Shown here: positions 1 through 32,000 of the stretch, one piece after another
How positions within the stretch are numbered: the first letter of the stretch is position 1
Layout of the letters: each line of letters starts with the position of its first letter
Assembly (NCBI GenBank): GCA_964536865.1
Contig: CAZHYN010000001.1
Coordinates: 120,001-152,000 of the forward strand
Origin: an uncultured Planctomycetia bacterium
GTDB taxonomy: Bacteria; Omnitrophota; Gorgyraeia; Duberdicusellales; 4484-171
Length of the DNA stretch: 32,000 nt
Direction of reading: 5' to 3'
The notes under the pieces: generated by a model
Told to the model about the DNA's origin: nothing
Seen by the model: the letters and a program-made list of their open reading frames with translations, nothing else
The model's database searches: none
Position numbers and translations under genes: made by a program

Positions 1-567
1 AGTGTAGCTCTTTCAGAGATTCTCGATAAGAAGATAATTCTTGATGTTCCTTCCGCAGAAATTATCTCTGCCCAGAGAGTTCCTCAAAGTATGACCCTAG
101 AAAAGTTAGGGATAGCTGTTTTCTTTCAGCTTCTAGTAGGGCTCCAAGGGAAAGTAATATTTATCCTTGATGAGAAGAATGCTTTTAGGTTGATTGACTT
201 ATCTTATAAGATAAGAGACTTAAAGAGAGAACCAGGAATTATTACTGAAGTCAGCCTCTCCCTAATAAAGGAGATAGGCAATATTGTGGTTTGTGCTTAT
301 TTAAATGCTTTAAGTTTAACTCTGAAAAGAATAATTGTTCCCCCCCTCCCCACTCTTCTTAGTGGTTCTTTAGAAGATATCTTACAGATTGTCTTTTCAG
401 GATATGAGGAGGATTATGCTTACATTATAGAAACGTCTTTTAAAGAACCTCAAGAGAGTATTCAAGGCTTCTTTTATCTTATTTTAACCCCCGAAGCAGC
501 GAAAGATATTAGAGAAAGTTGTAAGAAACTCTTGGAAGAAATAAGAAGAGGGCAACCATCCTTTTAA
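1..567 (+). CDS. cheC: CheC-like chemotaxis protein, 5' end cut by window edge
   Basis: Frame 1 is open from base 1 (SVALSEILDKKIILDVPSAEIISAQRV...) and runs into the listed 91..567 ORF. Two CheC-type half repeats are visible (ALSEIL..K.I.L.VP and EIGNIVVCAYLNALSLTL). Stop TAA at 565-567. Confidence 0.7.
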   Translation, partial: SVALSEILDKKIILDVPSAEIISAQRVPQSMTLEKLGIAVFFQLLVGLQGKVIFILDEKNAFRLIDLSYKIRDLKREPGIITEVSLSLIKEIGNIVVCAYLNALSLTLKRIIVPPLPTLLSGSLEDILQIVFSGYEEDYAYIIETSFKEPQESIQGFFYLILTPEAAKDIRESCKKLLEEIRRGQPSF

Positions 568-659
568 AATTCTCCTTTTTAGAAAATTGGTTTTAGGGTT
601 TATATTTTTTCTTGAGAATAACTTTAGGGAGTGATAAAATTCTCTCAAGTTTTATTAGT

Positions 660-734
660 TGCCCGGTGGTGCAACCGGTAACACGCTTGGCTCTGGACCA
701 AGTATTCCTGGTTCGAATCCAGGCCGGGCAGCCA
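660..734 (+). tRNA. tRNA-Gln (anticodon CTG)
   Basis: 75-nt cloverleaf. Acceptor TGCCCGG/CCGGGCA; anticodon stem CTTGG/CCAAG with loop CTCTGGA (anticodon CTG); T arm CTGGTTCGAATCCAG; discriminator G and encoded CCA. The U1-A72 pair is typical of bacterial tRNA-Gln. Confidence 0.9.
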
Positions 735-736
735 CT

Positions 737-768
737 AAAAATATCCCTCTTCTGAGGGATATTTTTAT
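737..768 (+). terminator. intrinsic terminator after tRNA-Gln
   Basis: AAAAATATCCCTC-TTCT-GAGGGATATTTTT hairpin followed by T-rich tail. Confidence 0.6.
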
Positions 769-807
769 TGAGTTGTCTGTGACTGATTTGAACTGTTTAT
801 TTGCGCG

Positions 808-1017
808 ATGTGGTATTTGTATATATGTAAAAAAGGTGACAAGCTATACACTGGGATAACAACCAATCTCAATAATCGACTACGTCAACATCAGCAGGCT
901 GAGTTGTTATATAGAGAGACTTTTCCAAATAAAAAAGAAGCGGCCTTACGTGAGCGCCAGATAAAAGGATGGCGCAGAGAAAAGAAGATTTCTTTAGTCT
1001 ATCGCGGAAATAAATAG
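808..1017 (+). CDS. small GIY-YIG nuclease family protein (UPF0213-like)
   Basis: WYLYICKKGDKLYTGITTNLNNRLRQH matches the GIY-(x10)-YIG/T..L..R..H module. The C-terminal REKQIKGW-R-KK motif (RERQIKGWRREKK) is typical of this stand-alone family. Confidence 0.85.
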   Translation: MWYLYICKKGDKLYTGITTNLNNRLRQHQQAELLYRETFPNKKEAALRERQIKGWRREKKISLVYRGNK

Positions 1018-1044
1018 TGAGTTTACCCTGAGCGAAGTCGAAGG

Positions 1045-1064
1045 GAATCCAGGCCGGGCAGCCA
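1045..1064 (+). repeat. exact 20-bp duplicate of the tRNA-Gln 3' end (att-like)
   Basis: GAATCCAGGCCGGGCAGCCA at 1045-1064 is identical to tRNA positions 715-734. It is followed by the hairpin CCAATTTTGC-AGG-GCAAAATTGG (1062-1084). Confidence 0.85.
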
Positions 1065-1178
1065 ATTTTGCAGGGCAAAATTGGCAGAGCAATTGAGCAA
1101 TAGAGAATAGAACAATAGAGTTGATGCTCAATTGCGGTCTATTGGTCAATTGTTCTATTGTTCAAATAAGGTTTCTTT

Positions 1179-1439
1179 ATGGCATTTCTTTTCAATAAGC
1201 TTGAGGTGTACCAGAAAGCAGTTAATTTAACCGATAGAATAACCTTTTTAACCGAGAAATTCCCCAGAGGAACATATTACCTGTCTGAGCAATTAAACCG
1301 GGCGGCTTTGTCGATTTCGTTGAATATTGTCGAAGGCAACGGAAGGTTTCACCGTAAAGACCAGCAGAATTTTTTTAGAATAGCCCGCGGTTCTGCCTTT
1401 GAATGCTTCCCTATAGTAGAGCGAAAAAAGGGTGTGTAG
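1179..1439 (+). CDS. four-helix-bundle protein (23S rRNA IVS-protein family), C-terminally short
   Basis: L.VYQKA..L...I..LT.KFP......L..QL.RAA.SI..NI.EG..R....D...F..IA.GS..E pattern. 86 aa is shorter than I remember for the family. Preceded by an imperfect palindrome (GCAATTGAGCA 1089-1099 / TGCTCAATTGC 1125-1135, plus AACAATAG/CTATTGTT arms). Confidence 0.7.
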   Translation: MAFLFNKLEVYQKAVNLTDRITFLTEKFPRGTYYLSEQLNRAALSISLNIVEGNGRFHRKDQQNFFRIARGSAFECFPIVERKKGV

Positions 1440-1533
1440 TTAAAGATGTAAGCTGGTTTATTTTTTGGGAAAGAGAATTGGAAAGTAATAACTTCAATTT
1501 TCATACACTTCTGAAATATTTCATTACATATAC

Positions 1534-1562
1534 TTGACAGGTTATCTTACCTATGTTATATT
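1534..1562 (+). promoter_or_regulatory. sigma70-like promoter of the TA pair
   Basis: TTGACA (1534-1539), 17-nt spacer, TATATT (1557-1562). AAGGAGG RBS precedes the ATG at 1582. Confidence 0.5.
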
Positions 1563-1581
1563 CTAAGAAGGAGGTGAGAAT

Positions 1582-2403
1582 ATGCGTGAAAGAATGAAAG
1601 AATTTTATAGAAAAATCGGGGATAGAATAAGACAATTGCGGGAAAAAATAGGGATTTCTCAGGAAGAACTAGCTAAATCTTTAGGCATAAATAGAGTTTC
1701 TTTATCTCAAATAGAAAATGGAGAAAGAAAAATAACAGCTGAAGAGGTTGCAAAGATTTCCAATATATTTAATATCAATGCCGATATACTATTAGATTTG
1801 GAAGAAGATATGAAGGTAGTGGTGGAAAAAAGAAAAACAAAAACTTCTTCTAAAAATATTAAATCAAACATTAGAATAAATATTCCTCAGAAGAATCTTG
1901 AGAAATTTAAAGAAGTTTTGCTTTATATTTTAAATAAAGTGGGGTCAAAGCCTAATATTGGAGAAACAGTATTGTATAAGCTTCTTTATTTTATAGATTT
2001 TGATTTCTACGAGAAATATGAAGAGCAATTGATAGGAGCCACATATATAAAGAATCATTTTGGTCCTACCCCCATAGAGTTTAGAGAAGTTATTAAAGAG
2101 ATGAAGGGTAAAGATTTGATAGAAGTAAAAAGCGAATACTTTAAGTATCCCCAAAGAAAATACCTTCCTTTAAGAGAGCCGGATTTGAGTAAATTAAAAG
2201 CACATGAAATAAAACTTATAGATGAGGTTTTAGAAAGATTATCTGATATGAATGCACAGCAAATAAGTGAGTATTCTCATAATGATATTCCTTGGTTGAC
2301 TACAGAAAGAGGAGAACGTATAGACTATGAATCAGTTTTTTATCGTACTTTACCCTATTCAGTGAGGAGCTATAGTGAAGATACCGACGAAGAGAATATT
2401 TAA
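1582..2403 (+). CDS. XRE-family HTH fused to Panacea/SocA-like (DUF4065) antitoxin domain
   Basis: N-terminal ISQEELAKSLGINRVSLSQIENGERKITAEEV (HTH_3). C-terminal TVLYKLLYFIDFDFYEKYEEQLIGATYIKNHFGPTP resembles the DUF4065 core. Confidence 0.7.
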   Translation: MRERMKEFYRKIGDRIRQLREKIGISQEELAKSLGINRVSLSQIENGERKITAEEVAKISNIFNINADILLDLEEDMKVVVEKRKTKTSSKNIKSNIRINIPQKNLEKFKEVLLYILNKVGSKPNIGETVLYKLLYFIDFDFYEKYEEQLIGATYIKNHFGPTPIEFREVIKEMKGKDLIEVKSEYFKYPQRKYLPLREPDLSKLKAHEIKLIDEVLERLSDMNAQQISEYSHNDIPWLTTERGERIDYESVFYRTLPYSVRSYSEDTDEENI

Positions 2404-2812
2404 TGAAATCGTTGAGCTTCCCGAATTTAAAAAAGATTTTAAAAAACTTGCCAAAAAATTTAAAACCCTTCCAGATGATTTTGAGATATTTAAAAATACT
2501 CAACTAAAAGCATTTCATAAGTTAAAACAGGACAATAGAGGAAATTTACCAATATCTAACTTAGGAATAGATTATCCTTTAATCTATAAAGTTGTAAAAT
2601 TTGCTTGCCGTGTTCTAAAGGGGAGAGGTGTTAAAAGTGGAATTCGTATTATTTATGCATATTATCCCGATGAGGACAAAATAGAATTTATTGAGATTTA
2701 TTATAAGGGAGAGAAAGAAAATGAAGATAGAGAAAGAATATTAAGATATTATTCCAAGAAAGCAGGTAGCAAAGAAGGTAAAGAAGGAAAATACAGTAAA
2801 GGTCGCTCGTAG
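2375..2812 (+). CDS. RelE/ParE-superfamily-like toxin
   Basis: Overlaps the upstream gene by 29 nt. GTG start 5 nt after GAGGAG; no in-frame ATG in the N-terminal part. SGIRIIYAYYPDEDKIEFIEIYYKGEKEN resembles the RelE-type beta-sheet core. Confidence 0.55.
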   Translation: MKIPTKRIFNEIVELPEFKKDFKKLAKKFKTLPDDFEIFKNTQLKAFHKLKQDNRGNLPISNLGIDYPLIYKVVKFACRVLKGRGVKSGIRIIYAYYPDEDKIEFIEIYYKGEKENEDRERILRYYSKKAGSKEGKEGKYSKGRS

Positions 2813-2981
2813 TGCAATTACATAAGGTTTGTGATTAAAAGATACACTCTAAACACCCTAAAACTACAGTAGTGGAGACTATTAGAAGAAAAAAGAAATA
2901 ATAAGCACAGCCAAAACCTCCCCCACCTACCAATGTTTTTTAAAAATCCTAACTCAGATGAACTCAGATGACCAAATCCAT

Positions 2982-3010
2982 CCACCATAAGTGGATCTGC
3001 CTCTGGCAGA
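2982..3010 (+). repeat. two-hairpin junction element, copy E1
   Basis: CCAC-CATAA-GTGG, then ATC, then TCTGCC-TCT-GGCAGA. The second stem carries paired C>T / G>A changes relative to the other copies. Confidence 0.6.
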
Positions 3011-3107
3011 AAAATCAGGAATATTTTACACTAGTGAATCTTTTTATTGTAACGTATGTGGGTATAGGGAAGTGTGTAAGGGATGGCGAGAAACAAGCTA
3101 TTTGTGA
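2990..3107 (+). pseudogene. C-terminal remnant of a Cas4/RecB-like PD-(D/E)XK nuclease gene
   Basis: Reads ...GIFYTSESFYCNVCGYREVCKGW...; the C-x2-C-x5-C tail is typical of Cas4-like nucleases. No N-terminal part. Paralogous to 11232-11375. Confidence 0.45.
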
Positions 3108-3119
3108 CTAAAAATTTTC

Positions 3120-3148
3120 TTGAACAGGGCGTTTCTAAGGTATAGAAT
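3120..3148 (+). promoter_or_regulatory. candidate promoter upstream of the SIMPL gene leader
   Basis: TTGAAC (3120-3125), 17-nt spacer, TAGAAT (3143-3148). Confidence 0.35.
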
Positions 3149-3210
3149 AGAAACAAAATCAAGGAATAGTCCTGCGTTCGAAGGGGGAACCTGGACTTTA
3201 AAATAAGTAA

Positions 3211-3240
3211 AACCTTCGCAAGATAGGCGAAGGTTTTTAT
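3211..3240 (+). terminator. intrinsic terminator-like hairpin in the SIMPL gene leader
   Basis: AACCTTCGC-AAGATAG-GCGAAGGTT followed by TTTAT ATTTT. Lies about 30 nt upstream of the RBS/ATG at 3274. Confidence 0.6.
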
Positions 3241-3273
3241 ATTTTATAACCGTTCAAAACAAGGAGGTAACAG

Positions 3274-4026
3274 ATGAGGGGGCTGGGTGAGCTTAAAAAT
3301 ATCCAGATTATCATATTGGGGCTGTGTATTGCTTTTGCAACAATAGTATCTACAGTAATACTTTCAAAAGGGCTTCTTAAGATTAAGAAGTTTACAGGTG
3401 AGGTAATAAAGGTAACCGGTTCTGCTGAGAAGAAAATAATTTCTGATTATATTGTCTGGAATGCAGAATTTTCCCGAAGGGCACCTGATTTAAAAACAGC
3501 CTACGTAAAACTTCAAGAAGACCTTAAAAAAGTTAAAGAATATCTGGCTTCAAAAGGAGTAAAAGAAAATGAGCTGGAAATCCTTCCGGTTAATACCAAG
3601 ATACTTTACAAAAAGAACGAAAAAGGCTATGACACCAATGAGATTGAAGGATATCTTTTATCCCAGGGCATAGAGATAAAATCCTATGATGTCAAAAAAA
3701 TTGATGAGGTATCGCGTTCCTCAACCGAACTTATCAACCAGGATATCCAGTTTATCTCAAAAGCACCTAAGTATTTTTATACAAAGCTTGCCGAACTCAA
3801 AGTAGAGATGCTTGCTAAAGCAACTGAAAACGCAAAACAGCGCGCCATAAGTATGGCAAAATCAACGGGGAATAAGATTGGCGTTATACGCTCTGCCAGG
3901 ATGGGAGTATTTCAGATAACTCCACCTACCTCAACCGATGTTTCCTGGTATGGAGAGAATGACACATCCTCATTAGAGAAAAAAGTTATGGCAGTAGTCG
4001 CCGCCACCTTTTCCATAGAAGAATAG
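3274..4026 (+). CDS. SIMPL-domain (DUF541-like) membrane-anchored protein
   Basis: N-terminal TM helix, then I.V.GSAEK..ISDY and a C-terminal AKQRAISMAKSTGNKIGVIRSARMGVFQI pattern as in SIMPL/BP26-type proteins. AAGGAGG RBS. Confidence 0.6.
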   Translation: MRGLGELKNIQIIILGLCIAFATIVSTVILSKGLLKIKKFTGEVIKVTGSAEKKIISDYIVWNAEFSRRAPDLKTAYVKLQEDLKKVKEYLASKGVKENELEILPVNTKILYKKNEKGYDTNEIEGYLLSQGIEIKSYDVKKIDEVSRSSTELINQDIQFISKAPKYFYTKLAELKVEMLAKATENAKQRAISMAKSTGNKIGVIRSARMGVFQITPPTSTDVSWYGENDTSSLEKKVMAVVAATFSIEE

Positions 4027-4127
4027 AATATTAATTTGTTTCTGGTATATTCTTAAAATCCTGGCTTCAGGGTATTTTAATTGAGGATAGAGGGGAACAA
4101 TGTTATAATATGTAACAACGCGGCATA

Positions 4128-4306
4128 ATGATGAAAAAAATAGCATTTGTAAATCCCCACACTGTCCAGGAAATAGCCCAAGCCCTCAAATTACATCCTT
4201 ACACCATTCGCAGACTTTGCCGGGAAGGTAAAATCCCAGCTTTTTCCGCCATACTTTATGACGGATCCGCCTCTGGCGAAAAGTTTGGCGGGAGAATGGA
4301 GATTTA
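4128..4306 (+). pseudogene. excisionase/MerR-type HTH gene, disrupted
   Basis: HTVQEIAQALKLHPYTIRRLCREGKIPAF is followed by element E2. The expected G-x-WRF motif (AGEWRFREK) is present but lies in another frame downstream. Confidence 0.5.
4246..4279 (+). repeat. two-hairpin junction element, copy E2
   Basis: CCGCCATA-CTT-TATGACGG, then ATCCGCC-TCT-GGCGA. Confidence 0.6.
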
Positions 4307-4411
4307 GAGAAAAGTGTTAAGAGAACAATTTACAAAGTGTTAAATATATGGTAATATCTATTGTTGTAATGCCATTGTAAATAAAGGATATTTTAAGATA
4401 AGTGTTAAATC

Positions 4412-5584
4412 TTGAAAATTATGGGTGTAAATTTTAAACATATCGATTTAAGATTGGTTGACCCACCTTTTGGCTCAGAATTAAATACTCTGGTGTTAGA
4501 ACTTGATTATTTACGCAAGAAGCCTCTGGGCGGCACTACTCACCCACTTATATTTTTTCAATTGAAAAGAATTTTTCATCTTTTAGAGAGTATAGAGTCG
4601 GCAAGAATTGAAGGGAATCGTACTACCTTAGCTGAGTATATCGAAAGGAAAATCGAGGGAAGCAAAATAGAAGATGAGAGATTTCTGGAAATTGAGAACA
4701 ACGAAAGAGCGCTTGATTTTATTGAGGAAAATGTCAATCATCAGAAAATAGACCGTCTTTTTTTAAGCCAGATTCATAAAATAATAGTCAATAACTTAAC
4801 TCCACCACCTAAAGGCGAAGGAAGTAAATACCCCAGTAGTTATAGAAAAGTAGATGTTAAAATAACACAATCTTCGTTTATCCCGCCCAATGTTTCTCAA
4901 GTCCCTTCTTATATGGAGGAGCTTTTTTCATTTATTAATAAAGATTATCCTCCACAGTATGATTTATTGAAAGTTGCTCTTGCTCACTGGAGGTTTGCCT
5001 GGATTCACCCCTTTGATAATGGCAATGGAAGGGTAGTGCGTTTATTGACTTATGCAATGTTAATAAAGTACGGTTTCAGGGTGCATATCGGAGGCAGGAT
5101 TATTAATCCCACTGCTGTGTTCTGTTCTGACCGGAAAAAATATTATCATTACCTCTCAATGGCTGACCAAGGAGATGATACTGGATTGCTTAGGTGGTGT
5201 GAGTATGTTCTTGCCGGCCTTAAAGAGGAGATAACAAAAATTGATAAGTTGCTTGACTATAAATTTTTATTGGAAAAAATTTTAATACCCGCCTTAGAAT
5301 TTGCCTTAGACAGAAAGTATATTACAGAAGTAGAGCATAAAATATTAAAGATAGCAGCGAGTAAGCAAGTTATCCAGGCAAAAGATATTAAAATGCTTTT
5401 CCCTCGCAAGATACCTGCTGCCATATCCAGGATTATCAGAAGGCTAAAGGCGAAAAAGATGCTCCAGGAAGAAAAAAGAGGCAGTAGAAAATATGTAATT
5501 ATGTTTGAAAACAATTATTTATTGAGGGCAATTATAGAGATGCTGGGCAGGGAAGGTTTTCTGCCTGTTGGAATAAATCAATAG
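4412..5584 (+). CDS. Fic family protein (AMPylase-type) with C-terminal wHTH-like region
   Basis: Canonical Fic motif HPFDNGNGRVVRLL. The listed start is TTG 4412; ATG at 4421 is an alternative. Confidence 0.85.
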   Translation: MKIMGVNFKHIDLRLVDPPFGSELNTLVLELDYLRKKPLGGTTHPLIFFQLKRIFHLLESIESARIEGNRTTLAEYIERKIEGSKIEDERFLEIENNERALDFIEENVNHQKIDRLFLSQIHKIIVNNLTPPPKGEGSKYPSSYRKVDVKITQSSFIPPNVSQVPSYMEELFSFINKDYPPQYDLLKVALAHWRFAWIHPFDNGNGRVVRLLTYAMLIKYGFRVHIGGRIINPTAVFCSDRKKYYHYLSMADQGDDTGLLRWCEYVLAGLKEEITKIDKLLDYKFLLEKILIPALEFALDRKYITEVEHKILKIAASKQVIQAKDIKMLFPRKIPAAISRIIRRLKAKKMLQEEKRGSRKYVIMFENNYLLRAIIEMLGREGFLPVGINQ

Positions 5585-5664
5585 CTTTTACAATAAAGAA
5601 TATTTATATTTTATAAATTGCACTGAATTTAGCGATTCCGGTTTGATGTTAAGGAGATAGAAGA

Positions 5665-6102
5665 GTGGAAAAGAAATCAGAGAAAAAAGTGAAAAATGAA
5701 ATTGATCAAGTTTATTTAAAAAGAGATAGGTTCTTTTTACTTAAAAACCCTACCGTTAAAAAACTGCATAAGATTCTTAAGTGGGCTAATTCTTGTGCTT
5801 TATTTTCTCAAGTTACTTTTCTTGACTGCGCTCAAAGTTTCAGGAGATTGCATTCTGATAAAAAAATAGAAGATTTACTCCCTTTTATTAATCAGAAGAA
5901 TAAAACCTGTTTTAGGGTAATTTTGCGAAGAGATTTCAACTGGTATGGCTGGTTTTCTGATGATACTCATATTGAAGATATTATTGAAGTTGCTATGTGG
6001 GGAATTGAAATTGATTCAAAAGAGTATTTTATACAATGTTTCTTAAAGAAAGAATATATGCCTGAATTAAAAAAGAAATTTGATTTGGTAGAAATTAAAT
6101 GA
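5665..6102 (+). CDS. hypothetical protein
   Basis: 145-aa ORF with GTG start and no motif I recognise. Its 5' flank (5636-5698) is homologous to 10381-10430 and encodes an excisionase C-terminal remnant in another frame (FRFDVKEIEEWKRNQRKK*). Confidence 0.4.
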   Translation: MEKKSEKKVKNEIDQVYLKRDRFFLLKNPTVKKLHKILKWANSCALFSQVTFLDCAQSFRRLHSDKKIEDLLPFINQKNKTCFRVILRRDFNWYGWFSDDTHIEDIIEVAMWGIEIDSKEYFIQCFLKKEYMPELKKKFDLVEIK

Positions 6103-6205
6103 TGTTAACAAAACTAATAAATTTTAAAAAGGAAAAGTGCTTTGGGAAATTGTTTTTACAACTGATTGATAATAAAATACTTGCTGAAATAAAAAGGAGG
6201 AAATA

Positions 6206-7663
6206 ATTACCAGATATAAAATTTTTGTAAGTTCTGTCCAGAAAGAATTAGAAAAAGAAAGAGCTGCTATTGATAATTTTATTAACTCTGATGTTTTCCT
6301 TTCAGAATATTTCAATGCCTTCATATTTGAAAAATTACCTGCCAAGGAGAAATCAGCTAAAAAAGTTTATCTCAATAAACTTAAAAATAGTGATATTTAC
6401 ATAGGCATTATTGGAAAAGAATATGGAGAAATTCAAGAAAATGGATTATCTGCGTTTGAGAACGAATTTCGTCTTGCTCAACAGTTAGGCTTACCTATTT
6501 TTGTCTATATTAAAGGGAAAGCTTCTCAAGACAAAAGGCGAGATAAGAGATTGCAGAAGATAATTAAAGAGATTAAACATCCTGGGGAAGGTTACATTTA
6601 CAGACGTTTCACCAGCATTGAGGAGCTTAAACGTTTGATACAATCCAGTCTAATAGAATTCTTAAGAGAAAGAGGAATTATTAGCAAAAAGATAGAAGCT
6701 TTTGAGGAGGAAGTTTGTAAAGAAGCAACTTTAAAAGACATAGATGAAGATAGAGTTGAATGGTTTTTACAGATTGCAAAAGAAAAGAGGGGTTTTTCTA
6801 TTCCTGTAAGTCAAAGGTCATCTTTAAAAGATATTTTAATTCATCTTAATTTAATAAAAGAAAACAAACTTACAAATGCTGCCGTTTTGCTTTTTGGTAA
6901 AGACCCTTCTAAATTTTTCCATCAAGCAGAAATAAAATGTTTACATCTTCCCGGGGTAGAAATTTGCAAACCGTTTTTATCCTATAAAATCTACAACCAG
7001 AATTTATTTGAACAGATAGATAAAGCTATAAGTTTTGTATTAGATGCTATCAGACAAAGCGTTATTCAGCAAGAACATACTCCTCAATTTTACCGTCCTT
7101 TTGAAATTCCTGTATTTGCCATTCAAGAAGCGATAGTTAACGCTGTTGCCCACCGAAATTATAATAACACTGCAGGGGTTCAGGTGTTGGTTTTTGTAGA
7201 TAGAGTAGAGGTGTGGAGCCCAGGAAGACTTCCTCCAGCTTTAACTGTAGAGGATTTAAAGAAACCGCATACTTCATATCCCACAAATCCTCTTATTGCA
7301 CGAATTTTATTTCTTGCTAACTACATCCAGAAAGCAGGAACAGGAACATTAGAGATGGTAAAACAATGTAGAGAACATGGAATTCCTGAACCGCAATTTG
7401 TTACTATACGTGATGTAGAATTCAGAACCATTCTGCCCCGAGATATTTACACAATATCTTTCTTAAAACAAGCGGGATTAAATGAAAGACAAATACAGGC
7501 AGTAAAGATTGTTAAAGAAAAAGGAGCTATTAGTCTTTCTGATTTGCAAAATATCTATAAGAATATTACTCGCAAAACCTTATATCGTGATTTACAAACT
7601 CTTGTAAATAAAGGTATTCTTAAAGCAAGAGGAGACAAAAGGGGGCGTAAATACTCTTTTTAG
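6206..7663 (+). CDS. DUF4062-like N-domain + RecG-C-like ATPase-fold domain + wHTH protein
   Basis: The frame of the listed ORF 6551..7663 is open back to 6188. The extension reads KIFVSSVQKELEKERAAI...SDIYIGIIGKEYGE (DUF4062 pattern). AGGAGG at 6195-6200. There is no ATG/GTG/TTG before 6551, so ATT 6206 or ATA 6203 is the putative start. The C-terminal part has AIQEAIVNAVAHRNY...AGTG and a wHTH. Confidence 0.6.
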   Translation: MTRYKIFVSSVQKELEKERAAIDNFINSDVFLSEYFNAFIFEKLPAKEKSAKKVYLNKLKNSDIYIGIIGKEYGEIQENGLSAFENEFRLAQQLGLPIFVYIKGKASQDKRRDKRLQKIIKEIKHPGEGYIYRRFTSIEELKRLIQSSLIEFLRERGIISKKIEAFEEEVCKEATLKDIDEDRVEWFLQIAKEKRGFSIPVSQRSSLKDILIHLNLIKENKLTNAAVLLFGKDPSKFFHQAEIKCLHLPGVEICKPFLSYKIYNQNLFEQIDKAISFVLDAIRQSVIQQEHTPQFYRPFEIPVFAIQEAIVNAVAHRNYNNTAGVQVLVFVDRVEVWSPGRLPPALTVEDLKKPHTSYPTNPLIARILFLANYIQKAGTGTLEMVKQCREHGIPEPQFVTIRDVEFRTILPRDIYTISFLKQAGLNERQIQAVKIVKEKGAISLSDLQNIYKNITRKTLYRDLQTLVNKGILKARGDKRGRKYSF

Positions 7664-7668
7664 AATTT

Positions 7669-7703
7669 GGGACATTTATGGGACATTTGGGACATTTATG
7701 GGA
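7669..7703 (+). repeat. GGGACATTT direct repeats
   Basis: GGGACATTT at 7669, 7680 and 7689, plus a partial GGGA at 7700. Lies immediately after the stop at 7661-7663 and upstream of radC copy 1. Confidence 0.7.
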
Positions 7704-7724
7704 TAGATATAAGACATATTTTCC

Positions 7725-7760
7725 CCGCTATACTTTGGGGCAGATTTTCTCTATCGGAAA
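7725..7760 (+). repeat. two-hairpin junction element, degenerate copy E3
   Basis: CCGCTATACTTTGGGGCAGATTTTCTCTATCGGAAAATTT aligns by eye with CCGCCATACTTTATGGCGGATCCGCCTCTGGCGAAAAATTT (E4), but the stems are eroded. Confidence 0.35.
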
Positions 7761-7802
7761 ATTTAGTGAACAATGGAAGCTTGAGGGAAGGAAGATAGGA
7801 AA

Positions 7803-8516
7803 ATGAAAAATAAATCAAAACAACGTAAAGTTTATGAGAAAGCAATAAAAAATTGGCCAAAGGACGAACGTCCCAGAGAGAAGCTTTTTAAATTAGGAGA
7901 ACACAAACTTTCCAATACAGAACTTTTAGCTATTTTGCTTCGCAGTGGTATAAAGGGAGAAAGTGCTGTTGACCTGGCAAGAAGAATCATTCAAAAATTC
8001 AGAACTTTCAGAAATATGAGCCATACAGATATAAGAGACTGGAAAGAATTTAAAGGTTTAGGTCAGGCAAAAATAGCCCAGATTAAAGCAGCAATTGAAA
8101 TAGGAAGAAGATTTAGAGAAGAGGAAATAAAAGAAAAACCTCCTCAGATAAAATCCTCCTGTGATGTTGTAGAAATTATGATGCCAAGAATGAGAGACTT
8201 AAAGAAAGAAGTATTTAAAATACTCCTTCTAAATTCCAAAAACAGGATTCTTGATATTGTAGAAATAACTCAGGGCACAGTAAACCAGGCAAACCCCATA
8301 ATAAGAGAAATATTTGAAAAATCTTTACAATCCTATGCTTCATCCATCATCTGCGTCCACAACCATCCTTCCGGAGATCCTAAACCCAGCAAAGAAGACG
8401 AAGAATTCACTAAAAGCTTAACTAAAGCAGGAGAAATTCTAAACATAAAAGTATTGGACCATATCATAATAGGAGATGATGAATACTATAGTTTTGCTGA
8501 TGAAGGGACGATATAA
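7803..8516 (+). CDS. radC: RadC-family JAB/MPN domain protein, copy 1
   Basis: ERPREKL, ELLAILLRSG, and the JAB metal motif HNHPSGDPKPSKED. Confidence 0.9.
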   Translation: MKNKSKQRKVYEKAIKNWPKDERPREKLFKLGEHKLSNTELLAILLRSGIKGESAVDLARRIIQKFRTFRNMSHTDIRDWKEFKGLGQAKIAQIKAAIEIGRRFREEEIKEKPPQIKSSCDVVEIMMPRMRDLKKEVFKILLLNSKNRILDIVEITQGTVNQANPIIREIFEKSLQSYASSIICVHNHPSGDPKPSKEDEEFTKSLTKAGEILNIKVLDHIIIGDDEYYSFADEGTI

Positions 8517-8813
8517 TTATTTAGATTGAAGAGGTATAATAAGGAAAAATTTTTTAAGAGTTAGAAGGCCAATTTATTGAGAAAATTTGCTAAAGATATG
8601 GTTTTTATAAATGATTTAAGAGGAAAGTTAGAATATAAAAAATAAAAGAGAGGCATTACCGCGGGACTAACCCCTTTGGATAGCCTCTCATCGTGATTCA
8701 ACTTAAGTATATAACATAACCTTATGAATATCAAGGAGGTTTGTGAATTTTTATAGATTTGCTTAGAAATTTAACCAAAGAAATCATCGTAGCCATAGAA
8801 AATCAAGAATGAT

Positions 8814-10208
8814 ATGACCAAGAAAGAACTAAATATAATTTTAAAAGAAGGTGAAGGATACAAGATTGAATTTAAAGAGAAGGTAAGTAATATCGAGAAG
8901 GAGTTGGTAGCATTTGCCAATTCCTCTGGTGGCAGGATACTGCTTGGGGTAACCGACGATGGTAAGATTAAGGGAATAAATGTAACCAATAGACTGAAAT
9001 CTATGATTCAAGATATAGCGAATAATTGCCGTCCGCCAATTAAGATTTCTTTTGAAAGCATAGGTAACGTTCTTGCGGTTAATGTAAAAGAAGGAGAAGA
9101 TAAACCCTATGAATGCACTTCTGGTTTTTACAAAAGAATGGGGCCAAATTCTCAGAAAATGACAAGAAACGAACTAATTAGATTCTTTAAAGCAGAGGGA
9201 AAAATCAGGTTTGACGAACTTATAGAGCCAAAGTTTAGTTATCCTAAAGATTTTGACAAAGGGAAATTTAAAAGATTCTTGCAATTGGCCGATATCTCCA
9301 GAGTGGGAAGTGCAGAAAAATTACTTGTTAGTTTAGGGGTGGCTGAGAAACAGGAAGGCAGACTCTACTTTAATAATGCCGGTATACTTTTCTTTGCTAA
9401 AGAACCACAGAGGTTTATTCCCTGGTCAGTGTATACTGTGGCATTATTTAAAGATGAAGCAGGAGTTGATATTATAGACAGAAAAGAGATAACTGGCAGT
9501 TTATTTGAGATTGTAGAGGAGGTAATGAAATTTGTAAGGCTTTATACAAAAGTTGCCTACCGTTTTACCGGCAGACCTCGCAGAGAAAATGTATATGAAT
9601 ACGCTTTTGATGCAATCAGGGAGGCAGTAATAAATTCAGTAATGCATAAATATTACTTTGAACATGGACACAACAATATCTTGAGATTCTTCCCTGACCG
9701 AATAAGGATTGAGAACTACTGGCAAAAGCCTGGCCATTTTGTTCTTGGCAAAACTGTCTTTAGAAGAAACCATATTATCGCTGATTTGTTTTCCAAAATT
9801 CATTTCGGCGAGAAAATGGGTACAGGTTTTGAGAGAATAAGACAAATATGTAAAAAAGAAAAAGCCCCTTATCCTGATATTGAGTTTACCGAAAATTACT
9901 TCTATATAACTTTCAAGCAGAGCTATGAATACTTAAAACTTGCTGGGAAGCGTCCTCCTAAAGAAGGGTCTTTAACTACTACCCAGAAACAGAAAACTGT
10001 GGAGAAAACTGTGGAGAAAACTGTGGAGAAGATTCTGCATTTGATTAAAGAAAATCCCAAAATAACAATGAGAGAAATAGAACGGGTAACCGGTTTAAGC
10101 AGACGAGGCGTTGAATGGAATATTGCCAAACTCAAAAAAGAAGGTCAAATCAAACGCATTGGTCCTGATAGAGGCGGGTATTGGCAAATTGTGGCAGAGA
10201 AAAAATAA
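8814..10208 (+). CDS. AlbA_2 (Schlafen-like) DNA-binding domain + RecG-C-like ATPase-fold domain + wHTH protein
   Basis: EGEGYKIEFKEK...ELVAFANSSGGRILLGVTDDGKIKG (AlbA_2 pattern); AIREAVINSVMH...GTGFERI; C-terminal wHTH (ITMREIERVTGLSRRGVEWNIAKLKKEGQIKRIG). Confidence 0.8.
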   Translation: MTKKELNIILKEGEGYKIEFKEKVSNIEKELVAFANSSGGRILLGVTDDGKIKGINVTNRLKSMIQDIANNCRPPIKISFESIGNVLAVNVKEGEDKPYECTSGFYKRMGPNSQKMTRNELIRFFKAEGKIRFDELIEPKFSYPKDFDKGKFKRFLQLADISRVGSAEKLLVSLGVAEKQEGRLYFNNAGILFFAKEPQRFIPWSVYTVALFKDEAGVDIIDRKEITGSLFEIVEEVMKFVRLYTKVAYRFTGRPRRENVYEYAFDAIREAVINSVMHKYYFEHGHNNILRFFPDRIRIENYWQKPGHFVLGKTVFRRNHIIADLFSKIHFGEKMGTGFERIRQICKKEKAPYPDIEFTENYFYITFKQSYEYLKLAGKRPPKEGSLTTTQKQKTVEKTVEKTVEKILHLIKENPKITMREIERVTGLSRRGVEWNIAKLKKEGQIKRIGPDRGGYWQIVAEKK

Positions 10209-10408
10209 TGAGCAGGCAAGTTTTATCCGATATAATTAAAGAATTCTCTCCCACTGTAGAAGAAATAGCCCAAGCCCTTAAACTTCATCCTTACACCATT
10301 CGCAGGCTTTGCCGTGAAGGTGAAATCCCAGCTTTTTCCGCCATACTTTATGGCGGATCCGCCTCTGGCGAAAAATTTGGCGCTTCCGTTTTGATGTTAA
10401 GGAGATAG
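10208..10408 (+). pseudogene. excisionase/MerR-type HTH gene, disrupted
   Basis: The ATG at 10208 overlaps the upstream stop (TAATG). TVEEIAQALKLHPYTIRRLCREGEIPAF is followed by element E4. The expected tail (KIWRFRFDVKEIEE) continues in a different frame, which is the radC copy 2 frame. Confidence 0.5.
10338..10371 (+). repeat. two-hairpin junction element, copy E4
   Basis: CCGCCATA-CTT-TATGGCGG (perfect 8-bp stem), then ATCCGCC-TCT-GGCGA. Confidence 0.65.
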
Positions 10409-10413
10409 AAGAA

Positions 10414-11130
10414 GTGGAAAAGAAATCAAGGCACTACAAAGTTTATGAGAAAGCAATAAAGAACTGGCCTGAAGATGAACGTCCCAGAGAGAAGCTTTTT
10501 AAATTAGGAGAACACAAACTTTCCAATACTGAACTTTTAGCTATCTTACTCCGTAGTGGTATAAAAGGAGAAAGTGCAATTGACTTGGCAAGGAGAATCA
10601 TTCAAAAATTCAAAACCTTCAGGAATATGAGTCATACCAATTTAAATGATTGGAAAGAATTTAAAGGTTTAGGTCAGGCAAAAATAGCCCAGATTAAAGC
10701 AGCAATTGAAATAGGAAGAAGATTTAGAGAAGAGGAAATAAAAGAAAAACCTCCTCAGATAAAATCCTCCTGTGATGTTGTAGAAATTATGATGCCAAGA
10801 ATGAGAGACTTAAAGAAAGAAGTATTTAAAATACTCCTTCTAAATTCCAAAAACAGGATTCTTGATATTGTAGAAATAACTCAGGGCACAGTAAACCAGG
10901 CAAACCCCATAATAAGAGAAATATTTGAAAAATCTTTACAATCCTATGCTTCATCCATCATCTGCGTCCACAACCATCCTTCCGGAGATCCTAAACCCAG
11001 CAAAGAAGACGAAGAATTCACTAAAAGCTTAACTAAAGCAGGAGAAATTCTAAACATAAAAGTATTGGACCATATCATAATAGGAGATAATAAATATTAC
11101 AGTTTTGCTGATGAGGGAAAAATAAGGTGA
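10414..11130 (+). CDS. radC: RadC-family JAB/MPN domain protein, copy 2
   Basis: Same motifs as copy 1, with a GTG start. Bases 10651-11088 are identical to 8040-8477. Confidence 0.9.
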   Translation: MEKKSRHYKVYEKAIKNWPEDERPREKLFKLGEHKLSNTELLAILLRSGIKGESAIDLARRIIQKFKTFRNMSHTNLNDWKEFKGLGQAKIAQIKAAIEIGRRFREEEIKEKPPQIKSSCDVVEIMMPRMRDLKKEVFKILLLNSKNRILDIVEITQGTVNQANPIIREIFEKSLQSYASSIICVHNHPSGDPKPSKEDEEFTKSLTKAGEILNIKVLDHIIIGDNKYYSFADEGKIR

Positions 11131-11139
11131 GGCAAAATA

Positions 11140-11232
11140 ATGAGAGAAAAAGATATCAATTTTGAAGAAAAACTCTGGAAGGCAGCAGATAGAGAAAATA
11201 TTATAAAAACTTTCCCAAAATTCAACGAATAA
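11140..11232 (+). pseudogene. N-terminal fragment of a type I methyltransferase (hsdM) gene
   Basis: MREKDINFEEKLWKAAD... matches the conserved HsdM N-terminus (FEEKLWKAADKLRG) for about 17 aa, then diverges and stops. Confidence 0.5.
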
Positions 11233-11375
11233 CCCTAACCAAAACCGACCAACACACAATTCGCTTCCTCAAAATCTTAACCCAGGTAACCCGTGCCATT
11301 AAAGGTGGTATCTTTTACCCCAGCAAATCTTTTTATTGTAATGTATGCGGGTATAGGGAATTGTGCAGGAAGTGA
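11232..11375 (+). pseudogene. C-terminal remnant of a Cas4/RecB-like PD-(D/E)XK nuclease gene
   Basis: ...LTQVTRAIKGGIFYPSKSFYCNVCGYRELCRK*. Tail motif C-x2-C-x5-C. Paralogous to 2990-3107. Confidence 0.45.
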
Positions 11376-11403
11376 TAAATCTAATTAAATTTTAATTTTT
11401 CTC

Positions 11404-11436
11404 TTGACAATAATAAAATAACTTATAAAATAAGTT
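11404..11436 (+). promoter_or_regulatory. hsdM promoter with overlapping perfect palindrome
   Basis: TTGACA (11404-11409), 16-nt spacer, TAAAAT. AACTTAT-AAA-ATAAGTT (11420-11436) overlaps the -10, and a third half site AACTTATA lies at 11447. Confidence 0.45.
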
Positions 11437-11470
11437 TTAAAGAAAAAACTTATAGAAATGGAGGTACACG

Positions 11471-13258
11471 ATGATGCCCAATTGGCTTAATAGAAGATAT
11501 GAAATTTTATGGGGAGCATTTCAATCTTCTCCTTTCTGTGTCGAAGATGCTACACGCGTGCTTAAAGAAAAATTTGATGATAGTGAGGAACAGATTAATG
11601 TTGTACTCTCGGAACTAAGAAAAGAAGGTATGCTTAAAGTAGAATTTGATCCCACTGACGCAAGGAAAAGAGTCTATCAACTTATAAGTAGAGAGCAAAT
11701 AATTTCTGAGAGATTCTCCATTACAAATAAGCAATTAACAAGAGGAGATCTTGAAGGGCTTCTCAAGGCAGCAGCAGATCTCATAAGAACAAGGGTCGAT
11801 TATACTTTTATCCTCGTTCTTCTTTTCTACAAAAGAATTAGTGACAAATGGAAGATGGAATTTGAGAATGCATATAAAGAAGCACTTGCTGATGGATTGA
11901 GTGAAGAAGAAGCAAAGAAGGAGGCAAGAAATGCCATATATCATGACTTTGATATTCCTGAGGAGTTTCTCTGGGAGAATATAAGGAAGGAACCAACCAG
12001 ATTACCTGAAAATTTTTCCAAAGCAATGAAAGTTTTGGCAGAAAGGAACTCCGGACTTAAGGATGTATTTGAGAATGTAGATTTTGTTCAATTTACCACC
12101 AATAGAGAAAATGCTGAAGTTTTAAGACAATTAGTTGAACTTTTCAGTGCTAAAGCGTTACACCATGTATCCCCTGATATTCTTGGAGATGCTTACGAGT
12201 GGATATTAAGGTACTTTGCCCCTCAGAAAGCTAAGGAAGGAGAAGTCTACACTCCAAAAGAGGTTATCAATCTCATTATTGAAATGGTCGATCCAAAACC
12301 AGGTGAAAGTGTATATGACCCAGCCTGTGGTTCGGGTGGTATGCTTATCAGCGCTTATAAGCATGTTGAAAATAATCTTGGCAGGAACGAAGCAGATAAG
12401 CTCTTTCTCTTTGGGCAGGAATACAATCACAAGACTCTTGCTCTTGCTAAAATGAATCTTTACATCCATGATATCAGGAATGGTCAGCTTGCTCTGGGAG
12501 ACACATTGCTTTATCCCAAATTTAAGGAAGGTAACCTGCCTGCGTCCGCAGGACAGTCAGGTAAGTTAAAGAAATTCGATGTTGTTATAGCCAATCCCCC
12601 GTGGAATCAAGATGGATATAGTGAGGAGACTCTTAAAAAAGGTGAGTTCTGGCGGGAGAGATTCAACTTCGGGTTCACACCAAAACAATCAGCAGACTGG
12701 GCATGGATAGAGCACATGTTAGCTTCAGCAAAGGAGAGAGGTGGCAGAGTGGGGGTTGTTATAGATAATGGTTGCCTTTTTAGAGGCGGGAAGGAGAAGG
12801 CGATAAGAACAAGTATCGTCAATGCTGACCTGATAGAGGCTGTTATTCTTCTCCCTGAAAAACTCTTTTATAATACTGGAGCACCAGGAGCAGTAATTGT
12901 TCTTAATAAAAATAAACCAAAGGCAAGGAAAGGAAAAGTCTTATTCATAAATGCAAGCAATGAATACGAGCAACATCCAAGTGTTCGGAAACTCAACCGT
13001 TTGGGAGATGAGCATATAGAGAAGATAGTCAAAGCATATAAAGAGTTTAGAGACTCAGGTGGATTTTCAAAGGTTGTAGAGATTGAGAAGATAAAAGAGA
13101 ACGGCTATAACCTGAATGTCACGCTATATGTATTCCCGGAAGAGGAGATTGAGGAGATAGATGTAACTAAAGAGTGGGAAGGACTGCGTAAGGTAGAAAG
13201 GGAACTTGTGGAGGTTGAAAAGAAGATTGAGGGATATCTAAAAGAATTAAAATACTGA
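11471..13258 (+). CDS. hsdM: type I restriction-modification methyltransferase subunit M with extra N-terminal wHTH-like domain
   Basis: HsdM_N pattern (LKAAADLIR...LVLLFYKRISD), motif I DPACGSGGML, motif IV NPPW (VIANPPWNQ). About 90 extra N-terminal residues precede HsdM_N. Confidence 0.95.
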   Translation: MMPNWLNRRYEILWGAFQSSPFCVEDATRVLKEKFDDSEEQINVVLSELRKEGMLKVEFDPTDARKRVYQLISREQIISERFSITNKQLTRGDLEGLLKAAADLIRTRVDYTFILVLLFYKRISDKWKMEFENAYKEALADGLSEEEAKKEARNAIYHDFDIPEEFLWENIRKEPTRLPENFSKAMKVLAERNSGLKDVFENVDFVQFTTNRENAEVLRQLVELFSAKALHHVSPDILGDAYEWILRYFAPQKAKEGEVYTPKEVINLIIEMVDPKPGESVYDPACGSGGMLISAYKHVENNLGRNEADKLFLFGQEYNHKTLALAKMNLYIHDIRNGQLALGDTLLYPKFKEGNLPASAGQSGKLKKFDVVIANPPWNQDGYSEETLKKGEFWRERFNFGFTPKQSADWAWIEHMLASAKERGGRVGVVIDNGCLFRGGKEKAIRTSIVNADLIEAVILLPEKLFYNTGAPGAVIVLNKNKPKARKGKVLFINASNEYEQHPSVRKLNRLGDEHIEKIVKAYKEFRDSGGFSKVVEIEKIKENGYNLNVTLYVFPEEEIEEIDVTKEWEGLRKVERELVEVEKKIEGYLKELKY

Positions 13259-13266
13259 TCAATGAC

Positions 13267-14799
13267 ATGCAAACTAATACTTTAAAAGAAATAATCAATA
13301 AATGGAGAGGTAAAGAAGGAGAACGTATTGAATATAAACTCTCTGCTTCTACTTTATCAAAAGACATATGGGAAACCGTATCTGCTTTTTCAAACGAAGG
13401 CGGCGGTGTAATTCTACTTGGGTATAAAAAAATCGGTAAGAAATATGTTCCCGTAGGAGTTAAAGATCCCTCAAAAATTCTTGATGATTTTACTTCTACT
13501 GTTAGTCAAAAATTCAATTTTTGTCCTGTTGTCTCTGCAAAGATTGTTGAAGACAGTGGTAAACCCACAATAGTTATAGAAGTAAAAGAAGCTCCACGGT
13601 ATCAAAAGCCCATTTATATAAAAGATGCAGGTCCTCTTAAAGGAGGATTTAAAAGGGTTGGTGCTACAGACATTAGGCTTACAGACGAGGATGTGTATAG
13701 ATATTATCTGGAAAGAATGGGAGCTCCTGATGCTCAACCAATAAATGGAACTACATTAGATGATATTGATCCTGCTACTCTTACAGCGTTTCGGAACTTA
13801 AGGAGAATTATAAATCCCAATGCTCCGGAATTAAGGTTTGATGATAAAGAACTTCTAAAGGCATACAACTTACTATCCAAAGACTCCGAAACATTAACAA
13901 CTGCGGGCTTACTTCTTTTTGGAAGAGAAGAGATAGTGAAAAGACATTTTCCAGCGGTTCGGCTTGATGTCATAAGGGTAAAAGGTATCGAATGGGGCAA
14001 AGACAGAGACCCCTTTCTCTCCAGAGATTTAACAGGAAATCTCATAACTCTGCGTTCATTAGCGATAGATTTTCTGGATAGGTTCTTCCTTGTTCCTTTC
14101 CATACGGATAAAAGAGGTGAGAGGATAGAAGAAAATGCTCATCGCAAAGCCCTGAGAGAAGCACTTACCAATCTTTTAATGCACCAGAACTATTTTCACC
14201 GCAGTCCTGCACAGATAAGAATTTATAACGATAGGATTGAATTTTATAACCCTGGCTATTCTTTGAAGGATCCATCTTTATTTGATTCTCCTGGTTCTGA
14301 GTTAAGGAATCCTTCAATTGCGGCGGTTTTTTATGATATTGGTTGGGCAGAGGCGAAAGGGACAGGGCTTAAAACCACTATTGAATCACTTAAGAGTGAG
14401 GGTTACCCTATCCCTGAGTATTTAAATGACATCAAACATGACACTTTTACTTTGGTGCTTCCCCATCCAATAGTAGAAGTCACCGAACAAGTCACCGAAC
14501 AAGTCACCGAACAAGTTGCGAACATGATGGACCGGAGGGCTATGACTCTGGAATTCTGTAAGGAGCCGAGGTCTTTAAAAGAAATAATGCAGTTTCTTGG
14601 GCTTAAACACCGACCCAATTTTATAGAAAAGGTGTTGAATCCTCTTCTTGAAGCAGGGTTGTTAAAAAGAACGATCCCAGACAGGCCAAGAAGCAGGTTT
14701 CAAAAATATGTGGCTGTGAAGAAGGAGGCACATTATGGCAAAAAACAAGCACGATCAAATAGCAGAGAGGTTGGCAAAGAAGTTTGGGGTGGAGTATAA
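13267..14799 (+). CDS. AlbA_2 (Schlafen-like) domain + RecG-C-like ATPase-fold domain + wHTH protein
   Basis: EGERIEYKLS...ETVSAFSNEGGGVILLGY (AlbA_2 pattern); ALREALTNLLMHQNY...GTGLKT; C-terminal wHTH (RSLKEIMQFLGLKHRPNFIEKVLNPLLEAGLLKR). Starts 8 nt after the hsdM stop. Confidence 0.8.
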   Translation: MQTNTLKEIINKWRGKEGERIEYKLSASTLSKDIWETVSAFSNEGGGVILLGYKKIGKKYVPVGVKDPSKILDDFTSTVSQKFNFCPVVSAKIVEDSGKPTIVIEVKEAPRYQKPIYIKDAGPLKGGFKRVGATDIRLTDEDVYRYYLERMGAPDAQPINGTTLDDIDPATLTAFRNLRRIINPNAPELRFDDKELLKAYNLLSKDSETLTTAGLLLFGREEIVKRHFPAVRLDVIRVKGIEWGKDRDPFLSRDLTGNLITLRSLAIDFLDRFFLVPFHTDKRGERIEENAHRKALREALTNLLMHQNYFHRSPAQIRIYNDRIEFYNPGYSLKDPSLFDSPGSELRNPSIAAVFYDIGWAEAKGTGLKTTIESLKSEGYPIPEYLNDIKHDTFTLVLPHPIVEVTEQVTEQVTEQVANMMDRRAMTLEFCKEPRSLKEIMQFLGLKHRPNFIEKVLNPLLEAGLLKRTIPDRPRSRFQKYVAVKKEAHYGKKQARSNSREVGKEVWGGV

Positions 14800-15031
14800 G
14801 AAAAGTAAAGGTATTGATATTGTAACCAAAGAGAAAGTTATCGAAGTTGAAACTAAGAAAGGTTCTTTATACCAAGGAATAAATCAGATAAAAAGAGCTT
14901 CTAAAGCAAGGTATGTTGCAGTTAATAAATTAAATATTAACAATGCTTTAAAGGCTACGAAAGGAACCGGTATAGGAATTATGGGACCTACTGGAAGGAT
15001 AATAAAGAGAGCGAGAAGAAATAAGAAATAA
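14735..15031 (+). CDS. small basic protein with minimal PD-(D/E)xK-like motif
   Basis: Strong GAAGGAGG RBS 5 nt upstream of the ATG. GIDIV-(x7)-IEVETKK fits a D...E-x-K nuclease signature. Overlaps the upstream ORF by 65 nt. Function unverified. Confidence 0.45.
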   Translation: MAKNKHDQIAERLAKKFGVEYKKSKGIDIVTKEKVIEVETKKGSLYQGINQIKRASKARYVAVNKLNINNALKATKGTGIGIMGPTGRIIKRARRNKK

Positions 15032-15033
15032 AA

Positions 15034-16854
15034 TTGCTGGGGCACATGTGGGAAGATAAAGTTTTAAAAGTTGCTTTTTCTATTCATTCAAATCCTGGCA
15101 TATATGCATTGTTGTTGGGTTCTGGAACATCAAGAGAAGCAGGTATTCCTACAGGATGGGAAATAGTAGGAGATTTAATTAAAAAACTTGCCTTTGTTCA
15201 GACCAAAGAGTCATTATCAGATCCCTATAAATGGTATGAAGAAAAATTTGGAGAGAAACCAGATTATTCAAAAATTTTAGAAAAGTTAGCAAGTACTCCT
15301 ATAGAGAGGCAGTCGCTTTTAAGAAGATATTTTGAGCCTACAGAGGAAGAAAAAGAACAAAGAATTAAAATCCCTACAGATACTCATAGGAGTATAGCTA
15401 AATTAGTTAAATATGGATATGTGAAGGTTATTGTCACTACTAATTTTGATCGTTTATTAGAGAAAGCCTTAGGAGAAAAAGGAATAACACCAGTTGTTAT
15501 CAGTACCGATGATGAATTAGAAGGAGCTATTCCTTATGTTCATTCCAATTGCACTTTGATAAAAGTTAATGGAGATTATTTAGATACACGTTTAAGAAAT
15601 ACGATGGGTGAATTGGAAACCTATTCAGAGAAATTGACTTCATTGCTCGAAGAAATTTTTGAAAGATTTGGATTAATTGTGTGTGGATGGTCGGCGAAAT
15701 GGGATATTGCTTTAAGAGATACCATTTTAAGAATAAAAAATAGAAGATTCCCTATGTATTGGCTTTCTAAAGAAGAGGTTACAGAGGAAGCGAAAAGGGT
15801 TATTTCACATAGGCAGGCAGATGTTATAAATATCGAAAGTGCCGATAAGTTTTTTGTTGAACTTTTAGAGAAGATCGAATCTTTACGAGAGTTCGAAAGC
15901 CCACATCCTTTATCTTACAAAGAGGCTGCTATAACTGTTAAACGTTATTTGTCAGATGAAAAGAAAAATAGGATTAAGCTTTATGAGCTTATCGATGAAG
16001 AAACAGAAAAAGTATGGAAAATTTTAGCTTCAGAATATTTTAATATTCAAAAGTTAAAACTTGAACGTAGTTTGATTCAGAAAAGAATACATGAGTATGA
16101 AGAATTGGTAAAACCCCTTATGAATATGCTAATGCCCATTGCTTATTTTAGCAAGGAAGAAGATAATATGCGCTTGATTTCCAGAGCAATAGAACGAATC
16201 GCGCAACCGCATCAGCGAGCTGGCGTTGTAGCATTGATACAATTTCAACATTACCCTGCTTTACTTTTGCTATATGCAGCTGGTCTTGTAAGTTTAGCTA
16301 ATGAAAATTGGAAGGTTTTAAAAGCAGCTTTATTGGAACCACAATATCAAGCTGATAATGAGAAACAACCAATTTTAGAATATATCGAGCCATATTATAT
16401 TTTAAGAAGATTAGGATTTAATAATAATGCAAAAAATAGAATTCTATCTGAAAATGACTATTTATTTTTTCTATTATCTGATTTTGTTAACGAATATATA
16501 CCTGACAAAAATAAATATGAAGAAATATTTGATATTTTTGAATTTTTAATGGCAGTAACTTATGTTTATCAAGTAGTTTTTGTCTATGGGAGTGAAGAAG
16601 ATAAGAAAACATTTAAAGAATCTGAGTATTTACCTACTAAGTTGATTGTTGGACGATTTGCACGGAAATACTTTAGTTGGCATCCCTCTAGAGATTTTGA
16701 AAAGTCTCCAATTGCTAGATTTATAAACGAGGGGATAAAACAAGGTAATGAATGGGGGTTATTGAAAGAAGGATTCTTCGGAGGCTTTATAGAAACGTTT
16801 AAATTGTGCTGTAAAAAATATATAAACACCTTGAGAAAGGTAAGAATCTCTTAA
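15034..16854 (+). CDS. SIR2-like (SIR2_2 type) N-domain protein with uncharacterised ~320-aa C-terminal region
   Basis: LLLGSGTSREAGIPTGWEIVGDL (GAG-S...G-P-W pattern), VIVTTNFDRLLEKAL (TTNYD pattern), LIKVNGDY (position of the KLHG motif). TTG 15034 lies 2 nt after the upstream stop; ATG 15046 is an alternative. Confidence 0.65.
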   Translation: MLGHMWEDKVLKVAFSIHSNPGIYALLLGSGTSREAGIPTGWEIVGDLIKKLAFVQTKESLSDPYKWYEEKFGEKPDYSKILEKLASTPIERQSLLRRYFEPTEEEKEQRIKIPTDTHRSIAKLVKYGYVKVIVTTNFDRLLEKALGEKGITPVVISTDDELEGAIPYVHSNCTLIKVNGDYLDTRLRNTMGELETYSEKLTSLLEEIFERFGLIVCGWSAKWDIALRDTILRIKNRRFPMYWLSKEEVTEEAKRVISHRQADVINIESADKFFVELLEKIESLREFESPHPLSYKEAAITVKRYLSDEKKNRIKLYELIDEETEKVWKILASEYFNIQKLKLERSLIQKRIHEYEELVKPLMNMLMPIAYFSKEEDNMRLISRAIERIAQPHQRAGVVALIQFQHYPALLLLYAAGLVSLANENWKVLKAALLEPQYQADNEKQPILEYIEPYYILRRLGFNNNAKNRILSENDYLFFLLSDFVNEYIPDKNKYEEIFDIFEFLMAVTYVYQVVFVYGSEEDKKTFKESEYLPTKLIVGRFARKYFSWHPSRDFEKSPIARFINEGIKQGNEWGLLKEGFFGGFIETFKLCCKKYINTLRKVRIS

Positions 16855-16857
16855 GTT

Positions 16858-18177
16858 ATGGGAGAAGAATTTAAACAAACAGAGATTGGTAAGATACCGA
16901 AGGAGTGGGAGGTGGTGAGGTTGGGGGAGGTGGTATCAGTATTGAGAAATGGGCTAACTACTAAGCAAAATAAAGAAAAGATAGGTTATCCAGTTACCAG
17001 AATTGAGACGATTTCGGACGAGACAATTGATCAAAGTAAGTTTGGGTATCTAACAAGAGTAAGCGAAAAAGAAATCAAAGAGTATGGGTTGGTTAAAGAC
17101 GACATATTGTTCAGCCACATAAATAGCTTAGCGCACATAGGAAAGACAGCAATCTACAGAGGAATTCCTAGAACTCTGTTGCATGGGATGAATCTGTTAC
17201 TCCTGCGACCAAATAAGCAGAAAGTTAATCCGGTGTTTTTCCTGATGCTATTAAGATTTCTCAGAATGAAGAAGATTTTTGCAAACATGTCTAAAAAAGC
17301 TGTAAATCAAGCCTCGATCAATCAAACAGAACTTAAGAAACTAAAACTACCCCTCCCTCCACTTCCAGAACAACAAAAAATCGCTGAGATTCTTTCAACT
17401 ATGGATGAAGCTATTGAAAAAGTAGATTCTGCCATAGCAAGAACCGAACGGCTCAAAAAGGGCTTGATGCAGGAACTTCTGAATGGGAGTCTGAGAGTCG
17501 GAGAGTCAATGAGTCTAAGAGTCAGAGAGTTAGGAGAGTTTAAGGATACAGAAATCGGCAGGATACCGAAGGAGTGGGAGGTTGTGAGGTTAAAGGAAGT
17601 AGTAGATTTGCTTAGAAATGGTTTAGTTACAAAGCAAAACAAGGATGAAAAAGGTATACCTGTAACACGCATAGAAACGATTTCAGACGAGAGAATTGAT
17701 ACGCAAAAAATTGGCTATATTGAGAAAATATCAGAAGAGGAAATTTCAGAGTACAAACTTCAAAAAGGAGATATACTTTTCAGCCATATCAATAGTCTTG
17801 CACATATAGGAAAAACAGCAATATATGATGGCGAACCTTCCTTATTGCTACACGGAATGAACCTGCTCCTTTTGAGACCACAGAGAACAACCATTGAGCC
17901 TTTTTACCTTTTATATTTATTAAAGTATTACAGAGCCAAGGCAATTTTCAGACACATGTCGAAAAAGGCAGTTAATCAAGCATCGATTAACCAGACAGAA
18001 TTAGGTAGGCTTAGAATTCCATTTCCCCCTCTCCCAGAACAACAAAAAATTGCTGAAATCCTGTCAACTGTTGATAAAAGGCTGGAGCTATTGAGAGAGA
18101 AAAAAGAAAAATTGGAAAGAATAAAGAAAGGATTAATGAATGACCTGCTAACAGGGAAAAAGAGAGTAGTGTTATGA
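16858..18177 (+). CDS. hsdS: type I restriction-modification specificity subunit S
   Basis: Two target-recognition halves, each ending in the conserved LP-LPEQQKIAEILST helix. Starts 3 nt after the SIR2-like stop. Confidence 0.95.
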   Translation: MGEEFKQTEIGKIPKEWEVVRLGEVVSVLRNGLTTKQNKEKIGYPVTRIETISDETIDQSKFGYLTRVSEKEIKEYGLVKDDILFSHINSLAHIGKTAIYRGIPRTLLHGMNLLLLRPNKQKVNPVFFLMLLRFLRMKKIFANMSKKAVNQASINQTELKKLKLPLPPLPEQQKIAEILSTMDEAIEKVDSAIARTERLKKGLMQELLNGSLRVGESMSLRVRELGEFKDTEIGRIPKEWEVVRLKEVVDLLRNGLVTKQNKDEKGIPVTRIETISDERIDTQKIGYIEKISEEEISEYKLQKGDILFSHINSLAHIGKTAIYDGEPSLLLHGMNLLLLRPQRTTIEPFYLLYLLKYYRAKAIFRHMSKKAVNQASINQTELGRLRIPFPPLPEQQKIAEILSTVDKRLELLREKKEKLERIKKGLMNDLLTGKKRVVL

Positions 18178-18556
18178 GTAGACGGCATACAGTAAACAGT
18201 AGACAGGGAAAGGCAGAGAGATTTGAGCAGTTAGAAGTATGGAAAAAGGCACATGAGTTGGTTCTTAAAATAACAAAATTACAAAAGATTTTCCTTCAGA
18301 GGAAAAATTTGGATTAGTTTCACAAATGCGACGTGCTGCTGTATCAATCCCTGCTAATATCGCTGAGGGATTTAAAAAGTATGGCTTAAAAGATAAGAGG
18401 AACTTTTATAACATAGCACAAGGCTCTCTTGAGGAATTAAGATACTATTTAATTTTATCAAAGGAACTTGGATATTGTGAAAATACAGATGAATTTTATA
18501 AAGCAATAGATACAATTGGGAAAATGTTATATGGCCTTATTAAAAGTATACAGTAG
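18174..18556 (+). pseudogene. four-helix-bundle protein (23S rRNA IVS-protein family), frameshifted
   Basis: The N-terminal part (ATG 18174, ...EQLEVWKKAHELVLKI) and the body (DFPSEEKFGLVSQMRRAAVSIPANIAEG..., listed ORF 18326..18556) lie in different frames. The shift falls in the A-rich run near 18265-18285. Flanked by a perfect 15-bp inverted repeat (18192-18206 / 18623-18637). Confidence 0.7.
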
Positions 18557-18658
18557 GCAGTCTACAGCAAACAGGGAATTCGTTGTCAAACAATCTCCCT
18601 GCAGTCTACTGTCTACCGTCTACTGTCTACTGTTTACAAACTCAAAGGAGCACCAAAG

Positions 18659-21600
18659 ATGGCCTTTGATGAAAAACGCCTTGTAGAAGACTATATTATT
18701 AAACAACTTGAAGAGAAAGGATGGAGGTTTGTCCCTGCTAATGCCCTTGAAAGGGACAGCTATGAAGAACCTTTACTTATTCCAAATCTCAGAAGGGCGT
18801 TGGAAAGGATAAATAAAGAATCTGGTATTGGGGATGAGGAAATAAACAAGGCTTTAAATGAACTTAAACTTACCGGTACAGGTATAGAGGGAGCTAAACG
18901 CATTCTTAACTTCTATAAGTTTGGTATTCCAGTGAAGTTTGAGAAAGAGAAAGTGGTAAAGTATATCCAGCTTTTTGATTTTCAAGACATTGAAAACAAC
19001 GAATTCATAGTTTCAAGGCAGGTTTATTTTTATGGTAGGGAAGCCATAAGAACGGACATTATACTCTATGTAAACGGTATTCCTCTGGTAAATATCGAGT
19101 GTAAAAACCCGACAAGTTTGACTGAAAGCTGGCATACCGCTTACAGGCAGATTAAGGATTATGAAAGGCTTGTACCCGAGCTTTATAAATATATTCAGAT
19201 AGGAATAGGAGCTGAGAGTATTGCAAGATATTTCCCCATCGTTCCTTGGCAAGATGAACCTGTGATACACGAATGGCGTGATGAAAAGAAGGATTCAATT
19301 GACTCTACGGTTGAGATGCTATCAAGAAATATCTTGCTTGATATTATTAAAAACTACCTCTTTTATAGAGAATGGAGAGGGGAAGCAACTAAGGTCATAA
19401 CCAGATATATGCAGTATAGAGCTGCTAATAAGATGGTAGATAGGGTCATCAAAAATCTCAAAGGGGAGGAGAAGAAAAATAAAGGCCTTGTATGGCATTG
19501 GCAGGGAAGCGGAAAGACTCTTACCATGCTCTTTGCTGCCAACAAACTTTATTACGCAAAGGAACTCGAGAATCCCACGATATTTTTTATTGTCGATAGG
19601 ATTGAGCTCGAAGACCAGCTTTACAAGGAATTCTATTCTTTAGATATTGTCAAACCGGAGATTATAGGTTCAGTGGATGAACTCAAGGGAATTCTTCAAT
19701 TTGATGATTATCGGGGTAAGCGAGGAGTATTTATAACACTCATTCATAAATTCAGGCCTGAGGAACTTAAAGAACTTTATAAAGAACTCGATGAAGTCAC
19801 AAGATATAAGGAAACAATTATGAACAGAAAAAATGTTATAGCCTTCATTGATGAGGGTCATAGAACCCAATATGGGCTGTTGGCTGCTCAAATGAAGAGT
19901 ATTCTTAAAAGTGCTTTTTTCTTTGCCCTTACTGGAACACCTATATCAAAAAAGGGTAGAGATACCTACCTGGAATTTAGCTATCCACCAGACGAGGTTT
20001 ATCTTGATAGGTATTTCATAACAGATTCCATAAGAGATGGCTTTACAGTAAAGATTGCCTATCAGCCAAGGCTTGAGAAAGAAGTCCATCTGAGGAAAGA
20101 TTTACTTAAAGCATTTTTAGAGGCAGAAGAGGAAGAACTGCCTGAGGAGATAAGAGATGATATAAAAGGCAGAATTAAAAAGAGGTTGAATGCTATAAAG
20201 GTAGTGCTTGAAAATCCACAGCGTATAAAGGTAATAGCAGAGGATATAGCAAAACATTTTAAGGAGCATATTGACGGGAAGTTTAAAGCCATGGTGGTAG
20301 CAGGTAGTAGAAAGGCCTGCCATATCTATAAACAAGAACTTGATAGACACCTGCCACCAGAATATTCAGAGATAGTGATGACATATAGAAGAGACGATGA
20401 ACAGCCCCTTGTGAAGAGGATTGCAGAGACACGAGAAAGATATGGAAATAGAGATATATCTGATATAAGAAAGGATATAGTAGAGAAGTTTAAAGAAGAA
20501 GCATTCCCTAAAATACTTATTGTCACTGATATGCTTCTTACAGGATTTGATGCTCCTATTTTGCAAGTTATGTATCTTGATAAACTACTTAAAGAACATA
20601 GACTTCTCCAAGCAGTGGCGAGGACGAATAGACCATATAAAGATTTAAAAGAAGGAGGCCTTATAATTGATTATGTAGGAATACTCAAGGAATTTAGGAA
20701 AGCCCTTGAGATGTATAATGAAGAGGATATTAGACTGGCACTTACAAGCTTCGACGGGATCAGGGAAGAATTTGCCTTACTCCTCAGAGAGATTCTTGAA
20801 ATACTTAAAGAAGTATCCAGAAATTATGAGAGGGAAGTACTCCTTAAAGCTTGTGAAATACTCACCACTGAGAAGACAAAAGAAAAGGAATTCATTGAGA
20901 AATATAAAAGTTTAAGAAAGGCCTTTGAGCTCCTTGGTCCTGACGAAATTAAACTTGAATATTTCGAAGATTATAAATGGATTTCAGCGATTTATACATA
21001 CTACATGAGAACAGTACTACAGAAACCACCTGTTGAAGAATATGTAGAGAGGTATTACGAGAAAACTGTAAGATTCATACATAAGGCTACAGAGATAAAA
21101 AAGTTGGAAACAGACCTGCCAATAGTAGCTTTTGACGAAGGATACCTTAAGGCGCTTGAGGAGAGGGTTAAAAGCAGGAAGGAGAAAGCTGCTAACATTC
21201 TTTTTACACTAAATAGATTAGTTCTCGTTGAAAGACACAGAAACCCTATTTATGAGTCTCTCGTAGAAAAAGTTGAAAGACTGCTTGAGCTCTGGAAGGA
21301 GAAAACAAAGGATTATGAAAGGATATACAGAGAAGGTGTAATAGCAATCAATGAAATAAAGTCTCTTTCTGAAAGACAAAAATCATTGGGCTTTTCTGAC
21401 CTTGAATATTCGCTACTGCTTGCTCTTGAAGAAAAATTTGGTAAAGAGGAAGAATTGGTAAGTGAGGTAAGAGATATATCAGAAAGGCTTAAAAACTATA
21501 TGTTTCCTGGTTGGTTTAATCAGCCTACCGTAGAAAAAAATGTAGAAAGAGAAGTAAGGAGATTTGTTAGGGGATTTAAGGGAAAGTATAGCATGACTTT

Positions 21601-21664
21601 GGAAGAAATGGACCAACTTTATAAGAAACTTATTGAAAGAGTAAAGAACTATGGGACTTCATAA
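18659..21664 (+). CDS. hsdR: type I restriction enzyme R subunit
   Basis: N-terminal PD-(D/E)xK (DIILYVNGIPLVNIECK), Walker A WQGSGKTLTM, DEAH-type box FIDEGHRTQ, motif VI QAVARTNR. Confidence 0.95.
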   Translation: MAFDEKRLVEDYIIKQLEEKGWRFVPANALERDSYEEPLLIPNLRRALERINKESGIGDEEINKALNELKLTGTGIEGAKRILNFYKFGIPVKFEKEKVVKYIQLFDFQDIENNEFIVSRQVYFYGREAIRTDIILYVNGIPLVNIECKNPTSLTESWHTAYRQIKDYERLVPELYKYIQIGIGAESIARYFPIVPWQDEPVIHEWRDEKKDSIDSTVEMLSRNILLDIIKNYLFYREWRGEATKVITRYMQYRAANKMVDRVIKNLKGEEKKNKGLVWHWQGSGKTLTMLFAANKLYYAKELENPTIFFIVDRIELEDQLYKEFYSLDIVKPEIIGSVDELKGILQFDDYRGKRGVFITLIHKFRPEELKELYKELDEVTRYKETIMNRKNVIAFIDEGHRTQYGLLAAQMKSILKSAFFFALTGTPISKKGRDTYLEFSYPPDEVYLDRYFITDSIRDGFTVKIAYQPRLEKEVHLRKDLLKAFLEAEEEELPEEIRDDIKGRIKKRLNAIKVVLENPQRIKVIAEDIAKHFKEHIDGKFKAMVVAGSRKACHIYKQELDRHLPPEYSEIVMTYRRDDEQPLVKRIAETRERYGNRDISDIRKDIVEKFKEEAFPKILIVTDMLLTGFDAPILQVMYLDKLLKEHRLLQAVARTNRPYKDLKEGGLIIDYVGILKEFRKALEMYNEEDIRLALTSFDGIREEFALLLREILEILKEVSRNYEREVLLKACEILTTEKTKEKEFIEKYKSLRKAFELLGPDEIKLEYFEDYKWISAIYTYYMRTVLQKPPVEEYVERYYEKTVRFIHKATEIKKLETDLPIVAFDEGYLKALEERVKSRKEKAANILFTLNRLVLVERHRNPIYESLVEKVERLLELWKEKTKDYERIYREGVIAINEIKSLSERQKSLGFSDLEYSLLLALEEKFGKEEELVSEVRDISERLKNYMFPGWFNQPTVEKNVEREVRRFVRGFKGKYSMTLEEMDQLYKKLIERVKNYGTS

Positions 21665-22199
21665 TATCCCATATATAGTTTCCTATAGAGCTGTGAAGTA
21701 TCCAAGATTAGAGTTTAAAACAGGAAAGCTTCTTATTGTTCTTCCTTTTGGAGCTAAGCCTGATATTCTTTTGGATAAGCATAAACATTGGATTATTAAG
21801 AAATCTGAATTTATAAAAAGATGCTTACAAAGTGCAAAGAATAAAAAATTAATCACAAGATCCGATGAAAAATTTAGGAAACTTATCGATTATTTTGTGA
21901 GAAAAACATCTAAAGATTTAAATGTTAAATTGAATCGCATCTATTTTAGAAAAATGAAGACAAAATGGGCATCCTTGAGTTCTGCGAAAAATCTAACAAT
22001 TAACTCACTTGTGAAACATTTGCCAGAGTATTTGATAAGATATGTGATTTTCCATGAACTGGTTCATATCATAGAGAAAAGACATAATGAGAAATTCTGG
22101 GAGATAGTCTCACACAGGTTTAAAAATTATCGAAAAATGGAAAGAGAAATGTTCATATATTGGTTTCTGGTTTCTAAAAAAGGAGGAGATCATGGCTGA
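21651..22199 (+). CDS. YgjP-like (DUF45/M48-type) metal-dependent hydrolase
   Basis: HExxH motif in VIFHELVHIIEKRHNEKFW. Overlaps the hsdR stop by 14 nt. Confidence 0.75.
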   Translation: MGLHNIPYIVSYRAVKYPRLEFKTGKLLIVLPFGAKPDILLDKHKHWIIKKSEFIKRCLQSAKNKKLITRSDEKFRKLIDYFVRKTSKDLNVKLNRIYFRKMKTKWASLSSAKNLTINSLVKHLPEYLIRYVIFHELVHIIEKRHNEKFWEIVSHRFKNYRKMEREMFIYWFLVSKKGGDHG

Positions 22200-22482
22200 A
22201 TTCACAGTTAGTGAAGTAATTGATGGTGATACTTTTAAAGTTAAGGAAGGTTGGAAATGGAATGAAAGGAAGGGCGATACTGTTCGTCCTACAGGTTATG
22301 ATGCTCCTGAGAAAGGAGAGCCGGGATATGAAGAAGCAAAAGAGAAACTTAGAAGGCTAATTTTGAATGAAAAAGTAAAAATTGAAAATCCTCAAACCAT
22401 AGATGACTGGGGCAGATTAGTGGCAGATGTTTATTATAAAGGGAAAAATCTTGCTGACTACTTTCCTGAATATAAAGTTTGA
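22192..22482 (+). CDS. short thermonuclease (SNase-like) family protein
   Basis: VIDGDTFKV...TVRPTGYDAPEKGEPGYEEAKE resembles the SNase DGDT...R..GIDAPE core. At 96 aa it is shorter than canonical SNases. Overlaps the upstream stop by 8 nt; AGGAGG RBS. Confidence 0.65.
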   Translation: MAEFTVSEVIDGDTFKVKEGWKWNERKGDTVRPTGYDAPEKGEPGYEEAKEKLRRLILNEKVKIENPQTIDDWGRLVADVYYKGKNLADYFPEYKV

Positions 22483-22584
22483 TAAGTTTTCTTTTCGTCC
22501 TGAGTTTTCTTGAGATACAGGCGGTGAGGATACGTCTTTTAAATATTTTGTTATACCCTTAAAATCTTTAAAATATTGGAATAT

Positions 22585-22700
22585 TTAATCACTTCCCATT
22601 TTCTCCCCCCACACCTCCTCAAACTCTCCTGAACCACGTAGGGTCTTAAGGGGATGCCCTATGTTCTTTTTTATCCACTTCCTCATTTTTCCTCATCCCA
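22585..22700 (-). pseudogene. decayed paralog of the 3' end of the gene at 24317..24619
   Basis: The minus strand reads ...KNEEVDKKEH... and ...GEFEEVWGEKMGSD* in two frames, versus KNKEVDKSAYREFERVWEEMKY* in the intact gene. DNA similarity is visible (TCCCACAC.C.CTCAAACTC, TTATCCACTTCCT). Confidence 0.35.
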
Positions 22701-22748
22701 ATACAAGCCTTCCTGACCGACACCCTTCTCAAAATTTGACATTTTTCT

Positions 22749-22925
22749 CATTCTCAAATTCTTAAGAATATTAGAATAATTTCTGCCTCCACATTGGAAT
22801 AGTTTCTGTCTCCATTTTATTTTTAGTCTTTCCCTTTACCATTCTCAAATTCTTAAGAACGTTGGAATAATCCCCAATCTTCATACCTACTTTCTCATTC
22901 TCAAATTCTTAAGAATATTGGAATA
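22749..22925. repeat. upstream cluster of the 30-bp palindromic repeat (R1-R3)
   Basis: CATTCTCAAATTCTTAAGAAYRTTRGAATA at 22749-22778, 22840-22869 and 22896-22925. Partial copies lie near 22561-22586 and 22790-22802. The core is a 28-bp imperfect palindrome centred on ATTCTT|AAGAAT. R3 contains the -35 (TTGGAA 22918-22923) of a TGn-TATAAT promoter (22938-22946). Confidence 0.85.
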
Positions 22926-22954
22926 TTTTAATGAATGTGATATAATTTAAGAAG

Positions 22955-23245
22955 ATGAAAAGCTCGCAAAAGAAGAATAAAAATTATCGTAAGTTAGAAA
23001 GGATTGTTAAAGGATTTGCAAATCATCGCAGAATTCAAATCTTAGAGCTTTTAGAGAAAAATCCAGAGTTGTCAGTTATTGAAATTACTCAAGAATTGAA
23101 TATGAATTTTAAGACTGCTTCTGAACACATAAGAAGGCTTGCTATCTCAGGTTTAATTATGAAAAGGTCTGATGGCAAAAGTATTCGTCACAAGCTTACA
23201 GAGAGAGGTCTAAAAGTTCTCAAATTCTTAAGAACATTGGAATAG
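22955..23245 (+). CDS. ArsR/SmtB-family winged-helix transcriptional regulator
   Basis: KGFANHRRIQILELLEKNPELSVIEITQELNMNFKTASEHIRRLAISGLI fits the ArsR wHTH pattern. The ATG lies only 8 nt after the -10, so the mRNA is probably leaderless. The last 10 codons are repeat copy R4. Confidence 0.8.
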   Translation: MKSSQKKNKNYRKLERIVKGFANHRRIQILELLEKNPELSVIEITQELNMNFKTASEHIRRLAISGLIMKRSDGKSIRHKLTERGLKVLKFLRTLE

Positions 23246-23366
23246 AAACCTTCAATTTTTTATATCCTTTTCTTTATTCTCAAATTCTTAAGAATATTAG
23301 AATAGCTCCTCTAATTTACTTTTTCAGTTTTCTTATCATTCTCAAATTCTTAAGAACATTGGAATG
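23215..23366. repeat. downstream cluster of the 30-bp palindromic repeat (R4-R6)
   Basis: Copies at 23215-23244 (inside the gene's 3' end), 23275-23304 and 23337-23366. Spacers are 30 and 32 bp. Confidence 0.85.
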
Positions 23367-23441
23367 ATAAAGATATCTTACTTTTGCTCTCCACACACCC
23401 TGCCACCGATTTGTCTATATCTTTTAAAACTTTATAAATAT

Positions 23442-23481
23442 TTACACTACATTTTTAACTTTATGGTATAATGTAGTGTAA
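23442..23481. promoter_or_regulatory. 40-bp palindrome P1 enclosing an extended -10 promoter element
   Basis: TTACACTACAT-N18-ATGTAGTGTAA. The loop contains TGGTATAAT (23465-23471 region). An AAGGAGGG RBS follows. Confidence 0.6.
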
Positions 23482-23492
23482 GGAGGGTTTTG

Positions 23493-23798
23493 ATGAAAGT
23501 ATTAAGAAATATTTTAGAAGAAAGTAAAGAGTATTACCTTAAAGTTAAAAAGAAGATAGAGAGAAAAATTAAAAATTTACCTAAGGGTAGCGTTAAAGAA
23601 AGAAGGATTTGTGGTAAAAAGTACTATTATCTTCAATATCGAGAAGGTAAAAAAGTAATTCATAAATATTTAGGTAAAAATAAACCCGAAAACCTCATAA
23701 GACAGATTAAGGAAAGGAAGGTATTATTAAATGAGATGAAGAAAGTAAACGAGGCTATTGAGTTAATTAACAGGACAGAGAAGAGAAAAAGGAGATGA
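23493..23798 (+). CDS. small basic coiled-coil protein, possible antitoxin/regulator partner of the downstream gene
   Basis: ORF with a good RBS; its stop overlaps the next start (ATGA). LPKGSVKERRICGKKYYYLQYREGKK motif. No confident family assignment. Confidence 0.35.
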   Translation: MKVLRNILEESKEYYLKVKKKIERKIKNLPKGSVKERRICGKKYYYLQYREGKKVIHKYLGKNKPENLIRQIKERKVLLNEMKKVNEAIELINRTEKRKRR

Positions 23799-24306
23799 TT
23801 GAATCGGTTAGAAAGATTTTAAAGACATTCTATGAAAATAACCTTTTTGAAGAAGGAGTAGAACTTATAGGAAGCTGGTGCTTTCAATTTTATGTAAAGC
23901 ATTTAGGTGCCAAGCCTTTTCCTCTAAGAACTCAGGATATTGATTTTTTAATTCCTTACCCTTTTAAAGGGGAAGACCATAAAGATTTAATAGAGCAATT
24001 AGAGAAATTAGGTTTTAAGAAAGATTTTACTATAGAAGGACATTTATTTTTATGGAACCAAGATTTAAAAATAGAATTTTTGGTTTCCCAGAAGAATAAA
24101 GAATTAAAAGACTTCAGCAAGCAATATGCACATTTTCTATTGTAGAGAAAAAATATTTACAGAAATTATTGAATTCTTTACCCAAAAGATGGAGAAGAGC
24201 AATTTTTAATCTACTTAAGAAAGCTAAAGAAGAATTTCCTTTATATAAAGAAGATATAGAGAGTTTTCTTCTTACACTACAAGATATTAAAATTAAGAAA
24301 TTGTAG
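23795..24306 (+). pseudogene. nucleotidyltransferase-fold (AbiEii/GSU2403-like) gene, truncated and frameshifted
   Basis: The N-terminal 116 aa (ELIGSWCFQFY...LRTQDIDFLIP) end at a stop at 24143-24145. A C-terminal-like piece (EKKYLQKLLNSLPKRW...QDIKIKKL*) continues in another frame to 24306. The total length is well below what I expect for the family. Confidence 0.45.
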
Positions 24307-24311
24307 TGTAA
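24272..24311. repeat. 40-bp palindrome P2, twin of P1
   Basis: TTACACTACAA-N18-TTGTAGTGTAA. Same arms and same 18-nt spacing as P1; covers the stop at 24304-24306. Confidence 0.7.
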
Positions 24312-24316
24312 TTAGG

Positions 24317-24619
24317 TTAATATTTCATCTCCTCCCACACTCTCTCAAACTCCCTATACGCTGATTTATCCACTTCCTTATTCTTGTTATACTCAAAAAC
24401 CAACTCTCCTGTATCCACCAAAGGTGGATCCGCCTCTGGCGGATAATGCTCATAAATCAAAATTTCATCATTTTCTTTCACAATGTCCACCGTAACAGTG
24501 TTAGGTTTAACAACCTGTTTTTCTTTGCCAATAGAGTACCCTAACAATAATCCAACAACCAAATACATCCCCAAAATAAAATATGCCTCAATCCTCCTAT
24601 AAGTAACACTACCTGACAT
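24317..24619 (-). CDS. small membrane-anchored hypothetical protein
   Basis: 100-aa ORF with one N-terminal TM helix (AYFILGMYLVVGLLLGYSI); AGGAG-like RBS upstream on the minus strand. Contains element copy E5. Confidence 0.5.
   Translation of the reverse strand: MSGSVTYRRIEAYFILGMYLVVGLLLGYSIGKEKQVVKPNTVTVDIVKENDEILIYEHYPPEADPPLVDTGELVFEYNKNKEVDKSAYREFERVWEEMKY
24415..24444 (+). repeat. two-hairpin junction element, copy E5
   Basis: CCACC-AAA-GGTGG, then ATCCGCC-TCT-GGCGGAT (perfect 7-bp stem). Confidence 0.6.
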
Positions 24620-24683
24620 GGTTTATTACTCCTTTCTTAACTCATTGATATATAAAGAAGATAGAACCATCCCCACCAGGTTC

Positions 24684-24934
24684 TCATAATTTTTGCGCCC
24701 CACTGGCAGAGATTACCCCCTTTCTTATAGTCCTTTCAGTAATAAACGTCTCTTTTTCATATTTTAAGATGTAGTTCTGTTCTTCCTTAGGCAGTTTTAG
24801 AAGGTTTAAAAACTGAGTTATTCTTACCCTGGATACTCCCAGTCTTTTAGCCAATTCAGTCTGAGTAAGCTTCTCTTTTTAAGCGATTTCAGGTATTCTT
24901 TAGCCCTAACTATAGGATTTATATAAGGATTTAA
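24684..24934 (-). pseudogene. small HTH (XRE/ParB-like) gene with frameshift
   Basis: The minus strand reads ...RAKEYLKSLKK, then after a shift in an A-run, KEKLTQTELAKRLGVSRVRITQFLNLLKLPKEEQNYILKY...*. No intact start codon. Confidence 0.4.
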
Positions 24935-25223
24935 TTATAGTGTCTTATCTCTTTCTTTGTAACTATCTTGTTTTTGGGGATAAAAGAAGGTTTTGCCCAT
25001 ATAAAGAGTCTTTATTTTATTACAATATCGCCAGTGGCAGGCAACCTTTTCGTATATAGATTTAAGGATTTTTGTTCGCTGAGAGTATTGCACGGGGAGG
25101 AAGTTATTTTTCATAGAAAATTTATTTTGAGCAGCAATGGAGTTTTTGCCAGTTTTTGTGGTCTATCTTTCAATAGGTTATACGATAATTTCTAATTATA
25201 CAATATATGGCCGTTTAAATTTC

Positions 25224-25251
25224 TTGACACCCAACATATAGGGTTTATAAT
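25224..25251 (+). promoter_or_regulatory. consensus sigma70 promoter of the nrdDG leader
   Basis: TTGACA (25224-25229), 16-nt spacer, TATAAT (25246-25251). Confidence 0.65.
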
Positions 25252-25290
25252 ATTTACTAATTAAGTTCTTTAAATTGATCTTTGTATATT

Positions 25291-25485
25291 TTTCTTCTGG
25301 TGCCTTAAAGGCTTAATAGGGAACTTCGTGAAAATCGGAGGCTGTCCCGCAGCTGTAATGGGGGACGAAAGGCGCTATTTTCCGAGGTTATGTCGGGATG
25401 AAGTGCCACTACCCCGACGTTAAGTCGGGATGGGAAGGCGCGCCAAGTAGATTGATCCCAGAGCCAGAAGACCTGCCAGAAGAAA
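25291..25485 (+). promoter_or_regulatory. cobalamin (B12) riboswitch aptamer
   Basis: GGTGCC...AATAGGGAA...GTGAAAATC...GCTGTCCCGCAGCTGTAA...GCCACT...GGGAAGGC, and the B12 box AGAGCCAGAAGACCTGCC (25460-25477). The P1 stem is CTTCTGG (25293-25299) paired with CCAGAAG (25475-25481). Confidence 0.85.
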
Positions 25486-25547
25486 GGTGAAGTAGAATTA
25501 TCGTAGAATGATTCTACTTTTGAGAGACGAAGTAAATCAGGGTGCAG

Positions 25548-25589
25548 TCCCGCCTCTTTCATTTTGAAAGGAGCGGGATTTTTTATTTT
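25548..25589 (+). terminator. riboswitch expression-platform terminator
   Basis: TCCCGCCTCTTTC-ATTTT-GAAAGGAGCGGGA followed by TTTTTTATTTT. Lies directly upstream of the nrdD RBS. Confidence 0.65.
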
Positions 25590-25604
25590 GAAAGGAGGTT
25601 AAGT

Positions 25605-27707
25605 ATGGAGAGGGTATTTACGAAAATAACAAAAAGAGACGGAAGAATAGAAGATTTCAATTCCTCTAAGATAACTCAAGCTATAGCTAAAGCTGGAATT
25701 GCTACAGGTGAATTTGACAAAGAGATTGCAAAAAAACTTACTCTTAAGGTTTTGAATTTAGCTTCGCAAATTATTAAAGACCGCACTCCTTTAGTTGAGG
25801 AGATCCAAGATATAGTGGAAGAAATTTTATTATCATCCCCTTATAAAAAAACAGCTAAAGCCTACATAATTTATAGAGACCAACATGCAAAACTAAGAGA
25901 GCTAAGTAATAAATTTAATTTAAATTTAGTTGAGCAGTATTTAAATAAGGAAGATTGGCAAGTAAGAGAAAATAGCAATATGAGTTTTTCCCTTCAGGGG
26001 CTAAATAATTATATTTCATCTGAAATAAGTAAAATTTACTGGCTTAATAAGATTTATCCTCTCAAGATCAGAGAAGCACATCTAAATGGAGATTTTCATA
26101 TTCATGATCTAGGATTATTAAGTGTTTATTGTGTAGGATGGGATTTGCAGGATCTATTACTTGAGGGATTTAAGGGAGCTTCTGGTAAAATAGAGTCAAA
26201 ACCTGCAAAGCATTTTAGATCTGCTTTAGGTCAGATTGTAAATTTTTTCTATACTCTTCAAGGTGAAGCTGCAGGAGCTCAGGCTTTCTCTAATTTCGAT
26301 ACACTACTTTCTCCTTTTATAAGGTACGATGGTCTAAGTTATAAAGAAGTAAAACAAGCTCTGCAAGAGTTTTTATTCAACTTAAATGTCCCTACCCGAG
26401 TAGGTTTTCAGACTCCTTTTACCAATATTACTTTGGATCTGGTCGTTCCTTTTCATCTTGCAAATCAAGCAGTAATAATTGGAGGAAGCCCTCAAAACAA
26501 TACTTATAAAGATTTCCAGAAAGAGATGGAGATATTTAATAAGGCATTTTTAGAAGTTATGCTTGAGGGAGATGCTAAAGGAAGAGTATTTACTTTTCCT
26601 ATTCCTACCTACAACATCAGCAAAGATTTCGATTGGGATAATCCCAATCTTTCATTATTGTGGGAGTTAGCTGGAAAATATGGAGTTCCTTACTTTGCTA
26701 ACTTTATCAATTCTAGTATGAGGCCTGAAGACGCAAGGAGTATGTGTTGTAGATTAAGAATCGATAATCGCCAGCTTAGGAAAAGAGGAGGGGGGTTATT
26801 TGGAGCCTCTCCTCTTACTGGTTCTATAGGTGTAGTTACGATAAATATGGTAAGGTTAGGGTTTCTGTCTAGAGATGAAGATGAGTTTTTTGAAAGATTA
26901 GATAATTTGATGCTTCTTGTAAAGGAGAGTCTGGAAATAAAAAGAAAAGTTCTTGAAAGATTTACTGAGAATAGTTTGTATCCTTATATGAAGTTTTATT
27001 TAAGAAATGTAAAGGAAAGGTTTAATGAGTATTGGAAAAATCATTTTTCGACAATTGGTGTGATAGGCATGAACGAAGCATGTCTTAATCTATTTGGTGA
27101 AGGTATAGCTACGCCTCGGGGGAAAGATTTTACTTTAAGAGTTTTGGATTTTATGAGAGAAAAATTACTGGAGTTTCAGATGGATACAGGAAACAGTTAC
27201 AATTTAGAAGCCACACCTGCAGAAGGAGCATCTTTTAGGTTAGCTAAATTGGATAAAGAGCAATATCCCCAGATTATTTGTGCTAATGAAGAGGATTTTA
27301 GAAAAGGTGCTTCTCCTTTTTATACAAATTCTACGCATCTTCCTGTAAATTATACAGATGATATCTTTGAAGTGCTCGAACATCAAGACGAGATCCAGGT
27401 CCGTTATACAGGAGGAACTGTTCTTCATATTTATCTAGGAGAGAGAATAAAAGAGCCAGGTGCTCTTAAAAAATTAATCAAAATTATTTGTTCAAATTAC
27501 AAATTACCTTATTTTACCATTACCCCTACTTTCAGTATCTGTCCTCAGTGTGGTTATATTCCCTACGAGACAGAGATATGTTCTAGATGTGGTAGTAGAT
27601 GTGAAATTTATTCAAGAATAGTTGGATATTTAAGGCCAACATCTCAATGGAACCAGGGGAAGCAAGAGGAATTTAGAATACGAAAAACATTTAAGGTGAA
27701 CGTATGA
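25605..27707 (+). CDS. nrdD: anaerobic ribonucleoside-triphosphate reductase (class III)
   Basis: N-terminal ATP-cone (ITKRDGRIEDFNSSKITQAI); C-terminal Zn-ribbon CPQCG...CSRCG; glycyl-radical motif RIVGYLRP. Start moved to ATG 25605 (AAAGGAGG RBS), because the listed 25542 start runs through the terminator. Confidence 0.95.
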   Translation: MERVFTKITKRDGRIEDFNSSKITQAIAKAGIATGEFDKEIAKKLTLKVLNLASQIIKDRTPLVEEIQDIVEEILLSSPYKKTAKAYIIYRDQHAKLRELSNKFNLNLVEQYLNKEDWQVRENSNMSFSLQGLNNYISSEISKIYWLNKIYPLKIREAHLNGDFHIHDLGLLSVYCVGWDLQDLLLEGFKGASGKIESKPAKHFRSALGQIVNFFYTLQGEAAGAQAFSNFDTLLSPFIRYDGLSYKEVKQALQEFLFNLNVPTRVGFQTPFTNITLDLVVPFHLANQAVIIGGSPQNNTYKDFQKEMEIFNKAFLEVMLEGDAKGRVFTFPIPTYNISKDFDWDNPNLSLLWELAGKYGVPYFANFINSSMRPEDARSMCCRLRIDNRQLRKRGGGLFGASPLTGSIGVVTINMVRLGFLSRDEDEFFERLDNLMLLVKESLEIKRKVLERFTENSLYPYMKFYLRNVKERFNEYWKNHFSTIGVIGMNEACLNLFGEGIATPRGKDFTLRVLDFMREKLLEFQMDTGNSYNLEATPAEGASFRLAKLDKEQYPQIICANEEDFRKGASPFYTNSTHLPVNYTDDIFEVLEHQDEIQVRYTGGTVLHIYLGERIKEPGALKKLIKIICSNYKLPYFTITPTFSICPQCGYIPYETEICSRCGSRCEIYSRIVGYLRPTSQWNQGKQEEFRIRKTFKVNV

Positions 27708-28336
27708 GGATAGGAGGACTTCAGAAATTTTCCCTGATAGATTATCCAGAAAAACTTAGCTGTGTAATCTTTACCCAAGGTTGTAATTTTAGATGCCCTT
27801 TTTGCCATAACCCAGAGCTTGTTTATCCGTATCTTTTTAAAGAGACGATTCCTTGCGAAGACATATTTAAATTTTTAGAAAAAAGAAAAGGTCAATTAGA
27901 AGGAGTAGTAATTACTGGAGGCGAGCCTACAATACACAAGGATTTGATAGGATTTATAGAAAAAATTAAAGCGTTTGGGTATTTTATAAAATTAGATACT
28001 AATGGAAGCAACCCTTTTATGCTAAAAAAAATAATCAAATGCAAACTCGTAGATTTTATTGCTATGGATATAAAGGCACCACTAGAGAAATATAATATCT
28101 TGGCAGGAGTAGAGGTTAACTTGGATGCTGTTCTTCAAAGTATCGAGATTATTAGAAAATCCAAGATAAATTATAAATTTAGAACAACCTATGTTACATC
28201 TCTTTTAGATGAAGTTGATATTTCAAAGATAAAAAAAATGATTGAAGACGAAGAGAGATATAAAATTCAAGAATTTATTCCCCCCAGAGATAGTACTGGT
28301 AGGTTAATAGTTGATAAGAAGTTAGGCACAAATTGA
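27704..28336 (+). CDS. nrdG: anaerobic ribonucleotide reductase activating protein (radical SAM)
   Basis: CNFRCPFCHN (CxxxCxxC) cluster motif. The start overlaps the nrdD stop (ATGA). Confidence 0.9.
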   Translation: MRIGGLQKFSLIDYPEKLSCVIFTQGCNFRCPFCHNPELVYPYLFKETIPCEDIFKFLEKRKGQLEGVVITGGEPTIHKDLIGFIEKIKAFGYFIKLDTNGSNPFMLKKIIKCKLVDFIAMDIKAPLEKYNILAGVEVNLDAVLQSIEIIRKSKINYKFRTTYVTSLLDEVDISKIKKMIEDEERYKIQEFIPPRDSTGRLIVDKKLGTN

Positions 28337-28749
28337 CCCTATTTCAACCTCGTAGGTTGGGATGATTCCAGCTGTTGCACACTCTTTTATCCACTGCCAG
28401 AGCCTGCTGGGAAAATATACTGTGGGGGTAGTTTCATCAGGCGGGGAAAAAGCAGGCAAGTTCTGGAGTATCTTGGATATTACAGTAATATCTATGGAGC
28501 GCAATATTGTGGAGGCATCTCCACTCAGGCTCCATTCTGGAAGGAGAAAAGGGGGGGCATTCCAGCTGGGCAGAGTTTTGAAAAGCTCTCTGGAGAAAAA
28601 GAAGATATTTCCTGCCCAGGTAAAGATTATTAAAGCAGCCCGAGAATGTTGTAGGAAAATAATGAGCAGACAAGAGGAAACTTGGAAGGGAGGATATAAT
28701 TACTGGAAAGAAAAAGGCTCGCTTTAGGGTAATTTCTACCAGAGAGAGG

Positions 28750-29395
28750 GAAAAAAGTTGTAGATGAATTTATCTGAGTATCCCGGCCAATCTTAATCCT
28801 TCTCTGAAAAAGATAACTGCAAGAAGAAGTAAAAGAAATCCCACACTTTTGAGAGTATAAATGTAGAGTTTGCTCTTTAAGAAAGATTTTGTCTTCTCTG
28901 TTCTCAGCACCGCTGTTATCTTTGAGCCAATCAGAGATAAGTAGAATCCCAGAATGAAGGAGAGACTGCAGAATAATCCTCGGGCGAAGCCCTCCAAAAT
29001 TATAGGCCCGCCCGCAGTAAGTCAGAAAAGGTAAGGGTGAGAGTTGAGAAGATTGGTAATTACTCATTTGCCCAGAGGGGGATATCTAATCTTAGGAATT
29101 TTAGGGGATTTCTTTTAAAGAAGATACTTTTATATCCCAGATAAGTCAGAAATATCCCGCCTCCTATCGAGATAGTTCCCAGCACAACGTCTGAGTAAGC
29201 CACTTTTTTTAAGATAAATATTGCCAAAAATTATGGGGAGGTTTGTAACAAGAGGAGAAAGTGTAACCTTCAGACCCTCTTTTTTCTGCTATACTTAAGG
29301 GTCTCATAACTAGAGCAAGCAGGGATCCCGAAGAAAGGCCTGCTCCCAGTCCCAGAACTATTCCCGGGAAAAGAAAGGTAATTAAATCCTCCTAT
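28750..29395 (-). pseudogene. decayed LysE/RhtB-like transporter gene
   Basis: Minus-strand pieces in several frames: ITFLFPGIVLGLGAGLSSGSLLAL..., VAYSDVVLGTISIGGGIFLTYLGYKSIFFK..., and the listed 28770..28997 membrane-like ORF. Stops and frameshifts separate them. Visibly GC-richer than the surroundings. Confidence 0.35.
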
Positions 29396-29696
29396 TTTAT
29401 CCTGGGTTAGGTCTTTTCCTAATCTATCAGGAGCCTCCTATAACTCAAGAGAAAAATTTCCAGATGTGGAGTTGAAATGTTATTGGCACTGTAAAATATT
29501 ATGTGTAAATTCTAATTGATAAAGATAATAAAAAAGGCTACACCCTCCCAGAAAGGGAAAGAGGGCATATACTCTGCAAAACAAATAAACTTTGAGTCTG
29601 GTAGGAATTTACTCCCAAAAGATAGGGAAGCCTCAAGGATATCTTACCAAGGGAGGTATTCTGGGTTGATATAAAATAAAGGTTAGAGCAAAGAGG

Positions 29697-29804
29697 ATGA
29701 TAAAGCAGATATTAGAATACAGCCTGAATAAGGAATTAGAAGGCCTATTAAGAGCAGAGTATTACCAGCATATTCGGATAAGAGAAGGCTACAGGAATAG
29801 ATAG
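29697..29804 (+). mobile_element. N-terminal fragment of an IS256-family (mutator-type) transposase gene
   Basis: MIKQILEYSLNKELEGLLRAEYYQHIRIREGYRNR* resembles the IS256 transposase segment ...E.E......Y.R...R.GYRNGY. Only 35 codons are present. Confidence 0.45.
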
Positions 29805-29984
29805 AAGAGAAGCACCTTATTACCCATATAATTATAATATAGGGTAGTTAATATAGGGTAGTTAACCCGCTAATGGGCAGGATTCAGGAGTATGAGAGGA
29901 ACAAATAGGATTATTTGTCTATCAGTAGAAAGGTTCAACAATAATCTAAATAGTAGGGGATACAGCACCTTTCAAAAGAAAATC

Positions 29985-30038
29985 TTGACATAAGACAAAA
30001 AATAATGTACATTTTAAATAGACGGACTGGTCAGTCTA
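29985..30038 (+). promoter_or_regulatory. promoter and palindromic operator of the TetR gene
   Basis: TTGACA (29985-29990), 17-nt spacer, TACATT (30008-30013). The imperfect palindrome TAGACGGACTGGTCAGTCTA (30019-30038) abuts the ATG. Confidence 0.45.
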
Positions 30039-30670
30039 TGAAAAGAAGAGAAAGAAACGAAAATCTTATCAAAAAAAGAAAGAGCGAGATTCTTGACGCT
30101 GCCGAAATTCTATTTTCTAAATATGGCTTTGCCAAAACCACAACAGATAAAATTATGGAGCTTGCTAAATTAGGAAAAGGAACTATCTATCGCTATTTTA
30201 AAAATAAAAAAGATATATTTTTTGCTGTTGTGGATAGAGGTTTAGATAGATTAAAAGAGGAGATGCTTAAAAATACAGAAAAAATTGATGATGTATTAAA
30301 AAGGATAGAGGTAGCCGTAAAAACTTATCTAAGTTTTTTTGAAAAGAACGCAAATTTGGTGAATATCTTATTACATGAGCAGGCAGGTTTTCAGGAAAGG
30401 ATTGCAAAAAAATATTTAGAGCACTATCACGGTAATATAGAAAGAGTTAAAGCAACTTTTAAAAAGGGAATCTCTCAAAAATTAATAAAAAATATAGATA
30501 TAGAGACGACAATCGGTGTTCTTACAAGTATATTAAATGGGCTTATTTACAGATGGAAGATTGAAGGAAAAAGATTTAGGTTAACACAAAAAACCCTTCT
30601 TATTTTAAAGATTTTCTTTACAGGAATTGTCAGGGACAAAAAAAGAAGAAGAGAATATGAAAATTTATAA
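30038..30670 (+). CDS. TetR/AcrR-family transcriptional regulator
   Basis: ILDAAEILFSKYGFAKTTTDKIMELAKLGKGTIYRYFKNKKDIF is a canonical TetR N-terminal HTH. ATG 30038 is preferred because ATG 30005 lies upstream of the predicted -10. Confidence 0.85.
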   Translation: MKRRERNENLIKKRKSEILDAAEILFSKYGFAKTTTDKIMELAKLGKGTIYRYFKNKKDIFFAVVDRGLDRLKEEMLKNTEKIDDVLKRIEVAVKTYLSFFEKNANLVNILLHEQAGFQERIAKKYLEHYHGNIERVKATFKKGISQKLIKNIDIETTIGVLTSILNGLIYRWKIEGKRFRLTQKTLLILKIFFTGIVRDKKRRREYENL

Positions 30671-31958
30671 ATTATTTCTTTTATTCTTTAGTTTTCTTTT
30701 TGCTTTTACAGGATTTTCTCAAGACAAAGAAAAAATTTTAGTTTTAGATGAGAAAAAAGCAGTAAAGATTGCATTAAAAAGAAACTGGGATATTTTAATT
30801 AAGGATGAAAAGTTAAAAGAAGCTTATGCTCAACTTTTAAAGGTATGGAGTAGAGTTTTTCCTCAAATTTCCTCTTTTTGTACTTATCAAAGATATAATG
30901 ACCATCCTTTTATAAACTATCCTGATAATAAAGGTTATGGATTTAGTGTTGATCAGGTAATTTTTAATGCTCAAGTTTTTAATGCTATAAAAGCGGCTCA
31001 TCCCTTCTTAAATTCAGTAAAAGAAGAAAGAAGTGAACAATTTAATGCTGTAACTTTTGAGGTCAAAAAAGCCTTTCTTTATTCTTTAATTGCCCAAGAG
31101 AGTTTAGAAGTTACTCAAAATGCTCTAAATCTTGCACGTAAGTATTTAAAGACAACAAAGATACGTTTTGAAAATGGAGAAGCTTCAGATTATGATGTTT
31201 TAAGAGCAGAGGTTGAAGTTAAAAATTTAGAGTATAAATTTTTGAAAGCAAAATCAGTTTATAAGACTTCTTTAAATTATTTAAAGCTTTTGTTGGGAAT
31301 TAATCCTCAGGAGAAACTTAAGATAAAAGGTGAGGTAGAATTTAAAAGATTCAGGAAAGACTTTGCTTCTTTGGTTAAATCTGCTTTAGGTAGAAGATCA
31401 TTGATTAAAGCAATAGAATTTAAAGAAGAGTCTTTAAAACACAATTTAAGTGCAGTAAAATCTGAATTTTTTCCTTCTTTGGCATTGAACTTTCAAGATA
31501 TGGCTAATGAGAAAGAAACATTTGCTTTTAATAGAGAAAAATACCAAGATTACTGGATACTTACTTTAAGATTGAATTTTCCTATTTTTGAGGGAGGATT
31601 AAGATTTTTTAAGGTTAAAGAGGCAAAATCGCAACTAAAACAGATTAAGTTATTAAAAGAGAAAACAATTTCTGGTATAAAAATTGAAATAAAGAACGCT
31701 CTTTTTAATTTAGAAAGTACAAAAAAAGAAGTTGAGGCTACACAAAGCAATGTAAAAGATGCAAAAAGAATGTATGAGATTATTTATAAAAGGTATCTTG
31801 AAGGAGAAGCATCTTACTTGGATATTTTAGATGCAAGAAATACACTTTTAGCTTCTCAATTAAATAACTTGCAGGCACTTTTTGATTATAATTTATCTTT
31901 ACTTAAATTGAGGTATCTTACAGGAGAGAATTTAGAAAAAGAGGAGGGTAATTTATGA
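30657..31958 (+). CDS. TolC-like outer membrane efflux protein
   Basis: Signal peptide MKIYKLFLLFFSFLFAFTGFSQ from ATG 30657. Two repeated halves with the L...AL..N.DL and ..Y..G..S.LDVL.A pattern of the OEP family. Confidence 0.8.
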   Translation: MKIYKLFLLFFSFLFAFTGFSQDKEKILVLDEKKAVKIALKRNWDILIKDEKLKEAYAQLLKVWSRVFPQISSFCTYQRYNDHPFINYPDNKGYGFSVDQVIFNAQVFNAIKAAHPFLNSVKEERSEQFNAVTFEVKKAFLYSLIAQESLEVTQNALNLARKYLKTTKIRFENGEASDYDVLRAEVEVKNLEYKFLKAKSVYKTSLNYLKLLLGINPQEKLKIKGEVEFKRFRKDFASLVKSALGRRSLIKAIEFKEESLKHNLSAVKSEFFPSLALNFQDMANEKETFAFNREKYQDYWILTLRLNFPIFEGGLRFFKVKEAKSQLKQIKLLKEKTISGIKIEIKNALFNLESTKKEVEATQSNVKDAKRMYEIIYKRYLEGEASYLDILDARNTLLASQLNNLQALFDYNLSLLKLRYLTGENLEKEEGNL

Positions 31959-32000
31959 GAAGATTATTTTTCTATCTTTTTTTGATAGTTTTTATTTTAA
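31955..32000 (+). CDS. start of next operon gene (possibly efflux adaptor), cut by window edge
   Basis: The ATG overlaps the TolC-like stop (ATGA). GAGGAGGG RBS 7 nt upstream. Hydrophobic N-terminus MRRLFFYLFLIVFIL. The function is a guess from operon context only. Confidence 0.4.
   Translation, partial: MRRLFFYLFLIVFIL

Follow-up and report, generated by a model that had tools for sequence, protein, structure and literature searches.

Between hsdM and hsdS of a type I restriction-modification (R-M) operon, on a 32,000-nucleotide stretch of DNA from an uncultured bacterium (hereafter the window), lie three co-oriented genes, g1, g2 and g3. This locus raises the question of whether they encode the subunits of one defense machine or entered the operon as independent genes. 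An earlier note on the sequence had favored the former, describing a candidate second-line module that fires when restriction is blocked. Our analysis of gene families, predicted structures and genomic neighborhoods indicates that the hsdM-hsdS-hsdR operon is probably a landing pad, and that g1, g2 and g3 probably arrived there as independent guests, each mobile on its own, and do not make up one machine or a new three-gene system.

Organization of the operon

The open reading frames confirm the order and spacing given in the earlier note: on one strand, hsdM and g1 are separated by 8 nt, g1 and g2 overlap by 65 nt (a gap of -65), and gaps of 2 nt and 3 nt precede and follow g3 (Table 1). An alternative ATG start of g3 at position 15046 gives a protein of 602 aa and a g2-g3 gap of 14 nt, against 2 nt with TTG; it is the start in public gene calls and likely the one used. 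The best promoter match lies ~40 nt 5' of hsdM, and no terminator-like sites were found on the + strand from 10900 to 22600. From this one putative promoter and the lack of terminator-like sites we infer that co-transcription of hsdM-g1-g2-g3-hsdS is plausible; the claim that the three genes must be transcribed with the R-M genes is softened to a probability. The GC content of g2 and g3 is 0.32-0.33, compared with 0.38-0.39 for hsdM, g1 and hsdS. Further downstream, the 23S_rRNA_IVP-family protein is another guest, between hsdS and hsdR, and the YgjP-like gene keeps its position in related operons, following hsdR in L014, L109 and L144.

Table 1. Features of the R-M operon in the window and the evidence for their assignment.
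Feature	Position	Strand	Evidence
Putative operon promoter, sigma-70-like TTGACA-16-TAAAAT	11404..11431	+	11/12 matches; consensus match only
hsdM, type I R-M methyltransferase, 595 aa	11471..13258	+	Pfam N6_Mtase E 2e-115 and HsdM_N; PADLOC MTase_I E 1e-105
g1, Schlafen(AlbA_2)-GHKL ATPase-wHTH, 510 aa	13267..14799	+	Pfam; PADLOC PDLC02394
g2, 98-aa basic protein, unannotated family	14735..15031	+	ORF, RBS, homolog alignment, AF2 model
g3, PDC-S65 family protein, 606 aa from TTG	15034..16854	+	PADLOC PDLC05061 E 3e-194
hsdS, specificity subunit, two target-recognition domains	16858..18177	+	Pfam Methylase_S E 5e-58; PADLOC Specificity_I
Small four-helix-bundle protein, 23S_rRNA_IVP family, N-terminally short	18326..18556	+	Pfam E 1e-22, model positions 35-106 of 106
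hsdR, restriction/translocase subunit, 1001 aa	18659..21664	+	NCBIfam hsdR 697 bits; Pfam HSDR_N, SWI2_SNF2, T1R_D3-like
YgjP-like metallopeptidase, overlaps hsdR stop	21651..22199	+	Pfam E 5e-25

g1 belongs to a common R-M-associated Schlafen family

g1 is a member of a very common R-M-associated family, "Schlatpase-HTH" (pSlfn-HisKinase-HTH), which is FAM_00002 among R-M/BREX/DISARM-embedded families and is placed by eggNOG in category K, "transcription". The domains read from the sequence in the earlier note were all recovered by HMM searches with scores above the Pfam cut-offs: SLFN_AlbA_2 (45.9 bits, cut-off 25.3), HATPase_c_4 (54.5 bits, cut-off 26) and a Fic-like_C wHTH (59.4 bits, cut-off 27) in g1, and SIR2_2 (37.5 bits, cut-off 24.5) in g3. 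The SLFN-pAgo-type PADLOC model covers g1 residues 28-332, and a TEQV linker, repeated three times, is encoded at nt 14482-14517. The Ex4ExK RNase motif, read from the sequence, is complete (E17...E22-Y-K24); it is also kept in a second paralog in the window (8814-10208).

Schlatpase supra-domain and HTH forms, R-M-associated Schlafen-ATPase-DNA-binding clusters and tRNase activity have been documented (bioRxiv 10.64898/2026.05.29.728809; PMC13056530; PMC13462974), and the Ex4ExK motif is essential in SLFN11, RorSlfn5 and CbCash. g1 resembles these prokaryotic Schlafen proteins (Schlatpase supra-domain/pSlfn-HisKinase-HTH) in combining AlbA_2, a PF13749 GHKL domain and a C-terminal HTH with an Ex4(E/D)xK motif, and Cluster 7 of the Cash paper in its association with R-M systems; it lacks an Ago, Csx15 or Ig-like sensor. 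If g1 works as SLFN-pAgo, Cash and pSlfn5 do, its GHKL domain would oligomerize, driven by ATP, and thereby bring together a Schlafen Ex4ExK RNase that cleaves tRNA, and the wHTH would tether g1 to DNA.

g2 represents a small, highly conserved and unannotated family

The strong ribosome binding site described for g2 is present, with AGGAGG located 7 nt 5' of the ATG. Public gene callers picked an 80-aa form; the long form and the overlap with g1 are real, because homologs share the N-terminus, in which H6 and D7 are invariant. The 65-nt overlap is peculiar to this lineage: in relatives a TAA stop stands 5 nt ahead of the g2 ATG, the window has lost it, and the last 23 codons of g1 are a lineage-specific read-through into g2.

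Comparison of g2 with Pfam, PADLOC and NCBIfam matched no family. D28, E37 and E39 are invariant, while the Lys of the putative ExK motif stands at either position 41 or position 42, and distant members lack it. The AF2 model (pLDDT 89.9) has an alpha-beta-beta-beta-alpha-beta-type core with a G-I-D...E-V-E-x-K pattern, as in the YraN/UPF0102, MmcB and YaeQ-type minimal PD-(D/E)xK proteins, which are also of similar size. All matches point to the PD-(D/E)xK superfamily, though none is statistically solid (UPF0102 in 4 of 34 members; MmcB-like, TM 0.63 and E 0.011; YaeQ, TM 0.53). The fold is probably a minimal PD-(D/E)xK-like one, and the "nuclease-like" label of the earlier note agrees with the superfamily of these matches, weak as they all are. 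g2 differs from YraN/UPF0102, MmcB and YaeQ in that its Lys position is not fixed, it forms its own family and it has a distinctive genomic habit.

The family is small (186 clusters among 1.84 billion representatives), highly conserved (65-90% identity across phyla), unannotated and mostly found standing alone. Typically, g2 has a DNA methyltransferase gene on its 5' side and highly variable defense genes on its 3' side. DNA methyltransferases make up 17 of 59 upstream neighbors, with 9 more being g1 or ORF6N genes that follow hsdM; the downstream neighbors include 7 ThsB-like TIR, 5 Clp-protease-like and 4 DUF4145 genes, as well as PDC-S19, AriA-like, KAP, PD-Lambda-4_A-like and others. The gene 3' of g2 usually begins within 5-40 nt, and no conserved DNA motif was found 3' of the g2 stop. 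Translation of g2 is often coupled to that of the methyltransferase gene before it, g2 then having no promoter region of its own, and rare fusions join the g2 domain to a PRTase-CE effector or to HTH_3-Peptidase_M78. We propose that g2 is a conserved protein with a mini nuclease fold that travels with DNA methyltransferase genes, directly 5' of whatever cargo fills the variable slot; for its role, the leading candidates are DNA binding or regulation and, alternatively, that of a small nuclease.

g3 is a member of the PDC-S65 family of SIR2 proteins

By its sequence match, g3 is the already catalogued single-gene defense candidate PDC-S65, the PADLOC model covering it at full length (residues 4-601, model 11-587 of 592). 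PDC models were derived by "guilt-by-embedding", from genes that lie inside BREX, DISARM or type I R-M loci (Payne et al. 2024, bioRxiv 10.1101/2024.01.29.577857), the same logic by which the earlier note had proposed the embedded genes as defense candidates; such embedded genes are indeed good candidates. g3 shares with PDC-S65 its length class, type I R-M embedding and absence of a conserved partner gene, and does not differ from it in kind. With g1 assigned to Schlatpase-HTH and g3 to PDC-S65, the earlier note's view that no known system has this architecture does not hold for these two genes. More than 3800 g3 homologs were found, mostly of ~580-610 aa, and the family spans bacteria and archaea, with members in 499 GTDB species genomes.

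The protein consists of a SIR2 domain (~residues 1-282) and a conserved C-terminal domain (~290-602) that is all-helical and for which no relative was found by sequence or fold, as the earlier description of an unrecognizable, helical half had it. Foldseek on g3 (AF2 model pLDDT 86.5) upheld the SIR2 identity, with matches to SPARSA, DSR2, ThsA and KomC at E 1e-6 to 4e-10. The closest solved SIR2 domain is that of SPARSA SIR2-APAZ, both by profile (8in8/8jkz, E 4e-14, residues 23-258) and by fold (8y80_E, E 4e-10); this protein is near g3 in length (~580 aa), and the TTNFD and K-x-H-G-D motifs are common to both. Unlike SPARSA, g3 has no APAZ domain, since PADLOC Aga_SIR2 matches end at ~residue 290, and no Argonaute gene was found in the window or among the recurrent neighbors of g3. 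The best mechanistic analogy is DSR2, in which the C-terminal region senses a phage protein and SIR2 depletes NAD+. Like g3, DSR2 carries on one polypeptide a SIR2 domain at the N-terminus and an all-helical region behind it (Foldseek E about 1e-7 to 3e-8), but it is ~1000 aa long against ~600 aa, and only the SIR2 part truly matches, because full-length superposition gives an rmsd of ~17-22 Å. The only related DSR model in NCBIfam, Dsr1, scored 16 bits on g3 against a 1400-bit cut-off. If g3 works as DSR2 and other SIR2 effectors do, it would be a self-contained single-protein system, whose helical C-terminal domain would respond to a cue of infection by releasing the SIR2 domain; once freed, this would consume NAD+ or ADP-ribosylate a target, and the infected cell would stop.

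The SIR2 motifs of g3 are GSG, TTN133FD, H166 and VN175GDY. N175 replaces the canonical catalytic His of the K-[LI]-H-G-D motif (GsSir2 H186, DSR2 H171, KomC H146), the residue exchanged in the DSR2(H171A) and KomC(H146N) structures, both catalytically dead, as named in their PDB entries. The proposal that g3 depletes NAD+ is in keeping with the SIR2 fold but is qualified by this residue, and NADase activity is uncertain because an H-to-N change serves as an inactivating mutation in KomC. The g3 of this operon might accordingly not be an NADase at all, but an inactive, decaying guest, an enzyme with another chemistry or a protein that only binds NAD+. We judge this quite unlikely: Asn recurs at this site (17 of 118 close homologs, 17 of 80 species loci; ~15-20% of the family), scattered across bacteria and archaea, with His the only other residue found, and the remaining invariant residues are intact in a full-length reading frame. 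Such recurrence with intact motifs marks a functional variant that is tolerated, rather than a decaying gene.

The trio does not recur in the surveyed loci

Surveys covered 80 g3 loci from species genomes and 80 g2 loci, many on short contigs, with neighbors detected by tblastn using the window's own proteins, a search that may miss very divergent homologs. g2 adjoined g3 at none of the 80 g3 loci, and g3 adjoined g2 at none of the 80 g2 loci; an AlbA_2 protein was near g3 at about 3 of 80, and g1 and g2 were adjacent at 6 of the 80 g2 loci. The earlier note had named a lack of co-occurrence of the three genes elsewhere as refuting its single module, and such a lack is what these loci show; the full trio was found solely in contigs that are nearly identical and come from this one organism. 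Recurrent neighbors within 3 kb of g3 in the 80 genomes were HsdS (13), HsdR (9), HsdM (8) and integrase (4), with no others. Across genomes, hsd genes are the only neighbors that g3 shares, in 16-24% of loci; about 19 of 80 g3 loci had them within 10 kb, leaving approximately three quarters of the homologs with none at that distance. g3 is thus widespread and without an obligate partner.

Related operons (hsdM 65-90% identical) have the layout hsdM-(g1 or ORF6N/PDC-S05)-g2-X-hsdS, with X standing for one of several genes: a KAP NTPase, PDC-S19/DUF3644, a PD-Lambda-4_A-like gene, DUF6119 or DUF4145. In the closest of these, hsdM-g1-g2 is the conserved part and the slot of g3 holds other cargo. 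At L117 an AriA-like ATPase occupies the g2-X-hsdS position, with hsdM not on the contig, and L014 carries seven guests, including a g3 homolog, without g2.

Alternative explanations

A three-component second-line system of sensor/regulator, mini-nuclease and SIR2 effector, physically or functionally wired to Hsd proteins and firing like PrrC on blocked restriction, would account for the tight co-oriented spacing, the probable co-transcription and the defense-type folds of all three proteins, and has a precedent in PrrC-EcoprrI. PrrC is likewise a guest gene within a type I R-M operon, and g1, if a tRNase, would share the kind of target of this anticodon nuclease. There is no sequence relation, because no PrrC or RloC PADLOC model matched, and PrrC is almost exclusively hsd-embedded whereas g3 is mostly alone. 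This reading is already contradicted by the co-occurrence test and is highly improbable: the trio is limited to one organism, g2 and g3 are never adjacent elsewhere in either survey, AlbA_2 proteins are seldom near g3, and the nearest related operons replace g3 with unrelated genes. That most g3 homologs have no hsd gene nearby speaks against PrrC-like firing of g3 in particular.

g2 could instead be the constant partner in a two-gene design, a small regulator, adaptor or immunity protein controlling the downstream effector (here g3) and perhaps reading methyltransferase or restriction status. Its conservation across phyla beside a highly variable, defense-like downstream gene, the short distance to that gene, the methyltransferase and hsdM-linked upstream neighbors and the rare fusions all suit such a role. 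Against it stand the absence of g2 beside g3 homologs, the lack of a conserved motif after its stop and its frequent coupling to the upstream methyltransferase rather than to a promoter of its own; PDC-S19, PDC-S05 and PDC-S65 are, moreover, modelled as single-gene candidates, so these effectors need no g2. We regard this design as rather unlikely. It is also unlikely, if somewhat easier to accept, that g3 is the sole defense effector, with g1 (a transcription regulator of the COG2865 type) and g2 (a small DNA-binding protein) serving as R-M accessory or regulatory proteins without killing activity. The wHTH and eggNOG category of g1, the conservation of hsdM-g1-g2 and the mobile Lys of g2 agree with this, as does the finding that two HisKinase-type pSlfn genes, each tested alone in E. 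coli, gave no protection. However, g1 has the complete motif that is essential in other Schlafen proteins, and its retention in the paralog argues for a retained nuclease function; some related operons have ORF6N in place of g1, and L014 has no g2, so the R-M system can do without either.

Independent guests on an R-M landing pad remain the probable explanation, although genes so tightly spaced, and the repeated occurrence of g1 next to g2, leave room for functional coupling between neighbors. The lack of protection by HisKinase-type pSlfn genes tested alone and the Asn at the catalytic position of g3 also speak against it. Whatever the defense function that we infer for each, the hsdM promoter would drive expression of all three guests, and they would be passed on along with the R-M system.

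Organization and expression of the operon

Mapping of open reading frames reproduced exactly the coordinates that an earlier note on this DNA had assigned to the three genes inserted between hsdM and hsdS (g1, g2 and g3, encoding proteins of 510, 98 and 606 aa), and bore out the gaps it had described: 8 nt, a 65-nt overlap, 2 nt and 3 nt. The best promoter-like match of the region lies immediately 5' of hsdM, and no terminator-like site was seen on the + strand between 10900 and 22600. A single transcript can be inferred from this pattern; the view that the inserted genes must be co-transcribed with the R-M genes is therefore kept, at the reduced strength of a reasonable inference.

An AGGAGG sequence is located 7 nt 5' of the g2 ATG. 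The N-terminus of g2 is kept in homologs, with H6 and D7 invariant, and because of this conservation we take the 98-aa form to be right and the public 80-aa call to be too short. The 65-nt overlap between g1 and g2 (within 14728-14799) reflects loss of the g1 stop codon, by which g1 gains a 23-aa tail: relatives (locus L134, 6160-6175) read ...GAGATAAAGTCATG, with a TAA 5 nt ahead of the g2 ATG, and the equivalent site in the window reads GAGGCACATTATG. The GC content of g2 and g3 is 0.32-0.33, and that of hsdM, g1 and hsdS 0.38-0.39. The short gene between hsdS and hsdR aligns only to positions 35-106 of the 106-position 23S_rRNA_IVP model and may be N-terminally truncated or mis-started.

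Features of the window (window coordinates)
Feature	Position	Description
tRNA-Gln(CTG)	660-734	last 20 nt (715-734) repeated exactly at 1045-1064, 330 nt downstream
Antitoxin-type gene and 145-aa ORF	1582-2812	HTH_3 + SocA/Panacea gene, then overlapping ORF
Palindromic 25-nt element	2990-3014; 4260-4284; 10352-10376; 24423-24447	GGCGGATCCGCCTCTGGCGAAAAAT, four copies
Repeated intergenic blocks	4160-4290/10252-10382; 3018-3076/11307-11365; 5626-5664/10374-10412	pairs 85-92% identical
Fic gene	4412-5584	Fic-domain protein
GHKL gene	6551-7663	HATPase_c_4 protein, 370 aa
RadC gene	7803-8516	
g1 paralog	8814-10208	Schlatpase-HTH
HTH_17 ORF	10181-10408	75 aa
RadC gene	10414-11130	
Promoter-like match	11404-11431	
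hsdM	11471-13258	type I methyltransferase
g1	13267-14799	510 aa
g2	14735-15031	98 aa
g3	15034-16854	606 aa from TTG; 602 aa from ATG 15046, the start in public gene calls
N175 codon of g3	15568-15570	602-aa numbering
hsdS	16858-18177	specificity subunit
23S_rRNA_IVP-type gene	18326-18556	short four-helix-bundle protein
hsdR	18659-21664	restriction subunit
YgjP-like gene	21651-22199	metallopeptidase
~39-nt repeats	22549-23370	core TTCTCAAATTCTTAAGAATATTGGAATA with palindrome, seven copies
HTH_5/ArsR-like gene	22955-23245	
Cobalamin riboswitch	25281-25494	107 bits
NrdD	25542-27707	anaerobic ribonucleotide reductase
NrdD activase	27704-28336	radical SAM

The inserted genes are probably independent guests of the R-M operon

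The proposal that g1, g2 and g3 act as one system is contradicted by their distribution. A g2 gene was found beside g3 in none of 80 surveyed g3 loci, and a g3 gene beside g2 in none of 80 g2 loci; an AlbA_2 protein occurs near g3 in about three of the 80 (L014, L009 as a fragment and, at a distance, L082), and further copies of the trio were found only on near-identical contigs. Where hsdM shares 65-90% identity with that of the window, the operon keeps the arrangement hsdM-(g1 or ORF6N)-g2-X-hsdS while the cargo gene X changes. This slot, occupied by the SIR2 gene g3 in the window, holds a KAP NTPase in L134, PDC-S19 in L088 and L153, a PD-Lambda-4_A-like gene in L087 and L143, DUF6119 in L090 and L118, DUF4145 in L084 and L085, and an unknown 329-aa protein in L109 and L098.

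A g3 homolog also occurs in a related operon from which g2 is absent, that of a WOR-3 bacterium (L014; JAGMEL010000080.1, 1-15000), whose hsdM and hsdR are 67% and 62% identical to those of the window. Seven guests are present there, in the order hsdM, ORF6N, a 494-aa HATPase_c_4-HTH protein with a differing N-terminus, a 280-aa ORF, the g3 homolog (a variant with His at the catalytic site discussed below) and hsdS, followed by ORFs of 264, 215 and 462 aa and then hsdR and YgjP. The 462-aa ORF has an AlbA_2-like part at its C-terminus.

The earlier note had also suggested, by analogy with PrrC, that the insert fires when restriction is blocked. No PADLOC model for the PrrC/RloC ABC-ATPase anticodon nucleases matched g1, g2 or g3, and the near-exclusive hsd embedding typical of PrrC is not shown by g3, which has hsd genes within 10 kb in only about 19 of 80 loci; a dependence of g3 on Hsd is thus unsupported. 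The association of g1 and g2 with methyltransferase or R-M genes is stronger than that of g3. The best-supported reading is that the R-M operon is a carrier of independent guests, which would use its promoter and share in its horizontal transfer.

g3 is a member of the PDC-S65 family

The supposition that the insert resembles no known system fails for g3, which matches the PADLOC model PDLC05061 (PDC-S65, a single-gene phage defence candidate) over its full length (E 3.2e-194 and 645 bits, with residues 4-601 aligned to positions 11-587 of the 592 in the model) and a second model, PDLC05060, with E 3e-119. The 145 PDCs are predictions, based on genes that lie inside BREX, DISARM and type I R-M loci (Payne et al., 2024; bioRxiv 10.1101/2024.01.29.577857). 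The name PDC-S65 was not found in the accessible portion of the supplementary tables of that work, a full-text literature search returned no mention of it, and the anti-phage role of the family is a predicted one.

More than 3800 homologs of g3 were found, the best matches being mostly ~580-610 aa long; they are present in 499 bacterial and archaeal species genomes of GTDB, and also on about a dozen IMG/VR contigs. The recurrent neighbours within 3 kb at 80 species loci were HsdS (13), HsdR (9), HsdM (8) and integrase (4), and no others. Since recurring neighbours are limited to hsd genes and integrases, g3 stands alone as a gene and markedly favours type I R-M loci, yet most copies lie elsewhere. 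Besides the window copy, members embedded in BREX, DISARM or type I R-M loci include those of L004, L011, L014, L015, L040, L047, L053, L058 and L067.

The SIR2_2 domain proposed for g3 is recognized by Pfam at 37.5 bits, against a cut-off of 24.5. An AF2 model (pLDDT 86.5) shows two domains: SIR2 at residues ~1-282 and, at ~290-602, an all-helical C-terminal one with invariant residues of its own. The SIR2 fold is supported by PDB profile searches (E 4e-14) and by Foldseek (E 4e-10 to 1e-6), run with the whole protein, so that the SIR2 domain dominates the result. The nearest solved relative is the SIR2-APAZ protein of SPARSA (profile E 4e-14; Foldseek E 4e-10); DSR2, ThsA and KomC are also matched by the SIR2 part.

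Beyond this domain g3 departs from each of the SIR2 systems compared. DSR2 is a protein of ~1000 aa, whereas g3 has 602 aa and lacks the DSR2-type C-terminal domain; full-length superposition by Foldseek gave an rmsd of 17-22 Å and a TM-score of ~0.35, values that reflect the SIR2 part alone, and the NCBIfam model of the DSR2-related Dsr1 scored 16.4 bits against a cut-off of 1400. The APAZ region of SPARSA has no counterpart in g3, the PADLOC Aga_SIR2/pAgo matches are confined to residues 13-293, and no gene for the Ago partner was found in the window or among the recurrent neighbours at the 80 g3 loci. Models of Thoeris ThsA reach only residues ~112-183 (E 5e-5 to 1e-4); the C-terminal SLOG/STALD domain of ThsA is absent from g3 and the operon contains no ThsB. 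No HerA gene accompanies g3.

The catalytic His of the SIR2 domain is replaced by Asn

Profile alignment places the TTN133FD motif of g3 on the catalytic N142 of GsSir2 and on TTN142FD of 8jkz, and N133 is conserved in all 38 sequences. The V-N175-G-D-Y motif aligns to K-I-H186-G-D-F of GsSir2; the canonical catalytic His (H186 in GsSir2, H171 in DSR2, H146 in KomC) is therefore Asn in g3. Judging from PDB entry names, this same His is altered in the structures of catalytically dead DSR2(H171A) and KomC(H146N). Aligned relatives have His in 31 and Asn in seven of the 38 sequences, and wider sets show Asn in 17 of 118 close homologs and at 17 of 80 species loci. No link was found between the Asn variant and hsd embedding, hsd genes being nearby at two of 17 Asn loci and 17 of 63 His loci. 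In PDC-S65 proteins this position is His or Asn only, Asn is scattered over bacteria and archaea, and the remaining invariant residues of g3 are all retained. Because of these three features we read the Asn as a tolerated functional variant that appears distinct from decay, for which the usual chemistry should not be assumed.

The suggestion that g3 depletes NAD is in keeping with the SIR2 fold and with N133, and is weakened by the replacement of the catalytic His by N175. From its architecture, g3 would probably act as a miniature DSR in which the helical C-terminal domain, as a sensor, controls an N-terminal SIR2 enzyme acting on NAD+, a mode likewise made less secure by the His-to-Asn change.

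g2 belongs to a small family often found behind methyltransferases

Homologs of g2 are found at 65-90% identity in numerous phyla, among them Atribacteria, WOR-3, Omnitrophica, Parcubacteria and Acidobacteriota. The family is tiny: exhaustive HMMER searching found 186 clusters among 1.84 billion representatives. Full-length clusters are mostly stand-alone proteins of ~95-100 aa, and two fusions were seen (HTH_3-Peptidase_M78-g2 and g2-PRTase-CE). No family for g2 exists in Pfam, PADLOC or NCBIfam; a PDB profile search returned nothing, PHROGs gave nothing meaningful, and no g2 was found in IMG/VR viral contigs.

The AF2 model of g2 (pLDDT 89.9) has a topology compatible with the alpha-beta-beta-beta-alpha-beta core of restriction endonuclease-like proteins. 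Its top fold matches are weak (MmcB-like, TM 0.63, E 0.011; YaeQ, TM 0.53, E 0.29; also SfsA), as is the similarity to UPF0102/YraN seen in four of 34 members; all point to minimal PD-(D/E)xK proteins, and none has E <= 0.001. D28, E37 and E39 do not vary among 34 sequences; the Lys sits at position 41 in some and 42 in others, and distant members such as P0360 and P0291 lack it.

The genomic context of g2 was surveyed at 80 metagenomic loci. The 59 upstream neighbours include 17 DNA methyltransferases (11 N6_N4_Mtase and 6 N6_Mtase), five ORF6N and four g1-like genes. On the downstream side, the 74 neighbours form a very mixed, defence-like set, with seven ThsB-type TIR, five Clp-protease-like and four DUF4145 genes, as well as DUF3644/PDC-S19, DUF6119, an AriA-like ATPase, KAP NTPase, PD-Lambda-4_A-like, PIF1 and zeta toxin. 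At 11 loci (among them L103-L106, L119, L132 and L141) the first few nt of g2 are shared with a type II-like N6_N4 methyltransferase gene, an overlap that indicates translational coupling, and the cargo that follows differs between these loci. Methyltransferase-g2-X looks like a recurrent design outside type I systems. No recombination or operator motif conserved after the g2 stop codon was seen.

The genomic habit of g2 suggests either methyltransferase-linked DNA binding or regulation, or a small nuclease. A classical restriction endonuclease serving the upstream methyltransferase is unlikely: the partners vary in family and in HsdS specificity, and a nearly invariant protein behind methyltransferases of many specificities would be incompatible with a fixed cleavage specificity guarded by cognate methylation. 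A more far-reaching reading, which we consider improbable, is that g2 represents an unrecognized nuclease-fold class acting as a generic coupler of methyltransferase or restriction status, or of DNA state, to an effector, or else promoting cargo exchange. Such a class of small, highly conserved proteins would follow DNA methyltransferase genes, whether for type I HsdM, type II N4/N6 or type IIG-like enzymes, at the upstream limit of a readily exchanged slot for SIR2, TIR, Clp-like protease, KAP, OLD/AriA-like and other effectors.

g1 is a Schlafen protein of a described class

The domains proposed for g1, AlbA_2, HATPase_c_4 (PF13749, GHKL) and a wHTH (Fic-like_C), each score above the Pfam cut-off, and the translation contains an intact Ex4ExK motif (E17-G-E-R-I-E22-Y-K24). 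The architecture is a known one, the Schlatpase supra-domain plus HTH, contrary to what had been supposed. The supra-domain occurs in ~59% of ~103,000 prokaryotic Schlafen proteins, the pSlfn-HisKinase-HTH class makes up 19.2% of pSlfns, and Schlafen-ATPase-DNA-binding proteins tied to R-M are a recognized cluster (bioRxiv 10.64898/2026.05.29.728809; PMC13056530; PMC13462974). In these sources tRNase activity and defence are demonstrated for Ig-like, Csx15 and Ago Schlafen fusions and defence for a DUF262 fusion, all of architectures other than that of g1, and HisKinase-type pSlfn genes tried alone gave no defence. According to Payne et al. (2024; 10.1101/2024.01.29.577857), the family of g1 is FAM_00002 among the embedded families, has eggNOG category K (transcription), and marks cassettes that were rejected as non-defence. 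From its domains, g1 would probably be an ATP-gated Schlafen RNase tethered to DNA.

A second Schlatpase-HTH paralog, also with an intact Ex4ExK motif, lies between two RadC genes whose first 300 nt are direct repeats (88% identical), and the whole region (7801-11130) looks like a duplicated module. With a third HATPase_c_4 protein, in which AlbA_2 is not detectable, the window has three GHKL-type genes within 9 kb. The GHKL-wHTH linkers of both paralogs contain 12-nt tandem repeats, encoding three copies of TEQV in g1 (14482-14517) and three of KTVE in its paralog (9993-10031).

The operon lies within a wider island

The exact repeat of the end of tRNA-Gln is an att-like scar and points to an integration hotspot or island downstream; the window showed no integrase. 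The antitoxin-type gene and its overlapping ORF are likely a PanA-type toxin-antitoxin pair, which together with the Fic protein places the R-M operon within a wider defence and toxin-antitoxin island. Besides the four copies of the palindromic element, the intergenic blocks recur at module boundaries, one block immediately 5' of the hsdM promoter. These elements may serve a modular island as junctions or terminators; the HTH_17 ORF overlaps one of them and may not be a real gene. Directly 3' of the R-M operon, the ~39-nt repeats flank the small HTH_5/ArsR-like gene and look like operator or iteron sites. The cobalamin riboswitch immediately 5' of NrdD, with NrdD and its activase, marks the resumption of housekeeping genes after the island.

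Implications

That hsd operons host embedded defence genes is already published, g3 is already catalogued and the class of g1 is already described. As the supposed three-gene system fails, the value of the locus is mainly that it illustrates cleanly a known phenomenon, the carriage of independent defence genes by type I R-M operons. The natural series formed by one operon family, with a constant scaffold and varied cargo, is suited to testing whether embedding means anything beyond co-inheritance and co-expression. If Asn is tolerated at the site of the "essential" His in PDC-S65 sirtuins, a His-independent chemistry would be implied, and a His/Asn toggle at the very residue altered in dead mutants matters for the prediction of NADases from sequence. 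In g2, the analysis brings to light a small, strongly conserved and unannotated family with a striking genomic habit.

Follow-up and report, generated by a model that had tools for sequence, protein, structure and literature searches.

A 28-bp palindrome that forms the last codons of an ArsR/SmtB-type gene and amplified around that gene in an Omnitrophota genome

The window considered here is a 32-kb stretch of DNA from an Omnitrophota genome, on contigs of 245−359 kb; its genomic context includes nrdD, nrdG, and an RND efflux operon. A 96-aa ArsR/SmtB-type gene lies at 22955−23245, and six copies of ATTCTCAAATTCTTAAGAAYRTTRGAAT are found around it and at its end, all on the plus strand; the copy at 23216 has G in place of A at position 1 as its single mismatch. 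The initial annotation had described these as 30-bp units, and its six positions are confirmed, each 28-mer starting 1 nt inside the longer unit; gaps of 63, 28, 291, 32, and 34 bp between 28-mers correspond to the 61, 26, 289, 30, and 32 bp it gave between 30-mers. The two partial copies it listed are real as well, so that six full and two partial copies occupy 810 bp around the gene. Elsewhere in the window no further copy of the 28-mer occurs, and 100 dinucleotide-preserving shuffles contain no match at ≤3 mismatches; none is expected by chance. The features of the array are the following:

22555−22582, plus strand: R0, a degenerate copy consisting of an R3-like right arm and TATTTAAT, which resembles the start of the R3 promoter; 6 mismatches to the consensus
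22585−22748, minus strand: X1, what remains of the 3′ portion of a gene on the minus strand, abutting R1 and paralogous to 24317−24480
22750−22777, plus strand: R1, repeat copy followed by TAA
22791−22802, plus strand: partial copy, ACATTGGAATAG, a short duplication of the right arm and its flank
22841−22868, plus strand: R2, repeat copy followed by TAA
22897−22924, plus strand: R3, presumed operator, whose right arm TTGGAA (22918−22923) is the −35 of the gene promoter
22938−22946, plus strand: extended −10, TGaTATAAT, with the ATG 8 nt further on; the mRNA is probably leaderless
22955−23245, plus strand: gene for the 96-aa ArsR/SmtB-type winged-helix protein without cysteine (Pfam, PDB, AlphaFold2/Foldseek)
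23216−23243, plus strand: R4, in-gene copy that encodes VLKFLRTLE and contributes the T of TAG, the stop codon
23276−23303, plus strand: R5, repeat copy followed by TAG
23338−23365, plus strand: R6, repeat copy followed by TGA, with flanks TTATC/GATAA that lengthen the palindrome

R6 is the only copy in the window with a stable hairpin, as its flanks extend the palindrome. R0 belongs to repeat family D1 at 67%. The assignment of X1 is based on direct repeats D4, D6, and D10; in alignment A1 it pairs with 24300−24520 of the window and with two segments of the related locus L004, which abut repeats as well. The repeat is 28−30 bp long, partly palindromic, and has a periodicity of 56−62 bp in four intervals; the spacers are homologous to one another, and copy number varies among L075, L076, L077, L004, and the window. 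Judged from these alignments, the window array is made of tandem duplicates of one ~60-bp unit (28-mer plus ~32-bp spacer). Outside the window lineage the repeat is present as two copies only, one at each gene end, and the array is considered to be a local elaboration of a conserved module that was amplified in the Omnitrophota lineage of the window.

The 96-aa protein scores 31.5 bits for Pfam HTH_5 and 33.2 bits for HTH_24, above the respective cut-offs of 22 and 21.9, and 52.2 bits for NCBIfam NF033788, slightly below the cut-off of 55; a sequence search of the PDB returns HlyU (E = 8e-8) together with ArsR-family proteins. The top Foldseek matches to its AlphaFold2 model (mean pLDDT 86) are SqrR, AspA, HlyU, and SmtB; AspA, the centromere-binding protein of pNOB8, is ranked second and is the closest fit among the leading ArsR-type structural matches, with an rmsd of 1.6 Å over 74 columns. 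The protein is predicted to have the DNA-binding ArsR/SmtB winged-helix fold, in which the residues encoded by R4 form the C-terminal helix (residues 83−95 in the model); a catalytic domain is absent according to Pfam, the PDB search, and the AlphaFold2 model. Metal sites of ArsR/SmtB proteins feature Cys or His residues in α3N or α5; the protein in the window contains no cysteine and lacks residues for metal or ligand sensing, which is compatible with membership of the fold family, as non-sensing members exist. The number of homologues found is 1191.

The same protein and site occur together in hundreds of uncultured bacterial genomes, where the pair is previously undescribed; in the literature the motif string was found only in unrelated primers and constructs, and no paper was found that ties Patescibacteria, ArsR, and such a palindrome together. 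For the family analysis, 80 metagenome loci were selected by peptide motifs away from the C-terminus, i.e., by protein motifs alone. In 78 of these 80 independently sampled loci the last nine codons of the gene consist of the 28-mer, and in 78 of 80 the gene is flanked by two copies; 76 upstream copies were obtained from the set. This supports two proposals of the initial annotation, that the repeat is tied to the winged-helix gene and that R4 is the 3′ end of the gene itself, where it supplies the last nine codons and the first base of the stop.

Codon choice in the in-gene copy differs from that in the rest of the gene: the Phe codon is TTC in 69/69 cases (vs. 23%), the Arg codon is AGA in 69/69 (vs. 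28%), the Leu codons are TTA or TTG in 67/68 and 67/69 (vs. 49%), and the Glu codon is GAA in 69/70 (vs. 63%). Some amino-acid changes in this segment preserve or even improve the DNA site; a change from K to M creates a perfect palindrome, while a change from L to C creates a CTGCAG centre that is present in both copies of the same locus, and the two copies within one locus tend toward matching centres. The in-gene 28-mer is considered, from these comparisons, to be kept by selection on the DNA itself. The symmetric form of the 28-mer pattern is ATTCNNANNTTCTNNAGAANNTNNGAAT; its invariant core (TTC, A, TTCT, then AGAA, T, GAA) suggests that the sequence itself is recognized, and not simply a hairpin. 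Protein identity across phyla is 55−80%, and both protein and site are unusually conserved at this distance; the genes adjacent to the regulator vary from lineage to lineage. A conserved operon partner was rejected because each locus has other genes downstream; from our own reading of the sequences these presumably include PD-(D/E)XK-like, glycosyltransferase-like, relA/spoT, rsmI, NUDIX, tsaC-like, and ligA genes.

The triplets that follow R1 to R6 are TAA, TAA, TAT, TAG, TAG, and TGA; the earlier count of stops after five of six copies is therefore correct, however the conclusion drawn from it, that the copies are relic gene ends, fails. TAA, TAG, or TGA also follows 50/67 upstream copies and 30/39 orphan copies (75−77%), and since these never-genic copies show the same rate, the triplet is no mark of a relic gene; it is the mirror image of a pyrimidine-rich (YY) left flank. 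The relic interpretation is further weakened by the origin of the window units as tandem duplicates of one repeat-plus-spacer unit.

The promoter of the window gene consists of TTGGAA (22918−22923), a 17-bp spacer, TG, and TATAAT (22941−22946); it matches 10 of 12 positions and is the best promoter-like site of its region. Of the upstream copies, 42% have a −10 with at least 5/6 matches 16−18 bp beyond the right arm, compared to 3% of background positions, and the start codon follows the −10 by 6−11 nt in about half of the well-defined family promoters. In nearly all family loci a second copy lies upstream, with its right arm serving as the −35 of the promoter that drives the gene, often in a leaderless arrangement. 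The suggestion that R3 supplies the −35 of an extended −10 promoter for a probably leaderless, autoregulated gene is thereby supported, the geometry being family-wide; the layout is that of an autorepressor, and the gene is probably autoregulated.

The repeats are hypothesized to be binding sites of the 96-aa protein, with the locus an amplified version of a conserved protein-plus-site module; we give this reading somewhat better than an even chance, and an operator array is the best fit among the possibilities first raised for the locus. A dimeric form of the protein would bind the 28-mer over the −35 and repress its own transcription, while the in-gene 28-mer would probably act as an auxiliary operator, through looping or as a roadblock just before the next co-directional gene. 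In the window Omnitrophota lineage, tandem duplication of the ~60-bp unit took place both upstream and downstream of the gene, and unequal recombination between copies would then change copy number and delete or swap the intervening DNA. Some points count against this model. No regulon is visible for the orphan copies (see below). With its own two sites as the only clear targets, self-regulation gives no evident reason for an identity of 55−80% across phyla, and something appears to be missing; furthermore, the covarying perfect palindromes and flanks of upstream copies seem to exceed what a simple dimer operator would require.

Orphan copies are intergenic in 69/79 placeable cases, in surrounding sequence that is 84% coding. 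Copy numbers of the 28-mer are low, each genome having between a few and ~15. One genome has 13 exact copies over 9 contigs; most genomes in the exact-pattern genome scan have the gene-linked copy only. A regulon was rejected as an explanation of the orphan copies: promoter geometry is seen at 1% of them (vs. 3% background), they are not enriched in divergent intergenic regions, and among 129 neighbouring proteins Pfam finds 193 families, none with more than three proteins. No positional pattern relative to gene starts or ends was found. The orientation of asymmetric orphan copies against flanking genes, a proxy for Ter polarity over genome pieces of 8 to 12 kb, gives 22 same and 13 opposite, which is not significant, and a polar, Ter-like orientation was rejected. 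In one Caldisericota genome six orphan copies have a common 35-nt left flank, and a perfect copy lies inside a ~30-aa lineage-specific insertion in fpg; two fpg copies differ through compensatory changes.

Several other explanations draw on the behavior of the copies in related genomes, where the variation between repeats that the initial annotation had proposed to look for is indeed seen. Compared to the window, L004 lacks the gene, R2, and R3 but keeps the junction of X and R and the R4 spacer; homology of L061 to L001 and L007 ends ≤5 nt from a copy; and L122 has the order A-R′-2.2 kb cargo-R-gene where L128 and L137 have A-R-gene. The copies are considered recombination-prone, as insertions and deletions are bounded by copies in all three comparisons, which are too few and too diverged to place breakpoints within the 28-mer; such changes fit a role in recombination at least as well as they fit an operator. 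Cargo at copies in the window lineage includes toxin-antitoxin and defence-type genes. The copies could belong to a cassette that is selfish or mobile, or to a system of recombination sites, with the 28-mers (11 + 6 + 11 bp, as in the core site of a tyrosine recombinase) as direct-repeat substrates of a host enzyme, the winged-helix protein as specificity or accessory factor, the orphans as solo sites or non-autonomous derivatives, and cargo integrating and excising between copies, as in pdif modules, integron cassettes, and REP/RAYT systems. Besides the three comparisons, the fusion of R3 and its promoter (65 nt, 97% identical) to different genes in L039, the perfect copy in the fpg insertion, the lineage-specific neighbours of the regulator gene, the agreement between centres of the two copies of a locus, and the shared left flank in Caldisericota all favor such a system. 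However, recombinases and transposases are not enriched near the gene or the orphan copies (129 orphan neighbours) and none is found in the window, relatives are absent from viral contigs, phage records, and plasmid records, and deletion between direct repeats of 28 to 44 bp requires no dedicated enzyme; the 28-mer also seems unlike the canonical XerD arm of dif. The cassette is syntenic among relatives at 80−90% nucleotide identity, so any mobility must be slow. This explanation is considered unlikely; of the earlier suggestion of recombination at the repeat, the breaks in homology at copies stand while the association with a recombinase does not. A more speculative form, to which we likewise give a minor share of belief, is that protein and palindrome constitute an ancient self-propagating pair in Patescibacteria, Omnitrophota, Caldisericota, and possibly DPANN archaea; the site in the last codons would make the two inseparable by recombination, and copies at the ends would let host machinery excise, insert, or swap cargo, leaving REP-like solo copies. 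If true, the pair would represent a new kind of minimal element, mobile or recombinogenic, with a DNA-binding protein at its core in place of a transposase. A role in chromosome architecture, by analogy to ParB/parS, AspA, SopB/sopC, and RTP or Tus with their Ter sites, would have the protein mark scattered sites that act in segregation, in nucleoid organisation, or in the arrest of replication forks while regulating itself, with the window array as a centromere-like loading platform. The dispersed, mostly intergenic orphan copies without common neighbour function, the genome with 13 exact copies, the cross-phylum conservation of protein and site, and the rank of AspA among structural matches are in its favor, and a phased-site array beside the gene recalls sopC or parC; recombination is known to be frequent at protein-bound roadblocks, and this could account for the insertions and deletions at copies. 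Against it, no partner of the ParA, ParM, or TubZ type occurs in the window or recurs beside the gene or orphan copies, the asymmetric orphans show no orientation bias, and the gene-linked copy stands alone in most scanned genomes; the window has no GC-skew switch and is thus neither origin nor terminus. The site and protein have no relatives in IMG/VR viral contigs or in phage and plasmid records, where the sole plasmid match is a generic ArsR at 40% identity; a phage or plasmid origin was rejected on this basis and on the chromosomal context, and the check on replicon type returned an Omnitrophota chromosome with no plasmid or phage link. With both the partner NTPase and the plasmid context missing, the comparison to ParR/parC or TubR/tubC centromeres is not supported, and the architectural role as a whole is rated quite improbable.

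Two further explanations concern the repeat as a structure in itself. Selection could act on an RNA or single-stranded DNA hairpin instead of protein binding, for example as a signal for processing, stability, or priming. In favor of this, the variable positions of the core and flanking sequence of up to 13 bp change together across 67 upstream copies so that a perfect palindrome is kept, with 76.8% paired cells compared to 67.2% in shuffles (reached by 0/500) and 40−45% with slid partners, and a covariation score of 0.321 compared to 0.165 in shuffles and 0.11−0.15 when slid. Perfect copies fold at about −20 kcal/mol, and the compensatory differences between the two fpg copies agree with this. 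However, the bases of the "loop" and inner stem are the most conserved (TTCT and AGAA are invariant in 67/67), the upstream copy precedes the predicted transcription start, no T-tract follows the hairpin, and Rfam has no match to the repeat; template-switch "quasipalindrome correction" could also perfect palindromes without selection. A hairpin as the universal functional form was rejected, since five of six window copies fold no better than shuffled sequence (z-scores near 0), and the hairpin explanation is held to be very improbable. A degenerate CRISPR-like array, raised in the initial annotation, has in its favor the partly palindromic repeat of 28−30 bp and the 56−62 bp periodicity; however, the spacers are homologous to each other, which a CRISPR array would not show, and are conserved between relatives, a protein gene lies within the array, with one repeat as part of its coding sequence, and elsewhere there are single copies at the two gene ends. 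No cas gene is present among the scanned ORFs of the window (all of at least 90 aa, minus overlapping ORFs at 13734−14045, 17322−17672, and 28630−29067), and an Rfam scan of 21500−25600, which included CRISPR direct-repeat families, returned a cobalamin riboswitch only. CRISPR was rejected on the spacers, the lack of cas genes, and the single copies outside the window lineage, and is given next to no credence.

If the protein does bind the 28-mer, few known pairs of protein and site in the candidate phyla radiation and Omnitrophota would be as conserved as these two; both groups are very poor in regulators, and our literature searches found no experimentally defined operator for them. Binding would also make the gene an extreme case of dual coding, in which the site fixes codons, and even amino acids, of the C-terminal helix of its own binder; furthermore, the copies, with their breakpoints and variable cargo, may shape accessory-gene turnover where classical mobile elements seem to be missing.

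The protein-plus-site module can be compared to several known systems. HlyU, SdpR, and SmtB are ArsR/SmtB-family autorepressors and are the best match to the window protein in sequence and fold; the module resembles them in having a winged helix of ~100 aa, presumably dimeric, and a palindrome over its own promoter, however the window protein has neither cysteine nor metal-site residues nor a regulated effector operon, its presumed operator is repeated as the last nine codons of the gene with extra copies dispersed or in tandem, and protein and site are conserved across phyla. Auxiliary operators in coding regions are known from lac O2 in lacZ and gal OI in galE; there too a second, downstream operator lies in coding sequence, and here it could loop ~320 bp to the promoter operator, but in this family it sits in the final codons of the regulator itself and constrains the protein sequence. 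AspA of pNOB8, SopB/sopC of F, ParR/parC, and TubR/tubC share with the locus a small self-regulated DNA-binding protein and a site array beside its gene, AspA also having a fold very close to that of the 96-aa protein, and parS inside spo0J is a site within the gene of its binder that is conserved across phyla, as is the 28-mer; unlike partition systems, the locus has no partner NTPase or adaptor gene, is chromosomal, and in most family members has two sites. The replication terminators RTP/Ter of Bacillus and Tus/Ter of E. coli provide another comparison, RTP being a winged-helix dimer: like the module, RTP/Ter has sites of ~30 bp that could take two dimers, a gene beside one site and regulated through it, and other sites dispersed without relation to neighbouring genes, but RTP matches the window protein neither in sequence nor specifically in fold, and the orphan copies have no orientation bias. 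REP/RAYT, pdif, and attC elements are likewise short imperfect palindromes scattered between genes, with a single flanked gene and variable cargo bounded by copies, and a Xer site has the same 11+6+11 layout as the 28-mer; the module differs from these systems in its few copies, in the lack of a linked recombinase, and in a binder that is predicted to be a winged-helix protein, not an HUH (Y1) transposase or integrase.

The 28-mer ATTCTCAAATTCTTAAGAAYRTTRGAAT is present six times on the + strand, at 22750 (R1), 22841 (R2), 22897 (R3), 23216 (R4, one mismatch), 23276 (R5) and 23338 (R6), as the initial annotation had described around a winged-helix gene; the window has no further copy, and none of 100 dinucleotide-preserving shuffles matched. 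Both partial copies that it had suspected are real as well, and are listed here with the gene.

Partial copies and regulator gene
22555-22582, partial copy with an R3-like right arm
22791-22802, partial copy, right arm duplicated together with its flank
22955-23245, + strand, regulator ORF of 96 aa; Pfam HTH_24 and HTH_5 (ArsR), both above cut-offs

The nearest solved relatives of the protein are HlyU and other ArsR/SmtB proteins; in its AlphaFold2 model (mean pLDDT 86) the winged-helix layout is as expected, with a C-terminal helix at residues 83-95, the part encoded by copy R4. The region's best promoter-like site consists of TTGGAA (22918-22923, within R3), a 17-bp spacer, TG and TATAAT with the regulator ATG 8 nt past the -10, in agreement with the proposal that R3 supplies the -35 of a TGn-TATAAT promoter.

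The regulator gene and its 28-mer form a widespread, conserved module. An exact 26-nt pattern from the repeat finds 72 matches in species-representative genomes. Most of these carry the labels Patescibacteria, Omnitrophota and Caldisericota; some fall under Planctomycetota, Gammaproteobacteria or Actinomycetota or come from two archaeal bins, and for matches on short contigs the label is possibly unreliable. Homologues of the 96-aa protein number 1191 at E ≤ 0.001, and the best 120 of them (67-100% identity) nearly all have a C-terminal [IV]LKFLR[TIM]LE. Because selection on the DNA site was to be avoided, 80 metagenome loci were fetched by peptide motifs away from the C-terminus (NFKTASEH and V[KR]GF[AS]NHRR); in 78 of them the 28-mer makes up the final nine codons and the first base (T) of the stop, and the set yields 76 upstream copies. 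The regulator gene mostly lies inside a run of co-directional genes; the next downstream gene points the same way in 55 of 65 loci, the median gap being about 34 nt, so the in-gene copy sits just before the start of this gene, the identity of which varies from locus to locus. Viral contigs, phage records and plasmid records gave no relatives of the site or the protein, and no mention of the motif or protein family was found in the literature searched.

The in-gene copy is selected as DNA, as seen in the codons of the regulator's end.

Codon use in the last nine codons, with the same codons in the rest of the genes
Phe: TTC 69/69; rest of genes 23%
Arg: AGA 69/69; rest of genes 28%
Leu (two positions): TTA or TTG 67/68 and 67/69; rest of genes 49%
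Glu: GAA 69/70; rest of genes 63%
Ile: ATT 45/45; rest of genes 57%

The protein itself changes to suit the site in some lineages: with M (ATG) in place of K the site becomes the perfect palindrome ATTCTAATGTTCTTAAGAACATTAGAAT, and C in place of L gives a CTGCAG centre that is also found in the upstream copy of the same locus. At the variable positions 9, 20 and 21 the agreement between upstream and in-gene copies per locus exceeds that of any of 5000 shuffles, phylogenetic relatedness being uncontrolled in this comparison.

The upstream copy is arranged as an autorepressor operator would be. The hexamer in its right arm (TTGGAA, TTAGAA or TTGAGA) serves as the -35, and a -10 matching at least 5/6 positions follows 16-18 bp beyond the right arm in 42% of unique upstream copies, compared with 3% of random positions, 6% of in-gene copies and 1% of orphan copies (those away from a regulator gene); half of these -10 boxes carry a TGn extension. 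The start codon falls 6-11 nt past the -10 in 13-15 of 28 well-defined promoters, hence leaderless mRNA is common in the family.

Five of the six window copies are indeed followed by a stop triplet, as had been counted; the reading of these stops as relic gene ends fails, since TAA, TAG or TGA stands in the same register after 50/67 upstream operator copies (75%, unbiased sample) and 30/39 orphan copies (77%), which are never gene ends. To their left these copies mostly have TT, CT or TC, which the stop triplet mirrors: with the flanked consensus YY-ATTC...GAAT-RR, T plus AA, AG or GA makes a stop, and the window's five of six is simply the family norm.

The array of the window is a tandem repeat of about 60 bp (28-mer plus a spacer of about 32 bp) that expands and contracts, as its spacers are mutually alike (e.g. 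agaaaccttcaattttttatatccttttcttt, gaaagtcttcaattttttacatctactttctc, gaaacttttaactctttacattctttcccctc) and some are common to relatives. Arrays of the same kind occur in L004, a locus of Omnitrophota AUK132, and in L075, L076 and L077, loci of relatives with 94-99% protein identity; their unit numbers differ, from 2 to 4 on each side of the gene. The module of other lineages has only two copies, one per gene end; this and the homology of the spacers led to rejection of the degenerate CRISPR-like array that had been suggested, and the window ORFs scanned include no Cas protein.

The symmetry of the palindrome exceeds the need of a simple operator. Among 67 unique upstream copies the core (TTC, A, TTCT | AGAA, T, GAA) is invariant or nearly so, and the variable positions covary in pairs (5/24, 6/23, 8/21 and 9/20). 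In an ungapped alignment 76.8% of cells are paired, as against 67.2% in shuffles (0/500 reach it) and 40-45% with partners slid by 1-3 columns; the covariation score reaches 0.321, compared with 0.165 for shuffles and 0.11-0.15 for slid partners. Complementarity also runs into the flanks, with a mean extension of 3.2 bp versus 0.96 in shuffles (maximum 1.55 in 5000); the longest, 13 bp, produces a 54-bp perfect palindrome. The invariant "loop" and inner stem argue for sequence-specific recognition. The covarying periphery could arise from cruciform or hairpin formation or, alternatively, from quasipalindrome correction by template switching, which is mutational and can act without selection. 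A hairpin is no universal requirement, since five of the six window copies, all of the asymmetric gene-end type, give folds no better than those of shuffled sequence; R6 alone is stable (-7.2 kcal/mol, z = -4.3).

Junctions at copies in three comparisons, together with the fusions in L039 and the fpg palindromes, show that copies are recombination-prone and can be gained or lost. L004 is 92% identical to window 23275-24361, yet lacks the regulator gene; its order is an X segment (a relic abutting R1 in the window), one copy, the R4-R5 spacer, one copy and the flank found after R6, the arrangement that an R1-R4 deletion plus an R5-R6 deletion would produce, and further upstream two more copies bound six unrelated genes. 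The related loci L061 and L007 have 304 nt in common at 91% identity, the match stopping within 5 nt of a copy, and L001, from the same bin as L007, has the other flank of L061. L122 has two copies with 2.2 kb of cargo between them, preceded by gene A and followed by the promoter and the regulator gene; in L128 and L137 a single copy separates gene A from the promoter and the regulator gene. In L039 (1-1602), R3 and its promoter (65 nt, 97% identical to window 22896-22960) are fused to different genes, with three unrelated ORFs of 92, 102 and 205 aa behind this promoter; the 102- and 205-aa ORFs were scanned and have no Pfam match, and the former has an RNIVTH string reminiscent of the HEPN R-x4-6-H motif. 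In two related genomes fpg (MutM) carries, in frame, a perfect 44-bp palindrome of the 28-mer family, within an insertion of roughly 30 aa that is absent from solved MutM proteins.

Palindromes in fpg
about 4042-4085 in L152
about 9046-9089 in L150
about 3901-3944 in L142

Between L150 and L152 there are compensatory substitutions, and the centre is flipped (CTCAAG vs CTTGAG).

The X segments (window 22585-22748 and 24317-24480; L004 150-300 and 3433-3560) are diverged copies of the 3' part of a minus-strand 100-aa ORF (24317-24619); all but one of these four segments lie immediately next to a repeat copy, as though the repeat had become joined to this gene fragment several times. Six orphan copies in the Caldisericota MAG JAADFP01 (L011, L013, L034, L049, L051, L067) have a common left flank of about 35 nt (…aaaataaccgctaaaatgcactgctgctcttt), which also precedes the regulator gene's operator copy in L070, from a different MAG; in that lineage the dispersed unit is thus about 65-70 nt.

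Orphan copies are without a visible regulatory theme. Of 100 unique copies classified, 69 are intergenic, 10 lie inside genes and 21, at locus edges, are unplaced, in sequence that is 84% coding; the intergenic ones fall between tandem (52), convergent (11) and divergent (6) genes, roughly tracking intergenic DNA amounts, with no excess in promoter-rich divergent regions. The 129 flanking proteins share no function (193 Pfam families, none in more than three proteins), and the orientation bias of asymmetric copies relative to flanking genes is not significant (22 vs 13).

The window comes from the chromosome of a Candidatus Omnitrophota genome. Assemblies L073 and L074 are identical to it, and clustering at 90% identity places its NrdD in a group named Omnitrophota, with contigs of 245-359 kb. 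The island upstream of the repeats is rich in defence and toxin-antitoxin genes, with Panacea/SocA, Fic, two RadC, three AlbA_2/Schlafen proteins, a YgjP-like peptidase, an SNase fragment and a type I restriction-modification system; on the downstream side are a DUF6788/nucleotidyltransferase gene pair, the 100-aa minus-strand ORF, a ParB-HTH fragment and a cobalamin riboswitch directly 5' of the anaerobic ribonucleotide reductase genes nrdD and nrdG (25542-28336).

Features of the neighbourhood
11471-21664, type I restriction-modification system, hsdM at 11471, hsdS at 16858, extra genes between
13267 onwards, inserts between hsdM and hsdS: AlbA_2/Schlafen-Fic_C protein (13267), 98-aa ORF, SIR2-like protein (15034)
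24684-24854, - strand, 56-aa ORF with ParB-type HTH (PF17762, E = 9e-5), which looks like a fragment of a ParB/KorB-like gene
25281-25494, + strand, cobalamin riboswitch (Rfam RF00174, 107 bits, E = 5e-27)

At about 18326-18556 there is a gene call for a 23S rRNA intervening-sequence protein (PF05635). The two RadC-like JAB genes (7803-8516 and 10414-11130) have near-identical Pfam scores, lie about 2.6 kb apart and each adjoin an AlbA_2/HATPase_c_4 gene, which suggests a segmental duplication within the defence island.

The nucleotidyltransferase gene beside the array encodes 116 aa in the window (23795-24145) versus 232 aa in L004 (4093-4791), and is probably a pseudogene, as BLAST pieces imply a 186-bp deletion at about 24093. 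A 47-nt inverted repeat (23439-23485 / 24268-24314; 72% complementary, core ACACTACA/TGTAGTGT) brackets the DUF6788/nucleotidyltransferase pair; as its left arm overlaps the pair's TATAAT promoter, it may represent either an operator for the pair or the termini of a small cassette. A DUF6788-like/NTase-like gene pair in L091 (4764-5900) has an orphan copy 121 bp upstream, much as R6 lies 124 bp before 23490 in the window; pair and repeat may travel together.

The best-supported mechanism, which we place somewhat on the probable side of even, is that the ArsR-type protein would repress its own gene through an operator at its -35, with the last nine codons of the gene serving as a second operator and the operator unit amplified in tandem in the window's lineage. 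Two further readings are compatible with such self-regulation. A slow-moving selfish or recombinogenic cassette is rather unlikely; the recombination-site proposal of the initial annotation has some support from the junctions at copies, but no recombinase stands out among the proteins flanking orphan copies, and the window ORFs scanned include no integrase or transposase. A chromosome-architecture role like that of ParB/parS, AspA or RTP/Ter seems quite improbable; the top Foldseek matches to the model are SqrR, AspA (the pNOB8 centromere-binding protein; rmsd 1.6 Å) and HlyU, and no partition ATPase is among the window ORFs scanned. An autoregulated winged-helix repressor is an already known kind of system; what is new here is the site inside the regulator's own coding end, the cross-phylum conservation of protein and site, and the presence of dispersed and tandem copies together, a combination that merits experimental follow-up.
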